Positions 1 to 59,700 of a stretch of 59,700 bases of DNA are shown piece by piece. Source of the DNA: Salinibacter sp. (GTDB lineage: Bacteria; Bacteroidota; Rhodothermia; Rhodothermales; Salinibacteraceae); assembly GCA_042219055.1 (NCBI GenBank), contig JBDGQN010000070.1, forward strand, positions 1 through 59,700, read 5' to 3'. The translations under genes and the position numbers were made by a program. How positions within the stretch are numbered: position 1 is the stretch's first letter; every line of letters begins with the position of its first letter. The notes under the pieces are model-generated. The model ran no database searches, was not told the DNA's origin, and saw nothing but the letters and a program-made list of their open reading frames with translations.

Positions 1-558
1 GGCCTGCGTGTAGTCAAAGAGCCAATCCTTCTGCACCAGAGGGGGGGGAGCGCCTTTCCGAGACGTGGTCACACGGCCCTGTTTCACCGAGACGCGGGCG
101 AGGGTTAGGGCGAGCGACCAGCTCGAATCAGACGGAGTGCGTCGCTGGAGGGCGCGGGCCAAGTTCCAGGTGCCCGTTGAATCTCGGTGGAGCGACAGAT
201 GCGGTCGTACGAGCGTGAGAGTTTGCACTGATAACTCGGCGGTCAGGAGGTTGGCCCAGCGGGGCGTGGCGTGGATCGAGTCCACGGACACCACTACCTC
301 TCCCGACGGTGTGCGCACCTGCACGTCGGTGGCCACGAGGTCGTTGATGAAGATGCCTTGGAGGGTCCCGATTGAGAGCGTTCCCGCAAACTGCCGGTTA
401 AAGGCCGTTTCGACTCGTGTTCGGATGCTGTCCCGCCCTACCTGAGTACGAGTAAAGCCTACGAAGAGGATGATTCCCACCAGGATGACGGCAATCCCAA
501 CCTGGAGCGCGCGCCACAGGGGCTGCGACAGGGAACGTTGAGAGGAGGAGGTTGGCAC
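1..558 (-). CDS. TamB/AsmA-like translocation and assembly module protein, N-terminal part (continues beyond left edge)
   Basis: Not in the ORF track. Read by hand from GTG at 558 with no stop to the edge: MPTSSSQRSLSQPLWRALQVGIAVILVGIILFVGFTRTQVGRDSIRTRVETAFNRQFAGTLSIGTLQG... An N-terminal TM anchor followed by an AsmA/TamB-like beta-rich region. Confidence 0.65.
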   Translation of the reverse strand, partial: MPTSSSQRSLSQPLWRALQVGIAVILVGIILFVGFTRTQVGRDSIRTRVETAFNRQFAGTLSIGTLQGIFINDLVATDVQVRTPSGEVVVSVDSIHATPRWANLLTAELSVQTLTLVRPHLSLHRDSTGTWNLARALQRRTPSDSSWSLALTLARVSVKQGRVTTSRKGAPPPLVQKDWLFDYTQA

Positions 559-648
559 AGTGAATCAGCAGCGATGGGGGCGGACGATTGCCCCGTCTCG
601 TTGAAGACGGATGCTAAATCTTTCACACGACTGAAGCGAGACCGCGTT

Positions 649-1731
649 TCAGGGAGAACAGGCAAAGGCCCATGCCTGTCGGGCCTCCTCTTTCGACACC
701 TCGCTCGTCAGGTACGCCTGCCCGAGACGCTCCAAAAGCACAAAGCGGATCGTGTTGCTCCTGTTTTTCTTGTCCACCGACATCGCCTCGTGGAGCGCGT
801 CGAATGAGATGCTCGTAGGATCTCCTTCGACCGGAAGAGCGGCTACCACGTGATCGAGCCGATCCCGGTCGAGCGCCTCGGGATGGCGCCGATGTGAGAG
901 GTAGAGAGCGGCCCGCATGCCGAGGGCGACAGCCTCACCGTGCGTGAAGACCCCGTATCCGGCCACGCGTTCGAGGGCGTGGGCAAAAGTGTGCCCGAAA
1001 TTGAGAATCGCTCGCCGTCCCTCCTCTCGCTCGTCGGCGCTCACCACCTCGGCCTTCACCTGGACGGCCTGCTCGATGACGGTGGACACGAGGGAGCGGT
1101 CTTTGTAGGTCATCACCGGCACCAGGTGGTCTTCGATCGTTTCGAAGAGCAGAGGGTCGTAAATCAGGGCGTGCTTGACCACCTCGGCCATACCGCTTGT
1201 GTACTCGCGCATCGGCAGGGTATCGAGGGTCGCCGGGTCGGCGCAGACGAACTGCGGCTGGTAGAAGGCGCCGATTAGATTCTTCCCGGTGGCGTGATTG
1301 ATCGCTGTCTTCCCCCCGACGGAGGCGTCGACCTGGGCAAGGAGGGAGGTGGGCAACTGTACGAGCGGAAGGCCCCGCAGGAGGGTGGCAGCGGCAAATC
1401 CGGCCAGATCGCCGATGACGCCCCCGCCGAGTGCGAACACCGGGGTCTGGCGGTCGAGCCCCCAGTCGAGCGCCTCGTCGTAAATCGTGTGCAGGCACCC
1501 GGCCGATTTCGTTTGCTCACCGGGTGGAAGTGTGAGGGAACGGACCGTCCAGCCGGCGGTGGAGAGTTGTTCTGCCAGGGGCGTGCGGTAATGTGCCGCG
1601 ACATTTTCGTCCGTCACCAGGAGGCACCGGCCCACCCGCAAGCCGCTGTTCGCAAGCAGTGTGGGGAGAGTCGAAAGGGACTGGAAGTGAACGGTGTAGC
1701 TCCGATCCCCAAGATTGACGTCTACGGCCAT
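649..1731 (-). CDS. aroB: 3-dehydroquinate synthase
   Basis: Motifs ALGGGVIGDLAGF, PTSLLAQVDASVGGKTAIN, LNFGHTFAHALE, HGEAVALG. Confidence 0.97.
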   Translation of the reverse strand: MAVDVNLGDRSYTVHFQSLSTLPTLLANSGLRVGRCLLVTDENVAAHYRTPLAEQLSTAGWTVRSLTLPPGEQTKSAGCLHTIYDEALDWGLDRQTPVFALGGGVIGDLAGFAAATLLRGLPLVQLPTSLLAQVDASVGGKTAINHATGKNLIGAFYQPQFVCADPATLDTLPMREYTSGMAEVVKHALIYDPLLFETIEDHLVPVMTYKDRSLVSTVIEQAVQVKAEVVSADEREEGRRAILNFGHTFAHALERVAGYGVFTHGEAVALGMRAALYLSHRRHPEALDRDRLDHVVAALPVEGDPTSISFDALHEAMSVDKKNRSNTIRFVLLERLGQAYLTSEVSKEEARQAWAFACSP

Positions 1732-1960
1732 GGCGTCGTTGGATAGGTGAACAAACGCATTTCCCTCACGGGTATTCCGACTGCAAGTTCATCGTCCGCG
1801 GAGAATTCGAACCGCCATCGATTCTGTGTTCGACCGGCGTCACCCTGTCATTACCGGCTTCCGTCCCCTGCGGTGGGACCCATCCACATGCGTCTATGTA
1901 TGCACCCCGCTGGTTACGCCCCTCGGACACGGTGACGCTCAACTGGTTTTGCGTGTCGTC

Positions 1961-2551
1961 ATGCCGATTCCTCCGATTCTGGATGCGGCCCACGCGCTCG
2001 CGGCCCGCGGCCTGGGCGCGGGGGAGCTTGCTGTTGACGCCACAGTGGGCAACGGTCACGACACGCTCTTTCTGGTGCGAGAAGTCGGAGAAGGGGGACG
2101 GGTTGTGGGATTCGATGTCCAGGCCGATGCCCTGCAGGCGACCCGTGAGCGGGTCCGTTCGGAGGCTCCGGAGGCTGCCGGTCGGCTGCGGCTCATCCGC
2201 GGCGGGCACGAGCAAATGCTGGAGCACATCGGAGAAGAAGAGGCGGGGAGCGTAGGCGCGGTCATGTTCAATCTTGGCTACCTCCCGGGGGGCGATCACT
2301 CGATCACGACCGAGCCGGGGACGACCCTGGAGGCCCTTGGGGCCGCCCTCGAACTGTTGCGACCGGGAGGGATCGTTACGGTCGTGGCTTATCCTGGACA
2401 CGAGGGAGGCGCGGTTGAGACCGAGGCAGTGGCCGAATGGGGCTCAGCGCTTCCACAGGGGGCCTTTCGGGTTCTTTCGTACCACTTCGTGAACCAGGCA
2501 AACGATGCCCCCCGTCTCTTTGCGGTCGAAAAGCGCTTGAAGTCAGGATAA
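1961..2551 (+). CDS. Class I SAM-dependent methyltransferase (YtqB/putative rRNA methylase family)
   Basis: VDATVGNGHDTLFL, FDVQ, AVMFNLGYLPGGD, YPGHEGG. Start taken at ATG 1961. Confidence 0.88.
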   Translation: MPIPPILDAAHALAARGLGAGELAVDATVGNGHDTLFLVREVGEGGRVVGFDVQADALQATRERVRSEAPEAAGRLRLIRGGHEQMLEHIGEEEAGSVGAVMFNLGYLPGGDHSITTEPGTTLEALGAALELLRPGGIVTVVAYPGHEGGAVETEAVAEWGSALPQGAFRVLSYHFVNQANDAPRLFAVEKRLKSG

Positions 2552-2613
2552 GAGCATCATCCCACAGGTAACGGGCCCTGGAAGGCTCGAACGAAATGCC
2601 TCAAAACCCGGCT

Positions 2614-3387
2614 ATGTGCCTGATCCTCTTCGCGCAGGACGCTCATCCGGACTATCCGCTCGTCTTTGCGGGCAATCGGGACGAGTTCTACGATCGCCCC
2701 ACGGCCCCCGCGGCCTTCTGGGACGACGCCCCACACGTGTTGGGCGGACGGGACCTGGAAGCGGGTGGCACGTGGCTGGGGGTCACGCGGCACGGCTACT
2801 GGGCCACCGTTACCAACGTGCGGGATCAAATGTCGCATCGAGAGGACGCGCCGTCTCGGGGTCACCTCGTCGCGGAGTACCTGACGGAGGAGCCTGAGCC
2901 GACCGCCTACCTTGAATCCGTTCAGGCCCGGGCCGACGACTACAACGGATTCAATCTGATTGTGGGAACGCCGAGGCTGACGTGCTTCTTTTCCAATCGA
3001 AACGGTCCGCCTCGCGAGGTCGACTCCGGGGTGCACGGCATGAGCAATGCCCAGCTCGACGACCCGTGGCCGAAGGTGGAGCGGGGAACGACCCGGATAC
3101 GGACTGTGCTGGAGAACGAAGTGACGCCCGCACCCCTGCTGGACCTTCTCAACGACCGCACCCCGGCGCCCGACGATGCACTACCCGACACGGGCGTGGG
3201 ACTCGAAACGGAGCGCATGCTTTCCTCCCCGTTCATTGAGAGCACGTCCTACGGAACGCGGGCCTCTACCGTATTCCTTCTGCACAGCAGCGGGACTCTC
3301 ACCTTTGTCGAGCGGACGTTCGATCGAGGCATCCCAGCCGATACGAACCACTACTCCTTCGAAATTACGCCGACGTCGCCCGCCTGA
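2614..3387 (+). CDS. NRDE/TANGO2 family protein
   Basis: N-terminal MCLI, NRDEFYDRP, GGTWLG, YGTRAST. Confidence 0.93.
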   Translation: MCLILFAQDAHPDYPLVFAGNRDEFYDRPTAPAAFWDDAPHVLGGRDLEAGGTWLGVTRHGYWATVTNVRDQMSHREDAPSRGHLVAEYLTEEPEPTAYLESVQARADDYNGFNLIVGTPRLTCFFSNRNGPPREVDSGVHGMSNAQLDDPWPKVERGTTRIRTVLENEVTPAPLLDLLNDRTPAPDDALPDTGVGLETERMLSSPFIESTSYGTRASTVFLLHSSGTLTFVERTFDRGIPADTNHYSFEITPTSPA

Positions 3388-3447
3388 GCGGAACGTCCGA
3401 CTCCTCCTCGTTTGCCTCTTGCCCATCACACGCCTCTTTCCGTACCG

Positions 3448-4674
3448 ATGCCGTTCGAAACGCTTCACTTCGAAAACCCCGACGGAGACGCCCTCGCCGC
3501 TCGCCTCGATCTGCCCGAGGGAGAACCGCCGTGTGCGTTTGCTCTTTTTGCCCACTGCTTCACCTGTTCGAAGGACCTGCGGGCTGTCGGGGCGATCAGC
3601 CGGGCCCTCAATCGGCAAAGCATTGCCGTGCTTCGTTTCGACTTTACGGGGCTCGGAGAGAGTGAAGGCGACTTTGCGGATACCAACTTCTCGTCCAACG
3701 TCGACGACCTCGTGGCGGCGGCCGACTACTTGACTGAGCACTACGAGGCCCCGCGCATTCTGGTTGGGCACTCGCTTGGCGGGGCCGCAGTCCTTCAGAC
3801 CGCCCACCGAATCGAGGCCGCAGAGGCGGTTGCCACGATTGCGGCGCCCCACGACCCCGGGCACGTAACCCATCTCCTTGATGATGCGGTAGAGGACATT
3901 CGGGCCAAGGGAGAGGCCCAGATTACTCTTGCTGGACGCACCTTTACGATCCGGAAGCAGTTCTTGGATGATTTGGCCGCCACCCAGATGGACGAGACGA
4001 TCGGCACCCTCGATCAGGCGCTCATGATTTTCCACTCGCCCGTCGATCAAACCGTGGGGGTTGACAATGCCGCCAAGATCTTCCAGGCCGCCAAACATCC
4101 CAAGAGCTTCATTTCGCTCGATGACGCCGATCATCTGCTCACGACGCCGTCGGATGCGGAGTACGTGGGGGACACGCTCGGGGCCTGGGCCGGGAAGTAC
4201 GTCGATCGCTCGCGCACAGCCCCGGAGCATCCGGAGGGACAGGTGACGACCCGCACCCGTGAGGCCTATCGGACCGAGATTCAAGCGGGGCGCCACAGCC
4301 TCGTTGCCGATGAGCCTCAAGACGTCGGGGGCGATGATACGGGCCCCTCCCCGTATGATTATCTCCTCATGGCCCTCGGTAGTTGCACCGGCATGACGCT
4401 CCGCATGTATGCCGATCGTAAGGAGTGGCCCCTCGACAAAACCATCGTGCGGCTTTCTCACGACCGCATCCACGCGAAAGAGTGCGAAGACTGTGAGACT
4501 GGGGATGGACGGATCGACCACGTGACGCGCGAGATTGACGTCCGGGGAGATCTGACTGAGTCCCAGCGCGAGCGCCTCCTCGAAATCGCCAACAAGTGCC
4601 CCGTCCACCGGACCCTTCACAGTGAGGTGAAGGTTGACTCAACCCTGCGTGAGGAGGGAGAAGAGGGAGCGTGA
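3448..4674 (+). CDS. Bifunctional alpha/beta hydrolase - OsmC family protein
   Basis: FAHCFTCSK, GHSLGG nucleophile elbow, C-terminal OsmC motifs ALGSCT and IANKCPVHRTL. Confidence 0.93.
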   Translation: MPFETLHFENPDGDALAARLDLPEGEPPCAFALFAHCFTCSKDLRAVGAISRALNRQSIAVLRFDFTGLGESEGDFADTNFSSNVDDLVAAADYLTEHYEAPRILVGHSLGGAAVLQTAHRIEAAEAVATIAAPHDPGHVTHLLDDAVEDIRAKGEAQITLAGRTFTIRKQFLDDLAATQMDETIGTLDQALMIFHSPVDQTVGVDNAAKIFQAAKHPKSFISLDDADHLLTTPSDAEYVGDTLGAWAGKYVDRSRTAPEHPEGQVTTRTREAYRTEIQAGRHSLVADEPQDVGGDDTGPSPYDYLLMALGSCTGMTLRMYADRKEWPLDKTIVRLSHDRIHAKECEDCETGDGRIDHVTREIDVRGDLTESQRERLLEIANKCPVHRTLHSEVKVDSTLREEGEEGA

Positions 4675-4870
4675 GCAGTGCGGACGGAAGCGAATTGTCA
4701 TGTTTCCGAAGCGCCCACGGTTTTTGCTCCCGCGCTCTATTCTCCACACTCACACCCTAGGTCTCCACGGGGTGTCCTTCGTCGAGAACTCACAGGTTCC
4801 CCGTGGTCGATTCCATGCCTGCCTCTGAACCTGATTCAGCGACTGTCATTAAAAGAGGCAGCTTCTCGCA

Positions 4871-4944
4871 CGGGACGTGGCGCAGCTCGGTAGCGCACAT
4901 GTATGGGGTACATGAGGTCGCGGGTTCAAATCCCGCCGTCCCGA
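4871..4944 (+). tRNA. tRNA-Pro (anticodon GGG)
   Basis: Cloverleaf: acceptor CGGGACG/CGTCCCG, D arm GCGC/GCGC, anticodon stem CATGT/ACATG with loop AT-GGG-GT, T arm GCGGG-TTCAAAT-CCCGC. Confidence 0.97.
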
Positions 4945-5080
4945 CTCCAGGATGCTCGAGGGCCGTTCCTTCCTGTTCGGGTGGGAACGGCCCTTTCTGT
5001 TGCGGGTTTGGCGAAATAGCGTCCTAGCGTCCCCGTCCTTCCAGCATTTTTGGGACCTGTTCCCCAGCGTGCCCGTCGCC

Positions 5081-6316
5081 ATGACCGACGAGCCGGACAC
5101 CAGTGCCCGAGAGCGGTTTTCCCGAGACCTTCGCCGGATCCGAGAGGAGCGGGAGGTCTCCTTCTCGACCCTGCTTGAGGCCACGCAGGTTCCGGAGTCC
5201 CGCCTCCAGGCTTTCGAGGACGGACTCCTTTATGAGGAGTCTCGGATGAACGTCGTCTATTTGAAGGCCTTCGTCCGCACTTATGCGGAAACCGTCGGGC
5301 TTTCTCCGGACTCTGTCGTGGCTCATCTGGAGGCGGCTCTGTCGGGGGACTACCAGAACCAGCTTGCCGTTGAGTATCTGGACGCGTCTCCCTCGGCGAT
5401 GGGCTCTGCGTCGACCTCTGAGGAGGATTCCGTCCCGTCCGACGCAGAAACGACGGGACAGAGTGAGGATCCCCCCCAGGACTCAGACTCGTCTCCAACG
5501 AGGGGATCGGAAGAAGACTCTACGGCGGAGGTCCACACGGGAGAGTCGAACGATGCCCCCGTCGATCCGGGAGGCGAGAGGGGAGCAGAGGCCGTTGGTG
5601 GAGATCCGGCCCTGAGCCGCGACCAAAGTCCTTCTGCGAAGTCGACTGCCACTGGGCTCGGGATCGATGCCGTTCGGACGGGAGGGAATGGACCCTCGGA
5701 GTATTTGAGACCCCTCCTGTATGTTGCTTCAACCATCGGCCTCTTGGCCCTAAGTGCGTGGGGCATAGCGACTTATGTTTTCACCACCGACTCTCCATCC
5801 GGTCCCCCGCTTCAGACCAGGACCGACGGAAGCTCAGTAAAGCAGACGACGGACACGACTCAATCGGCAGACACTGCACGCGTTGACTCCGTACGAGCAA
5901 CTGACGCAGTTGCCAGTTCATCCTCCGCACAGATGTCGTCCCCTCCCCGTCTGGTAGGGGACACGATGTACGTGACGGTGGTCGCAACCTCAGTCGTTCG
6001 CGAGATGCGGGTGCAGCAAGACGACGATCTTCGACGTCCGTACTGGATTGAGGAAGGAAAGGCGTTGGTCTTCCCGTTTACCCGCCGAATCACGATCCAG
6101 AATCAACTGGACAGCCTGCGTCTTCTTCTTGAGCGTTATCCGTACCCCACGACCCATACGGACGCCGAGGGACGGGTCGTAATTACTCGCGACACTGTCC
6201 GAGACTTTGCGGACACCCTCCGAAGTCCTCCGCTGTCCATCTCGGCCTCGCCCGACACTGTGCAGATTGGGAGTACACCGTCCGCTTCTTCGGACACCAC
6301 TGACGGAACGCCGTAG
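5081..6316 (+). CDS. RodZ-like protein (N-terminal HTH, acidic linker, single TM helix, periplasmic domain)
   Basis: LRRIREER...YLKAFVRTYAETVGL (HTH_25-like) and TM segment LLYVASTIGLLALSAWGIATYVF. Confidence 0.8.
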   Translation: MTDEPDTSARERFSRDLRRIREEREVSFSTLLEATQVPESRLQAFEDGLLYEESRMNVVYLKAFVRTYAETVGLSPDSVVAHLEAALSGDYQNQLAVEYLDASPSAMGSASTSEEDSVPSDAETTGQSEDPPQDSDSSPTRGSEEDSTAEVHTGESNDAPVDPGGERGAEAVGGDPALSRDQSPSAKSTATGLGIDAVRTGGNGPSEYLRPLLYVASTIGLLALSAWGIATYVFTTDSPSGPPLQTRTDGSSVKQTTDTTQSADTARVDSVRATDAVASSSSAQMSSPPRLVGDTMYVTVVATSVVREMRVQQDDDLRRPYWIEEGKALVFPFTRRITIQNQLDSLRLLLERYPYPTTHTDAEGRVVITRDTVRDFADTLRSPPLSISASPDTVQIGSTPSASSDTTDGTP

Positions 6317-6446
6317 CCACGAGACTCGAACGAAGGGGAGCAGGATCCTCATCCCCCTGATACGCATTCAGGTCTTTCTCGACCTCCTTGCAGATTGATT
6401 CAGCAAGGAACGACGCCTGCAACAGCCATTGGCTCTCAGGTTTATC

Positions 6447-9089
6447 ATGGGACTCCTTGAGTTCTTCGGCTGGAGTCGTCGGAAGCCGCAGCCCGTGGGC
6501 CACGACCTCGAATCAAAAGGCCGGTCCGACGACGAGAAGGCCTGGCAGAAGTGGCTTCTACGCGGAGGACTGTTTCTGGCCCTCACGGCTCTTACCGTGG
6601 CTGCTTTTCCTCGTGGCGATTTTTACGAGTACACGGTGGAAGTGGGGGACACCTGGCGGCAGGCCACTCTCACCGCGCCCTATGACTTCCCCGTGTATCT
6701 CAATGAGGATCGCGTCCAAGCCCGACGCGATACCGTGCGGAAAAATACTCCGCCGTACTTTGAGAAGGTGCAAAATGCCCGACAGCGCTTGGCGGCCAAC
6801 CGGGACACGCTTCGACGACAACTCAACCGCATCCTGGACGCGTACGCGAGCTACCGATACCATCAGCAGCGAGGGGAGACGAAAGCGGCACGAACCGATT
6901 CGATTCGTTATGTAAAGCGTCGTCGCAATGCCCTGGTCACCCTCAGTGCCTCTCAGTGGAAGTACCTGGCCAACCAGTACTTTCAGGAAGTGCAGAACCT
7001 GTCGGCGCAGTCTCGAGGTGTGCAACAAGAGCAAACTCAACTTCACGAGCGCCTGCTTAACACTGCCTTCAATGTCGGGGTTCAGCTGCTGGGAGTGGGG
7101 GTTATGGACCGCCCCAGAGACTCCATTGTGACCCAGAAAGTCATTGTGCGAAATGAGGAGGATCAAACCCAGCGGGCGGTCAACAAAAAGCGGCTCTATG
7201 GGCTCAACGGAGCCTTCGACTACGCAGAGCGTCAGTTTGAGAACATCTTCGCCCAAAACCGTGAGCACGTTCGGATCGCGAGGTCGTTCTACCGGGCCAT
7301 TTTTGAGCCCTCTCTCCGGTACATGCGGAAAGAAACAATGCAAGAGCGAAACCGCCGGGCCAGCAATGTGACCGCCATTCAAGGCGGAGTAGAGGAGGGC
7401 GAGCCCATCGTTCGGAAAGGACAGCGGATTACTCGAGAGATCAAACGGAAGCTTACCTCCCTCCAGAAAGCGAAAAGCAACCGGTTGGGCTCCAACATCG
7501 TGTGGAAGCAGTTGAGCGGGGAGATTCTCTTCACGCTCTTGGGATTCGGGTTTTTCTTCTTCTACCTGTATCTCCTCCGGCCCCAAATCTGGAGCGATGA
7601 CCGCGACCTGCTTCTGATTGCGGTGATTCTGGGCTTCATCGTCGCCCTCTATGGGATTGTCATTCGGGCGCCGTGGTCCCTGTACGTGGTGCCCGTGGCT
7701 CTGGCCTCGGTTCTGCTTACCATCATCTTCAACTCCCGGATTGCCCTCTTTGGAACGTTGATTCTCGCCTTTACGGGTGGGCAAATGCTAGGGTTGGACT
7801 TGGAGTATACCCTTGCCACATTCTTTGCGGGTGCGTTCGGGACTTTTAGTGTTCGCGACATCAAGAACCGGGGACAGTTCTTTGTTAGCGGAGGGCTGGT
7901 GTTTGTCGGGTACTTTTTTGTGCTGGCTGGGACCTGGCTCTACATTGACCTCCCCATCGGCCGCGTTCTGCCCGATCTCGGCTACGCGGCCATCGCGTCC
8001 GCTATTACCATCACCTCTTCGCTCTTCTTGTGGGCGCTGGAGCGCATTTTCGACATTACCACCGATCTCACGCTACTCGAGCTTTCAGATACCAACAGCC
8101 CTCTTCTCAAGAAGCTCAGTCTTCAGGCCCCAGGGTCGTTCAACCACTCCTTACAGGTCGCAAATCTTGCCGAGGCCGCTGCTGATCGCATTGGTGCCCA
8201 CACTCTTTTGACCCGAGTGGGGGCGCTTTATCACGACATCGGGAAGATGAAGAAACCGGAGTACTTCGTCGAGAATCAACGGGGACGGTCCAATCCGCAC
8301 GACCAGCTCGAACCTCGAATGAGCAGCCTGATCGTGGCGAGTCACGTAAAGCAGGGACTGGAGATGGGTCGAGAGGAGAAGTTGCCGGAACAGGTGCTCA
8401 AGTTTATTCCCATGCACCACGGGACGGCCCGAATCGAGTACTTTTACCGTCGAGCCCTAAGCCAGGCCGAAGGGACCGACCGGTCGGTCCCTGAGTCAGA
8501 GTTTCGTTATCCCGGTCCAAAACCGGACTCGAAGGAGACGGGAATTTTGATGCTTGCGGACTCGGTGGAAGCGGCGAGCCGCAGCCTCGATGATCCCTCG
8601 CCTCGGCGTCTCGAAAACCTCATTGACCTCCTCTTCCGCGAACGAATCGATGACGGGCAGCTTGACAATACAGACCTGACGTTCCGGGACCTCAGCCTCA
8701 TCAAGGATACGTTCCTGAAGATGCTTCTCGGCATCTACCACGTGCGAGTCAAGTATCCCGATCAGGAAGAGGACACGGAGGACACCGAGTTCGAGGTCGT
8801 CTCTCTCGTTGCAGAATCGCCTTACGCTAACATTTCGGCTATGTACGACCGGGATGCATGGGGCGCGTGGATCCGGCCGGCGGATGAGGAGCGCCCCGTT
8901 TCTCCCAAAGAGCCGCGGCCGCAGCTTGCGGAGGCATCTCCGCACTCTGGAGGGGATGGGTTCTCTCAAGATAATGTCCCGAAGTCTGACGACTCGGAGA
9001 AAAACGGAGGACGTGAGGATCCTCCAGCCGAAGACTCGGCCGTTCCTCAAACGCCCAACGAGCCGACTGCGGAGAAGGACGGGGAGTAG
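6447..9089 (+). CDS. 7TM-HD (HDIG) phosphohydrolase, PgpH-like
   Basis: Extracellular domain, multiple TM helices, APGSFNHSLQVANLAE, YHDIGK, HHGT, MLADSVEAASR. Confidence 0.93.
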   Translation: MGLLEFFGWSRRKPQPVGHDLESKGRSDDEKAWQKWLLRGGLFLALTALTVAAFPRGDFYEYTVEVGDTWRQATLTAPYDFPVYLNEDRVQARRDTVRKNTPPYFEKVQNARQRLAANRDTLRRQLNRILDAYASYRYHQQRGETKAARTDSIRYVKRRRNALVTLSASQWKYLANQYFQEVQNLSAQSRGVQQEQTQLHERLLNTAFNVGVQLLGVGVMDRPRDSIVTQKVIVRNEEDQTQRAVNKKRLYGLNGAFDYAERQFENIFAQNREHVRIARSFYRAIFEPSLRYMRKETMQERNRRASNVTAIQGGVEEGEPIVRKGQRITREIKRKLTSLQKAKSNRLGSNIVWKQLSGEILFTLLGFGFFFFYLYLLRPQIWSDDRDLLLIAVILGFIVALYGIVIRAPWSLYVVPVALASVLLTIIFNSRIALFGTLILAFTGGQMLGLDLEYTLATFFAGAFGTFSVRDIKNRGQFFVSGGLVFVGYFFVLAGTWLYIDLPIGRVLPDLGYAAIASAITITSSLFLWALERIFDITTDLTLLELSDTNSPLLKKLSLQAPGSFNHSLQVANLAEAAADRIGAHTLLTRVGALYHDIGKMKKPEYFVENQRGRSNPHDQLEPRMSSLIVASHVKQGLEMGREEKLPEQVLKFIPMHHGTARIEYFYRRALSQAEGTDRSVPESEFRYPGPKPDSKETGILMLADSVEAASRSLDDPSPRRLENLIDLLFRERIDDGQLDNTDLTFRDLSLIKDTFLKMLLGIYHVRVKYPDQEEDTEDTEFEVVSLVAESPYANISAMYDRDAWGAWIRPADEERPVSPKEPRPQLAEASPHSGGDGFSQDNVPKSDDSEKNGGREDPPAEDSAVPQTPNEPTAEKDGE

Positions 9090-9110
9090 GCCTCCGGACT
9101 TACAGTGACA

Positions 9111-10040
9111 CTATGCAGGTACGGCGTCGGCAATGGCCTCAATGGAGTTCTGGCTCACCAGGACCTTCAGTTCTTCGAAGCTGTGGATGGACTCATCCAG
9201 AAATGGTCGCAGACGACGCTGACTGGCAGGGGTGGCGAGAAGTAAGTCCGTCTCCTTAACGAAGCCCTGTAAGTGATCGGCTCCCTGGTCGATGGACGCG
9301 GCAATGATCTGCCCGTCATATGCCGTTTCCGTTCGGAGGTCCTCCGAAAGGGGGGGAATTGTATCCTGGTAGCGTGTAACGAGTCCGAGCGTTTCCTCGT
9401 CACGAAGCCGCGTGACCGATTCGAGCACTTGAGCGGGAAGATGGGTCGTAAACCCGAGCGTGTCGGTTCGCGAGAGAGTCTCCAGAACTTTCGTGAGATA
9501 GGGGTATGGGGTAAAGGCAAAGTCGGCATCCATGTGCCGGTCCATCTGGGAAAAGGGAACCGGCAGGATCGTTTTTTGAAGGGCCGTTCCGAGTTGGTCG
9601 GCACACAGCCGGTTCAGTTCGGGGTGGGGGCCCACAGAAATCAGCTTTCGTTCGAGGCCAGCATGGTCTAGCAGGGTGGCCTGTTCCTGAAAAAGGGATT
9701 CGATCTCGGCGTCACTCAGGCCCAGGCCCACGAGCTGCTGCAGGGTGTCGTTGACCACTTTTGCTCCCCGTTCCATTCGTTCGCTCTTGGCAAGAGGAGT
9801 GCGTTCTTCTACCGTGTACCCGCTCCCAATCCGGGAGCTGAGCAACCCTTCCTCTTCGAGCTCCTGATAGGCCTTCCGGACGGTGTGGAAGGAGATATCG
9901 AGTTGGTCGCCTAACGACCGAGTCGACGGAAGGGTATCGTTGACGTCAAAGTGTCCAGAGGCAATCAGGTAGCGGAGCTGGTTGATGAGTTGCTTCCGGA
10001 CGGGGGTGTTCGCGTCGCGGTCAACTTGAAGCCTCGACAT
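9111..10040 (-). CDS. GntR family transcriptional regulator with extended C-terminal domain
   Basis: QLINQLRYLIASG...LPSTRSLGDQLDISFHTVRKAYQELEEEG. True start MSRLQVD at 10040; the upstream extension in the ORF track overlaps the next gene. Confidence 0.88.
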   Translation of the reverse strand: MSRLQVDRDANTPVRKQLINQLRYLIASGHFDVNDTLPSTRSLGDQLDISFHTVRKAYQELEEEGLLSSRIGSGYTVEERTPLAKSERMERGAKVVNDTLQQLVGLGLSDAEIESLFQEQATLLDHAGLERKLISVGPHPELNRLCADQLGTALQKTILPVPFSQMDRHMDADFAFTPYPYLTKVLETLSRTDTLGFTTHLPAQVLESVTRLRDEETLGLVTRYQDTIPPLSEDLRTETAYDGQIIAASIDQGADHLQGFVKETDLLLATPASQRRLRPFLDESIHSFEELKVLVSQNSIEAIADAVPA

Positions 10041-10114
10041 GGCCGTTTGGTTTCCGTTATTGCAAGATAAAACCAATAAATCAATTTTCCGGTTCAAGAC
10101 GCTGGATCGTGGGG

Positions 10115-10594
10115 TCAGGTCGGGAGGGAGGAACCCGTCGGCTGTGCCGATTTCTGTGTAAATGAGCGCCGGGCAGTGTCGCAGAGCGTTTCGTACTCGT
10201 GCCACTGCTTGGGAGTCATTTCGTAGGTCGTACGCCCCACCGATAGCTCCAGGTGCCAGGAGGTCGTCCGAACGTTGAAAATGGGCTTCCAGTCGAGCGG
10301 CTGATTCTGGAGAACGTCGTACACACTCCGGAGTGCGGCCTGCCCAGACCGAAATCCTACCTCGGCCACCGTGCGGGACATTGAAAAGTGCGTCCACACG
10401 GTTGCCAAGGCGATGGCCGCAGGCAGTCCCCACACGAGGTACGGAAGCACAGGCGTTCCCAGAAGAGCAGACATCGTAGCCCCAATCATGAGGGGAATCG
10501 TGCACACGCCCAAGGGACGCGCGAGAAACCGCGTGTACACGATTCCCCATGGGGTATTCCCAGGATGATACGTGCTCTTGAACGTAGTGGGCAC
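10115..10594 (-). CDS. Hypothetical membrane protein (2 TM helices plus soluble C-terminal domain)
   Basis: Two hydrophobic segments; fills the gap between pruA and the GntR gene on the same strand. Confidence 0.7.
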   Translation of the reverse strand: MPTTFKSTYHPGNTPWGIVYTRFLARPLGVCTIPLMIGATMSALLGTPVLPYLVWGLPAAIALATVWTHFSMSRTVAEVGFRSGQAALRSVYDVLQNQPLDWKPIFNVRTTSWHLELSVGRTTYEMTPKQWHEYETLCDTARRSFTQKSAQPTGSSLPT

Positions 10595-10679
10595 GTTGCG
10601 GAAGGAGAGTGCGGCGGATCATCGCCGCCCCTGATCCCAATTACCAGTGGAGCTGCTGGATATCTGGAGAGCTGCCCTG

Positions 10680-12368
10680 TTAGGTGACTGCGCCGTCCCC
10701 AGCCTCCGTTCGCGGTTGGTCCTTCGTCTCAGGGGCGTCGGGTTGGTTCCAGGCATACTCGTAGTTCGTCGGCGGATTGAGGTTTTCCTTGATCGCACGG
10801 GGCGACACCCACCGCATGAGATTGTAGGCCGACCCGGCCTTGTCGTTGGTTCCGGAGCGGCGAGCCCCTCCGAACGGCTGCTGGCCTACCACTGCGCCCG
10901 TCGGCTTGTCGTTGATGTAGAAGTTGCCGGCGGCCTGCTCAAGGACATCGCTTGCGAGCTTGATGGCCGACCGGTCGCGGGCAAAGATGGACCCCGTGAG
11001 GCCGTACGGCGAGGTTTCGTCCACCAGTTTCAGCGTGGAGGCGTACTCTTCGTCCGGGTACACGTATACGGTCGTCACCGGCCCAAAAATCTCTTCCCGC
11101 ATGGTCTTCTCCTTCGGGGCGTGGGCGCGAACGATCGTCGGCTCAATGAAGTAGCCGGTCGAGTCGTCGTAGCTTCCGCCGTAGACGATCTCGGCCTCAT
11201 CTGACTCGCGGGCGTGTTCGATGTACCCCACGATTTTGTCGTAGGCCCGTGCGTCAATGACGGCGTTGACAAAGTTGGTGAAGTCTTCCGGGGGCCCGAC
11301 GCTGATCTCGTCCAGTTGAGACGCAAGGGTCTCCTGGACGTTGGGCCAAATCGATTCGGGGATGTAAAGGCGGGACGAGGCGGAGCATTTCTGTCCCTGG
11401 TATTCGAACGCCCCCCGCACAACAGCCGTCGAGAGTTGATCAACGTTCGCTGTCCTGTGCGCGACGATAAAGTCTTTTCCTCCCGTCTCGCCGACGATGG
11501 TGGGGTACGTGCGGTACGTGTCCAGGTTGTTTCCAATACGGGACTGCAGGTGGTCGAACGTTTCGACCGAGCCGGTGAAGTGAAGCCCGGCGAAGTGTTC
11601 GGAGTCGATTGCAGGGGTTCCCACGGCCGCTCCGTCGTCCGCCGGGAGCATATTGATGACGCCGGGGGGCAGGCCGGCCTCCTCCAGGATCTTGTAGGTG
11701 AAGAACGCCGAGTAGACGGATCGGGAGGCAGGCTTCCATAGAACCGTGTTGCCCATGATGGCGGGCGCCGTGGGCAGGTTGCCCTGAATCGCTGTGAAGT
11801 TGAAGGGCGTGACTGCGAGGACGAATCCCTCGAGCGGCCGGTACTGCATCTTGTTCCAGATGCCCGGCGAGTCGTTGGGCTGATCGCGATAGATTTGCTC
11901 CGCGAAGTGAACGTTGAAGCGGAGGAAGTCAATGAGCTCGCAGGCGGCGTCGATTTCGGCCTGATGAATGCTCTTGCCCTGCCCGAGCATGGTCGCCGCG
12001 TTGAGAGTATCGCGGTAGGGGCCTGCAATCAAGTCGGCGGCGCGAAGGAAAATAGCGGCCCGGTCTGAAAAATCCATTGCGGCCCATTCGGCCTTGGCTT
12101 CCAGCGCTGCATCGATGGCCTGCTCCACCTCGTCGGTTCCGGACTGATGTACCCGTCCAAGGACATGCTGATGCTCGTGAGGGGGCACGACCTCCGAGGT
12201 GGATCCGGGGTATACGGGTTCCCCGCCGATAAACGCGGGGATTTCGATCATCTGATTTCGAAGTTCCTCCAGTCGGCGTTGCACGGACTGTCGCTCCTCG
12301 GAGCCGGGCTCGTAGGCAAGCGTTGGCTCGTTCTCAGGCGTAGGCGTCTCTGTATAGGCGTTGTTCAT
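10680..12368 (-). CDS. pruA: L-glutamate gamma-semialdehyde (P5C) dehydrogenase
   Basis: EIDAACELIDFLRFN, FTGS, GETGGKDF, FEYQGQKCSA, NDKPTGAVVGQQPFGG. Confidence 0.96.
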   Translation of the reverse strand: MNNAYTETPTPENEPTLAYEPGSEERQSVQRRLEELRNQMIEIPAFIGGEPVYPGSTSEVVPPHEHQHVLGRVHQSGTDEVEQAIDAALEAKAEWAAMDFSDRAAIFLRAADLIAGPYRDTLNAATMLGQGKSIHQAEIDAACELIDFLRFNVHFAEQIYRDQPNDSPGIWNKMQYRPLEGFVLAVTPFNFTAIQGNLPTAPAIMGNTVLWKPASRSVYSAFFTYKILEEAGLPPGVINMLPADDGAAVGTPAIDSEHFAGLHFTGSVETFDHLQSRIGNNLDTYRTYPTIVGETGGKDFIVAHRTANVDQLSTAVVRGAFEYQGQKCSASSRLYIPESIWPNVQETLASQLDEISVGPPEDFTNFVNAVIDARAYDKIVGYIEHARESDEAEIVYGGSYDDSTGYFIEPTIVRAHAPKEKTMREEIFGPVTTVYVYPDEEYASTLKLVDETSPYGLTGSIFARDRSAIKLASDVLEQAAGNFYINDKPTGAVVGQQPFGGARRSGTNDKAGSAYNLMRWVSPRAIKENLNPPTNYEYAWNQPDAPETKDQPRTEAGDGAVT

Positions 12369-12518
12369 GAGAGATGAGGGGGCAGCCGCCCATTTATGAT
12401 GGAGTAACTACGCAACAATGCCTATGAAACTACGCGTCGGCATTGTTGCTGTTCGTTCGAGGTATCCCGTGAGGACGGATCTTCTCCGTCGGGCGTTAGT
12501 CTAGTGGAGGAACCTTAG

Positions 12519-13811
12519 ATGGACTCTCATTCGCGAATCGTTTTCCTCGGGCCTCTATTCCCACCTGTGTCGTTTCGGTTCGAACAGTTCATGTCCCTTC
12601 GCTACCTGTGGGGGGCGGAGGGACAATCAGAAGGGCGAAGCTTCCTTCGTTTCATTACGTATGTGGCCATTGGGGGCGTTACGCTCGGCGTAGCGGCGCT
12701 TCTCCTTGCGTTGGCCATCGTCCGCGGATTTAGCCGGGAAATTGAGTCAAAGATTGTCGGCTTCGGGGCTCACATTCAGGTGATGAACTACGTCCGGGAC
12801 GAGCCCCTACAGCGGAGCGGAACCCTTCGTGCAGGACTGAACGAGATGAAGCGAATTTCCAGGGTATCTCCAGTCGTCGAGCAGCCCGTTCTTCTTCGGC
12901 ACACGGACGACGCCATTGACGGCGTGGTGCTGCTCGGCATGAATCGGATGCCCACCTATCTGAAGCAGCGGGTCGAGAATGGACAGTTTGATGTCCAGGC
13001 CTCGAACGGGCATCCCGGCCTCGTGGTAGGGAAAGAGCTTGCGACTCGTCTGGGACTGGAGGTCGGAGAACTTGTTACCACGTTCGCGCTTCAGCAAGGT
13101 GGCACGGAAGCAGCGGGCCTGCTGCGCCCTCGGATCAAGCAGTTCCGGGTCCGGGGCATCTACGATACATCACTGAAAAACATTGACGACGTCTACGTCT
13201 TTGGTAACCTTTCCACTGCCCGTTGGCTAGCGGGAATGTCACCGCGTTCTGTGACGCGGTTCAACGTAACGGTGCGGGATCCTACTCGGATCGACTCGCT
13301 TGCTGCCCAAATCGAAAACAAGTTCGGATTTCCAGTGGCCGCCCGGACGATTTATCAGCAGTACGCCGGGTTGTTTGCGTGGGTGGACCTGCAACAGAGC
13401 ATTATTCCGCTTGTGATCGGTGTGATTGTCATCGTTGCTGCCTTCAACATCATCGGCATTCTTTTGATGCTAATTTTGGAAAAAACACGCGAGATTGGCG
13501 TTCTGAAAAGTCTCGGGACCTCCGGTAGCACCCTCAAGCGTCTCTTTCTCTTCTTAGGCCTGTTGATTGGGGTGGTGGGTACGGGAATCGGCACAGTTTT
13601 AGCTCTCTCATTAGCTCTTGTGCAGAAACACTTTGGGGTTATTTCGCTCCCTGCGGAGGCGTACTACATGACAAAAGCACCGATTGGGCTCAATCCCTGG
13701 GACTTCGTTCTCGTGGGTGTTGTTACGATTGTTCTCTGTGGAGCCGCGGCGTACGTCCCCTCCCGGGTGGCCGCTCGAGTGGAACCCGTTCGGGCAATCC
13801 GGTTCGAGTGA
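12519..13811 (+). CDS. Lipoprotein-releasing ABC transporter permease (LolC/LolE family)
   Basis: TM1, MacB-type periplasmic domain, AAFNII...EKTREIGVLKSLG, C-terminal P+RAIRFE. Start may be 12567 instead. Confidence 0.92.
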   Translation: MDSHSRIVFLGPLFPPVSFRFEQFMSLRYLWGAEGQSEGRSFLRFITYVAIGGVTLGVAALLLALAIVRGFSREIESKIVGFGAHIQVMNYVRDEPLQRSGTLRAGLNEMKRISRVSPVVEQPVLLRHTDDAIDGVVLLGMNRMPTYLKQRVENGQFDVQASNGHPGLVVGKELATRLGLEVGELVTTFALQQGGTEAAGLLRPRIKQFRVRGIYDTSLKNIDDVYVFGNLSTARWLAGMSPRSVTRFNVTVRDPTRIDSLAAQIENKFGFPVAARTIYQQYAGLFAWVDLQQSIIPLVIGVIVIVAAFNIIGILLMLILEKTREIGVLKSLGTSGSTLKRLFLFLGLLIGVVGTGIGTVLALSLALVQKHFGVISLPAEAYYMTKAPIGLNPWDFVLVGVVTIVLCGAAAYVPSRVAARVEPVRAIRFE

Positions 13812-13866
13812 CAGACACTCTCGTTCTTCGTGCTCTTTTCGATTCTTGCTGACCAATTATTTTTCT

Positions 13867-14358
13867 ATGAGCAACACGAACTCTAGACAGTCCCCGACAG
13901 CCGGCGATGCCGCGCCCAATTTTACTCTGTACACGCACGACGAAAGACGGTGGCAGCTTTCCGACCATCAAGACCGGCCCGTAGTGCTTCTCTTTTTTCC
14001 TGGAGCCTTTACGAGTGTGTGCACGAACGAACTACATCGGGCGAACACTGAGATTGACGTCACAGATCAGGCTCACGTGGTGGGGATCTCGACGGACTCC
14101 CCGTTCGCCCTCTCGGCGTTTCGGGAGGAAGAGGGGTACGAGTTCCCACTCTTGAGCGATCACAACGCCGAGGTTGCGGCAATGTACGGATCCAAGTACG
14201 CCCAAGACTTTGCGGGGATGAACCTGGACCGGATTGCTAAGCGCTCGGCGTTCGTGATTGACCAGGAGGGCGTTATTCGGTACGCGGAAGTACTTGATAA
14301 TGCGGGACACCAGCCTGATTTTGCGGCCATTCAGAACACGATCCAAGAACTTCTTTAG
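13867..14358 (+). CDS. Peroxiredoxin (AhpC/TSA redoxin)
   Basis: LFFPGAFTSVCTNE, GISTDS, FPLLSD, RSAFVID. Confidence 0.92.
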   Translation: MSNTNSRQSPTAGDAAPNFTLYTHDERRWQLSDHQDRPVVLLFFPGAFTSVCTNELHRANTEIDVTDQAHVVGISTDSPFALSAFREEEGYEFPLLSDHNAEVAAMYGSKYAQDFAGMNLDRIAKRSAFVIDQEGVIRYAEVLDNAGHQPDFAAIQNTIQELL

Positions 14359-14524
14359 GGAATTGGGAAGAACTCTCTTGGCAGCTCCCGAAGTGCCGTT
14401 GGACTCCAAGAGCGCTTCCGAGGAAGAATCTGTTAGGAAGAGTGCAGTCGCATTATCGGCTCATTTGCTTCTGTTATTGAGAGACGAACTTTGCACTCGC
14501 GGTCGAGTCCTAGTACACTATTGA

Positions 14525-14821
14525 GAACCTGTTTGGCGAGATGCTTACGGCCACCCCGGGGAGTACTCGTGCTGCGGGCAGCATGACCTCGTTTTCTCGG
14601 CCCTCGCTGCGCTCTCAGCGCAGCATCTACTCGGTCACTCCGCTCCCAGCGCTGCGACTGCATGGATCTCGTGCAGCCTGGGAACTACTCGGTCACTGCG
14701 TTCCCAGCGCAAAATGGCTTCTGCACTCGCCCGGTAGTTCCACTACAGGGACTCGTTTGAGCGCCATTTTGCAACTTCGACCACTGTGTCTCGGCTTCGT
14801 ATTCGCTCACCAAACAGGTTC
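14525..14821. mobile_element. MITE (non-autonomous, IS5-like ends), 297 bp
   Basis: 16-bp terminal inverted repeats GAACCTGTTTGGCGAG / CTCACCAAACAGGTTC (1 mismatch), flanked by TGA direct repeats at 14522-14524 and 14822-14824; no transposase inside. Confidence 0.75.
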
Positions 14822-14977
14822 TGAAAGTCCAATCCGTCCCCGCTGCTCACGAGGACGGATTGATCCCTCGATGCTCCTCCCTGGCCTCGTCTCGCTTGTG
14901 AACGGCTGGAGGGCCTCGCCGGCGGGGGCCGGGGATGTCATCGAGTCATTACTGTCCCGCCACTCTTTCCCTGACCC

Positions 14978-15826
14978 GTGAGAGCCGCATATTTACAGTT
15001 TGCCCCTTCGTACCTGGACGTAGACGCGAACCTCGAAGCCGTTGACGAACAGATCGCTTCGGTGGACGCCGACCTCGTCGTCCTGCCCGAACTGTTTACG
15101 TCGGGGTACTTCTTTCGGTCTCGCGATCATCTCTCTTCCGTCACCGAGCCGATTCCCGGAGGGCGGACCACGGAGGCTCTGCGTGATTGGGCAGCGTCGA
15201 CCGGAGCCACCCTCGTCGCCGGTCTCGCGGAGGAAGAGGAGGGCCGCTTTTACAACAGCGCAGTCGTCGTCCGCCCTTCGGGATCTGTTTGGACGTACCG
15301 GAAGGTGCACCTCTTTTATGAGGAAACGACTCTCTTCGAGCCGGGCAACCTTGGATTCTTGGTGTCGGAGGAGAGTACGCGGGATGGAACCCGCTACCGG
15401 CTTGGGGTCATGATCTGTTTCGACTGGTATTTTCCGGAGGCTGCCCGTACGCTGGCCCTGAAGGGAGCCGATGTGATCGCTCACCCGTCCAACCTCGTGC
15501 TGCCGCACTGTCCCGACTCGATGCCGGTACGGGCCCGGGAAAATCACGTGTATACCGTAACGGCCAACCGGTATGGGGAGGAGGAGAAGGAGGGAGAGAC
15601 TCTCACCTTTATCGGAATGAGTGAGGTCTGCGACCCTTCGGGCTCTATACGACGTTGTGCAGACCGTGTGGGGGACGACGTGGGAAGTGTGGAGTTTGAT
15701 CCTAAGGAGGCCCGGGATCGTCGCCTTAATGAGCACAACGATGTGCTCGGCGATCGACGGCCGGACATGTACGTGTCTGAGGTCTCAACTTCGAATCAGC
15801 TCGACTCGTCGAGCACGTATTCTTGA
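14978..15826 (+). CDS. Nitrilase/carbon-nitrogen hydrolase family protein
   Basis: E-K-C triad: VLPELF, YRKVHLF, ICFDWYFPE. Confidence 0.93.
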   Translation: MRAAYLQFAPSYLDVDANLEAVDEQIASVDADLVVLPELFTSGYFFRSRDHLSSVTEPIPGGRTTEALRDWAASTGATLVAGLAEEEEGRFYNSAVVVRPSGSVWTYRKVHLFYEETTLFEPGNLGFLVSEESTRDGTRYRLGVMICFDWYFPEAARTLALKGADVIAHPSNLVLPHCPDSMPVRARENHVYTVTANRYGEEEKEGETLTFIGMSEVCDPSGSIRRCADRVGDDVGSVEFDPKEARDRRLNEHNDVLGDRRPDMYVSEVSTSNQLDSSSTYS

Positions 15827-16770
15827 AGGGCATCGTGAATTCGGGTCTTCGGGTCCGGGTGCGTGTTCGGGACGAACTCGTTCCCGGTCACTTTCTCGTA
15901 GAGTTCGACGTACCGCTTCGTGACCGTTACTCGAAACTCGTCGGGCAAATCAGGCATGTCTTGGCCGGCTTTTCCCTGGAACCCGTGGTCCATGAGCCAC
16001 TCGCGCACGAATTCTTTCGAAAGCTGGCGCTGCGGCTTGCCTGCACGAAGTCGCTCTTCATACCCATCTCGGTAGTAGTAGCGGGAGGAATCGGGGGTGT
16101 GCACCTCGTCGATTAAAAGGAGGTCTCCTTCCTGGGTGCGCCCAAACTCGTATTTCGTGTCAACGAGAATCAAGTCTTGCTCTGCTGCCATCTCGCTGCC
16201 CCGTCGAAACAGTGCCAGAGCCCAGTCGGCGAGTTGATCATATGTGGCTGCGTTAAGGTCTGTACTGGCAATGGCTTCCTCTCGGGTCACGTCCTGGTCG
16301 TGTCCCTCTTCGGCCTTTGTGGTAGGCGTGAGAATAGGCTCCGGAAGGTGCTCGCTTTCGCGTAGACCGTCGGGCAACTCCTGGCCGCACAACGTCCGCT
16401 TTCCTTTGTCGTATTCACGCCAGGCGTGTCCGGCCAGGCAGCCCCGCACGACGAACTCAATTGGAATGGGCGTGCATTCCTTCGCGACCGTTACGTTGGG
16501 GTCGGGAACCGAAAGAACGTGGTTGGGGACGAGGTCCTCGGTCGCGTTGAAGAAATACGCGGCCGTTTGGTTTAGGACTTGTCCCTTAAAGGGAATGGTT
16601 TGAGAAAGAACGTGGTCGAACGCGGAAATCCGGTCACTGGTGATCAGGATTCTCCGGTCGTTCTGACGATAATTGTCCCGAACTTTGCCCTCGTACCGGG
16701 TTCCGAGATCGGTGTACTCGGTCTTCTGCAGTGTGTGGTCAAGTTGGTCTTCAACAACCTGAGGGTTCAT
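15796..16770 (-). CDS. purC: Phosphoribosylaminoimidazole-succinocarboxamide (SAICAR) synthase
   Basis: YEGKVRDNY, SDRISAFD, ILVDTKYEFG, DEVHTPDSSRY, LSKEFVREWL. Confidence 0.96.
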   Translation of the reverse strand: MNPQVVEDQLDHTLQKTEYTDLGTRYEGKVRDNYRQNDRRILITSDRISAFDHVLSQTIPFKGQVLNQTAAYFFNATEDLVPNHVLSVPDPNVTVAKECTPIPIEFVVRGCLAGHAWREYDKGKRTLCGQELPDGLRESEHLPEPILTPTTKAEEGHDQDVTREEAIASTDLNAATYDQLADWALALFRRGSEMAAEQDLILVDTKYEFGRTQEGDLLLIDEVHTPDSSRYYYRDGYEERLRAGKPQRQLSKEFVREWLMDHGFQGKAGQDMPDLPDEFRVTVTKRYVELYEKVTGNEFVPNTHPDPKTRIHDALQEYVLDESS

Positions 16771-16935
16771 CGGGGAGGTGGGACAGTAGAGGGAGAGAGT
16801 GGGAACGAAGAGGGGATCGAATGCAGGCTGGAGGATGAATCAACAGGAACAGACTTCTGGGCGTCCTGTCGCGGAGTGGCCTACGCCCGAGTATTTCTTG
16901 CCGTACAGCTTTCGAGAGCGACATCCGCCCGGCGG

Positions 16936-17970
16936 TCACTGTGCCGGTATGCTCGATTTTCGGACATTTACCGTGGTCTCCACGAGGTGAGAGACCAATT
17001 GCTCGGGACCGCTCTGATTGAGACGGCTCAGGAGAACGTCCGTGGCATCGTGACCTACGTCGTACATGTTCTGCGCCACACTCGTGAGCCCAATGAAGCG
17101 GCTGACCTTGATGTCGTCATACCCAACGAACGCGAAATCGTCAGGGGCCTCCAAGCCTTCCTCTCTAAGGGCTTGCCATGCCCCAATAGCTTGGACATCA
17201 CTACTTGCGAAGGCCGCTTCCACGGGCTTATCCAAAGCAATGAGGTCTTGCATGGCCTCGTATCCGGATTCTTCACTGAACCCATCATGCTTCGAAGTGT
17301 GTCCGTGCACTACGAGGTCGGGATCGTAGTCGATCCCGGCGTCCTCGAGGGCCTGTCGATATCCGTTCATCCGTGCGTTGCGGATCCGATTTTCGTGAGG
17401 CGTAGTGATCATTCCGATTCGGGTATAGCCCTGGGCCAGAAGGTGTTCAACCCCAAGCTTAGCGCCGGCCTCGTCTTCCCAGTAAAAGCTGTCAAACCCG
17501 TCTGACGTCGATCCGACGAGGACGACGGGAACTCCAAGCATCTTCAGTTCCTCTGCCAGTTCCTCGTCAATTTCGACCCCCACCAGTAAGAGCCCGTCCA
17601 TGGCTCCGCCCTCTAGAAAGTGCCGGAGGGTCATTTTGGGGGCTTCCCACTCCAGGTCGCAGAGCAGAAGATCCACATCCTCGTCGTCGAGCTGGTCACG
17701 CACCCCTTTCAGAAGCTCATTGTGGAACGGAGTGGTAAAGGTTGGAACGGCTACCGAAATCGTCTGCGTGGAGTGCTGAGCGAGACTCTTCGCCGTCCGA
17801 TTCGGGCGAAACTGGAGTTCTTGGACTGCGTCGAGCACTCGCTCACGGGTGGCATCGGCCACGTCTTGCGAGTCGTTCAGAACTCGGGAAACGGTGGAGA
17901 TTGCTACGCCTGCATGATCGGCAACGTCGTAAATGGTTGCCTTCGATTGATTCTTTTCTTGGCTGGCCAT
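16936..17970 (-). CDS. LacI family transcriptional regulator
   Basis: TIYDVADHAGVAISTVSRVLN HTH plus periplasmic-binding-like domain (VGYDD). Confidence 0.95.
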   Translation of the reverse strand: MASQEKNQSKATIYDVADHAGVAISTVSRVLNDSQDVADATRERVLDAVQELQFRPNRTAKSLAQHSTQTISVAVPTFTTPFHNELLKGVRDQLDDEDVDLLLCDLEWEAPKMTLRHFLEGGAMDGLLLVGVEIDEELAEELKMLGVPVVLVGSTSDGFDSFYWEDEAGAKLGVEHLLAQGYTRIGMITTPHENRIRNARMNGYRQALEDAGIDYDPDLVVHGHTSKHDGFSEESGYEAMQDLIALDKPVEAAFASSDVQAIGAWQALREEGLEAPDDFAFVGYDDIKVSRFIGLTSVAQNMYDVGHDATDVLLSRLNQSGPEQLVSHLVETTVNVRKSSIPAQ

Positions 17971-18023
17971 GGCACGAGAGCGGGCTGTGAAAGTGGATGG
18001 GCCGTTGAGAGCAACTAGAACGA

Positions 18024-18860
18024 TTAGGCCTCTGAAATGGTCGGTTCGTGTTCTAGAGCTTTGAAGAAGGTAGAGCGCTGGAGTGAGGCGTCTTCGGGCT
18101 GAGCGGCTTTGAGAGCTTCCGAGACTCGCCCCTTTGCTTTTTGGAGGGCAGGCTCAGGGTTCAGTCCCTCCTGCAATGACTTCAGCACAGGAAGAAGGAG
18201 GCCGCTCGATGCACCGTGAAGCGACAGCCCAGTAAGATAAGGAGCCTCAAAAAGGGCGAATTCCTCTCCGTCAAAATACAAGTCGAGCGCATAGTCGGGA
18301 GGAGAGGTCTCGGTGTCGTAAAAGTGAGTGGGCAGTTTTCCACATCGAAGTAACACCTGGTGGGCTCCTTGTTGAGCAATGCGCTGGGCGGCCACCTGGG
18401 CATCGTCCAGGCTGGGAATCTCCATTCCAGCCAGAAGGGCGGCGTCAGTCAGTCGGAGAGTGACGAGATCCGGTTCGCTGAGGCGCTCGGTGATTGTTTC
18501 CAGTCCGTCTTGGCCCAGAACATCTTCTCCGCTGGGACCGCTAATTGTGAGGTCGAAGACAACCGGTCCGTCTAGTGTGGCTAGGTGGTCGAATACGCAG
18601 TCGATCGTCGGTTCTGCCCCAATGATGCCGATCTTCGCACTCGTCGGACTTTTCGTTTCGAAGACGTGTTCCAATTGAGCCGATACTGTGTCGGTAGGAA
18701 CGTTCAGCACGTCAGTAACCACGCCATCGCCGGCAACCACGTGGGTTGTGCAGATCGGACACGCTTCCCCTGACAAAGACTGAGTGGTCAGAAGGTCCGC
18801 CGTGAGCCCTCGGCTGATGCTGGGATATTGAGCTCCTATGACAAGTGGTTGAAAACGCAT
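18024..18860 (-). CDS. ThiD-like hydroxymethylpyrimidine/phosphomethylpyrimidine kinase family protein (divergent)
   Basis: GLTADL, AKIG and LHGAS resemble ThiD GIQADL, KIG and HGTGC, but are degenerate. Confidence 0.65.
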   Translation of the reverse strand: MRFQPLVIGAQYPSISRGLTADLLTTQSLSGEACPICTTHVVAGDGVVTDVLNVPTDTVSAQLEHVFETKSPTSAKIGIIGAEPTIDCVFDHLATLDGPVVFDLTISGPSGEDVLGQDGLETITERLSEPDLVTLRLTDAALLAGMEIPSLDDAQVAAQRIAQQGAHQVLLRCGKLPTHFYDTETSPPDYALDLYFDGEEFALFEAPYLTGLSLHGASSGLLLPVLKSLQEGLNPEPALQKAKGRVSEALKAAQPEDASLQRSTFFKALEHEPTISEA

Positions 18861-19101
18861 GCGATAGTGGTGAGAATCAACTAATTGTGTCTTGTTTCTC
18901 TTTGTAGGAACTATCTTGTAGAAAGCCTAACCGTCATTGCTTCGCAAGCGTTTGACGCTGGAGTGGCGCGAATCCTAACCAATTTGAAATCAACTGGGTC
19001 CCATCTGTAAAGACGCGGGCATCCGTCCCACCCATAAGTTCTGTTATTGCAGTTTAAGCCAAAAACCATGGCTCTCTTCAAAAACACAGAGCCAGTGGGA
19101 A

Positions 19102-20126
19102 TTGCGAGTGTTCCTTCCAAGAAACATCCAGGGAGAGGTGACGGAGGAAGCTCCGCCTCCAGCGCCCGACCAGGTGGGCATCCGTACGAAGTATTCTGCC
19201 ATCAGTCCGGGGACCGAGCGGCTAGTCTATCAGGGGCAGGCCCCACGCGGCCTTGCGGCTGATGCCTCGATCGATGCCCTGCAGGGGGAGGACCTTACCT
19301 TCCCGATTTCGTACGGTTACGCGTGTGCGGGAGTGGTTGATGAGGTGGGGGCTGAAGTGGACGCCGAGTGGCACGGTGCCCGTGTATTTGCCTTTCAGCC
19401 TCACGTCTCTCGTTTTGTCACGTCGCCCGAGTCTCTCGTTCGTGTGCCCGACTCCGTAAGTTGGTCGACGCAGTGATGATTCCTTCTCTAGAGACGGCCG
19501 TCAACCTCCTCATGGACGGGCGCCCTGTGATTGGGGAAAACGTTGTGGTCTTCGGTCAGGGCATCGTGGGGCTTCTCAGCGTTGGTCTCCTCTCCGACTT
19601 TCCGCTGGCAACACTGGTGGCCGTCGACCCGTCGGCCCCTCGACGCGCGATGTCGAAACGCCTCGGCGCGGACGCAGTCGTTTCGTCCCTCACACCCTCT
19701 ACTGAATCGACCGGCCCCACGGCACCGAGCAACGACATGTTTCAGCTCGATCCGGAGGGCGCCGACCTCGCCTACGAGTTGACGGGGCAGCCATCAGTGC
19801 TGAATGACGCCATTCGGCATACCGCTTTCGACGGCCGGATCGTAGTTGGCTCGTGGTACGGGAGCAAGCGTGCCCCCATTGATCTCGGGGGTCGCTTCCA
19901 TCGATCCCGAATGGAAATCATTTCGAGCCAGGTCAGCACGATTGACCCCTCTTACCGCGGTCGGTGGACGAAAGAACGGCGAATGGGCGTCGTTCTCGAT
20001 TGCCTTGACGAGGTCAAACCCGGCCGGCTTATTTCCGACCGGTTCGATCTTGAGGAGGCTCCTACCGTCCACGAGCACCTCGCCGGAGACCCCTCAATGC
20101 TGCAACCGATCTTCGTGTACGACTAA
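19102..20126 (+). pseudogene. Zinc-binding/MDR dehydrogenase, frameshifted and N-terminally eroded
   Basis: SAISPGTE...YGYA in frame 19102-19476 continues as DAVMIPSLETAVN...GQGIVG...VVGSWYG...FHRSR in frame 19368-20126. Adding one T at about 19461 joins the frames. Confidence 0.8.
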
Positions 20127-20170
20127 TCGTCGTTTCCCTATTGCTTATCACCGATCCCTCGCTCTGATTA

Positions 20171-20270
20171 ATGTACCAACTGATGGTTCGTCGGGACTTC
20201 TTGGCTCAATATTACCTGACTGTTCCGGATTGCGGCCCTGAGAACGAATGGCATTCCCACCCACCACCAT
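20171..20270 (+). pseudogene. 6-pyruvoyl-tetrahydropterin synthase (QueD-like) N-terminal fragment
   Basis: MYQLMVRRDFLAQYYLTVPDCGPENEWHSH matches the N-terminus of PTPS proteins that usually follow this dehydrogenase; similarity is lost after HSH. Confidence 0.7.
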
Positions 20271-20497
20271 ACGCTCGTCGACGTGACTCCGGAAAATATC
20301 GAGGAGGCAACCTCCTCGCTTCGGGAGTGGGCTCAGAATCGGGGGTACGACGTGTCCGGTCGGACTGAACAAACAGCGATTGTACCACGAAAGCATGTCG
20401 GGGGGGCAGGAGGGGAGGGACGGTGCCCGCAGTGGACGGAATCTGTTACAGCAGTTGTCCGAGCAGGGCGCTCGTCTACAGGAGGGAGAAGGCCGCG

Positions 20498-21577
20498 CTA
20501 TTCTCGAAAATCAGGCGCCTCATCGACATAGTAGGAGGAAGACTTCCCCGGCTGTGCGTGCAGGTAGGTCTTCGTCGTCTCAATGCTTTCGTGCCCGAGC
20601 GTCTCCCGCACGAGTGCAAGGTCGGCGCCCTTCTGCAGAGCATGGGAGGCGTGTGCGTGCCGAAACCAGTGAGGAGACACCTCGGAGGTCATAATCGGTT
20701 CTCCGTTCTCATCCCGCTTCACGGCGCCGTCCGCATCCGTCTTCTCCGTGAGCTTTACCCCGGCTCGTGTAGACGCTTTTTTGACGATGCGCCAGATTTG
20801 CGAACGGGACAGACAGCCGCCTTTCTGGGACCGAAACACTGGATCGTCCGGCTTGCCAAATCCCTCCGCTTTTTCCTCTTCGTGGAGCCGTATAATTAGG
20901 CCCCAGACCTTACTGTATAGCGTGACCGCTCGTGTCTTATCACCTTTTCCAAAGAACGTGACCTGTCCCCCCGGGCGCCCGTCCGGTCCTTCCAGATCGG
21001 GGCGATCCTTTAGGTCTCTCCATCGGAGATCTTCCACGTCGGAGACGCGGCCCCCGGAAGCGTAGAACAGCCGCAAGAGAACATGATTGCGGAGATCCGT
21101 CTCATCCCGGAGAATTGCCCATAGGTTGGCCTCCGAGAGAATTCGTTCAGCGCGGTCGTTGCGTACAGAAGGTGTTGAGAGGGCTGCCCCGACGTTGTGG
21201 GCGAAGTACCGAAGCTTGGTGCCAAATGTAAAGAGGCTCTTAACGGCGGAGAGCTTACGTTTCCTGGAGGACTTGGCGTAGTCCTGATTGGCGAGGTGCT
21301 CGCGAAATTCCTGCAGGTGTCCCAGCGTGACGTAGCGAAGGGGCAAGTCCACAAAGTCGACAAATTGCTCTAAGTCTCGGGCGTATTCTTGTTGCGTCCG
21401 CGAGCTTTTTTCGGCGAGCCAGCGTTGGACTAGCGTTTCGTCGGAGTTGATCGAGCTGCTTGCATCCGTTGGGGCGTTGTACGGCAGCTGCTCGTCGTCG
21501 CGATCCGATACGTGCTGCATGTCGCTTGGATCAACCGTCTGCCGTTGAAGCTGAGTCTTCGAGTTGGAGGTGGGCAT
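20498..21577 (-). CDS. Tyrosine recombinase/integrase (XerC/D-like), catalytic residues intact
   Basis: YASGGRVSD (R), GKGDK (K), HWFRH (HxxR), LGH (H), TKTY (Y). Confidence 0.95.
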   Translation of the reverse strand: MPTSNSKTQLQRQTVDPSDMQHVSDRDDEQLPYNAPTDASSSINSDETLVQRWLAEKSSRTQQEYARDLEQFVDFVDLPLRYVTLGHLQEFREHLANQDYAKSSRKRKLSAVKSLFTFGTKLRYFAHNVGAALSTPSVRNDRAERILSEANLWAILRDETDLRNHVLLRLFYASGGRVSDVEDLRWRDLKDRPDLEGPDGRPGGQVTFFGKGDKTRAVTLYSKVWGLIIRLHEEEKAEGFGKPDDPVFRSQKGGCLSRSQIWRIVKKASTRAGVKLTEKTDADGAVKRDENGEPIMTSEVSPHWFRHAHASHALQKGADLALVRETLGHESIETTKTYLHAQPGKSSSYYVDEAPDFRE

Positions 21578-21730
21578 AGTGTAGAATCAGCCAGTTCCTT
21601 GAAGGAAAGTCATTTCGGGAGAAGCTGAGCCATCGCATCAGGGCCAGCAGAATCAAGTCCTGAGCGCCGAGTAATGCTGATCAAACGGGATCTCATTGGG
21701 ATTGTCCAACAAAACGACGAGCGCGCAAAA

Positions 21731-21758
21731 ACGCAACATAACGCTTATTAGATCCCGA
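21731..21758. promoter_or_regulatory. dif/Xer-like recombination site upstream of recombinase 1
   Basis: 11-6-11 layout ACGCAACATAA-CGCTTA-TTAGATCCCGA; AACATAA equals the inner XerD arm of dif. Confidence 0.5.
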
Positions 21759-21802
21759 TTTTACTCGTGGTGAATTTCCCTTGGCAAAGCGAAATCGGAC
21801 GT

Positions 21803-22714
21803 TCAATATTGCCCACCAGAGGGAATCTTTTCAGCGTCCAAGTCTATGCATTCGACCGGGCTGTCGCTGAGGGTCCCACTCGAGTGCTCGGAGTCGTAGA
21901 GACGTGCTGCTGTAGCCGAATCCGCAAGCCGACCATGTGCTTGAACCTGTGGTACACTGGCACCTCCCTCCAGCGCAATTTGCAATCCGGCTTGTCGAAG
22001 CGTATCGATGCTGACTGGTTTAAGACCTGCTTGGTGTGAAACGCAGCGGACGACCTTGTAGACCGCGTCGGCCGTCATGGGCGCCCCGCGGTTCTGATTG
22101 CTCACGGACCGCCAGAGACGGCCCTTCGTGATGCCATACCGGTCTTTGACCCGCTCAATCGCTTCTACGACGGTCTCGGGAATTCGTACGTACCCACTGC
22201 TTTTGGCAATCGGATCGAGATCCAGAATCCAGTAGCCGCCGAGCGGACGCACGTGGTCGACCTCAAGAGACGCGATCTCGCGGCGGCGCAGCGCCCCGTA
22301 CACAATCGTAAGAATCAGCGCCTGGTCGCGGAGCCCGGACCGCGCAGATTCCCCAGCAACCTCAATCATCTTCTCGACGTTGGCTTTCGAAAGAGTGGCA
22401 CTGGAAGACATCTCAGCTTTGGGACGCAACGGTTCGACCTGAGGGTGTCGGGCAGGGTTTCGTGAGACAAAACCGTTCTGAATCAGCCAGTCGAAAAACC
22501 CCCGAAGTGCAGACAGCCGACGCTGTTGCGTCGATAGCGCCTTCCCGTCTCGCGACATCGACCGGATGACGGACTGAATGGCATCCGGGTCAATCCGCTC
22601 AACGTCGGACTCGTCGAGGTCCCTCTTTCCGAAAAATCGCTGTAGATCTGCGTCGTACGCACGGCAGGTCTGGTCGGACGAGATCGTTTCGAGGTACCGG
22701 GATAATAGACTCAT
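21803..22714 (-). CDS. Tyrosine recombinase-like protein with degenerate catalytic motifs
   Basis: SAM-like N-domain (RRLSALRGFFDWL, NPA) and RDQALI...GALRRREI. HxxR is DTLR, LGH is HGR, and the Tyr is retained (ARLY). Confidence 0.85.
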   Translation of the reverse strand: MSLLSRYLETISSDQTCRAYDADLQRFFGKRDLDESDVERIDPDAIQSVIRSMSRDGKALSTQQRRLSALRGFFDWLIQNGFVSRNPARHPQVEPLRPKAEMSSSATLSKANVEKMIEVAGESARSGLRDQALILTIVYGALRRREIASLEVDHVRPLGGYWILDLDPIAKSSGYVRIPETVVEAIERVKDRYGITKGRLWRSVSNQNRGAPMTADAVYKVVRCVSHQAGLKPVSIDTLRQAGLQIALEGGASVPQVQAHGRLADSATAARLYDSEHSSGTLSDSPVECIDLDAEKIPSGGQY

Positions 22715-22748
22715 TGACTATTGATATATTTATATACGAGATCTCGGT

Positions 22749-22776
22749 TTTAGTGATAATAGTGTTTATCAAAAGC
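22749..22776. promoter_or_regulatory. dif/Xer-like palindromic site upstream of recombinase 2
   Basis: TTTAGTGATAA-TAGTGT-TTATCAAAAGC: perfect TGATAA/TTATCA inverted repeat around a 6-bp spacer in an AT-rich patch. Confidence 0.55.
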
Positions 22777-22861
22777 TAACGGCGAAAGAGAAAATTTAGG
22801 CGCGAGGTCCTCCCGGTCAGCAGGGACGCCGCCGTCCCCGCTGACCGATTCGCGGACCGGC

Positions 22862-24070
22862 TCATCCAGTCTCCGTCGCTTTCACATCGGCCTTGTAGCG
22901 GAAGATCGCGGCCACGCTGCGGCCCCCCGGCATTTGATCGGGACGCAGCACGTGAACGGTTGCGCCATTGAGGTAAGACTGAAGCGCGGCGTAGTTTAAG
23001 AGATCCCCATCCCCCGGCTCCTGTGATTCGTGGACTTCCACGGTGTTGGTTTCAGGATCGAACCGTCCCCACCGATACTCCCCAAGAGGGACAAAAAGTG
23101 TCTCGACGCGGCTGTATGCGCACCCAGGGATGATTTCGTGGAAGTCATCCGAAGCAAGGTCCCCGTTCTGGTAGTACAAGTCTTCAAAGCGATCCAATTC
23201 TTCGGCCTGCAATTCTTCCAGGACGGACTCAACGAGCGGCCAAGCGTTCTCGTGCAGTTCCTGAGCGCTAAGCTGCTCGGGGTTTCCCGCGACAATCTCG
23301 TCGTCCAGGAGGTGAGGATAACTGTTCACGCTTTCGTAGAGCGGTAGGTACTCAGAGACCCCAGCCAATACAAGGGGAGCCTCTTCTCCTCCGATGTAAT
23401 CCGAAACGCTCTCGTCAACCTGACGGAAATATCGTTTCAGGCGATCTCTCGGCTCACCGCTCTGATCCTCGGACGATCCGTGCCCATGACGCCGCTGATC
23501 CGCCCGACCGTCGGGCGAAGAACTGCCCTGAGTATGCATCTGAACTCCCTGCTCCGGGGGTTCCTCGTACTGCTCCACGGCCGTCACAATGTCAGAGGGA
23601 ATCTCCGCAGCCTCCACTTCACTGATGGCCTGATGGGTTCCCTGGTAGAGACGGACGTCGTTCTTGCTGAGGCTCAGGAGGTAAAATCGTCTGTTGGCAG
23701 CGATCAGCGGGAAAAGGGGCTTCAAGTGGAACCGGTCTTCAACAATCGAAAGTTCGTCAAACGACAGGGGAAGCCGATAAAACTCGGAGGTATCGGCGGT
23801 AATAAAAGCGGCGAGTCCTTGGCTCAGACCGCGCCAAAAGCCGGGACGATCGAGCAACTGACGAGCATCGGCAAGGATCTTGTCGGCCTGGGATTCGCGG
23901 TATCCTTGTTCTTCGATTTGGTTCTTCGCATCTCGGAGGAGATTCTTGAGTCGAGTCGTGTTCTGGGACCAATCGGACCGAAAGCGATGGGTGGGCATGT
24001 ACAGGGAGATACACAGGTCATCTTCTAACTCGGCCAAGCGCCTTAGCTCGTCGCGATTGAATAGATCCAT
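22862..24070 (-). CDS. Bacterial archaeo-eukaryotic release factor family protein (baeRF3/baeRF7-like)
   Basis: CISLYMPTHR, FHLKPL, FYLLSLSKNDVRLY, YFRQVD, PLVLAGV, GNPE, RVETLF. Confidence 0.88.
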   Translation of the reverse strand: MDLFNRDELRRLAELEDDLCISLYMPTHRFRSDWSQNTTRLKNLLRDAKNQIEEQGYRESQADKILADARQLLDRPGFWRGLSQGLAAFITADTSEFYRLPLSFDELSIVEDRFHLKPLFPLIAANRRFYLLSLSKNDVRLYQGTHQAISEVEAAEIPSDIVTAVEQYEEPPEQGVQMHTQGSSSPDGRADQRRHGHGSSEDQSGEPRDRLKRYFRQVDESVSDYIGGEEAPLVLAGVSEYLPLYESVNSYPHLLDDEIVAGNPEQLSAQELHENAWPLVESVLEELQAEELDRFEDLYYQNGDLASDDFHEIIPGCAYSRVETLFVPLGEYRWGRFDPETNTVEVHESQEPGDGDLLNYAALQSYLNGATVHVLRPDQMPGGRSVAAIFRYKADVKATETG

Positions 24071-24165
24071 AATCGAAGTGGAGTTTAGGGAGCGGTCAGC
24101 GATAAGGGTCAGAGTGTAGGTAGAACCGGCACAGCCCTGAGAAACGAAGCCCGGAGGAAGGGCCA

Positions 24166-24792
24166 CTACTCCGGTGCCGTCTCGCGAAGGACTGCACGGA
24201 TCGGGGCCGCATCGCCACCTGTTATCTTCAGCGGAAGCGCCATCAAGAAATACATGCCGGGGGGGACATCGTCGAGAGAAAGACCTTCCAAGTTCACAAT
24301 CCCGGCGTGAATGATGGCGTGGTGAACAGGTAGGTTCGTGCTATCCAAAGGATCCACAGAAGGTGCATCAGTGCCCACCAGCACGGTACCCTCTGCCTCC
24401 AGGTAGCGGACCGTTTCTGGATCCAGAGCAGTCACCGTGTCGGGCCATTGATCGTCAGACAGTGTGCTCGCTTCCGTCTTGAACAATACGCGTTCTGCGG
24501 CTCGGCCCTCTACGTGCTCGGGCCGAATCCGAGACGTCGTTCTCACATCGATGACCCGGGCGGGTCCAATGAAGACGGAGAGCGGCAGGTCATCGGTGGT
24601 TCCTCCCTCCTCGCACACGTGACGCGGGGCGTCCACGTGTGAGCCCACATGCGTGCTCAACTGGATGGATCCAAGGTTGACTGAAGCATCTTGCTCAGAT
24701 AAGTGACGTGTCCAGGTCCATTCTACCTCTTGATCGCCCGGCCATACAGCCGTCGCGGGAGATACAGATCGTGAGATGTCAAGGAGTGCCAT
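24166..24792 (-). CDS. Cyclase family / kynurenine formamidase (KynB-like)
   Basis: HVGSHVDAPRH metal motif, GTDAPSVD, LEGL, PLKITGGDAAPIRAV. Confidence 0.9.
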   Translation of the reverse strand: MALLDISRSVSPATAVWPGDQEVEWTWTRHLSEQDASVNLGSIQLSTHVGSHVDAPRHVCEEGGTTDDLPLSVFIGPARVIDVRTTSRIRPEHVEGRAAERVLFKTEASTLSDDQWPDTVTALDPETVRYLEAEGTVLVGTDAPSVDPLDSTNLPVHHAIIHAGIVNLEGLSLDDVPPGMYFLMALPLKITGGDAAPIRAVLRETAPE

Positions 24793-24804
24793 CGCGAAAA
24801 TAGG

Positions 24805-25038
24805 CTACTGCGCTTGCTCGCGGGTGGGCAATGGGGGACTATGCACGGGAGCGTCGTGCTTCGGCCGCCGGTCCCCCGAAAAGGACGGCGGGGGAGGAGC
24901 CGGACGCCACTGTGGCCCTCCCGGTGGTCCTCCCGAGGAACCTGAATCGTCGCTCCAAATGAAGTGCCAGAGCAACGTCCCAAGGATGATGGGTCCGAAC
25001 GCAACGAAGAAACTGAGCACCTGATAGATCCAGTTCAT
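24805..25038 (-). CDS. Small hypothetical membrane protein with Pro/Gly-rich tail
   Basis: N-terminal TM helix; ends 12 bp upstream of the cyclase gene on the same strand. Confidence 0.55.
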   Translation of the reverse strand: MNWIYQVLSFFVAFGPIILGTLLWHFIWSDDSGSSGGPPGGPQWRPAPPPPSFSGDRRPKHDAPVHSPPLPTREQAQ

Positions 25039-25246
25039 GGCCGGCGGTCGAATCGGTGGGAAGAGGCCGTGAGCGAGTGCCAATCGTCACGTGAGGTGGA
25101 GACTTCACTACGCTTTAATGACCACGTCTGAGTGACACAACGGTTTCGGAATTTCTGCGTCTCCAGCGTGAAAATGACGTCGCTGATGCTTCTCTTCCAT
25201 TTTCACTTAGGGTAAGCTGATTTCTCTCGATAAGGTAGTCTCTCCC

Positions 25247-26767
25247 ATGCCGAGCGACTTCGATCTGATTACAATTGGGGCTGGTCACAACGGACTCATC
25301 GCGAGTGCCTACGCCGCCCAAGCAGGGCATCGAGTAGCGGTGTTCGAACAGCGAGAGATTGTCGGGGGGGCAGTCTCAACAAAAGAACTCGTTCCAGGCT
25401 ATCAGATCGACCTCGGGGGCAGCGCCCACATCCTCATCCGACAGACGCCGATCGTCGAGGAGTTGGAACTGGAAAGGTATGGATTGTCTTATCTCGAACT
25501 GGACCCGATGTTCGTAGCGCCGTTCCCGGACGGCGATGTCATATATTTTTACCGTGACCTCGATCGGACGGTCCACCACCTCGAACAGCTCTTTCCTGGG
25601 GAGGGCCAAGCGTATCGGGAGTTTGTGACCGACTGGATTGGCTTTGCGCGCACGATGCGGGACATCTTCCTCGCTCCTCCCTCCCCCCTAGAGATCGGGA
25701 AGCGCTTTGTTGCTGGAGCGAGTTCTCCCCTTCGGTGGCAGAAAGAACTTCGGTACATCCTTCGGCCCTACCAGGAAGTACTCAACGAGTACTTTGAAGA
25801 AGAAAAGCTCCGAACGGCCATTGCGTGGATGGCAGCCCAGTCGGGTCCTCCCCCCACGGAGCCGTTGACCGGCCCCTTCGTACTTTGGCATCCTCTCTAC
25901 CACGAGGGCGGAGTCGCGCGGCCTCGGGGCGGCTCCGGAGAGCTCACCCAGGCGCTTCGGCGCCACATTGAGGCGCACGGGGGAGAGATTTACACCAATG
26001 CTCATGTCGACGGCATACTGGCGGAGCATGGACGGGCTCAAGGAGTACACGTTGACGAAAGCACATACACCAGCCGCGCCGTCTGTGCGGCCACCCACGC
26101 CCGAGAAACGTTCCACCACCTCCTTCCTCCCCGGCACCGCCCCGAGGACGCTGGGGGAATGCGCATCGGCAATGGATTTGGGGCGATGCTTCGCCTCGCG
26201 CTCGATGAGCCCGTCACGTATCGGGCCTGCCCCGACGAAGAGGCCCGGGTCGGACTCCAGCTGCTCTGCCGAAACATGACGCAACTTCGCGCTGCATACG
26301 GCGACCACCTGTCGGGACGTCCGGCTCAGGATCCCCCCCTGATTGCCATGACGTTCTCTGCGGTCGACGATACGCTCGCCCCTCCCGGCGGTGAAGTACT
26401 CTGGTTGTGGGGGCAATACTTTCCGTACGAACTCTCCGGAACGGACACATGGTCACAGATTGCCGACACCGTTGCGGATTCTCTCATCAGTCAGTTTGAG
26501 AAGTACGCCCCAGGCACGCGCGAGTCGATTGTCGGACAGCTGTTCCAACATCCCGAGTGGCTCGAAGAGCATCTTGGTCTTTACCGGGGCAACGTAATGC
26601 ACCTCGAAATGAGCATCGATCAGATGTTTGCGGGACGTCCGTTCTTCGGAGCGGCGAACTACCAAGGGCCGATCGATGATCTGTATCTTACGGGGGCGAG
26701 CACTCACCCCGGAGGGGGGATCATGGGAGCTTCGGGCCGCAACGCTGCACGCGTTATTCTTTCTTGA
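25247..26767 (+). CDS. crtO: CrtI-superfamily FAD oxidoreductase, probable beta-carotene ketolase
   Basis: [11 protein letters not shown] motif and [23 protein letters not shown]; lies next to lycopene cyclase and xanthorhodopsin, as known for Salinibacter crtO. Confidence 0.8.
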
Positions 26768-26824
26768 AAGTTTCAAATTTAAATAACAGAAATTCAGGTC
26801 CTGATCCATGACTTCCTCCCCTCG

Positions 26825-27565
26825 ATGAGCTATCTCACGTTCCACCTGATATTTCTAATCCCACCGATCGCAGGACTCCTCCTTACAGTCCGCTCTCCGA
26901 AGCTCACTGATGGGAGTCTGCGAGTTCGCCTGGCTCTGCCTCTGATCTGCCTGATTGCACTGATTTACACGACGCCCTGGGACAACTACCTAGTCGCTCG
27001 TGAAATCTGGTGGTACTCCTCCGCCCGCATCATTGGCACAGTCGGATACGTGCCCATCGAAGAATATCTCTTCTTTCTCCTCCAGCCGCTACTGACCGGA
27101 CTGGTCCTTTACCACTACTTGGGGAGGTTCGGACCCACGCCCCGCTCATCGTCCGAATACGCCCCGTGGGCCGGTGCCTTCTCTTTCCTGGGAATAACCT
27201 TCCTTGGGATCTTCTTCCTTCTCGATGGCCAACCGGAAACCCTGTACTTGGCATTGATCCTGATCTGGGCCCCGCCCATCCTCGCTGGAATGTGGCTCTA
27301 CGATGGGGAAACCCTCTGGTCCCTCCGGGTCCCTGTTACAATTTCGACCACATTGCCCACCGTCTACCTGTGGATTGCTGACGCTGTCGCGATTCAAACG
27401 AATATATGGACAATCTCCCCCAAGCATACGATTGGACTGGCTCCATTGGGCCTTCCCCTTGAAGAGGCCTCCTTTTTCCTTTTTACAAATCTACTCGTCG
27501 TACACGGCATTTTGCTTTTATTGTATGGCTCCCACGAGGCTCTCTCTAGGAAACCTGCTTGTTAG
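26825..27565 (+). CDS. Membrane lycopene cyclase (fused CrtYcd type, two repeats)
   Basis: YTTPWDNYLV...W...PIEEYLFF and a second repeat D.VAI...W...LPLEEASFF. Confidence 0.9.
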   Translation: MSYLTFHLIFLIPPIAGLLLTVRSPKLTDGSLRVRLALPLICLIALIYTTPWDNYLVAREIWWYSSARIIGTVGYVPIEEYLFFLLQPLLTGLVLYHYLGRFGPTPRSSSEYAPWAGAFSFLGITFLGIFFLLDGQPETLYLALILIWAPPILAGMWLYDGETLWSLRVPVTISTTLPTVYLWIADAVAIQTNIWTISPKHTIGLAPLGLPLEEASFFLFTNLLVVHGILLLLYGSHEALSRKPAC

Positions 27566-27827
27566 GAACGGTGACCTCAGTGCCACAGAAAGATTTCTAT
27601 AGGTCATTCTTCAATATATAACCCACGGCTTACATTTTCCGGCGTATTACACCCTGGTCTCACTGGCATTCGTAGCAGACTAAAATTAGATTGCTGAATG
27701 CTTGGTCGGTTGCTCCCAAACAATGGAGGAGCTTTTTGATCGTCGGGGAGCCTCCCCCCTGACTGAGCACTGGACCGGCGGACATACGACTTCACTCACT
27801 CAATCACCCAATCCTCAGGAATTACTC

Positions 27828-28640
27828 ATGCTACAAGATCTACCCACCCTAACACTGGGGCAGTACTCCCTAGTGTACAACATGCTCTCCTTCACCATCG
27901 CGACAATGGCGGCGGCCTTCGTCTTCTTCGTCATGGCCCAGAAGAACTTAGCGCCGAAGTACCGAATTTCGATGATGGTGTCGGCGCTCGTCGTCTTCAT
28001 CGCAGGGTACCACTACTTCCGAATCTTCAATAGCTTTCAAGGAGCATTCGAACTCGCCGGTGGAATGTATAAGCCAACCGGTGACCCCCTTAATGATGCC
28101 TACCGGTACGTGGACTGGCTCCTGACGGTGCCTCTCCTCACCGTCGAGCTTGTCCTGGTCATGGACTTGCCGGAGGGCGAGAGCGGCCCCCTTGCCGCGA
28201 AGCTCGGCTTTGCAGCAGCCCTCATGATTGCCCTTGGATATCCGGGCGAGATGAGCGAAAGCACTGCGCTCTTTGGCGCCCGCGGATTTTGGGGACTCTT
28301 TAGCACACTCCCCTTCATTTACGTCCTGTATAAGCTCTTCTTTGGGCTCGGGGACGTGATTCAGCGGCAGTCAGGCGAAGTGGCAACTTTGCTTGGCAAT
28401 GCGCGTCTGCTCTTGCTGCTGACCTGGGGCTGGTACCCAATCGTGTACATGGTTCCGATGTTCGCAAGCGGGTATCCGGCAAACGCACCGGGCACCCTGG
28501 TCACGCTGCAGGTCGGGTACACGATTGCCGACATCACCGCGAAGGCCGGATACGGTGTGCTCATTTACATGATTGCGAAGCAGAAGTCTGTTGAGGAAGG
28601 CTACGACGTGAATCAGCTGGTTGAGACTGCAACAGCGTAG
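27828..28640 (+). CDS. xop: Xanthorhodopsin (DTE proton pump with carotenoid antenna fenestration)
   Basis: MLQDLPTLTLGQYSLV..., YHYFRI (His62), RYVDWLLTVPLLTVE (D96/T100/E107), RGFWG (Gly156), DITAKAGYG (retinal Lys). Confidence 0.96.
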   Translation: MLQDLPTLTLGQYSLVYNMLSFTIATMAAAFVFFVMAQKNLAPKYRISMMVSALVVFIAGYHYFRIFNSFQGAFELAGGMYKPTGDPLNDAYRYVDWLLTVPLLTVELVLVMDLPEGESGPLAAKLGFAAALMIALGYPGEMSESTALFGARGFWGLFSTLPFIYVLYKLFFGLGDVIQRQSGEVATLLGNARLLLLLTWGWYPIVYMVPMFASGYPANAPGTLVTLQVGYTIADITAKAGYGVLIYMIAKQKSVEEGYDVNQLVETATA

Positions 28641-28671
28641 CGTCTTCTCTCACCAAGCGAAATCCTTTTCT

Positions 28672-28710
28672 CCCCGCCGTCGGCCTGTCCGACGGCGGGG
28701 TTTTTATTTT
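28672..28710 (+). terminator. Rho-independent terminator after xanthorhodopsin
   Basis: CCCCGCCGTCGG-CCTGT-CCGACGGCGGGG followed by TTTTTATTTT. Confidence 0.9.
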
Positions 28711-28811
28711 CGCATCACCGACCATGCAGGCTCCCCATGGTCCCGGAAACCATCTCTTACACATCGGATTCAGTGGCTTCCTCGTGATTGTTCGACACTC
28801 TGCTTCCCTAA

Positions 28812-29744
28812 ATGGACGGTTCTCCTTCATCCTCGCGCCCAGTTCTGACGATCACAGGCCCTACGGCGGTCGGGAAAACAGAATTGAGTCTGGAAGTCGC
28901 CGATCGGCTCGACGCCGAAATCGTCTCCGTGGACAGTCGGCAGGTCTACGAAGAACTCACCATTGGCACCGCCAAGCCGTCTCCAGATGCTCTCGACCGG
29001 GTGCCGCACCACTTTATTGGAGAGCGAACGCTCCACGAACCGTTCTCGGCGGGGGACTACGCGGAGGCAGCCAACGAGCGGATCCGCACCATCCGCGACC
29101 GAGGGCGTCGCGTGCTGGTGGTGGGAGGCGCCACGCTGTACCTTCATGCCTTGCAATACGGACTGGCCGACATTCCCGACGTGGACGACAAGGTCCGTAA
29201 CCGGCTCGAAGGTCGACTTGAGGAAGAGGGCCAGGAGGCCCTCTACGAAGAGTTGCAGGAGGTGGACCCCGAGCAGGCGGCCGAAATGGACCCGACGAAG
29301 ACGCAGCGCGTGATCCGTGCGCTGGAGGTGTATCACGGCACAGGAAAGCCCCTGTCGCACTACTACGAACAACAGCCGGAGCCGCCCTTCGACTACGTGA
29401 CGATCGTTCTGAACCGGGACCGTGAGCAGCTCTACGACCGCATTAATCGTCGCGTAGACCAAATGCTCGACGACGGTTTGTTGGAAGAGGTCCGCACCGT
29501 GATGGACATCGATGGAATCCAGCTCGACGAGCCGCCCCTCAGCACCATTGGGTACCGAGAACCGATTCAGTACCTTCGCGGGGAGACCGACTACGACGAG
29601 ATGGTTCGCCTCGTGAAGCGGAACAGCCGGCGCTACGCCAAGCGGCAACTCACGTGGTTCCGACGGTACGACGAGTACCACTGGCGGGAGGCGACCGAGA
29701 CTAGTGCGTCGGACGTGATAGCGCTCTTTCAAAACGAGTTGTGA
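28812..29744 (+). CDS. miaA: tRNA dimethylallyltransferase
   Basis: GPTAVGKT, DSRQVY, IGTAKP, RVIRALEV, RRYAKRQLTWFR. Confidence 0.97.
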   Translation: MDGSPSSSRPVLTITGPTAVGKTELSLEVADRLDAEIVSVDSRQVYEELTIGTAKPSPDALDRVPHHFIGERTLHEPFSAGDYAEAANERIRTIRDRGRRVLVVGGATLYLHALQYGLADIPDVDDKVRNRLEGRLEEEGQEALYEELQEVDPEQAAEMDPTKTQRVIRALEVYHGTGKPLSHYYEQQPEPPFDYVTIVLNRDREQLYDRINRRVDQMLDDGLLEEVRTVMDIDGIQLDEPPLSTIGYREPIQYLRGETDYDEMVRLVKRNSRRYAKRQLTWFRRYDEYHWREATETSASDVIALFQNEL

Positions 29745-29755
29745 GGCACATCGCC

Positions 29756-31126
29756 CTACATCCGCTGGACGAGTCCCTTCACTCGTTGGCCCCAGCCGCG
29801 AAGACGAGAGGAATAAGCGTCTGCGAGGGCAAGGAGACCGGCCCCGCCCCAACCTATCCAGATCCAGGGCCAGTACGAGCCGTCGACGTAAAAGAGGTAG
29901 GTGCCGATCGAGCAAAGGCCCAGCCAGAGCCAGTGCCACGAGGGACGTGGGCCCATCACGCCGAGTCCAACGACGGGAAGCAAGTACCACGGATGGACGG
30001 TGGTACTGAGCACGAGGAACGTCCCGAGGAGCAACAGGCACGCGCGCCGAAATGACCAGTCCCGCCAGGCGTCGAGGACGTAGAGGACCGGAAGCGTGGC
30101 AAGAAAGAGGCCTCGAAAGAGGGGTCCGATGGTTTTGCTCCAATCGGCCCCGGTCTTGATCCAGAGCAGGTGCTTCACGACGTAGTACGGCCCGGCATTG
30201 AACTCAAAGAGCTCCGCGAAGAGGTCTACCGACGCTTTCACGTGTGGAAGGACGTACGGCGCCGCGTAGGGAAGACTGAGTCCGAGCACTAAGAGCGCCC
30301 CCGGCCACACGGCCCGCCACCCGAACCGTCGGAGCAGGTACGGACCGAGCGCAAACGGATAGATTTTCACGAAGCCGGCCCCCGCAACGGCGAGGGACGC
30401 GAGCCGCCCCTTCCGATGTTGCACCGCCCAGACAGCGCCAAAGAGGAGGGGCACGAGCAGGGCTTCGGTGTGCCCCTGCCCCGCGGTCTCGACGAGTACG
30501 AGTGGATTCCAGGCGTACAGCAGGACCGTGCGGGCCGTAGCGAGCCGGGCCAGCAAAAGGACGCCCGCAAACTCGACCGCAACGAACATCGCCTTGAGCA
30601 GATAATACGACGGCATCCAGTGCCCGTCGTAGACCGAGGCCCCTAGGGCGAAGAAGGCCTGCGACAGGGGCGGATAGATGGTGTAGTAGTCCGGGGAGTT
30701 CATCTTCCCGAAAAGCGCCGTATCCTGAAAGGCCGTCAGTTGAGGGTTCGAGGGAACGTAATGATAGGGATTGATCCCTTTCCACTGGAGCCATCCGTCC
30801 CAGATGTAGCGGAAGGGATCGTCGGTGAGTCCCGGCAGGAGTGGAAGGAAGGCAAGCCGAAGGAGCAAGGCACCCCAAAGAACCTCCTGCATAGTGACCG
30901 AATCACGACGCCAGAGCAAGACAAGCCCTCCTCCGGCGGCGAACGAGGTTCCCACAAAGACCGGCCAAAGCGAGGGGAAGGCGACCCAGACGGGACACAG
31001 TCCCAAGACGACGCCGGTCGCAAGCAGCAATCCCCGAGAAGAGTCATCGCTCCGACCAGCGCGAAGGACATCCACGATCGTACACATTTGTCCCGACGTC
31101 AACGTGTGGCCTGGTCCGTGGGCCAC
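29756..31126 (-). CDS. Polytopic GT-C glycosyltransferase (GT87/DUF2029-like)
   Basis: TDDPFRYIWDG, TIYPPLSQ, YAWNPLVLVE, GH.E, VHPWY and many TM helices. Confidence 0.85.
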   Translation of the reverse strand: MAHGPGHTLTSGQMCTIVDVLRAGRSDDSSRGLLLATGVVLGLCPVWVAFPSLWPVFVGTSFAAGGGLVLLWRRDSVTMQEVLWGALLLRLAFLPLLPGLTDDPFRYIWDGWLQWKGINPYHYVPSNPQLTAFQDTALFGKMNSPDYYTIYPPLSQAFFALGASVYDGHWMPSYYLLKAMFVAVEFAGVLLLARLATARTVLLYAWNPLVLVETAGQGHTEALLVPLLFGAVWAVQHRKGRLASLAVAGAGFVKIYPFALGPYLLRRFGWRAVWPGALLVLGLSLPYAAPYVLPHVKASVDLFAELFEFNAGPYYVVKHLLWIKTGADWSKTIGPLFRGLFLATLPVLYVLDAWRDWSFRRACLLLLGTFLVLSTTVHPWYLLPVVGLGVMGPRPSWHWLWLGLCSIGTYLFYVDGSYWPWIWIGWGGAGLLALADAYSSRLRGWGQRVKGLVQRM

Positions 31127-31148
31127 CCCCCGATCACTGTTACGAGGA

Positions 31149-34100
31149 TCAACGAATCACCGCAGCTTTCTTAATCACGGGCGATGCATCCGGCGCCTGC
31201 ACCCGAACAAGGTAGATGCCGGAGGGCACCTTCTCGCCCCGACGGGTGCGGAGGTTCCAGGTAATCCCACCATCCCGGGTGTCCCCAACAGTGAGTTTCT
31301 CGACCAGGCGACCCGACGGACTGTAGATCCGAATCTTCGCGTCCTGAGGCAACCCTGCCACCGTCAGCTTCGGCGCGTGACGGGAAAGCTCGATCGGATT
31401 CGGGTAGACCTTCACGCTGGCGAGTCCGTCGGCGGGCTGTGTAAGCCGAACCGTCGCGCCCTCATCGGCGAGTTTGGCGCCCTCTACACTGCGCAGCGAG
31501 GACAGCTCGAGGGATGCCTCGTAGCCGCTGGCGCCGGCGATGATGCCATCCAGAGTGAGCGTTACGGCGGTCGGCGGGCTCCCCTCCGCCTCTACACGTT
31601 CGACAGTGCCCCGGGGACGCACCTGATAGTTGTCCGGGTCCCGGGCCGTGGACGTCACAAGGGGAGCGCTAAACGTGAGGCGCACCCGTTGCTCCGCGAG
31701 CACGGTAAAGTCCTTCACAATGAGCGAGCGGTCCGGGGCCGAGGGAAAAGACACCTCCACCTCCCTCTGTGCCACCGGCAGACCCGTGACGTCCGATAGG
31801 CGGGTCCATGCCAGCAAACGCCTCTGCCCTGCCACCGCGTCCGAGAACCGGAGAACAAGTCCCCGCTTGCCATTGGTGCGCACGACCGTCTGGGGGGATC
31901 CGTAGGACGTGAGCGAAAACTGGCTGGGACGGGGCGACGACTCCACGGGTTCTGTAAACCGGAGACGAACGGATGAGGGGTTTGGATACTCGACCGTCGC
32001 CACCGTAGCCGAATCGTGCGGCCGAACGAGCCGCCCAGGCGAGAGCGGAGAAGATGCGCCGTCAGTCCACGCCTTGAGGGCAAAGCGAAGCCGCGAGGGG
32101 TCCGCAATCGCGACGGACGAGTCAGAGGTCGACGTTACCGGGTCGAGGTCTGCGCCGGGCGGACCCGCGTATACGGTGACCGAGTCTGCATTCGGGGCCC
32201 GCCACTCCAGACGGCTGCCGCTTGGCCCCGTGGGCACGGCCTGCACCCAGCGCGGCGGCGGGTGCTCCGTCGCGGACGGGTTGACGGTGTAGCGGCGGAG
32301 CGTTTCGCCCGTGGTGGCCGCGAAGAGCGACGGGCGGTCGTTCCCGTCGAAGTCCGCCGCCACCAGCGCCCGAGTGCGCACGAACGGACGCTGCCGATTT
32401 TGATGAAGAACACGCATCTCGCCCGACGCGGAGCGCCCCACGACGAAGAGGGACGGTGGATGAGCAATCGCAATCTCATCCCGAGCATCGCCGTCAAAAT
32501 CGGCAGCGGTCATGGCCCCCAGCGACCGCTCCCCGGCCACGGGCAGGCGGTAAAGACGCTCGTAGGCATCGTCTCCCACCGCGCCCCACACGTGGTAGTA
32601 GCTAATCCGCGGCTCTGCGTCTCCCCCACCAGGCGGGAATGGCGTGTACGTATTGTGCGTCACAAATTCCGGCTGTCCGTCCCCGGTCACGTCTCCCATT
32701 GCAAACCGATCGGATGCCTCAAAGCGATCTGTCTCGTGCGTCCACGCCACCTCCAAGGTCCCGCCCCCGGTCGCTTCATAGACAACCCAGTTCCCCGCCT
32801 GGTCGCCGACGAGCAGATCGCGCCGCCCGTCACCATCAAAGTCCCCCGTCGCCGCGTGAGGCGCACTCCGGGTGGTATCGGGACGGCCGTGCGCCGTCGG
32901 ATTCTCAAGCCGCTGGCGCAGTGTAAAAGAATCATCGTTCCACTCTAAGATCCGCCACTCGGTCCGCGTGGAATCCGTTCGCCAGTTGCCCACAATTTCT
33001 CCATTCCCGTCCCGATCGAGATCGGTCAGTCGAGCTCCGTGGAGAGAGGGGCCCTCCAGCGATTGACTGACGGCACTCGTATCGGCCCAGACGAGATGAT
33101 TCGGAAGAAGCGATGCGCCGCGCTGCTCCAACAAGATGGTCGCTCCATTGACCTGAAGGAGAAATTCCTGCTGCCCATCCTGATCTGTGTCGCCGACATC
33201 CTTTGGAATAAGACGGGCCAGAAGTGTGTCGGCGGGAGCGAATCCCGACGGTTGTTGCACCTGCTCGAAGGCGCGGACGGTGTCGGAAAGCCCCCCCCGC
33301 CGGGTGGCATATTGGTTGACGATGAGTTCAGGAAGACTGTCCTCATCGAAGTCCGGAGCCCTGGGAAGAAGAGTTCCGGCCGGTAGATTGGTGGCTTGGG
33401 CTTGGAAATATGAGGGGTTCGCCGCATTTGCGGGAACCGAGACTGTGCGGACAATCGTCGTGTCAAGATCGCTTCGGTTCGTCAGCGTGATCCGCACGGA
33501 CGCCTCGCCGCCAAGCCCGCTCTCATCGGCCCAGGTGAGACCCTGATGTTCGGACACGTACTCGCCCTCCCGGACGTACGTGTTTCCCCGTATGCGCACT
33601 TCCATCCGGGACGTAACAGTGTCGTCGGAGACGATGTCGGCCAGAATGCCCGTGTGGTTCTCCACGCGTCCGGCCCCGACAAACTGAACGGACGCTGCCG
33701 GGGGGGTCGAATCGAGCACCACGCGTCGACGGTCCTCGATGGTTCGCCCGTCCGTCAAGGTCGTCACCAGACGAAGCGTGTACGCCCCGTCCTCAAGAGA
33801 GTCAATGGCCGGGACATCCCAGGTCGCCAGGGTGTCCTGCCGTACACGCGTCTCCACCGGTCCGGCAATTTGTGTCCACGGATCCGGGCGGCGGTCGAGG
33901 TTGCGGGTCCCTTCCGCAAAGAAGACCGAATACGACTGAAAGGCCGGGTCGAGGGCCGTGCCGACCACAGGAATGGGGTCCGTGCCCACGAAGCCGCTGT
34001 TGTGTTCGGGCGACTGGAGTTCAGTCCGGGCCGGGTAGGAACGGAGAAGTCCCCGTGCGACGTCCACGCGCCCCGCGCCGGTGGTGTGGTCCCACCCCGC

Positions 34101-35498
34101 CTCGTCGATGTCGGCGGATGTGCCCGTGAGGATGGCCTGGACCGACGCCGGGGAAAGCGTCGAGTCCACCGATCGGAGGAGCGCGGCGGCCCCCGCCACC
34201 TGCGGCGCCGAGAAGGACGACCCGAACGACGCTCCGTATAGATCCTTTTGCCGGATGGGCCGGCCCTCAAGAATACGACCCTGTGGATACTTCGTGGTAA
34301 ACACGCTGGAGCCCGGTGCCCCCAGATCCACGCCGATGCCGTACTGGCTCCGACTGAAGTCCGGCACCCCCTCCCCGTCCTCCGCCAACCACAGCACCGA
34401 AATCACCGGGGGGTAATCGGACGGATAGTGAGGTTTGCCGACCGCCCCATCGTTCCCCGCGGAGGCGACTACGACGGTCCCCTGTGAGATGGCGTAGTCG
34501 ATGGCCTCTCGGAGCAATGGTGCGGACCGCTCCCGCCCAAAGGAGAGATTGAGAACGTCAATGTTCTCGTTGGCGGCGTACAGAATCGCCGCAGCAAGGT
34601 CGTCGGTCTGCCCCACTCCATCGCCGCCGATGGCCCGCAACGCCACCAGCCGCGTCTTCGGCGCAACGCCTACCATGCCAGTCCCAGCATTCTCGGGACG
34701 AGCCGCCACGACGCCCGCAACGGACGTTGCGTGGCCTGCATAGAAGCCCAACGAGTCCGGCGACGGGTCGGGGTCTCGGTTCTGGTACTCCCCCTCGGCG
34801 ACGACCGTGGGCCGATCGACGAAGTCGTACCCGTGGACGTCGTCAACGTAGCCGTTGCCGTCCCCATCCTTCCCATTCACCGTTTCGCGCGGGTTTGACC
34901 AGAACTGGCCGACCAGATCTGGATGGTCGAAGTAGATCCCTGTATCTACGATCCCCACGCTCACCGACCTGTCCCCGAGGGTCTCATCCCACCCATCGAG
35001 GGCCCGGATTACAGAGAGGTGGTCGAGACTATCGGCAAGCGCGTTGTCCGCGAGAATCGAATCGGACGGAGGGGCGTCAGCCCCATTCGTCCGGGAGGCC
35101 GAATCCAGAGTGTATTCAACGTTGGGATGCACGTACTGCACCTCCGGGCGCCGACGAAAACGGTTCAGGACAGTCGACAGCGCCGACGAGTCTCGGAGCA
35201 CGAGAGTGAATGCAGGAATGGGACTGTGAGCTCCCTGCTGATTCTTTTTCGGACTGGAGGCTGGTGAAAATACAGCCTCGGTAGACCGAACCCCGGCCAT
35301 GAGCGAATCACCGCCCTGCTTTGAGGTCGGCGAGCGGAGGCGATCTATAAAAAAGGACGGTGCAGAATCCGCTGCCCGCACGATGATCTGCGGGGCGGAT
35401 CCCTCAGGAGACTGGGCTCTTCCCGCTTTGGGAGCTAATACCACCAGCAGTAAAAGGCTGCCTAGTATTTTTAGGTCTTCGTTTGCAATAACAGACAT
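31149..35498 (-). CDS. Secreted S8 (subtilisin-like) serine peptidase with FG-GAP repeats and T9SS C-terminal domain
   Basis: Triad IVDTG / GHATSVAG / GSSFSAPQVAG; repeated GDFDGDG motifs; C-terminal VYPNP...SGIYLVRV. Confidence 0.9.
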   Translation of the reverse strand: MSVIANEDLKILGSLLLLVVLAPKAGRAQSPEGSAPQIIVRAADSAPSFFIDRLRSPTSKQGGDSLMAGVRSTEAVFSPASSPKKNQQGAHSPIPAFTLVLRDSSALSTVLNRFRRRPEVQYVHPNVEYTLDSASRTNGADAPPSDSILADNALADSLDHLSVIRALDGWDETLGDRSVSVGIVDTGIYFDHPDLVGQFWSNPRETVNGKDGDGNGYVDDVHGYDFVDRPTVVAEGEYQNRDPDPSPDSLGFYAGHATSVAGVVAARPENAGTGMVGVAPKTRLVALRAIGGDGVGQTDDLAAAILYAANENIDVLNLSFGRERSAPLLREAIDYAISQGTVVVASAGNDGAVGKPHYPSDYPPVISVLWLAEDGEGVPDFSRSQYGIGVDLGAPGSSVFTTKYPQGRILEGRPIRQKDLYGASFGSSFSAPQVAGAAALLRSVDSTLSPASVQAILTGTSADIDEAGWDHTTGAGRVDVARGLLRSYPARTELQSPEHNSGFVGTDPIPVVGTALDPAFQSYSVFFAEGTRNLDRRPDPWTQIAGPVETRVRQDTLATWDVPAIDSLEDGAYTLRLVTTLTDGRTIEDRRRVVLDSTPPAASVQFVGAGRVENHTGILADIVSDDTVTSRMEVRIRGNTYVREGEYVSEHQGLTWADESGLGGEASVRITLTNRSDLDTTIVRTVSVPANAANPSYFQAQATNLPAGTLLPRAPDFDEDSLPELIVNQYATRRGGLSDTVRAFEQVQQPSGFAPADTLLARLIPKDVGDTDQDGQQEFLLQVNGATILLEQRGASLLPNHLVWADTSAVSQSLEGPSLHGARLTDLDRDGNGEIVGNWRTDSTRTEWRILEWNDDSFTLRQRLENPTAHGRPDTTRSAPHAATGDFDGDGRRDLLVGDQAGNWVVYEATGGGTLEVAWTHETDRFEASDRFAMGDVTGDGQPEFVTHNTYTPFPPGGGDAEPRISYYHVWGAVGDDAYERLYRLPVAGERSLGAMTAADFDGDARDEIAIAHPPSLFVVGRSASGEMRVLHQNRQRPFVRTRALVAADFDGNDRPSLFAATTGETLRRYTVNPSATEHPPPRWVQAVPTGPSGSRLEWRAPNADSVTVYAGPPGADLDPVTSTSDSSVAIADPSRLRFALKAWTDGASSPLSPGRLVRPHDSATVATVEYPNPSSVRLRFTEPVESSPRPSQFSLTSYGSPQTVVRTNGKRGLVLRFSDAVAGQRRLLAWTRLSDVTGLPVAQREVEVSFPSAPDRSLIVKDFTVLAEQRVRLTFSAPLVTSTARDPDNYQVRPRGTVERVEAEGSPPTAVTLTLDGIIAGASGYEASLELSSLRSVEGAKLADEGATVRLTQPADGLASVKVYPNPIELSRHAPKLTVAGLPQDAKIRIYSPSGRLVEKLTVGDTRDGGITWNLRTRRGEKVPSGIYLVRVQAPDASPVIKKAAVIR

Positions 35499-35513
35499 TA
35501 AAGTGTGGAAGAG

Positions 35514-36584
35514 CTACAGAAACAGCAGTTCCTTCGGCGAGCAGGTCAGGTTCTCACACCCGTCGGCACGCAGGACCACGATGTCCTCGATTCGAACACC
35601 GAACCCCTCCTCCGGAACGTAGACGCCCGGCTCAATGGTGACACAGGCCCCCTCCGGAAGCTCCGCGTCCGAGGTGCGAGAAACGGAGGGCCACTCGTGG
35701 ACCTGAAGCCCAAGACCGTGACCCAGCCCATGCGTAAAGTAGTCCCCAAAGTCAGCCTCTTCGAGGACGTCACGGGCCACAGCGTCCAAGTCTTCGCCGG
35801 TCATGCCCGCCTGGGCGGCATCGAGCGCCGCCTCCTGAGCCCGGAGTACAGCGTGGTATCCGCGACGGGCACTAGACCCTGGATCGCCGAGCGCCACCGT
35901 CCGCGTCATGTCTGACGCGTACCCGTTCCAGAACCCACCCATATCGATCACGACCATCTCTCCTTCTTGAAGCGTCCGGTCGGTGGGGCGGGCGTGGGGG
36001 CGAGCTCCATTCGGCCCGGAGGCCACAATGGGATCGAACGACATCGACTCCGCCCCTCGCTTGAGGTGTCGGTAGACGATTTCGGCCGCCACCTCCTGCT
36101 CCGTCATGCCCGGCTCCAGGAGATCGACGACCTCGTCAAACACTGCTTCGGTAATCGACTGGGCCTCGCGGATGCGGTCGACCTCCGCCTCCTCCTTCAC
36201 GGCCACCTGGGGAGTCAGCACCTTCGTCGCGGATACCCACTGCACATCCTCGCTCAGGTCTTCCAGTTCGTCCCGCTTCGCCACACTCACGGCGTCGGCC
36301 TGAAACCCGATCCGGGAGAATCCGGCCACCAAGTCTTCTTCGCCAAGGAGATCCAACAGTCCCTCTTCCGCCACGTGAGCGGTCGCGCCGTCAACCTCTG
36401 CCTCGGCCTGCTCCGTGTAGCGACCGTCCGTCAGGAAGTGCGCCGTGTCGGGCCCCACGAGGAGAAGCCCATTTGTCCCGGTAAAGCCGCAGGCCCACCG
36501 AACGTCCGGCAGGGAGGTCAGCAGAAGCGCGTCCACGTCGAGATCGTCGAGGCGATCCCGGACCTGAGAAATGCGATGAGCCAT
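35514..36584 (-). CDS. Xaa-Pro peptidase (M24 family)
   Basis: TDGRY, YASDMTRT, HGLGHGLGLQVHE, TIEPGVY, GVRIED. Confidence 0.95.
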   Translation of the reverse strand: MAHRISQVRDRLDDLDVDALLLTSLPDVRWACGFTGTNGLLLVGPDTAHFLTDGRYTEQAEAEVDGATAHVAEEGLLDLLGEEDLVAGFSRIGFQADAVSVAKRDELEDLSEDVQWVSATKVLTPQVAVKEEAEVDRIREAQSITEAVFDEVVDLLEPGMTEQEVAAEIVYRHLKRGAESMSFDPIVASGPNGARPHARPTDRTLQEGEMVVIDMGGFWNGYASDMTRTVALGDPGSSARRGYHAVLRAQEAALDAAQAGMTGEDLDAVARDVLEEADFGDYFTHGLGHGLGLQVHEWPSVSRTSDAELPEGACVTIEPGVYVPEEGFGVRIEDIVVLRADGCENLTCSPKELLFL

Positions 36585-36641
36585 CCGTATAACTCGGCGG
36601 GTGAATCTGGATCCGTAGCGGGGAGTGGTGAAGGAGCCAGG

Positions 36642-38168
36642 TCACTCACCGTGGCCGGATCCACCCGAGTAGTAATTGGGAGACTCCTTCGTGATCTCTA
36701 CGTCGTGCGGATGACTCTCCCGCAATCCCGCCGCCGTCGTGCGGACGAACTGAGCGTCTTCGTAGAGCTCCGAAACCGCCTCGCAGCCACAGTAGCCCAT
36801 CGCCGCCTGCAGTCCTCCCTTCATCTGATGAACAACCTCACTAAGCGTGCCGCTGTACGGAACCCGTCCTTCGACGCCCTCAGGCACAAGCTTGCGAAGT
36901 TCGTCCTCAGCGTCCTGGAAATAGCGGTCCTTGCTTCCGTCATCCATCGCCTCTACCGAGCCCATGCCTCGATAGCTCTTGTACTTTCGGCCTTCGTAGA
37001 TAATGGTCTCCCCGGGACTTTCCTCGACACTGGCAAAGAGGCTACCGATCATGACGGCCCCGGCCCCGGCCGCAAGCGCCTTTGGAATGTCCCCCGTCTG
37101 CTTGATGCCGCCGTCCGCAATCACCGGAATGCCGTCCGGGCGCGCTTCCTCAGCACACTCCATTACAGCCGTCAACTGCGGAACCCCGACCCCGGCCACG
37201 ACCCGCGTGGTGCAGATAGAACCGGGCCCAATGCCGACTTTCACACAGTCCACGCCTGCGTCGATGAGGGCTCGGGTGCCTTCCGCCGTCCCCACGTTGC
37301 CCGCCACGATTTCTACCTCGCCGGCAAATCGCGACGAGATGCCCCGGATCGTCTCGAGAACCCCTTCAGCGTGGCCGTGAGCGGTGTCCACCACCACAAA
37401 GTCGACCCCCACCTCCACGAGTGCGGACGCGCGATCGATGACCTCCGGCGTCACCCCAACGGCCGCCCCTACACGCAGCCGACCATGGTCGTCTTTGCAA
37501 GCATTCGGGTGCTTGCGTCGTTTACGGATGTCCTTAAACGTGATGAGGCCCTTCAAGTAGCCGTCATCGTCGACCACCGGCAGCTTCTCGACCTTGTGCT
37601 CCTGTAGCACTTGGACGGCCTCGTCGAGGGTCGTGCCGACCGGCACCGTGACGAGATTCTCTGCGGTCATCATCTCGCGGATGGGCGTGTCGCCCTCCAG
37701 CTCGAACCGCACGTCCCGGTTCGTGACGATGCCTGTCAGCTTGTTGGATTCGTCCACGACCGGGATGCCCCCGATGGAGTAATGACTCATCATGTTGCGG
37801 GCGTCCGCCACCGTATCGTGTGGCGAGATCGTAATTGGATCGAGGATCATCCCGTTCTCCGACCGCTTCACCCGGCGCACCTCTGCGGCCTGCTGCTCGA
37901 TCGACATGTTTTTGTGGAGCACGCCCGCGCCGCCTTGGCGGGCCAGCGCAATGGCCATATCGGCCTCGGTGACCGTATCCATGGCCGCCGAGAGGATCGG
38001 CACGTTCAGTTCAATGCGCTGGGTAAGCTTGGACGAGGTATCGGCCTCGCGGGGCATCACTGTGGAGTGCCCCGGGACGAGGAGCACATCGTCGTAGGTC
38101 AGCCCTTCGGTCTTGATTTTGTCCTCGACCGCAGTGTCGGGAAGTCCGTTGGTGGCCGTCTGGGACAT
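36642..38168 (-). CDS. guaB: IMP dehydrogenase
   Basis: [19 protein letters not shown] pair, [24 protein letters not shown]. Confidence 0.98.
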
Positions 38169-38182
38169 CGGTACAGGGGGAG

Positions 38183-38941
38183 TTACGTGTTGAGATCAAC
38201 GCGGTTGTACAGCTCGCGAACTTCGTGGGGCTCCAGGCGTCGCCAATCGCCCCGCTGGAGTTGGCCGGACGTAAGAGTCGCGTATTTGGCCCGTTCAAGT
38301 TGCACAATGTCGTGGCCGAGCGACTCCATCATGCGTCGGATCTGCCGATTCCGGCCCTCGTGCAGTTCCAGGGCAATATCGGTTTTGCGCTGCGGATCAA
38401 GGTAGGCTACCTGATCAGCCGCAGCCTCACCATCGTCGAGATCCACCCCCCGTTTGAGTTGATCGAGCTGGTGGGGCTTCACGCGATCCTGCGCGCGGAC
38501 GTAGTAGATCTTCGGAATCTCGTAGCGGGGATGCATGAGGCGATGGGCAAGGTCTCCATCGTTGGTTACAAGCAGCACGCCCGTGGTATTTCGATCCAGA
38601 CGCCCGACCGGAAACAACCCAGACGGATTGTCTTCGGGGACCCCAATCGCGTCGAGCACCGTCTGCCGGCCCTTCGGATCGTCGGTGGTGCTGATCGTGT
38701 CTTTCGGCTTGTTCAGGAGAATATACTCGAACTCCAGGGGGTAGACCTCCTCCCCGTCCACCGTGACCGTTTGGCCCTCTCGGACCCGGGTTCCGTGCTG
38801 GGTCACTCGCTCGCCATCGATCTTCACGCGCCCTTGCTCTACCAGATCGTCCGCGTCGCGGCGGGAGCACACGCCGGCGTGGGCGATGTACTTATTGATC
38901 CGCATCCCCTCCCGCCCGGTCGGGTCGTCGTGGCTCGCCAT
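38183..38941 (-). CDS. S4-domain rRNA pseudouridine synthase (RluB/RsuA family)
   Basis: [38 protein letters not shown]; follows scpB as rluB typically does. Confidence 0.94.
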
Positions 38942-39006
38942 GGTAAGAGGGATCAGTTAAGGGATCAGTTCGTGGAGTCGTCTCGCCGGGACGGCTTTGC
39001 CAACTC

Positions 39007-39750
39007 CTATTTTGTCGCTTCATCATCGGCCGCGTCTCCCGCCTCGGCATCGAGCATGTCGACCGAGATGCCCTCCTCCCGGTCCAGTTGCAGCAGCTTT
39101 GCACGCTCGTCGTCGAACGCCGGATCGTCGAGCAGATCCTCCACCTCCCGGAGCGTCGGCAGATCGTCGAGGGTATCGAGGCCGAACTGTTCAAGAAAGC
39201 GGTCGGTGGTGCCATAGAGCAATGGACGCCCGACCGAGTCGGCCCGTCCCTCCACGTTGGCGAGATCCATCTCCAAGAGCTTTCGAATGGCGTAATCCGA
39301 ATTTACCCCCCGGACAAAGTCGACCTCCGGGCGTGTGACGGGCTGCCGGTACGCAATCACTGCGAGCGTTTCCATGAGGGAGCGGGAGAGGCTCGTCTCT
39401 TGCTCCTCCACGTAGTACGTCTTTGCGAACGGCGCAAGCGACGAGCGAGTGACCATCCGGTAGCCGCCCGCCCAGTGCTTAATCTCAAGCGCCCGCCCCT
39501 GCGTCTGATACGTTTCATTGAGCTCCTCCACGACCGATTCCACCTCTGCCTCCGAGGGCGGCGGACGACCGGTCACCTCAGCCACAATCTCAGCGATCCG
39601 CTGCGGGGGAACCGGCTCGTCGGCAGCAAAGATGATGGCCTCAGCCGCTTCCGTGAGCGTGTGGTCGTCCGCCGCGGCCCCCCCATCGTGGGACGAGGCA
39701 GGAGCCTCATCGGCAGGCACGGACTTGGCGGACGCATCATTGGAAGCCAT
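39007..39750 (-). CDS. scpB: SMC-Scp complex subunit ScpB
   Basis: EAIIFAA, LSRSLMETLAVIAYRQPVTR...RGV, GRPLLYGTTDRFLEQFGL. Confidence 0.96.
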   Translation of the reverse strand: MASNDASAKSVPADEAPASSHDGGAAADDHTLTEAAEAIIFAADEPVPPQRIAEIVAEVTGRPPPSEAEVESVVEELNETYQTQGRALEIKHWAGGYRMVTRSSLAPFAKTYYVEEQETSLSRSLMETLAVIAYRQPVTRPEVDFVRGVNSDYAIRKLLEMDLANVEGRADSVGRPLLYGTTDRFLEQFGLDTLDDLPTLREVEDLLDDPAFDDERAKLLQLDREEGISVDMLDAEAGDAADDEATK

Positions 39751-39842
39751 ACAGAGGGGTTCCGGGGGGGGTTTCGGGGGTAGGCACAAAATGGACGGTA
39801 GGGGACCACGGAGGAAAACGGTCCGACGACCGAGAGCGGGCC

Positions 39843-40361
39843 TCAGGAAATAGACTGAAACGTGGACGGAAGCCCGTCTTCCTCCCCACTCGCCGAGAGA
39901 TCCGGGCGCGAGGGCGCATCTGCAGGCGGCTTCTCTCCGGTGCAGTACGCTTCGAACGCCCCGACGAGGTCCTCGGCAATGACAGGGGCTTGCCGCCCTT
40001 CAATGTGCTTCCGCTCTACTACGTAAACGGGCTGACCGTCGCGAAAGAGGGCGAAAAAGGGAGAAGACGGCGGAATGCCCGCCAAGTACTCTCGGGCACG
40101 CTCCGTCGCTTCGAGGTCCTGCCCTGCAAAGACCGTCACGTAGCGGTCCGGCTGCGACTCGGCGGCCTCCATGGCCTGAGCGACGGCGGGGCGGGCATTG
40201 CCCGCGGCACAGCCACACACTGAGTTGATGACGAGCAAGATCGTTTCGTCCTCGGGATTCGCGAAGACATCATCGACCTCTTCAGGCGTGCGAAGCTCTT
40301 CGACCCCGAGTTGCGTCAGCTCCTCACGCATGGGGTTCACCATCTGCTTGGGGTACGGCAT
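39843..40361 (-). CDS. BrxA/BrxB family bacilliredoxin
   Basis: INSVCGCAAGNARP, TVFAGQD, PPSSP, ERKHIEGR. Confidence 0.94.
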   Translation of the reverse strand: MPYPKQMVNPMREELTQLGVEELRTPEEVDDVFANPEDETILLVINSVCGCAAGNARPAVAQAMEAAESQPDRYVTVFAGQDLEATERAREYLAGIPPSSPFFALFRDGQPVYVVERKHIEGRQAPVIAEDLVGAFEAYCTGEKPPADAPSRPDLSASGEEDGLPSTFQSIS

Positions 40362-40779
40362 AAATTAGCTACATCATTCCTGAAGGGGAAAGACGCGAGT
40401 CTCCTCTCCGGGGAGGACGAAGAGGATGAGGAAGATGCAACGACCGGCGGGATGGGTTGATCCGTACACGCGACGTAGGTCGGGTCGTATGCGGGCCGTA
40501 TGAAAGGGTCGAATCGCGCTGGGGCTGTCCCGGGGCGATGCCAACGATTTTGAAGCGTGCCGCCCAGTGCTCCAACAATTTTCCTGAGACGGCACCATTC
40601 CCCCGCCGCTAGGCGTCGTAGATCTGGAATCAGAGAGTGTCCCCTCGACGCTCCCCCACTCGACTGTTTGACCGGTGATTGTCGCCCTTTCCGCTGCACG
40701 ACGGTTGACTCTGACGATCTCGATGCCTGCATTGTACGATACCCCTTTGAGACAGCCCTGTTACTCATCAATCTCACCC

Positions 40780-40968
40780 ATGAACGCCAACACCGTCATC
40801 CTGCTCGTAGAAGCCGTACTCGTCGTCGGATTGTCCTCGTACGTCTGGTTCGGGGTCCAAAGCGCCGACGAGATTTCCACTCCACACTGGGCCGCGCTGT
40901 TTGTACTGGTTCTTCTTCTCATCGCCTTTGCGGTAACCATGTATTTCAATCCGCTGGCATTAAAGTGA
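40780..40968 (+). CDS. Small 2-TM hypothetical membrane protein
   Basis: MNANTVILLVEAVLVVGLSSYVWF...WAALFVLVLLLIAFAVTMYF. Confidence 0.55.
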   Translation: MNANTVILLVEAVLVVGLSSYVWFGVQSADEISTPHWAALFVLVLLLIAFAVTMYFNPLALK

Positions 40969-41073
40969 TGTTCTCCGCCCTGACAGTTCCTTCCCTTCCG
41001 TCGATTCGCTTGCTTTCCCCTTCTGCTCATCCTCGATCTCGGCAGCACCGAGGCGCCGTTCGACAAAAGCAAT

Positions 41074-41114
41074 ACGCCCCTGATGGTGCCGGCTAACGGC
41101 ACTCGGGGGCGTTT
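41074..41114. repeat. 41-bp hairpin, copy 1 (left boundary of mcrBC islet)
   Basis: ACGCCCCTGATGGTGCCGGCTAACGGCACTCGGGGGCGTTT; 30/41 identical to 45758-45798. Confidence 0.6.
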
Positions 41115-41375
41115 CGATAGGGGACTTGGAACATGCAACTCACGAGCTGGAGCGAGGCCTCAGCGTCTGAAAACGTCGATCGCCGAAAATCGGCTGACCG
41201 TATGCTGACCAAACTGTTCGATTCGCCCGGTGGAGTCGGTCAGTCTTCACGTCAACAAGTACCGCCGCTGAGTTCCAGTTCTCCCCCTTCAACGCCATTC
41301 AAGGTCGAAGGGAAAGAAACGCAAACCGGAGCGTAAGGGCCAGTCCAGAAGCAATTCACAATCGGTCCAAAAACC

Positions 41376-41648
41376 ATGGCCAAAGAGACGTCAAGTCTCG
41401 CCGAGCGAGGGAATGAAATCTTCGAACGAGTCGTCCGCCCCCAGGTCGACGTGGAAGAAGAGGCCCAAAAATTCGTCGCCATCGACGTTGAATCCGAGGA
41501 TTTCGAGGTCGATTCCAACCAGCGGGCCGCGCTGGATCATCTTCTCGAACGACGTCCGGACGCGCGGGGGCGCATCTACTTTCGTCGCGTCGGGAGCCGG
41601 TTTGCACACCGCATCGGAGGGCGGCTCCAGGAGGGAGACACGGAATGA
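41376..41648 (+). CDS. Small hypothetical protein paired with aspartic protease
   Basis: KFVAIDVESEDFEVD...YFRRVG; ATGA overlap with the protease gene. Confidence 0.8.
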   Translation: MAKETSSLAERGNEIFERVVRPQVDVEEEAQKFVAIDVESEDFEVDSNQRAALDHLLERRPDARGRIYFRRVGSRFAHRIGGRLQEGDTE

Positions 41649-42025
41649 CCACCGGATTCTTCACCGCTGAACGAGAAGCGGCACTGTCCCTGGAGGCCAT
41701 CGGGCCGGATGGGGGCCGTTCCTTCGACGCAATCATTGACACCGGCTTCACGGGGGAGCTGCCCCTCCCATCCGACTGGATCGAGGATCTGGGTCTTCCT
41801 TACGCTGGGGTCGAAGAGATGATGCTGGCCGATGGCCGCTTTCGGGAGACGGCGATGTATGACGGGTACGTGATTATCGACGACGAAGCGTACGAGGTCG
41901 TCATTGCCGAGGCCCCAACCATTCCCCTTGTGGAAACCAACCTCCTCTGGGGCTTCTCCATCTTCATCGAGTTCCAGTCCGGCGGGGCGATCGAGGTCGA
42001 ATCCCTGCCCCATTCCGCGTCTTGA
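41645..42025 (+). CDS. Clan AA (retropepsin-like) aspartic protease
   Basis: AIIDTGFTGEL catalytic motif, LADG flap. Confidence 0.85.
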   Translation: MTTGFFTAEREAALSLEAIGPDGGRSFDAIIDTGFTGELPLPSDWIEDLGLPYAGVEEMMLADGRFRETAMYDGYVIIDDEAYEVVIAEAPTIPLVETNLLWGFSIFIEFQSGGAIEVESLPHSAS

Positions 42026-42328
42026 CGGCCGATTTCGAAAATACGGGAGGATGCAGCGAGCAAAGGAGAGAGGACATCTCCTAGATATTTTCCGCGTCAA
42101 CTCCTGTTCTTCCAACCAGAGGCACGACCAGCGCATCGATTCCCCAACAACTGCCCTCCGAGCAGGCGACGAAGTTGACGACGCAGGCACTCGTACACCT
42201 GCGAATCGAGCACTTCTATCCGCTGTTCTGTTTGTCCGAATCGTCTTCGGGGTCGCGCCTCTCCCGCCATGCAAGTGCCCCGAAGATCTCCACGGTCCCT
42301 TCTCCCACGCACTGCCTGTTAGCCTCCC

Positions 42329-43945
42329 ATGAGCATCGAGCGGTTGACGGATCTCGCTTTCGAGCCCATTGACGACGGGGATCAGTGGACCGAACGGTGT
42401 CTTGCAGCCTTCGAGGGGCTATTCGACGGCCCCGACGACCGATATCACAAGCGCGATTGGGGCACGCGGGTGCAGCCGCGAATCAACGCGGACACCGATA
42501 GTGTGCCGTACGCGGCATTGATTCATCCTGATAATCCCGACTCTGGGCCGTACGGTGGGACGAGCTTCGTCCTGTTTCCGCCGAACGAGACCGAAGAGGA
42601 GGCCGCGGGACCGGGAACGGCACTGTTCGGGCTGGTGGTCGGCACACGTGGGCTGCATCCCGACGAGGAGACGCTCGCTCGGCCGGGGCACGCCCGGAAG
42701 ACCAACGCCATCTGCCAGTGGCTGAACAATGAGTGGGCGGCCGGCGCGCAGGTGGCCTGGGCCAAAGCCGACCCGGTGCGAACGGATCGCAAGATGCCGA
42801 AGCAGGCGCGACGGGTCTTCCAGGGACACGAGGCGACGCTGGAGAAGTACGGAGAGGTCGTCTACGGAGTCGTCCAATCCCCGGACCACTCGGCGCAGGC
42901 CCGGGAGCTCGCCGCAACGGCGCTCACGGCCTTCGTCGATTTGCTGGCCGAAGAGCGCGGGGTCTCGTTTCTAAAAGCGGCCGAGCGTGAGGCGGCGTCC
43001 CTCCGCAACGACTACCTCGCTGAGGTCTTCGAGACACGCGAGCCGGCGGGCGTCTTCGAGCAACTCCAGGATCGGAAGTACGTCATCCTTGAGGGACCGC
43101 CGGGGACGGGCAAGACCCGGCTCGCCGGTCGCCTGCGCGAACGAGAGGAGTGGTACGACGGCCACGGGACGACCATCCAGTTCCATCCGAATACGACCTA
43201 CGAGGATCTCATCGGCGGGCTGGCGCCCGTCTCGGCGCAAGGGCCGGAGGGCCTGCAGTTTGAGCCGACGCCGGGGGCACTGATGCGGGCGGCCGACGAG
43301 GCGGCACGGGTCCATCCCGAGCCGTATCTGCTGCACATCGACGAGATCAACCGCGCCGACCTGGCGACGGTGCTCGGCGAGTCGATATACCTGTTTGAAC
43401 ACCGGCAGTACCGAGCAGGGGAGTCGCAGCGCCGAGTTGCGCTGGCCCACGATTTCACGGAAAAGGTTGCCTCGGGGCTGCTCGACGGGGGGTTCGGGCT
43501 GCCGGAAAACCTCCACGTGCTCGGAACGATGAACACCTCGGACCGGAGCATCGCGCACCTGGACGTTGCCATCCGGCGGCGGTTCGCGTTCCTAAAGATG
43601 TGGCCGCAGCGGGACGCAATCCGGACGTTTCTGGAGGACGTGCCGGAACCGGACCGATCCCGACTCGCGGCCCTGGTGCTCGGCGACGATCACGACGACA
43701 CGCCCCCGGCCAACCTGTACGGGTCGCTGGTTGACCTCTTCGTCGACTACGCCCCCGACGACGCTCTCGACTTGATGCCCGGACACTCGTATTTTCTGGC
43801 CGACTCCCCCGGCGAGCTACACCGGCGGCTGCGCGGAGAATTGCTGCCACTACTCGAGCAGTACATCCGTCAGGGCCACGTGGCAGGGTTCGCAGACGAG
43901 TTGCGGGCGTACATGCAGCGGGTAAACGCGATCGTCAAGGGATAG
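42329..43945 (+). CDS. mcrB: McrB family AAA+ GTPase (type IV restriction) with unrecognised N-terminal domain
   Basis: Walker A GPPGTGKT, QFHPNTTYEDLIGG, Walker B IDEINRA, signature MNTSD, AIRRRF. Confidence 0.92.
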   Translation: MSIERLTDLAFEPIDDGDQWTERCLAAFEGLFDGPDDRYHKRDWGTRVQPRINADTDSVPYAALIHPDNPDSGPYGGTSFVLFPPNETEEEAAGPGTALFGLVVGTRGLHPDEETLARPGHARKTNAICQWLNNEWAAGAQVAWAKADPVRTDRKMPKQARRVFQGHEATLEKYGEVVYGVVQSPDHSAQARELAATALTAFVDLLAEERGVSFLKAAEREAASLRNDYLAEVFETREPAGVFEQLQDRKYVILEGPPGTGKTRLAGRLREREEWYDGHGTTIQFHPNTTYEDLIGGLAPVSAQGPEGLQFEPTPGALMRAADEAARVHPEPYLLHIDEINRADLATVLGESIYLFEHRQYRAGESQRRVALAHDFTEKVASGLLDGGFGLPENLHVLGTMNTSDRSIAHLDVAIRRRFAFLKMWPQRDAIRTFLEDVPEPDRSRLAALVLGDDHDDTPPANLYGSLVDLFVDYAPDDALDLMPGHSYFLADSPGELHRRLRGELLPLLEQYIRQGHVAGFADELRAYMQRVNAIVKG

Positions 43946-44051
43946 ACGCCCGCCACGGTCATCGCTTCAGAGAACACCGTGCCGCCTCCCAGACTCGGTC
44001 CGTGCCGGGGTATCGGCTCGCATCCGCCGTGTCCACCAAACGAATTCCCCC

Positions 44052-45470
44052 ATGCAACGCGTCGATACCCACGACAACCAGAAGGTCTTCCCCCTCCAAG
44101 ACTCGACCACGCACCGGATCGACGCGTCGTTTTTGCTGGGGGCGAATGCAGGGCGGTTTCCCGAAAAGCAGGCCGGGACGTTGGCGGATCAGTTCCTGGA
44201 CACGAATCAGCAGGCGCTCGACGCGTTCGACCTCGACGCGTATCCTCGGTTCGACGGGCGGCGGCTCGACCTGGTCGTCGAGACGAAACGTCGGGTAGGG
44301 GCGATGCCGCTGAAGTCGCCGACGACCGGTGCTCACGACTACGGATTCATCGTGAAGCCGAGGTTCGGGTGGGCGGGCGTCGGGCCGGTGCTGGCCCAGA
44401 CGGGCTGGCGGGTGACGCCGGACATTCTGGAGCTGCCCCAGCTTCCGAAATCGGACCGCGAGATTCCGCCCTGGGTGCTGTCGAGCATCGTATTGCCGAA
44501 GGTCCGGGCGCTGCTACGGAATATGGATCGCGACTTTGAGGTGGTGGACCGGGACCTGCGGGCGCCGCGGGGACGGGTAGACTGGCAGGCTTACGCCACC
44601 CGGAGGATCGGTCGGGGACGGATGCTCGAGGTGCCATGTCGATTCCCCGATTTGCAGGACGATCGCGACCTGTTGTCGGCCATCCACTACACGCTGAAGC
44701 GCCACCGCGGATCTCTGCAGACCCAGCGGCACGCCGGTCCGTTCGTGGAACGGCTCCTGGCGCTGTGTCAGCAGCTGCTCCGCGGCGTGCGTCACGTGGC
44801 GCCGGAGCGTCCGTCGGACCGGCAGATCGACCGGTGGAGGACCCGCGGGTTTGGGGGCGACGCCCACGAGGAGGGCATCCGGGCGATCCGGTGGACGGCC
44901 GACGAGCGCGGGCTGGCAGGGCTCGGCGAGCTACAGGGACTGCCCTGGGCGCTTGCAATGGAGTCGTTTTTCGAGGCCTGGGTCGAGCATCTTGCCGACC
45001 GCATCGCTCGGGTCACCGGCGGCACCGTCCGAACCGGCCGCGAACGCGAGACCGTCGTGCCGCTGCAGTGGGAGCCGAGGCTCGCCGGCTCGCAGCGGTC
45101 GCTCATCCCGGACGTCGTCATCGAGCGGGCGGACGCGACGATGATCCTCGACGCCAAGTACAAGCGTCACTTCGAGGAGCTTGAGCGCCGCTCCTGGCCC
45201 GCCATCGCCGACCACGTCCGCGACACTCACCGCCAGGATCTCCTGCAGGTGCTCGCCTACGCAAGCACCGCCGAGCACCAGCGGGTGACCACCTGCCTCG
45301 TGTATCCGTGCCGCGAGGGGACCTGGGCGTCGCTGAGGGACCGCTCACGCGTTTTCCATCGGGCAGAGCTTGGAGTGGGCGAGCGTCAGATCGAACTGGT
45401 ACTGGCGGCGGCCCCGATCGGGGGAGATTCGGAGGGCGTCGTGGAGGCCCTAGCGGACGCAATGCGGTAG
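44052..45470 (+). CDS. mcrC: McrC family PD-(D/E)xK nuclease subunit
   Basis: RGRVDW, MESFFEAWV, IPDVV, ILDAKYK, DLLQVLAYA; directly follows mcrB. Confidence 0.9.
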   Translation: MQRVDTHDNQKVFPLQDSTTHRIDASFLLGANAGRFPEKQAGTLADQFLDTNQQALDAFDLDAYPRFDGRRLDLVVETKRRVGAMPLKSPTTGAHDYGFIVKPRFGWAGVGPVLAQTGWRVTPDILELPQLPKSDREIPPWVLSSIVLPKVRALLRNMDRDFEVVDRDLRAPRGRVDWQAYATRRIGRGRMLEVPCRFPDLQDDRDLLSAIHYTLKRHRGSLQTQRHAGPFVERLLALCQQLLRGVRHVAPERPSDRQIDRWRTRGFGGDAHEEGIRAIRWTADERGLAGLGELQGLPWALAMESFFEAWVEHLADRIARVTGGTVRTGRERETVVPLQWEPRLAGSQRSLIPDVVIERADATMILDAKYKRHFEELERRSWPAIADHVRDTHRQDLLQVLAYASTAEHQRVTTCLVYPCREGTWASLRDRSRVFHRAELGVGERQIELVLAAAPIGGDSEGVVEALADAMR

Positions 45471-45565
45471 AACGGTAGGATTCCGCAACGTCTCAACCAG
45501 TCGCCCCCGAAGTTCCGGGTTCCTGCGGACCGGTCGGCCCCCTCACGCACTCGGGAAAACATCGG

Positions 45566-45664
45566 CACGCCAGCAACGTCACCGAGCGGTACAGCCATCT
45601 CGTTCCCGAAACCCTCGATCGGACGATGGAGGAGACATTTGGGAGTGAGCAGACAGAGTCCTGA
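45566..45664 (+). pseudogene. C-terminal relic of a tyrosine integrase
   Basis: Reads HASNVTERYSHLVPETLDRTMEETFGSEQTES*, matching the H...VTERYxHL catalytic Tyr box; no upstream ORF. Confidence 0.6.
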
Positions 45665-45750
45665 GATTCTCCCGTGTTTCAGTTTCCCACATGTTTCCCA
45701 CGGAGCTTCTTTTCCGTGCGTCTGAGTGCAATTCAGTCGTTCGGCCCAAA

Positions 45751-45798
45751 ACAAAAAACGCCCCTGCGATCGCCGATTGGCGGCGCTCAGGGGCGTTT
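45751..45798 (-). terminator. Rho-independent terminator downstream of the tRNA 3' fragment (41-bp hairpin, copy 2)
   Basis: Minus strand AAACGCCCCTG...CAGGGGCGTTT followed by a T tract. Confidence 0.7.
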
Positions 45799-45815
45799 GT
45801 GCTGGGACAGCAAAA

Positions 45816-45832
45816 GTAGGCCCGGGGGGACT
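45816..45832 (-). other. att site: displaced tRNA 3'-end fragment (T loop to discriminator)
   Basis: Minus strand AGT-CCCCC-CGGGCCT-A-C fits T-loop end, T stem, acceptor 3' strand and discriminator; lies 157 bp upstream of an integrase. Confidence 0.65.
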
Positions 45833-45933
45833 AGAGAATGGGTGAACTGAGAGTGCGACTAGCCTGAAAAACGGCCCTCAGCGGCGCTGAGAGGGGATTC
45901 TTCATGGAACTCGCAGGTGCAGTTCAGGGAACA

Positions 45934-45975
45934 ATTGCACCCAATATTGCACCCAAACCTCCATGCTGCACCCAA
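45934..45975 (+). repeat. Integrase arm-type binding repeats (3 x TGCACCCAA)
   Basis: ATTGCACCCAA at 45934 and 45946 and TGCACCCAA at 45967, between the att core and the integrase start. Confidence 0.65.
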
Positions 45976-45988
45976 CCACCGCTCCCCG

Positions 45989-47251
45989 ATGGCAACACTC
46001 TCTTTTCGGTGTCGTGAAGACCGCACCAACGACGACGGACTCGCTCCCGTCGATCTTCGCATCTCTCACAAGAGCGAGCGCCGCTTTCTTTCGACCGAAA
46101 TTCGCGTCGATCCAGACAAGTGGAGAGACGGGAGCGTCACCCGCTCCCACCGCCAAGCGGCCGAGATTAACGCTGGCCTTCGACGCATCGAGTCCACTGC
46201 CCAAGACGCCCTCACGTCGCTTCAAACATCCGGTGCAAGAGTAACGGCGGAGCGGATTAAAGAAGCTGTCCAGGAGGCACTCGATCCGGAATCGGATGAG
46301 CGTGTTGGATTCGCGGATTTTTGCGAGGACCGAATCCAGAAGATGTACGACAACGGATCAACTCGAAAGAACCACATGACGGCCGTCACGAAGTTGAGGG
46401 AATTTCTCCACGACAGGCGCGGTGTCGATGATGTCCCCCTATCTCCCTACTACGTGACTGCGTCGTTGCTTGAAGAGATGCAGACGTGGGAGTCGGAGGT
46501 GCGCGGGAACGCGACGAACACGATTCACAAGACCATGCGTACGCTCCGACGGATGATCAACGTCGCCATTCGGGATGACTTGTTTCCAAGAAGTGAGTAT
46601 CCGTTTGACGACCTCACGCTGAGTAGGGAACGCACGGGCAAAACCCCTCTCACCTCCGACCAGGTCCAATCCCTGGAATCGCTAATGGAAAAAATCGACG
46701 ATGGGGAGGCTCGCTTTTCTCCCGATGGACTGCCTGCTCATGGCCTACGTGCCTTCCTGTTCTCGGTTTACATGTTGGGAATGCGTTGGTCGGACGTGTC
46801 GAGCCTGGAGTGGTCTCAGATCCGCGATGGGCGCGTCCAGTACCAGATGCGGAAAACCGGCGCGCAGAAAGACCTAAAGCTTGTTCCCCCAGCCAAGGAG
46901 ATCTTAAACTGGTACGATGATCGGCGCGGCGAGCGATTCGTTTTTCCCCTGCTGGAGCGATACGCCCACAAACATGACCTTTCGGAGGACGAGGGGCTTC
47001 GTGGTGCGATCGAGGACATGAACCGCCGCATAAACCAGGAACTGAAGAAGATCGATAAGGCGGCCGGGCTTGGGCTCGGGCTGACGACGCACATGGCCCG
47101 GCATACCTCTGCTCAACGCATGATGGAGCAGGGTTGGAGCCTGCAGGAGATTCAATCGGCGCTCGCTCACAAGTCAATCTCCACGACCGAGCACTACCTT
47201 CGGACCGTACGCGACGAGGAACTGGACGAGAAACACGAAGACCTATGGTGA
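45989..47251 (+). CDS. Site-specific tyrosine integrase with arm-binding and SAM-like domains (Bacteroidota/Rhodothermota type)
   Basis: N-terminal GLAPVDLRISHK arm domain; FLFSVYMLGMRWSDV, MRKTG, HMARHT, LAH, TEHY. Confidence 0.94.
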   Translation: MATLSFRCREDRTNDDGLAPVDLRISHKSERRFLSTEIRVDPDKWRDGSVTRSHRQAAEINAGLRRIESTAQDALTSLQTSGARVTAERIKEAVQEALDPESDERVGFADFCEDRIQKMYDNGSTRKNHMTAVTKLREFLHDRRGVDDVPLSPYYVTASLLEEMQTWESEVRGNATNTIHKTMRTLRRMINVAIRDDLFPRSEYPFDDLTLSRERTGKTPLTSDQVQSLESLMEKIDDGEARFSPDGLPAHGLRAFLFSVYMLGMRWSDVSSLEWSQIRDGRVQYQMRKTGAQKDLKLVPPAKEILNWYDDRRGERFVFPLLERYAHKHDLSEDEGLRGAIEDMNRRINQELKKIDKAAGLGLGLTTHMARHTSAQRMMEQGWSLQEIQSALAHKSISTTEHYLRTVRDEELDEKHEDLW

Positions 47252-47521
47252 CTCCTTCGTAAGCTGCTCTCCCACCTCCTCGACCCGGTAAAGATTCTTC
47301 TGTGTCGGCGTATCTGCGGGCTCAAGCGGCCAGTCGTAGACGGTGCGCTTCTCAACACCGTACAGCCGGCAGATATCGTCCAAGGTAATTAGTCCGGCCT
47401 TCAGGCGTCCGAGCATGCGAATGTCGCCGATCTGATCGGTGAGGTTTCGGGCGATCGCTTTAGCGCCCGCAGCGCCCGCCTGTTCCAGTTCCTGCTCGTC
47501 GACTTGGTAGATGCGCTTCAT
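47243..47521 (-). CDS. Excisionase-like winged-HTH protein
   Basis: LITLDDICRLYGVEKRTVYDW...LYRVEEV (MerR/HTH_17-like); convergent with the integrase. Confidence 0.7.
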   Translation of the reverse strand: MKRIYQVDEQELEQAGAAGAKAIARNLTDQIGDIRMLGRLKAGLITLDDICRLYGVEKRTVYDWPLEPADTPTQKNLYRVEEVGEQLTKESP

Positions 47522-47587
47522 TCTGGTAGATCCATCTTTTTCGGGCTCTTGTGCCCTTTCGTGATGGTCAGGATTGTGCGCGGCGGA

Positions 47588-50077
47588 TCACTCAGGCCAA
47601 TCCACCTCCAGTTCTGTGGGCACGCCCAGTTCATCGGCCTTGTGGGCGACCGCTCGTTGCAGGCTGTTGATCTGCTTCTTCGGCGAGGCTTTGGAGCTCA
47701 CCCGGATGGTGAAACCATCTCCTTGATAGAGCCAGATCTTGAAGCGCGTGGAGGCTTCCCTCGCCTTCTCCTTCCTAGCTTCGTCAAAGGCCGCCCCGAC
47801 GATCTCCGTCTCATAAGAGGCGTTGATGTAGCTCATAAGTCCTCTCCACCGGTTCTCTTTGTGCTTGGTCTCATCCCACTTTCCGAGCGGGATGAAACGG
47901 CCAGTGGCATCCTCAAGGCCCCCGCGATCATTGATGATGTCGCGCAGTGTCTCTCGGGTCTCCAAGAGCTCCGAAACGAGAGGATGCGAGCCAAGCGGCC
48001 GAAGCGGCTCGTGCGAATCGGGGTACGATCCGCCATTGGCTTCATAATCGACCGCAATGTTGTGAAGCACCCGTGCCCACTCCATGCCGTACGGGACGCT
48101 ATAGAGGCGCTTGACGGCATTCCTCAGCGCTTCAATGTTGCTGAGCACCTCGGTGTCGCAGGCACGGGCGAGCTCCATCCAGAGGTCTCCTTCGGCAAGA
48201 AGATCGGTGTCATTTTCGAGGTTTGCCTGGAGATACCGGTCCAGCTGAGGCGTCTCAATGCCGTGGTCTCGCACCGTCGGCACGTAGGAGGTGAGGTGAG
48301 CTTTCGTGAGGTCCAGTTCCCAATCCTTCCCCTCGACATAGAGACTTTTCCGGACCTCCGTTTTGACATTCATAAGCTGATTCCAACGGTCCGCCCGGAG
48401 CCGCGGGGATCGGTCGCATGCGGCGTACAGCGGCTTCGGAAATTCGCGGAGACCGAAAAGCTTCCGGAGTTCCTGAATGCGGCGTTGCTCGTCGGGGATC
48501 TGCTCCACAACCTCGGCCATCCCGTCCAACTTGCCGTCTGCGAAGACTCCGTGCTGGCCGTGGCTGAAGACGTTGACGGGGTCGAGTTCGTTGAGGTAGT
48601 TCTTCATCATCAAGGCCGTCTCCGGCGCATCGACAACCGGCTCATTGTTATCGACAAGTCGTCTCCGTTTCTTGCGCTCCGGCCCCAGGGCACGACGGCT
48701 ATTGGCCTTGTTGCCACTCAGCATGAACTTCCGATCCGGCTGTTCCTCTGGGCTGAGCATAAACTCGTGGGCGGCCTCGGTGATCGACTTCGGGATTGAG
48801 TGGGATAAAACAACACGGCCTCGGTTGACTCGATGGTCCCAGCCGCTGACCATGAAATCACTGTCAACGTACTTCTGGTAGAGTTCCAACAGCATGCCGG
48901 AGTTAAGCCCCCGGTTGTAGCCCGACTGCGGGCGGTAGCCGAAGGCCGGGAAGACGATTTCGCTTGTGATTGGCATTCCGGTACAGTCCTGTTCCGGGCT
49001 TGCATTATCGTCTCGCTTGCTCGTGGTGAGGATCAGCTGCAGAATTGCCATGAGTGGAGTGGCCTCTGTCAGGACCGGGCGCCATTGCACGATTCGATGA
49101 TAGAGGTCCGTCGGAATCGGCTTATCGGGCACACAATCAAGTGGAGACCGACCCAACAATTCGTACTCCACGGACAAGTCAAGGTGCTCCAACTGCCGTC
49201 GATCCCTCGACTCGGCCCCGGAAATTCCACGCCGCGTACACGAGATTCCACCCCGCGTACATCCGGTGACCTCGACGATATTCGGGCCAAAACTGCCTCT
49301 ATAGCTGTTGAAGCGGGATCGAGGCGGGGAGGCGAAGAGGTAGCCGGAACCTAAAATGTTAGGCTCATTGCGGGGCTGCCGCGTCGCGGTCGGCGCGGTT
49401 GGCGTCGTCGCGGGGACGGCTGGGCGGGGTTCGGTGGCTGCCGCGGGGCTGCTTTGCTCGGTTCCGGCGTCAAAAAAAAGAGCTTCCAGTTTCTCGACAC
49501 TTCCGGTTTCAATCAGCCACTCCGTAGCATCAGCGACTTCTTGAGCATCGAGCTCTCTGATTCCCAGGTTGATTAGCCTCTCGATTACGACATCAAGGAT
49601 GACTTCGGTGCCACTAGACTTCCAACCTTCAAAAGTCCGCCTACTACGCTGCTCTATGACGAGGAGCCCTCCAACTGACGGTACGTTTGTTAGTGGTGGT
49701 AACTCGTCAAGGACCTCATCAGGAACGTACTGCTTGATGGTGTCGACATAAGAGACCACAGAAGTGCTGACCTCACATTCATCGTCCTCCCCAAGATAGT
49801 TGGATCCCTCCTCGTTCGGATCAGTCAGCAGATCAGGGTCAACCTTCTCGACTACCGCCTCCTCGGCATTGTGCTCGATGCAACTACAGACGAGTTGCAC
49901 GTAGGCATGAGAGTCGACAGGTGCCTCCTCCCAGATGAGGCTCAGCAGATTGACTGGCCCCATCCCTTCGATGCGCTGCTGAAACTCCCGGCGCTCGGAA
50001 ACGGAAAGTTCAGATGAAGAGGTGCCTGTAGCGACTGGATCTTCTCCAGCCGCATTCGTAAAATACGATGCGGGCAA
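47588..50077 (-). CDS. Divergent family A DNA polymerase-like protein (putative replicase of the element)
   Basis: Ordered PolA motifs SPRL...NQLMNV...VRKSL, ELDLTKAHL (A), RNAVKRLYSVPYG (B), DATGR, SYINASYETEIV, LYQGDGF (C). Start codon uncertain. Confidence 0.7.
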   Translation of the reverse strand: MPASYFTNAAGEDPVATGTSSSELSVSERREFQQRIEGMGPVNLLSLIWEEAPVDSHAYVQLVCSCIEHNAEEAVVEKVDPDLLTDPNEEGSNYLGEDDECEVSTSVVSYVDTIKQYVPDEVLDELPPLTNVPSVGGLLVIEQRSRRTFEGWKSSGTEVILDVVIERLINLGIRELDAQEVADATEWLIETGSVEKLEALFFDAGTEQSSPAAATEPRPAVPATTPTAPTATRQPRNEPNILGSGYLFASPPRSRFNSYRGSFGPNIVEVTGCTRGGISCTRRGISGAESRDRRQLEHLDLSVEYELLGRSPLDCVPDKPIPTDLYHRIVQWRPVLTEATPLMAILQLILTTSKRDDNASPEQDCTGMPITSEIVFPAFGYRPQSGYNRGLNSGMLLELYQKYVDSDFMVSGWDHRVNRGRVVLSHSIPKSITEAAHEFMLSPEEQPDRKFMLSGNKANSRRALGPERKKRRRLVDNNEPVVDAPETALMMKNYLNELDPVNVFSHGQHGVFADGKLDGMAEVVEQIPDEQRRIQELRKLFGLREFPKPLYAACDRSPRLRADRWNQLMNVKTEVRKSLYVEGKDWELDLTKAHLTSYVPTVRDHGIETPQLDRYLQANLENDTDLLAEGDLWMELARACDTEVLSNIEALRNAVKRLYSVPYGMEWARVLHNIAVDYEANGGSYPDSHEPLRPLGSHPLVSELLETRETLRDIINDRGGLEDATGRFIPLGKWDETKHKENRWRGLMSYINASYETEIVGAAFDEARKEKAREASTRFKIWLYQGDGFTIRVSSKASPKKQINSLQRAVAHKADELGVPTELEVDWPE

Positions 50078-50107
50078 AGCTTAAGTCCTAAGGCTTGTGG
50101 ATCCCGC

Positions 50108-50200
50108 CGGCAGTGGCAGCTGCCGACAGATAGGGTTCTAGCGAACTCTTCTAGATTCTTCTAAGGCCCTGATCGGTGGCAGCCGGTCAGGGCCTTTTTT
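50108..50200 (+). promoter_or_regulatory. Twin hairpins with identical TGGCAG loops; the second is a + strand intrinsic terminator
   Basis: CGGCAG-TGGCAG-CTGCCG and AAGGCCCTGATCGG-TGGCAG-CCGGTCAGGGCCTT followed by TTTT. Confidence 0.6.
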
Positions 50201-50227
50201 CTTAATGGTTGGGTTAGGACGACAGCA

Positions 50228-50899
50228 TTAGTTGCAGATCCACCTCTCAAAGTACTCGGCTTTTTCCAATCCCCACTCGGTCCCCCTGGCAATACCAGGT
50301 GCGTGGAAATCTCGGGCGTGTGGACACACTGCCATCAATAAAACCTCAGAGAGGGCGCCCAAATCTGAATACGTGTCGGCGACCTTCTTGGCATACTCGA
50401 CCGCTTTTTCTGTCTCTTTGCGATTGTCGAAGAAGATCGTGGTAATGTCGTCTGTCGTAGTCTCCTTTCCGGTCTTTCGCTTGAGGTGAAAGTGCCAGCT
50501 ACTGCCTTTTTTCCAGCACGATATCTCCCACTTCGCTGTGCTTGTTTCGAACGGTTCCTCATTCTCGACCCGCGACTTTGAAAACATCCGCGGCATCGAT
50601 CCGCTCACGTTCCGATCCACTTCCCTCTGCCACTCCTGAAGCCGATCCCGGAAACCGCGACGCTTCTCTTGAATCTTCGCCTCTTCGGCTGCACGGGAAG
50701 CTTCTTTCGCTTCCTGCCAGGCCCGCCTCATTCCGATTGATAGCCGATCGTTGTAGGACCGGTCGCCGTTCATCATGGACGCAATCTCGTGACCGCGACT
50801 CATTATTGCCGCTCGATTCCATGAACCATCCTCGTTTTTCCAGCGACTCGTCCTCGGCTGCAGGCGGAAGACTTCGATTTCGTTGTTATCTGTGCTCAT
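50228..50899 (-). CDS. Hypothetical phage/MGE-type protein
   Basis: 223 aa ORF; NRAAIMSRGHEIA...LSIGMRRAWQEAK resembles a short helical motif seen in phage proteins (recalled, not searched). Confidence 0.7.
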   Translation of the reverse strand: MSTDNNEIEVFRLQPRTSRWKNEDGSWNRAAIMSRGHEIASMMNGDRSYNDRLSIGMRRAWQEAKEASRAAEEAKIQEKRRGFRDRLQEWQREVDRNVSGSMPRMFSKSRVENEEPFETSTAKWEISCWKKGSSWHFHLKRKTGKETTTDDITTIFFDNRKETEKAVEYAKKVADTYSDLGALSEVLLMAVCPHARDFHAPGIARGTEWGLEKAEYFERWICN

Positions 50900-50944
50900 A
50901 CTTGAACGACAATCTATTCCAGTCAGAGTGCGCTATCGTGATGG

Positions 50945-51208
50945 TTACTCGTCATCCAGAATATCGTAACCGAGCAGCGTCGTCCACTCCGTATCCGGCC
51001 GATCCGACTCGGCCAGCCGTTCCAGGCGCTGAAGCGTTCGCCTCACGGCCGCACTGGGCTCGACGTGACCGTTCTCAAGCCGCGACACATTCTTCTGCGC
51101 GGTCGCGGGCGAGGCATCCCAGATCTCCTGCCCAAAGGCCGCTTGACTCATCTTGAGTTTCTTTCGGAGATTTCGAATCCGGTCGGGGGTCCAGGGGTCG
51201 TGAGCCAT
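50945..51208 (-). CDS. XRE-family HTH transcriptional regulator
   Basis: WTPDRIRNLRKKLKMSQAAFG...VSRLENGHVEPS. Confidence 0.88.
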   Translation of the reverse strand: MAHDPWTPDRIRNLRKKLKMSQAAFGQEIWDASPATAQKNVSRLENGHVEPSAAVRRTLQRLERLAESDRPDTEWTTLLGYDILDDE

Positions 51209-51563
51209 GTCGTCGGTTTCCAGTTTGGGTTGATTGTATCGGCACATACCACTATGGTATGCATGTGTTCCGCTCCCGAACCTGGGTTCGCCTCCCCTTT
51301 GATATCACCTCCAGTCCAGAAACGAATGGATGTTGATTGCCACTCCATAGGTCTTAGGTTCAAACGGCCAGTGATTGCGTTCGAAGAGATTCCGGAATTA
51401 TGCAACGGTGGAACCGCTCGGACCGTGGACCCCAGAACAATCATCTGAAAAACGATCCGGGCCGGGGTCCGCTCGAAATTTTCGCCCTGCCTGTAGCCGC
51501 CCATTCCTTCGCCTCGGACAAGACGCATCCACCAGTAAAACGGTAGCAATCGGACCTGTAAAG

Positions 51564-51597
51564 GTAGACGTCTACGAAAATCGACGTAGACGTCTAC
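51564..51597. promoter_or_regulatory. Tandem perfect palindromes GTAGACGTCTAC (candidate operator)
   Basis: Copies at 51564-51575 and 51586-51597 (22-bp period) in the long intergenic region between divergent genes. Confidence 0.55.
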
Positions 51598-52113
51598 GAT
51601 TTTGAGGTATGAAAAGGACTCCGTTGTCCTGTAGCCACATGCTTCGGATCCGAAGGAGCCATCATGGCACCTTTCGCCCCCCAGGCAGAATTTTACGTCG
51701 GGGGTCACCCTCTCTCGTCACAACCGGACCGTCGTTTCGACCTCATGGGGGTGTAAATGAGCCACCCCTTTCAAGGTCTCGGGGAAATTGACGGGAAGAA
51801 TCTACTTTCGGCCCTCGCGCCGGGGACGCAGGCGGTCCCCGGCTGGGGTTTCGTCGGTCCCTTCGGGACGAAAAACCTGCGTCTCCGGAGGAGACCGCCG
51901 AAGAAATAGCCTGGAACCGGGAGCGAAGCGGACGTTCCAGGCGAATGTAAGGTCAAAGTTCATCACACCTTGAAAGGGGCGGTGTAAATGAGCCTAAACC
52001 GAGTCTCTCCCGAACTCATCACGGCCCCGATGAATTCAGGCGGATCATCTTCCCCCGCCCCACTCGGTTGGGAAAACCACATCGCACCCTCTATCTCCAG
52101 TCCCTTCACAAGC

Positions 52114-52446
52114 ATGGCCTACTGCCCCCACTGCAATCGACGCTACGACGAGACCAACGAGACGCAGCCCTGCTGCGGCACCTGCGGACACCCCATCTCC
52201 TGCGGCTGCGGCGGCGGGCACCTGCACGCGTCCAGTTCGTCCTCCGTACCGTCCTCCCTCCGACACGAGTTCAAGGAAGACTTCGTCGTCGACGAGGAGG
52301 AGCCGGAGGAGGCGGACGGCTCGGGTGCAGCAACCGATTCAGACTCGACACCAAACACCAACGAGGCCGACAGTATCGACGACGGAGCCAATGAGACCGA
52401 CGATGATTACATGGCACCCCTCGCTTTGCGTCCCAAAACCTACTGA
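52114..52446 (+). CDS. Small Cys-rich zinc-ribbon protein with acidic tail
   Basis: MAYCPHC...CCGTCGHPISCGC followed by a D/E-rich disordered tail. Confidence 0.7.
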   Translation: MAYCPHCNRRYDETNETQPCCGTCGHPISCGCGGGHLHASSSSSVPSSLRHEFKEDFVVDEEEPEEADGSGAATDSDSTPNTNEADSIDDGANETDDDYMAPLALRPKTY

Positions 52447-52653
52447 TCCGTGCACAGGTGAGTAAACTTCTTTCCCGGTGCAACTGGGGACCGTGTGTGG
52501 GGTGAATTAGGAATCGTCTTTAGAAACCCGTTCACGTATCAGTAAGGTCAATTACTCTCACGATACTCGAACTCGGATGGCGGTCCAACAGGCAGGCATC
52601 GACCTCTCTTCGCGACCGAGCACTGCTTTTCTGGTCTACCTGGAAGGACCTAC

Positions 52654-54609
52654 TCACGAGAAGTTAATCCAACCTGCCTCGTCAAGAATCGTCCCAAGAG
52701 TTTCCGGAAACGCCTCCAGACTGTTCTCTCTGGGCCGCAGGAGAACAAACCCAACCGCATAGCCGGACGAAGGACGGTGGACATGCGTCCGAGGGCCTGC
52801 ATGTAAGTCCGGCGACATTCCCCACGCCGCGTCGACAATCTCCTTCGACTTGCCATCCGCTCCCTCCTCGACGAAGCTCCGTAGTGCTCGCTTGTAGTCG
52901 TACTTGTCTTCCACCGGCCGGTCCCCATCCGTCATCGCGGGGCGCGGCGAACGAAGAGTTGGATCGAGTGTGATGATACGAGGGGTCGTTCCCGATGCCA
53001 CCTTCCCCTCCGAAGAGACCTTGTGCCATTCGAGGGCAATGTCCGGACACCGTTTGTTTCCCGTATAGTCGGTGTAATCGAGTCCCCGGCGTTCCAGCCC
53101 GTACGGGCGGTCTGTATCAAAATACCCGTTTTCGCTCCGCAAGGGCTGGTACTGTCTTTCGTACCAGACTTCCAGTAGTCGACCGGGACGAGAGGGATGT
53201 GTCATGCGGGCGTTCACCTTGTCCGGAACTGGATTTTGGTAGAACGGGGTCACGTGCCGCCCTTTCTCGTCGACGAACTCGAAGCCCACCTCTCGCAGAG
53301 CCCGAATCGTGTGTATAAAGCACCAATGCTCATACGCCTTATTGAACGCTTGCACCTCGAACGGGATGGAATCTTCCGACGCATCCACAAAGTCCATGAG
53401 CGCATCGAGAAGGTCCGTCAGGCGTCGGAGGCGGCTGTACCGCCCGTCGTAGTACGTGACTGCCGACCGGTCCTCAAATCGATGTGTGGCTTCTTCTGGC
53501 GAGTACGGGAGCGCGCCTGCATAGCGCCTCAATGCCTCTTCGTACTCGTTCAATTTGCCCAAAGCCGCCTCATGTTTGTCCAAGCGGAGCTGCTTCTTCT
53601 CTTTTACCAGATGGTCCCGGACCCGCTCTACGCAGTTTCGCACTCGACGCACAGACTCGGCCACGAACCGATTCGCGCTCGTCTCTACCGTGGAGGTGGC
53701 CTTGGAGGTGGTAAACTCCGTGGGGACCCGGCCGGCAGCAGTATCGACAACCTCATGCACCTGCTGCAATGGAGGATGAGGACTGTGGTGCTGGAAGTAC
53801 TCTTCGGCCTGCCGCAGATTCAACGCCACGTGCTCGGTGTCAATGGACAGGGCCGTGTCCGGATCGCGAATAATCTGGCATAGCGTATCCCGGTACCGGG
53901 GAAGGATGCCCTCCAGACGCTTAAACAGCTCCAGTCCTGGCGTTTCTTCCTGTCGCTGCTTCATTTCCTGATAGTCCACGAATCGCTCCATCGGCGACGC
54001 CAAGTTTCCACGCACGGTTCGCCGGGATAGGTCTGAGAGAACGCCCTCATAAAGCTCCCGATAATCCTCGTCGCCGTACCCGAGCGCGATCCGCGTGGAG
54101 AGGATGCTCCCGTCCGGTCGTCGCACTGGCGTCGGAATCCACTCCTCCGTGTCCTCGTCAAATTGGCGCTGGTAGAGCGTGATCTGTGCCTGAGCAGCAC
54201 ACCAGTAGTTCGTTCGAATTCGCTTTACGTCTTCATTGGTCTCCTCAGAACCGGTAGCCCATCGTACCCACTCGCCCTGCAGCGCCCGATTTTGAAGCTC
54301 AATGCTGAGCTCTTCGTCCCACGGATCTGACGGAGTTCCAAGGTAGACTAGCAGAGGATCTCGTGAGGCTTCTTGTGTCCATGCCTCGAATGCGAGCTGG
54401 CGAGTATCTTCGAGGATGGGCCGTGTGCGCTCCGGATCCTTGTCGTCAAAGGCAAACCATTCTCGCTCTCCCGTATCGAAGTACTGTCCGCGCCGAGTGT
54501 CGTATACGTACCGACGAAGGCCAAGTGCAATCGGGCCAATCTCGGTCTCGACGACGGCCTCCTTCCGGGAGACTGAAGAAACAGAATCTTCGTCCATCTT
54601 CTCGACCAC
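52654..54609 (-). CDS. DUF2357 / PD-(D/E)xK McrC-like nuclease partner
   Basis: T.ETSANRFV, YEHWCFI, CPDIALE, IITLDPTLR at the LDAKYR position; directly downstream of a McrB-like GTPase. Confidence 0.78.
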   Translation of the reverse strand: MVEKMDEDSVSSVSRKEAVVETEIGPIALGLRRYVYDTRRGQYFDTGEREWFAFDDKDPERTRPILEDTRQLAFEAWTQEASRDPLLVYLGTPSDPWDEELSIELQNRALQGEWVRWATGSEETNEDVKRIRTNYWCAAQAQITLYQRQFDEDTEEWIPTPVRRPDGSILSTRIALGYGDEDYRELYEGVLSDLSRRTVRGNLASPMERFVDYQEMKQRQEETPGLELFKRLEGILPRYRDTLCQIIRDPDTALSIDTEHVALNLRQAEEYFQHHSPHPPLQQVHEVVDTAAGRVPTEFTTSKATSTVETSANRFVAESVRRVRNCVERVRDHLVKEKKQLRLDKHEAALGKLNEYEEALRRYAGALPYSPEEATHRFEDRSAVTYYDGRYSRLRRLTDLLDALMDFVDASEDSIPFEVQAFNKAYEHWCFIHTIRALREVGFEFVDEKGRHVTPFYQNPVPDKVNARMTHPSRPGRLLEVWYERQYQPLRSENGYFDTDRPYGLERRGLDYTDYTGNKRCPDIALEWHKVSSEGKVASGTTPRIITLDPTLRSPRPAMTDGDRPVEDKYDYKRALRSFVEEGADGKSKEIVDAAWGMSPDLHAGPRTHVHRPSSGYAVGFVLLRPRENSLEAFPETLGTILDEAGWINFS

Positions 54610-54676
54610 GATTGGTTTGCATCAGCGAAATCCGCCGCCCTCGGTGCTCTTCCGAAACCGTGCCTATCGTTTTCAA

Positions 54677-57600
54677 TCAGAGCGCCGCCTGTCCCGGCAG
54701 TCCCTGCTGCACCCGGCGGAGCAGGCGGTCGACCTCGTCGTACTCCCGAAGCTTGTCGCTCTTCTGGAGCCGCTTTCGATATCGCCCCTCAGGGTCGTTG
54801 ATTGCGTATGCGCCCGGTAGCTTCGAAAGGAAAAAGCTAACGAGCACGTCTCCCATGACAGTGCTCGTCTCCTTACTGACATCTGGATGCTGAGAGGCAT
54901 ACTGATACGCTTGCTCAATCGACCGATAGGCAAGCGGGGCTTGGCCCGCCCGAGCGAGCTGGCTCAACTCGTCCAAAATGTCCAGAAAGGCGTCGTGGAA
55001 CGCTGCTGGAACGCCGAATTCATCCTTGAACTGCTTGGCTGCTCGTCGCAGCGAGTCGTTTTCGGGACTCACGGGAATGTACGTAGCCCGATCCAGCACC
55101 TTCGGACTGAGCGTCTTCGTCGTGGCATCGGTGTTGATCGTCGCAAACAGCTTCAGATTGGCCGTGAGGTCGACTTCAAATGCACTTTCCCCCGACGTAT
55201 CCTGCCCGAGATGAAGACGCCGATTTGGCGATCCCTCGGGAGCTTCCATTTTCGACAGAATGTTGGCGAGGTACTGTTCCGGCTGGGCAATGTTGAATTC
55301 GTCGAGACACGCCAAAAAGAGGCGGGCGTGCTCTGTCCCGGGGCCTGCAAGGGCCTTGAAGTATTGCGACTCTGCCTTGATCAAAAACTTCAGAAAGGAG
55401 GTGTACTTGTACTCTCCCGTAATCGCACTTTCGCTTCCGAGGAGGCTGTCGGGTGAGAACCAGGACGGGGAAACCGGCTCCAGAAGATGGAAGTGCTCCC
55501 ATCCATCTTCACCGAGATCCCGGTTAAAGAATTCTGCCAGAAGGCGTACGAGCGAGGTTTTCCCGCATCCTGGGGGGCCGGCTAAAACCACCAGTCCACT
55601 TGCCTTACCCGCGCAGTGCATCCAGGCTCGGCGCAGCACTTTTTCTGGATAGATGAATCCTCGCTCCTCAACAAAATTACGGAAGGCCGACAGACTGGTG
55701 TCGAGCTCGCCTGTTGCCAGGTGTGAGAGTGGATGTTCGGTGCGCTCCTCCACCTTCTGCTCAATCTGCTTCTTGAGCTCATCATCCGAGAATGCCCCAT
55801 CTTCTTTTGATTGTAGGCTCGCAACGAGGGGATTGAGCGTTTCTCTGATCTCTCGAACAGCGTCTGCGAGATCACCACCGTTCTCACTCCCGTCCTCCTC
55901 GATACGCTCAATCCGCTCACTCATCTGCTCGACGGCCTTTCGCATCGCGTCATTCGATTTCCGAATAGGGGCCACAGTGTCCTGCACCATTTGCTGCATC
56001 CACTGGGTCATTCCGACGGCCCAGTGTCCGTCTTCGTGTGCCTCAGTAGGGAGACCAGAGGATTCTCCAGTTCCGCTTCTGTCATCTGAGGAAGTGGTCG
56101 ATGTTTCGTCCACGGCTTGATCGTGATCTTCAGTAGAGAATGTCGTGTCGTCGTCTGCGGCTTCGTCCGCCGATGCACTTTCTCCTTCGTCTGCGTGAGT
56201 CCGGGCTTCGATCTCTTCGAAGGAGGCATTTCCCTCTTCCTCCAGTGCGGCATGAAGCTCCTGCTGGAATTCTGCGATGCCGTCTTCCGAGCGCTCGATC
56301 CTGTCCCGGACTACGTCGAGTTCCCGCCGCAGCGTGGCAGAGGCGGGCACTGGTTCTCCCGCATGCGCACGGAGCGCCTCGGCGAAGGCACCCACCACGT
56401 CATCTTTTCCCTCTTCTTGTTGAAACGCATACATGTGCGCCCCACGGAGTATTCGGAAAAGTCCGCTCATAGCGGGACGGTACCCAATGTCCCTGTGGGC
56501 CCGAAGGACTCCTTCGACCGCCTCCTCACAATTCATGGGGGCATCCGGAAGATGCTTTTGGAGCGCCTCCGATGGCGCTACGCGACGAGAGTGCAGGCTA
56601 AACACTTCCAGATCGGGCCGACACGGAAGATCGTGACCGGGCGCGTAGAGGGCGACAGCCGTGTTGTTCATGCCGAGGTCAATACAAATGTGTGCCGCCT
56701 CCTCATCTTGCAAATCCGGACGGAGGGACACTGACACGTACCCGTCCTCCTCGGCATCCAGCGTTCGACGATAGTCACGATGGGGTTGCACATTCCAGAG
56801 AAAGGGCTTCACTCGGAGCCGATCCGGGCGCAGTTCGGCGTGGGCGGTAAATCGAATCAGCTTTTTCCGCTCATCATCTGGCGGGGCCTCGTCTTCATTT
56901 CGCTGCTGAAACCGACGGTCCGGCTCGTCGCCGTAGTCATTGACATCTGCCCGCAGGTACACCTCCGCCTCCTGCAGTGATGGCTGCCCCGGCGTCAGCG
57001 TCAAGTCCTCAAATCGGTCGTACCCGCCGGGCTCAAGTCGAACCGTATCCCGTTCCTCCAACTCATCGACGGCACAGAGCAGAAATTCCTCCTCACGCTG
57101 AGGCTCTCCGCGCTCACTTTCGGTTCGTTCAAACGAGTACGGCGTCCCGTCGGGAGTGCGAACGAGGGCGTAAATTTCCTCCCCCTCTTCGAGAATGCGT
57201 TCGCGCTCTTCTTCGGCGATCGAGGAGACCTGTCCGAGGACAGCAAGACTGCTATTCGGCACTCCTTTCTCCGCCGCCAAACGCCGGCGGGGACGGACAC
57301 AGGCATTCGCCTCCCCGTCGTTCCCGAGTAGGTCCAGCCGATCCAAGTCCATGCGAATGAGGTCCTCCAATCCAGGAAGCCCGGTCGAGCCGCCAGCCAG
57401 GAAGATGTTCTCGATCTTCTCAAACTCTAGCAGTTGTCCGTGCTCTCGGGCAAGCCGCTGTACTCGGCCAAGGAATCCTCGGAATCCCGGACCCAGCGGC
57501 TGATTTTCGTCTTGCCATATTTCACGAAGGACCCGTCCGAGCAGGGCTTCATCGATTTGAAACGTGCCTTCCTCCTCCTCATCGATCTCAATCTGGACGG

Positions 57601-58507
57601 CCTCCCGCCGCCCGGTACAGATTGCGATTTTCGCCTCCTCAATGCGTTCCAGATAGGGCATCCATTTCTTACTCCGTCGAGGAACTCGATCACGTCCTAG
57701 AAGCTTCTTCAAGACGTACTGGTCGAAATACGCCCCGGCACAGCCAATGCTCGTACAGATCGGATAAAGGCGAAAATCACTCTCCTGCCGATTCACCTGA
57801 ACGACCGCGACGTCGGTCGTGCTTCCCCCCATGTCGAAGACGAGAAAGGTCTCGCCCGCCTGCGTTTCTCCCGGTTCTACGCCGTGCTCCAGCAGCGAAT
57901 AGTAGTAGTACACGCCGTACGGCTCATAGAGAAAGTCCGTCCCGCCGACCTGGAAAGAGACGTTCTCGTACTCATTCTCCTGTATTACCGAGTCGACGAT
58001 TCGCCGGATGTTTTCGCGGTATCGGCGCGACTTTTTCTTTCCCCTCGTCCCATCTCCCTCGTATTCGTAGTTGGGCGCCGTGAAGTGGATCTGAAGGGAT
58101 TTCTCGTTCCCAAACAGGTCTCGGGCTCGCTCAACCGCCCGCTTGCAGACCTTCGACAGGAAAATCGCTGCGGCCTGATGGGGATTGAAGTATTCTTTCT
58201 TCCCACTACTGCTTTGCCCTACGATTTCATTGAGCCGGGTATAGTCCCCCGTCTTTGTCCGCATGGACCAGACTTCCTCATCCGGCGTTTCTGCCTGGGC
58301 TTTGGTGAGGCTCAGGTCGGCCTTGAAGTGCCGGTAATAGTTGGAGGCGGTCTCTGCCTTCTCAGAGGAGGCGAGCACAAAGTCGCTCGGGTCGGGCGAC
58401 TGGGAATTGAACGACTCCGTCGTCCGGTAAATCGCCGTCGGCAACAGCAGGTCGCCGCCGAATCGCAAAAGCGCGAGTTTTTGCGTGGGACCGTTGGTCC
58501 GACTCAT
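54677..58507 (-). CDS. Hsp70-like ATPase - acidic/coiled-coil linker - McrB-like (NxD) AAA+ GTPase fusion
   Basis: Hsp70 motifs FDMGGSTTDV, GAYFD, LAGGSTGLPGL and IDLGMNNTAVA; AAA+ motifs GPPGCGKT, VSPSW...LLG, LDEFNIA, INTDATT, SPKVLDRA. Confidence 0.85.
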   Translation of the reverse strand: MSRTNGPTQKLALLRFGGDLLLPTAIYRTTESFNSQSPDPSDFVLASSEKAETASNYYRHFKADLSLTKAQAETPDEEVWSMRTKTGDYTRLNEIVGQSSSGKKEYFNPHQAAAIFLSKVCKRAVERARDLFGNEKSLQIHFTAPNYEYEGDGTRGKKKSRRYRENIRRIVDSVIQENEYENVSFQVGGTDFLYEPYGVYYYYSLLEHGVEPGETQAGETFLVFDMGGSTTDVAVVQVNRQESDFRLYPICTSIGCAGAYFDQYVLKKLLGRDRVPRRSKKWMPYLERIEEAKIAICTGRREAVQIEIDEEEEGTFQIDEALLGRVLREIWQDENQPLGPGFRGFLGRVQRLAREHGQLLEFEKIENIFLAGGSTGLPGLEDLIRMDLDRLDLLGNDGEANACVRPRRRLAAEKGVPNSSLAVLGQVSSIAEEERERILEEGEEIYALVRTPDGTPYSFERTESERGEPQREEEFLLCAVDELEERDTVRLEPGGYDRFEDLTLTPGQPSLQEAEVYLRADVNDYGDEPDRRFQQRNEDEAPPDDERKKLIRFTAHAELRPDRLRVKPFLWNVQPHRDYRRTLDAEEDGYVSVSLRPDLQDEEAAHICIDLGMNNTAVALYAPGHDLPCRPDLEVFSLHSRRVAPSEALQKHLPDAPMNCEEAVEGVLRAHRDIGYRPAMSGLFRILRGAHMYAFQQEEGKDDVVGAFAEALRAHAGEPVPASATLRRELDVVRDRIERSEDGIAEFQQELHAALEEEGNASFEEIEARTHADEGESASADEAADDDTTFSTEDHDQAVDETSTTSSDDRSGTGESSGLPTEAHEDGHWAVGMTQWMQQMVQDTVAPIRKSNDAMRKAVEQMSERIERIEEDGSENGGDLADAVREIRETLNPLVASLQSKEDGAFSDDELKKQIEQKVEERTEHPLSHLATGELDTSLSAFRNFVEERGFIYPEKVLRRAWMHCAGKASGLVVLAGPPGCGKTSLVRLLAEFFNRDLGEDGWEHFHLLEPVSPSWFSPDSLLGSESAITGEYKYTSFLKFLIKAESQYFKALAGPGTEHARLFLACLDEFNIAQPEQYLANILSKMEAPEGSPNRRLHLGQDTSGESAFEVDLTANLKLFATINTDATTKTLSPKVLDRATYIPVSPENDSLRRAAKQFKDEFGVPAAFHDAFLDILDELSQLARAGQAPLAYRSIEQAYQYASQHPDVSKETSTVMGDVLVSFFLSKLPGAYAINDPEGRYRKRLQKSDKLREYDEVDRLLRRVQQGLPGQAAL

Positions 58508-58579
58508 AGCGCGTGAAATCGAAAATCGCGAATGGTGAAGTGTCAAAACGCCCTGCGAAGGCGTAACCAGTTCTGATTG

Positions 58580-59700
58580 CTATTGGAGATGTCCGGTCTC
58601 GTGGAGCGAGAGGTCGTTCTCCTCTACGGTAACGAGAGCGGGGACCACATCAGTCACCTGATCGGGGGGCTCTGTGTTGTTGTACCCGCTCGTCGACGCA
58701 AATCCCTCCGTGCGGGGCCGAGGAAGAAGAACGGTCACCTTCTCGACTTCCACGACCCAGTGCGTCGCGTCGGACGGCGCGGCCCGAGCGTATTTGTCCT
58801 CATTATGAGTTGCCCAGTGGCTCACGGACACCGACGAGGAGAGCCGGTTTTCCAAAAACCACTCGAACCGGCCGCCCACCGGGCGCAGATCATCTTCTTC
58901 CCGGCACCAGTCTGTAAATGCCGTTCCACAGCGGTCGAGAATTCGACGGTCCCGTTCAGAGATGGACGGCTCGGAATCGCCCTGATGATCGTCCTGCGTC
59001 TCCGAACTCGTTGCAGAGGATTCCTCCAATGTGTCTTCTTCGGTATCAGATGTTCCTTTGCTCTCCGTAGGTTCATCCTCCACCGACGAGCGAACGTCCC
59101 CCGACTCTTCGCCCTGCTGTTCCTCGCCCTGCTCTTCCGACATCGAAGTCGCGGTTCGGAGCCCCTCGGCCGCGATTGGGGTCTGAATCTCAGGGTCTCC
59201 CTCATCGCGATTCGTCTGTTCCGCCTGGTCGGCTGTCGTCGATTCGGTCGTGCTCGTCTCACTCTCCTCAGAGGCTTCACCGCTCTCCTCTTCCTTTCCG
59301 TCCATGTGAGGCGGCGTCCCGGCCTCCTCGCGTCGGGCATCCAGGTACCACCCGAGTCCCCGAACGAGCACATAACCGGCCCCAAATGTAAACAAGATAA
59401 ACAACAGAACATCCCAAAAAATGCCGAGTCGATCGGCCCAGGACAGGCCAACGCCGGGGCCGCCTGCCGATGACGTTTCCGACGACACTTTCGACGACGT
59501 GGACGGCGCTGATGTCTCCTTCTTTTTCGGGGTCGACGCTGTAGCGTCATCTTCCGACCACTTCTTCGCCCGGGCAATCAACTGTTTGGCCTGGTTTTTC
59601 CAAGCGGGGTGACTCTCCACCACACGCACAGCAGTTCTATCTTCAAGCGTGTAGTATCTCGGATAGTCAGTATCACCGTCCAAGGCTCGACTGCAGTACA
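58580..59700 (-). CDS. Single-pass membrane protein with acidic linker and small C-terminal domain (5' end beyond window)
   Basis: Frame open to the right edge; TM IFWDVLLFILFTFGAGYVLV; E/S/T-rich linker; C-terminal WVVEV...LLPRP...VPALVTV; ends 72 bp upstream of the Hsp70-McrB gene. Confidence 0.75.
   Translation of the reverse strand, partial: YCSRALDGDTDYPRYYTLEDRTAVRVVESHPAWKNQAKQLIARAKKWSEDDATASTPKKKETSAPSTSSKVSSETSSAGGPGVGLSWADRLGIFWDVLLFILFTFGAGYVLVRGLGWYLDARREEAGTPPHMDGKEEESGEASEESETSTTESTTADQAEQTNRDEGDPEIQTPIAAEGLRTATSMSEEQGEEQQGEESGDVRSSVEDEPTESKGTSDTEEDTLEESSATSSETQDDHQGDSEPSISERDRRILDRCGTAFTDWCREEDDLRPVGGRFEWFLENRLSSSVSVSHWATHNEDKYARAAPSDATHWVVEVEKVTVLLPRPRTEGFASTSGYNNTEPPDQVTDVVPALVTVEENDLSLHETGHLQ

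Follow-up and report, generated by a model that had tools for sequence, protein, structure and literature searches.

Our analysis indicates that an Hsp70-McrB fusion gene and the McrC homolog behind it form a conserved two-gene unit, and that the Hsp70 domain of the fusion, judged by the order of its sequence motifs, is circularly permuted: the phosphate-1 hairpin lies at the far end of the domain, behind the beta domain. On balance, we favor the reading that this NxD McrBC is a type IV restriction system likely directed against phages. Its permuted Hsp70 head, predicted to be locked in the docked state, would be the sensor turning on a McrC that is likely an active DNase. What is read directly from sequence comprises the domain order, the relocated phosphate-1 hairpin, the invariant ATP-site residues, the change of Thr11 to Met, the gene pair and its defense neighbors.

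The window, the whole stretch of DNA that was analyzed, is 59,700 nt long and corresponds to the entire contig JBDGQN010000070.1 (C327). Judged by its housekeeping genes, the host probably belongs to halophilic, Rhodothermales-like bacteria. Salt lake metagenome is the label of one run holding the sequence, and the listed holders include no RNA run. Three co-oriented ORFs close the contig end, separated by gaps of 72 and 79 bp, which agrees with the arrangement given in the preliminary description:

52654..54597, minus strand: McrC homolog, 647 aa (ORF, DUF2357 match, Foldseek)
54677..58507, minus strand: Hsp70-McrB fusion gene (P0004), 1276 aa, ATG at 58507 (ORF reading and homolog searches)
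58580..59700, minus strand: 5'-truncated single-pass membrane ORF, a neighbor outside the conserved unit

The conserved unit comprises two genes, not three. The McrC homolog lies directly after the fusion gene in all 8 readable loci (of which L001 and L002 are near-identical), whereas a profile of the C-terminal domain of the membrane protein, searched against 4526 frames from 158 loci, found it in 0 of the 6 family loci with upstream DNA. As the membrane gene is missing from these relatives, the neighborhood recurs as a pair. A single hydrophobic stretch (19-residue hydropathy 2.0 at residue 97) is present in the upstream ORF, in keeping with the single-pass protein first described, but this ORF is truncated, since the window is the entire contig, and it is not conserved with the pair. 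A related-strain contig extends beyond the window end, where the membrane frame stays open for ten more codons; sequencing reads gave no link from the contig end to another contig, and ESM Atlas returned nothing usable for this ORF. The membrane C-terminal domain is present in two other genomes of 300, in both of which the gene sits inside an operon of MotB/ZorB-like, lipoprotein, tubulin-like, large Hsp70-fold, membrane and MotA/ZorA-like genes, and no McrB was found near these operons in the stretches read. Parts of the same operon are located on other contigs of the own genome (C335:7153-11411 and C37:2-1786). The preliminary description had proposed a three-gene cluster, possibly triggered by a protein or membrane signal; the membrane protein would then pass such a signal, for instance injection stress, on to the Hsp70 head. 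The ORF is indeed adjacent and co-oriented, and in its usual operon the membrane gene comes after a large Hsp70/actin-fold gene, a kind of fold that its cytoplasmic domain could bind. Given its absence from all six relatives and the other operon of its homologs, we regard a membrane trigger as very improbable.

The six-gene operon itself was located at L152:4417-16001 (G011:C4) and at L157/L158 (G053:C1), where it adjoins type I R-M-like genes. Its large protein has about 1215 aa and an Hsp70/actin-fold C-terminal half, and the gene is carried by 5 of 58 family genomes. The operon was likened to Zorya by its motor genes, and no paper on it was found. A derivation of the beta domain of the fusion from this large protein was not supported, as no match was obtained.

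The fusion protein is composed of the following parts:

57212..58486, minus strand: Hsp70 nucleotide-binding domain (NBD) body, residues 8-432 (structure model and profile comparison)
56708..57190, minus strand: all-beta domain, about residues 440-600, likely SBD-beta-like (structure only: strands in the model, Sse1 match)
56588..56701, minus strand: relocated phosphate-1 hairpin, residues 603-640, with D610-x-G612-M613 (profile, complex model, motif order)
55703..56587, minus strand: variable linker, comprising a helical insert, a low-complexity acidic segment and, ahead of the GTPase, a likely amphipathic helical portion (alignment)
54680..55690, minus strand: McrB-type AAA+ GTPase domain with the NxD motif (Pfam/PADLOC, alignment, tree)

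The Pfam HSP70 family matches the protein weakly (E 1.2e-4), and a confident AlphaFold model of residues 1-679 (pLDDT 85.7, pTM 0.88) structurally matches Hsp70s; the GTPase carries Walker A (977-984), Walker B (1068-1070) and N1125-T-D1127, the last invariant in 31/31 aligned rows. The fusion of an Hsp70 to an NxD McrB is therefore confirmed, as is the proposal that Hsp70 stands in place of the usual reader, since the N-terminal 640 residues model as Hsp70. The NBD body begins at the strand equivalent to Hsp70 beta-3, without beta-1 and beta-2, and carries K62, E195, D225-MGGSTT-D232, E290, K293 and G372-G373. The all-beta domain is likely SBD-beta-like as judged from the model: Sse1 (3d2e_A) aligned over 430 residues (7..588 to 20..538, rmsd 8.5), and a sequence profile of the domain gave no match to the DnaK SBD. 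The helical insert of the linker is found in 12 of the 31 aligned rows. In ESM Atlas, the head falls in generic Hsp70 clusters.

An Hsp70 chain opens with the phosphate-1 hairpin, and the phosphate-1 residue of the host DnaK is accordingly D8, at the N-terminus. In the fusion family, 48 of 49 sequences show the order phosphate-2, adenosine motif, beta domain and then phosphate-1 (about residue 610), and the remaining one is a 574-aa fragment. The set contains some near-duplicates, and it may miss distant or non-permuted relatives. The N-terminus of the aligned family has no phosphate-1 motif. Profile comparison with 30 DnaKs aligned fusion residues 78-429 with DnaK 85-372 and, as a separate segment, 606-625 with DnaK 4-23 (this segment by itself has a P of about 1e-5). 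Consistent with this, the solved chains that match best align from their residues 19-47 onward, where the model is at residues 7-9, so that their first hairpin is skipped, and 49 of the 50 listed matches end before model residue 605. When a hairpin profile was searched against 16,849 frames of the own genome, the N-terminus of the host DnaK ranked only third among the non-self matches (E 1.4), which is weak taken singly, and an NCBIfam scan of three short hairpin-region segments, two of them with rough coordinates, gave no match. The PF00012 side matches L103-L106 were set aside as other Hsp70-like genes with the canonical order.

Modeling of residues 1-596 and 600-642 as separate chains with ATP/Mg gave a complex score of 0.89 (best control 0.00), with a contact agreement of at least 91% and a partner pLDDT of at least 83 across runs; the score mark was reached by 116 of 157 solved pairs and 2 of 215 mismatched pairs. 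In the model, residues 607-609 contact 139-142, residues 615-619 contact 13-14 and 22-24, and further contacts include K62, E195, 227-230 and 373. The hairpin is thus predicted to dock into the canonical lobe-I slot and to complete lobe I. The two pieces are parts of one known fold, so the result may stem from likeness to solved Hsp70 structures, and the complex model supports the placement without proving it. Another explanation would be that residues 603-640 remain from a second Hsp70 domain that has decayed, the first domain being incomplete and inactive. Permuted domain order usually arises by duplication and trimming, and models can lean toward known Hsp70 structures, both of which suit such a remnant. 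However, D610, G612 and M613 are invariant in 45/45 aligned sequences, and their partner residues in the body are likewise retained: K62 in 43/45, E195, D225 and T230 in 44/45 (the remainder being gaps in each case), and E290, K293 and G372-G373 in all rows apart from gaps. The missing N-terminal motif, the modeling of 1-679 as one unit and the canonical contacts of the complex also speak against decay, and we give this explanation very little credence. A circularly permuted Hsp70 is apparently unreported: the literature searches found no earlier report, and permutation is not mentioned in the main text of PMC11090510, although its figure supplements may show the order.

A permuted head is expected to differ from a chaperone in its dynamics. 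The beta domain is tied to lobe I at both ends, so undocking should be blocked, and an ATP-like docked lock is predicted. Because the beta domain joins the last NBD helix to beta-1, DnaK-style undocking would not occur, and the head may bind ATP without a chaperone cycle. The position of DnaK Thr11 is Met in 45/45 sequences; the corresponding threonine of Hsc70 (Thr13) couples ATP binding to conformational change. Foldseek ranked ATP-state and AMPylated BiP first for the head, with HSP110 also among the top matches. The rmsd was about 12 for docked-state BiP chains and about 21-22 for several ADP or post-hydrolysis chains, a coarse contrast, as some ADP-state or nucleotide-free chains were also near 12 (6eof, 4fl9). 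On this reading, the head would be an ATP-bound, non-cycling receptor.

The McrC homolog consists of an N-terminal beta domain, DUF2357 (210-362, E 7e-7) and a PD-(D/E)xK-fold domain, and the best Foldseek matches of its model are the McrC chains 6hz4_M, 6ut6_G and 6ut7_G. Together with the invariant NxD, this upholds the downstream DUF2357/McrC-like gene and the kinship with type IV restriction suggested at the outset. No Hsp70 domain was found on this protein by domain scan, model or Foldseek. Its nuclease domain contains P518-D519, D545-P-T, K565 and Y568, and the PD, the DP, K565 and Y568 are kept in 21/21 McrC sequences, in homologs ranging down to 22% identity. In 20 of the 21, D-P-T replaces the canonical (D/E)xK; the canonical lysine is gone, and the invariant K565 sits on the next helix. 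As the PD, the D and a relocated invariant lysine are kept, the nuclease site is likely rearranged and putatively active rather than dead, and migration of a catalytic lysine has precedent (PMC551604). L004, L005, L018 and L020 form a sister group of NxD McrBs without Hsp70, and the McrC of L018 also has the PD, DP, K and Y, suggesting that the rearranged site is likely older than the Hsp70 fusion.

The neighbors of the pair make a defense role likely. PglZ and BrxL (BREX genes) lie beside it in L002, DrmD-like (DISARM-like), type IIG and DruE-like (Druantia-like) genes in L003, and a type I R-M system in L017; an integrase is near the pair in L014, and L013, L014 and L015 have no clear defense neighbors among the genes scanned. 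Such embedding could also mean that McrC is catalytically dead and that the pair is a scaffold or motor working with the neighboring BREX, DISARM-like or type I R-M systems. The loss of the canonical (D/E)xK would fit, and within the NxD clade McrC folds are often inactive (PMC11090510). However, the invariance of the PD, D545, K565 and Y568 in such distant homologs argues against a dead enzyme, and the pair is also found without such neighbors (in the window, L013 and L015), which makes a scaffold or motor an unlikely reading.

In the mechanism that we favor, the head would be held in the ATP-like docked state, binding ATP without cycling. McrBC has a GTPase ring that holds one McrC, and by analogy six heads may sit on the ring of the fusion. 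A triggered head would switch on McrC, DNA would be cut with D519, D545 and the relocated K565, and this cutting may be a back-up to neighboring methylation-based systems. A protein trigger is possible, and the foremost candidate, still somewhat short of probable, is a protein or peptide of phage origin to which the beta domain would bind; RNA ranks behind it as a rather doubtful trigger. In its most specific form, put forward tentatively, our proposal is that a permuted Hsp70 with its beta domain stapled to lobe I at both ends recognizes a phage protein as a fixed ATP-state receptor and controls a McrBC nuclease whose catalytic lysine has moved as well.

The same module could also have a head that binds RNA or ribosomes and steers it to viral RNA or transcribed DNA. 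Bell et al. argue for an RNA or ribosome role of related Hsp70 domains, and they favor RNA binding with very slow hydrolysis for them (PMC11090510). The loss of Thr11 throughout the family fits ATP binding without a chaperone cycle as well. However, neither protein yielded a HEPN, cold-shock or YTH domain, nor did the scanned neighbors, and McrC keeps its conserved acidic residues, so we consider RNA recognition rather unlikely next to the protein receptor proposed above.

By architecture, the module is a member of a named but uncharacterized McrBC group. Bell et al. (2024; PMC11090510) describe an Hsp70 NBD/SBD joined to McrB as typical of the deepest NxD group, with QOZ24013.1 as representative, and the preprint agrees; no member of this clade has been characterized according to the same article. 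The Hsp70-McrB fusion is therefore not new, and the suggestion of an undescribed subtype does not hold. The NxD motif, the adjacent DUF2357 McrC and the Hsp70 NBD/SBD fusion of that group are all present here, the SBD by structure only, whereas the main text mentions no permutation. In a quick midpoint-rooted tree, built without a true NxxD outgroup, 43 Hsp70-fused rows and the truncated L001 formed one GTPase branch (SH-aLRT 94).

Type III CoCoNuT (CnuD/CnuCD) likewise combines an NxD McrB, a DUF2357 McrC and an Hsp70-like domain. However, its Hsp70 is on McrC or encoded by a separate cnuD gene with HEAT repeats, HEPN, Vsr or PLD nucleases accompany it together with the CnuH helicase, and its McrC is inactive or lost. 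In the present case, Hsp70 is on McrB in a two-gene unit, and no HEPN, Vsr or PLD nuclease or CnuH helicase was found among the neighbors scanned, in a window cut upstream. The placement of Hsp70 supports the early view that this is not CoCoNuT proper. McrBC of E. coli and T. gammatolerans shares the AAA+ GTPase and the McrC fold, but has NxxD, a modified-base reader on McrB and PD-(D/E)xK, in place of NxD, Hsp70 and PD...DPT...K. DnaK/BiP and Hsp110 (Sse1) share the fold and the ATP-site equivalents of host DnaK D8, K70 and the NEP, DLGGGTFD, ExAK and GG motifs; they differ in their N-terminal phosphate-1, which corresponds here to beta-1/beta-2 behind the beta domain, and in Thr11, and the fusion head has no conserved lid and is joined to a GTPase. 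A PADLOC check gave a partial answer: PDC-M26A, from the candidate system PDC-M26, matches fusion residues 835-1112 (E 7e-29), limited to the linker end and the GTPase, and McrC had no PADLOC match. No paper on PDC-M26 was found.

In Hsp70s, allostery relies on a substrate domain that docks on the ATPase domain and leaves it again. Where the topology of a natural family is predicted to bar undocking and the ATP-site residues are kept, that family offers a test of a one-state Hsp70. The published view of defense-linked Hsp70 domains is refined, as the phosphate-1 loop is there but relocated. For phage biology, the pair offers a compact two-gene handle on the uncharacterized NxD McrB clade, and on ways in which signals besides modified bases could direct a restriction motor.

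Homolog searches found 35 full-architecture proteins, and six more were added by profile. The family occurs in 0 of 57 genomes of the same taxonomic family, in 0 of 300 genomes of the class, and in 1 of 401 genomes of the phylum of G390, namely G390 itself; no member was found in the viral contigs and plasmids searched. P0033, an 895-aa member ending after Walker A, is likely a broken copy, its cluster mate P0071 having 1144 aa. An Rfam scan of 39000-59700 gave no match, and promoter and terminator scans gave chance-level results only.

The gene pair was first described as cargo on an integrative element, and two features support the presence of an integrated element:

45816..45832, minus strand: 17 bp matching the 3' end of tRNA-Lys(CTT), the likely core of the attachment site (comparison with related genomes)
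45917..47251, plus strand: tyrosine integrase of the element (domain scan)

The integrase and the tRNA-Lys remnant suggest that the cluster is probably carried within an element; the far end of the element is missing from the assembly, so the status of the cluster as cargo is presumed. ARAGORN found an intact tRNA-Lys at 5 of 8 stretches from related genomes and listed none in the own assembly, which is 71% complete; G040 has the same tRNA remnant beside integrase-like DNA, without McrB. Just outside the attachment site lies a second, canonical-type McrB (AAA_5) and McrC (PF10117) pair (42329-45470, plus strand), which G029 lacks at the corresponding position. The tRNA-Lys site resembles a defense hotspot.

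Within the element, an 829-aa ORF (47588-50077, minus strand) without Pfam, NCBIfam or PADLOC match adjoins a likely excisionase and is possibly the replication protein of the element. A non-coding stretch (51762-51982 and 52113-52221) is repeated on at least six other contigs, has very high depth in metagenome contigs and no Rfam match, and is followed by a small Cys-rich ORF common to the G040 element. Elsewhere in the window, there are two tandem tyrosine recombinase genes (20498-22714, minus strand), and genes for a carotenoid-type oxidoreductase, a lycopene cyclase and a microbial rhodopsin stand in a row (25247-28640, plus strand).

Follow-up and report, generated by a model that had tools for sequence, protein, structure and literature searches.

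Fusions between Hsp70-like domains and McrB GTPases have already been published, with QOZ24013.1 as the representative (Bell 2024, PMC11090510). Bell et al. described the Walker A-like motifs of the Hsp70-like domains as degenerate, predicted little hydrolysis, and proposed that these domains bind RNA (PMC11090510). Neither the main text of the eLife paper nor that of its preprint contains the term "permut" (PMC11090510), and no title on a permuted Hsp70 was found in the literature searched. The Hsp70-McrB fusion is thus known, and the searches gave no earlier report of the motif permutation.

We analyzed the minus-strand ORF P0001 (54677..58507; 1,276 aa) in a window of 59,700 nucleotides from Salinibacter sp. 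(contig JBDGQN010000070.1); all coordinates below refer to this strand of that window. The domain order in P0001 is a permuted Hsp70 nucleotide-binding domain (NBD), an SBD-beta-like domain, a phosphate-1 hairpin, a linker and an McrB-like NxD GTPase. The original prediction proposed a circularly permuted NBD that starts at the segment normally following phosphate-1 and receives its first beta-hairpin from downstream, and every motif position that it gave was found to be correct. The phosphate-2 motif DMGGSTTD (residues 225-232; 57812..57835) and the adenosine motif LAGGSTGLP (residues 370-378; 57374..57400) were recognized in the sequence and by profile match, and the hairpin reads HICIDLGMNNTAVALY (residues 606-621, nt 56692-56645), with the D610 codon starting at nt 56680. 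The Hsp70 phosphate-1, phosphate-2 and adenosine motifs are thereby confirmed to be all present, in permuted order. The protein begins past phosphate-1, as proposed, but its true start is Hsp70 strand beta3 (residues 9-14), slightly ahead of the segment named as its beginning (LLRFGGDLLLPTAIY; residues 13-27, nt 58471-58427).

The NBD without beta1-beta2 was delimited to residues 8-434 (57206..58486) using hhalign, a VIA-align comparison of the model, and conservation. Within it, residues 40-434 match DnaK 44-375 with an hhalign probability of 99.2. The relocated phosphate-1 beta-hairpin (56645..56695), with beta1 at residues 605-611 and beta2 at 615-621, was identified by profile, conservation and model. 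Residues 600-640 of the family profile match DnaK 3-23 with an hhalign probability of 95.2 (E 2.5e-8), the same profile gave a probability of 0.3 against the phosphate-2 site, and none of three segments taken from the middle domain as controls scored above 1.1 (hhalign). Judged by these profiles, the likeness of the hairpin to DnaK is more than chance. D610 and G612 are invariant in all 57 module-spanning homologues (15-83% identity), and are among ten columns invariant in 57/57 that also include E195, D225, P145, G372 and G373; K62 and T230 are kept in 56 of the 57. A short HMM of canonical phosphate-1, which is too narrow to lend more than weak support, found its best match at the downstream hairpin in 30 of 36 eligible proteins, with upstream matches of at most 5 bits.

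An alternative raised with the original prediction was that homologues carry an N-terminal phosphate-1 motif and that this copy is truncated or mis-started. Our alignment showed instead that the order is conserved and that a beta1-beta2 hairpin is present at the N-terminus of 0/57 module-spanning homologues, and P0001 is therefore neither a mis-start nor a decaying remnant. A mis-start or frameshift was also ruled out by an in-frame TAG 24 codons upstream of the ATG and by the lack of any phosphate-1-like motif in the three upstream minus-strand frames, and the start point was identical in three metagenome loci.

In the AF2 model of P0001 (pTM 0.88), residue 8 aligns with DnaK 21 or Hsc70 23 (VIA-align, Z 19-22), and the predicted two-lobed fold aligned to the Hsp110 NBD 6gfa with a Z of 20.1 and an rmsd of 4.4 over 329 residues. 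The best structural matches start from DnaK 20-21 or Hsc70 23, and the target beta1-beta2 was included in 0 of the top 50 rows. Many of these rows close by pairing model residues 602/603 with Hsc70 383/384, which we take to be the end of the NBD, adjoining the start of beta1. Among the top 50 rows, none was evidently a solved actin-fold chain with a permutation; the aligners are sequential, however, and would not display one as such. The hairpin had a pLDDT of ~90-93 in the full model and 71-72 without the NBD, and an extra strand at residues 633-638 (56594..56611), present in the full model, was lost from the fragment model in which the NBD was left out. A hairpin folding outside the NBD, which had been named in advance as evidence against the permutation, was thus not seen: a confident hairpin was obtained only with the ATPase lobes present, and from the sequential alignments and these changes in confidence we infer that it would lie in lobe I, in subdomain IA. 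The extra strand may be a second copy of beta3, a relic of the permutation. Altogether, the profile match, family-wide conservation and AF2 models support a circularly permuted Hsp70 NBD.

The ~200-aa region between the NBD and the hairpin, predicted to be an intervening domain, is present as a beta-sandwich (residues ~440-594; 56726..57190) that the model indicates is likely a homologue of Hsp70 SBD-beta. The top three of 48,161 chains were Hsp70 or Hsp110 SBD-beta domains, a match that is weak in absolute terms (Z 4.5-4.8, rmsd 3.4-4.2 over 97-100 residues), and the best Foldseek E value was 0.22. The alpha-helical lid is absent, the hairpin strands beginning ~10 residues past the sandwich.

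The active-site residues of the NBD are K62, P145, E195, D225 and T230, the counterparts of DnaK K70, P143, E171, D194 and T199, and the domain also carries G372-G373. In published work, D8, E171 and D194 are Mg-water ligands, and K70 contacts the gamma-phosphate (PMC12406271). Judged from the alignment, the family's active-site set is complete once the relocated hairpin is counted, and phosphate-1 is then not degenerate; the module would be expected to bind Mg-ATP. At the position of T11, the gamma-phosphate sensor of DnaK, 50 of the 57 homologues have Met, five Asn, one Ala and one Thr. Loss of the polar group at T11 is stated to disable Hsp70 allostery (PMC12406271), and a DnaK-type allosteric cycle is therefore likely to be altered in the permuted family.

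The hairpin is followed by a variable helical and low-complexity acidic linker (residues ~645-930; 55718..56575), which is poorly conserved, variable in length and partly of low complexity in alignments A1 and A4, and then by the McrB-like AAA+ GTPase (54680..55705), with Walker A GPPGCGKT (977), Walker B DEFN (1069) and the NxD motif TINTD (1123). The same NxD pattern is found across homologues. The permutation had been proposed to couple ATP binding both to the intervening domain and to the McrB motor. The coupling to McrB is the weaker part, given the long variable linker (~290 residues), which argues against direct mechanical coupling to McrB, and the relatives that carry Fic or an unfamiliar tail instead. 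Directly downstream, in 6/6 loci aligned, is a McrC-like gene (52654..54609, minus strand; 651 aa in this window) with DUF2357 (Pfam, E 7e-7) and a PD-(D/E)xK-like region (weak PDDEXK_7 match, E 0.029). In its motifs PDIxLE and T(L/F)DPT both Asp residues are invariant, but all six partners have Thr in the place of Lys, and nuclease activity is therefore uncertain; the helix that follows carries an invariant Lys which might take over the role of the lost one.

The permuted module family is rare and patchy in bacteria. Its C-terminal partner varies between McrB, a Fic domain and an unfamiliar tail, and the module is therefore portable; the permuted order is shared by the Fic fusion P0183 and by WP_166354164.1, a protein from a Bradyrhizobium plasmid. 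In keeping with a defence context, one family locus comes after PglZ/BrxL; a second is flanked by a methyltransferase and a DEAD helicase. The gene was not found in 100 relatives, a first motif-pattern scan of genome contigs gave 61 pattern matches with 0 confirmed relatives, and in the phylum of the window, 401 genomes searched yielded only partial Hsp70-like matches outside genome G000. Two other phyla, searched in 401 and 301 genomes respectively, gave no new full-length member among the matches listed. Phage tblastn gave no matches, BFVD matches were mostly viral Hsp70s and actin-like proteins, and leads from the Atlas search were all below 0.9. Three viral-contig matches were rejected as ordinary-order Hsp70s. 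Four plasmid McrB matches were also set aside: two lack the Hsp70 module in their translations (L032 and L034, by inspection) and two are too short to hold it (L033 and L035; 548 and 484 aa). PADLOC has no model for the Hsp70 module of P0001.

We hypothesized that the gene encodes a permuted Hsp70 module fused to an McrB-type GTPase, in which the hairpin completes the ATP site and the module acts as sensor or switch of an McrBC-like defence pair, a reading that we hold at a probability of roughly 0.55. A Type IV restriction-like defence role for the module as sensor or switch is likely. The hairpin would fold back into subdomain IA, taking the place of beta1-beta2, and the sandwich would then be joined to the ATPase through both of its ends. 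Binding of a ligand from an invader, most probably a phage protein, to the lidless sandwich would shift the stability of lobe I or its nucleotide state. This shift would permit McrB to assemble and the McrC-like nuclease to act, a part that is otherwise played by ordinary McrB specificity domains. A more tentative extension, which we consider possible but would not bet on, is that lidless permuted Hsp70s are portable immune sensors whose ATP site depends on the state of the substrate domain, through the hairpin threaded from behind it, and in which a phage protein switches on whichever effector is attached. If true, this would be an Hsp70-based counterpart of STAND-type receptors, with McrB-McrC, Fic or others as effectors.

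Other readings were weighed against this one. The permutation may be real and the module a scaffold with bound ATP, slow or dead as an ATPase, that attaches to RNA or ribosomes and directs the McrBC unit to its target, following Bell et al. (PMC11090510). The replacement of T11 by Met in most homologues, the missing lid, the replaced McrC Lys, and the degenerate Walker A-like motifs and RNA-binding proposal of that study (PMC11090510) agree with this. However, the equivalents of K70, E171, D194, T199 and D8 are kept beyond the needs of a dead scaffold, phosphate-1 is not degenerate when sought in the hairpin, and no HEPN, OB-fold or UPF1-like partner was seen beside the gene pair in six loci (Pfam or inspection; the window stops one gene upstream), and we regard such a scaffold as unlikely, though the strongest of these alternatives. 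Less probable still is a dedicated chaperone that acts in cis on the effector fused to it, folding, holding or releasing it, and does not sense foreign ligands: this reading would fit an effector that lies directly behind the hairpin and differs among members, and the retained SBD-like domain, but not the missing lid, the lack of any J-domain or GrpE neighbour noticed on inspection of the loci examined, or the fact that ordinary McrB folds unaided and bears sensor domains at this position (general knowledge; PMC11090510).

We give very little credence to the view that there is no functional permutation, and that a truncated pseudo-NBD is accompanied by a leftover of a second Hsp70 copy, the 610 motif, folding elsewhere. 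The beta3-like strand past the hairpin, and the relative P0184, in which a segment downstream matches DnaK 3-28, fit an origin by duplication; however, the hairpin is conserved as much as phosphate-2 (mean top-residue fraction of 0.69 and 0.70, with 0.28 for the sandwich), requires the NBD for a confident model, and keeps its order in homologues as distant as 15% identity, whichever of three C-terminal partners follows. A duplication origin is in any case compatible with a present role of the hairpin in the ATP site.

Proteins of the Hsp70/actin fold are regarded as having a fixed motif order, from which a natural permutant with the whole catalytic set departs. If the models are correct, the fold would tolerate a cut between beta2 and beta3 together with a substrate domain tied at both ends, and the family offers a natural test case for the part that NBD-SBD docking and T11 play in Hsp70 allostery. 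Hsp70-like domains of McrBC-type systems may have come to be called degenerate through a search for phosphate-1 in the wrong place. As a rare module with swappable effectors, it is a testable candidate for an anti-phage sensor.

Compared with canonical Hsp70/DnaK (PF00012), P0001 shares the NBD fold (Z 19-22), the equivalents of K70, P143, E171, D194 and T199, the linker position and likely SBD-beta, but its family has beta1-beta2 behind SBD-beta, no lid, usually Met or Asn at T11, and a fused effector. CoCoNuT Type III CnuD/CnuCD (PMC11090510) also place an Hsp70-like NBD/SBD within McrBC-type systems; unlike in P0001, their Hsp70-like domains are McrC-fused or separately encoded, with HEAT repeats, helicase and HEPN, and one CoCoNuT-type example, P0040, has by eye a degenerate phosphate-1-like segment at the Hsp70 start, in normal order. 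With E. coli McrBC, the P0001 pair has in common an N-terminal accessory domain on the McrB AAA+ GTPase and a McrC-like gene next in line, and differs in having NxD rather than NxxD, a 640-aa Hsp70 module in place of the small DNA-binding domain, and Thr for the McrC Lys. P0001 also resembles the Hsp70-NxD McrB group (Bell 2024), with which it shares the NxD McrB-like GTPase and the adjacent DUF2357 McrC homologue, and from whose description the P0001 family differs in its complete active-site set once the relocated hairpin is counted.

The gene at 54677-58507 (minus strand) encodes a protein of 1,276 aa, in which all four motifs of the original prediction were found where it had placed them. 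Pfam detected an HSP70 domain over residues 217-385 and AAA_5 near residue 973, and the adjoining gene carries DUF2357. An in-frame stop codon lies 24 codons 5' of the ATG, leaving no space for an N-terminal phosphate-1 motif, and none was seen in the other frames upstream of the ATG; a mis-start was thereby ruled out. The permuted motif order of this protein is a real, conserved feature.

A word-indexed homologue search returned 34 proteins, the query among them; more distant homologues came from a full profile scan. From 77 candidates, we kept the 57 that had a phosphate-2-like motif at 100-300 and a length of 620 aa or more. Of the 20 others, 17 were partial or lacked the module, and three (P0009, P0035 and P0048) were full-length but escaped the pattern; their alignments show the same hairpin. 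All 57 homologues, which share 15-83% identity with the query, have D610 and G612 unchanged, and the same holds for P145, E195, L222, D225, G227, G372, G373 and G425; 56 of them retain K62 and T230. By alignment, the conserved residues correspond to DnaK D8, G10, P143, E171, D194, K70 and T199 in E. coli numbering. Conservation was 0.69 for the hairpin, compared to 0.70 for phosphate-2 and 0.28 for the middle domain. The N-terminus is cut short in five homologues; an N-terminal phosphate-1 in the others, which would have spoken against permutation, did not emerge, as 51 of 52 have at most 17 residues ahead of beta3, and the exception, P0058, has 31 without Asp-x-Gly.

Family segments were matched against a reference profile of 63 ordinary Hsp70s from retrieved loci. 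Profile-profile alignment placed query residues 40-434 on DnaK 44-375 (probability 99.2) and residues 606-626 on DnaK 3-23 (95.2 for the segment by itself, 81.3 when it was the second match of the whole module). The latter segment scored 0.3 against phosphate-2, and three middle-domain control segments scored 1.1 or less against the Hsp70 profile. Segment 6-70 alone matched this profile weakly (3.3), so that its assignment rests on structure comparison. An AF2 model of residues 1-676, built with 33 sequences, had a pTM of 0.88 and a mean pLDDT of 84.9, with strands at 9-14, 605-611, 615-621 and 633-638. Its best VIA-align matches were Hsp70 and Hsp110 NBDs (Z 19-22), which begin with model residues 7-8 on DnaK 20-21 or Hsc70 23 and thus leave beta1-beta2 of the target unpaired. 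Many rows end with model residue 602/603 on Hsc70 383/384, a position that adjoins the start of beta1. When residues 433-648 were folded alone, hairpin pLDDT fell from ~90-93 to 71-72 and strand 633-638 was lost. The structure aligners are sequential, and hairpin placement was read from alignments and confidence; these indirect results agree with a hairpin that fills the two-strand gap in subdomain IA of the NBD. We put the probability that the Hsp70 module is structurally permuted at about 90%: the DnaK 3-23 match, the two invariant hairpin residues and the AF2/VIA-align pattern support the permuted NBD originally predicted.

For the middle domain, the best 3 of 48,161 chains matched by a fragment model were SBD-beta of Sse1, DnaK and BiP, with DnaK 397-507 paired with residues 440-594, at Z scores (4.5-4.8) close to those of unrelated sandwiches (4.3); the best Foldseek E was 0.22. 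Chain position and match rank make SBD-beta the likely identity. The hairpin sits where the Hsp70 lid would start, so the permuted unit would comprise NBD and SBD-beta, the sandwich bridging the old termini. A beta3-like strand at both ends of the module suggests that it arose by duplication and trimming. Two viral contigs encode short, ordinary-order Hsp70s of ~490 aa (L105:5911-7383 and L106:5530-6990), too short for a lid and adjoined by genes resembling phage tail or lysis genes.

The C-terminal domain of the query is a McrB-like GTPase with an NxD motif, and a McrC-like gene lies directly downstream in all six loci aligned. The upstream gene varies from locus to locus, so the two genes form a unit; the Nodosilinea copy comes after PglZ and BrxL, and the Phormidium copy is flanked by a methyltransferase and a DEAD helicase. 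PDIxLE and T(L/F)DPT are invariant in the six McrC-like partners (52654-54609, minus strand, and those of L028, L029, L030, L069 and L070), the PD-(D/E)xK Lys being replaced by Thr (DPT). The next helix holds an invariant Lys and Tyr, this Lys possibly being the migrated catalytic one. A PF13368 topoisomerase C-terminal repeat is inserted in the hairpin-McrB linker of L069:4385-8218 and P0044, and P0060 and P0072, close McrB-domain relatives, have other N-terminal regions without Hsp70 motifs.

In the window, an integrase and a second McrBC both occur no more than 9 kb from the gene pair. The latter (42323-45470, plus strand; an AAA_5 protein of ~537 aa and a Pfam McrBC protein of 472 aa) is 7 kb from the permuted system, with the integrase adjoining. 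Region 45917-50899 is likely an integrated mobile element, which may carry the gene pair; it contains the tyrosine integrase (45917-47251, plus), a small ORF (47243-47521, minus) and an 829-aa protein without a Pfam match (47588-50077, minus), with an HTH_3 protein just beyond it (50945-51247, minus). GC across this region falls from ~0.65 to 0.55-0.59. The product of the ORF upstream of the permuted gene (58580-59698, minus, running past the window end) probably crosses the membrane once and includes a long stretch of acidic low-complexity sequence; it had no Pfam or NCBIfam match, and no counterpart was seen upstream in the other loci.

As to function, we lean slightly towards the module being a sensor or switch of the McrB-McrC pair. 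It would likely bind Mg-ATP through the relocated hairpin, its lidless sandwich would bind an invader ligand, and the ligand-bound module would then license the pair. The main rival is that the module is a slow, RNA-binding scaffold. According to PMC12406271, D8, E171 and D194 are Mg-water ligands, and T11 and K70 are gamma-phosphate sensors. At the T11 position, 50 of the 57 homologues have Met, 5 have Asn, 1 has Ala and 1 keeps Thr, a pattern that, judged from sequence, would count against a textbook ATPase cycle in the permuted family. The original proposal had ATP binding coupled to the intervening domain and to the McrB motor; direct mechanical coupling to McrB is doubtful because ~290 variable residues lie between.

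Neither 100 relatives nor 400 other genomes of the window's phylum yielded the permuted module, and two other phyla (401 and 301 genomes) gave no new full-length member among the matches listed. Those members with a taxonomic name belong to Rhodothermaceae, Melioribacteraceae and cyanobacteria. In P0183 (964 aa), the same permuted order is followed by a Fic domain; according to PDB titles, Hsp70s, BiP for one, are AMPylated by Fic enzymes, so self-modification is conceivable. WP_166354164.1, from a Bradyrhizobium barranii plasmid, has the same order, a nearly canonical hairpin (matching DnaK 3-28, probability 92.7) and a tail without a Pfam match. This plasmid copy (L097:6941-15188) has an integrase-like gene and a T4SS as neighbours, and DUF6361, a PLD-like protein and a helicase follow downstream of it. 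An NBD-only tree placed 27 permuted sequences on one side of a branch and 10 ordinary Hsp70s on the other (SH-aLRT 100), the Fic fusion grouping with three McrB fusions (support 85). This quick tree was unrooted, with long-branch warnings and a narrow outgroup, and a single origin is therefore possible. Besides the permuted gene, dnaK (C121) and a likely mreB (C237), the window's own genome has a second, non-DnaK Hsp70-family gene (C283:3790-5346).

Literature searches, with most subscription papers outside their scope, turned up no description of natural permutation in an Hsp70. The main text of Bell et al. (PMC11090510) and that of its preprint do not mention permutation; their figures, including the motif alignments of Figure 6-figure supplement 6, lay outside this scope and may bear on novelty. 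The permutation and the swappable effectors are thus what we did not find described, whereas the Hsp70-McrB fusion itself is already published.
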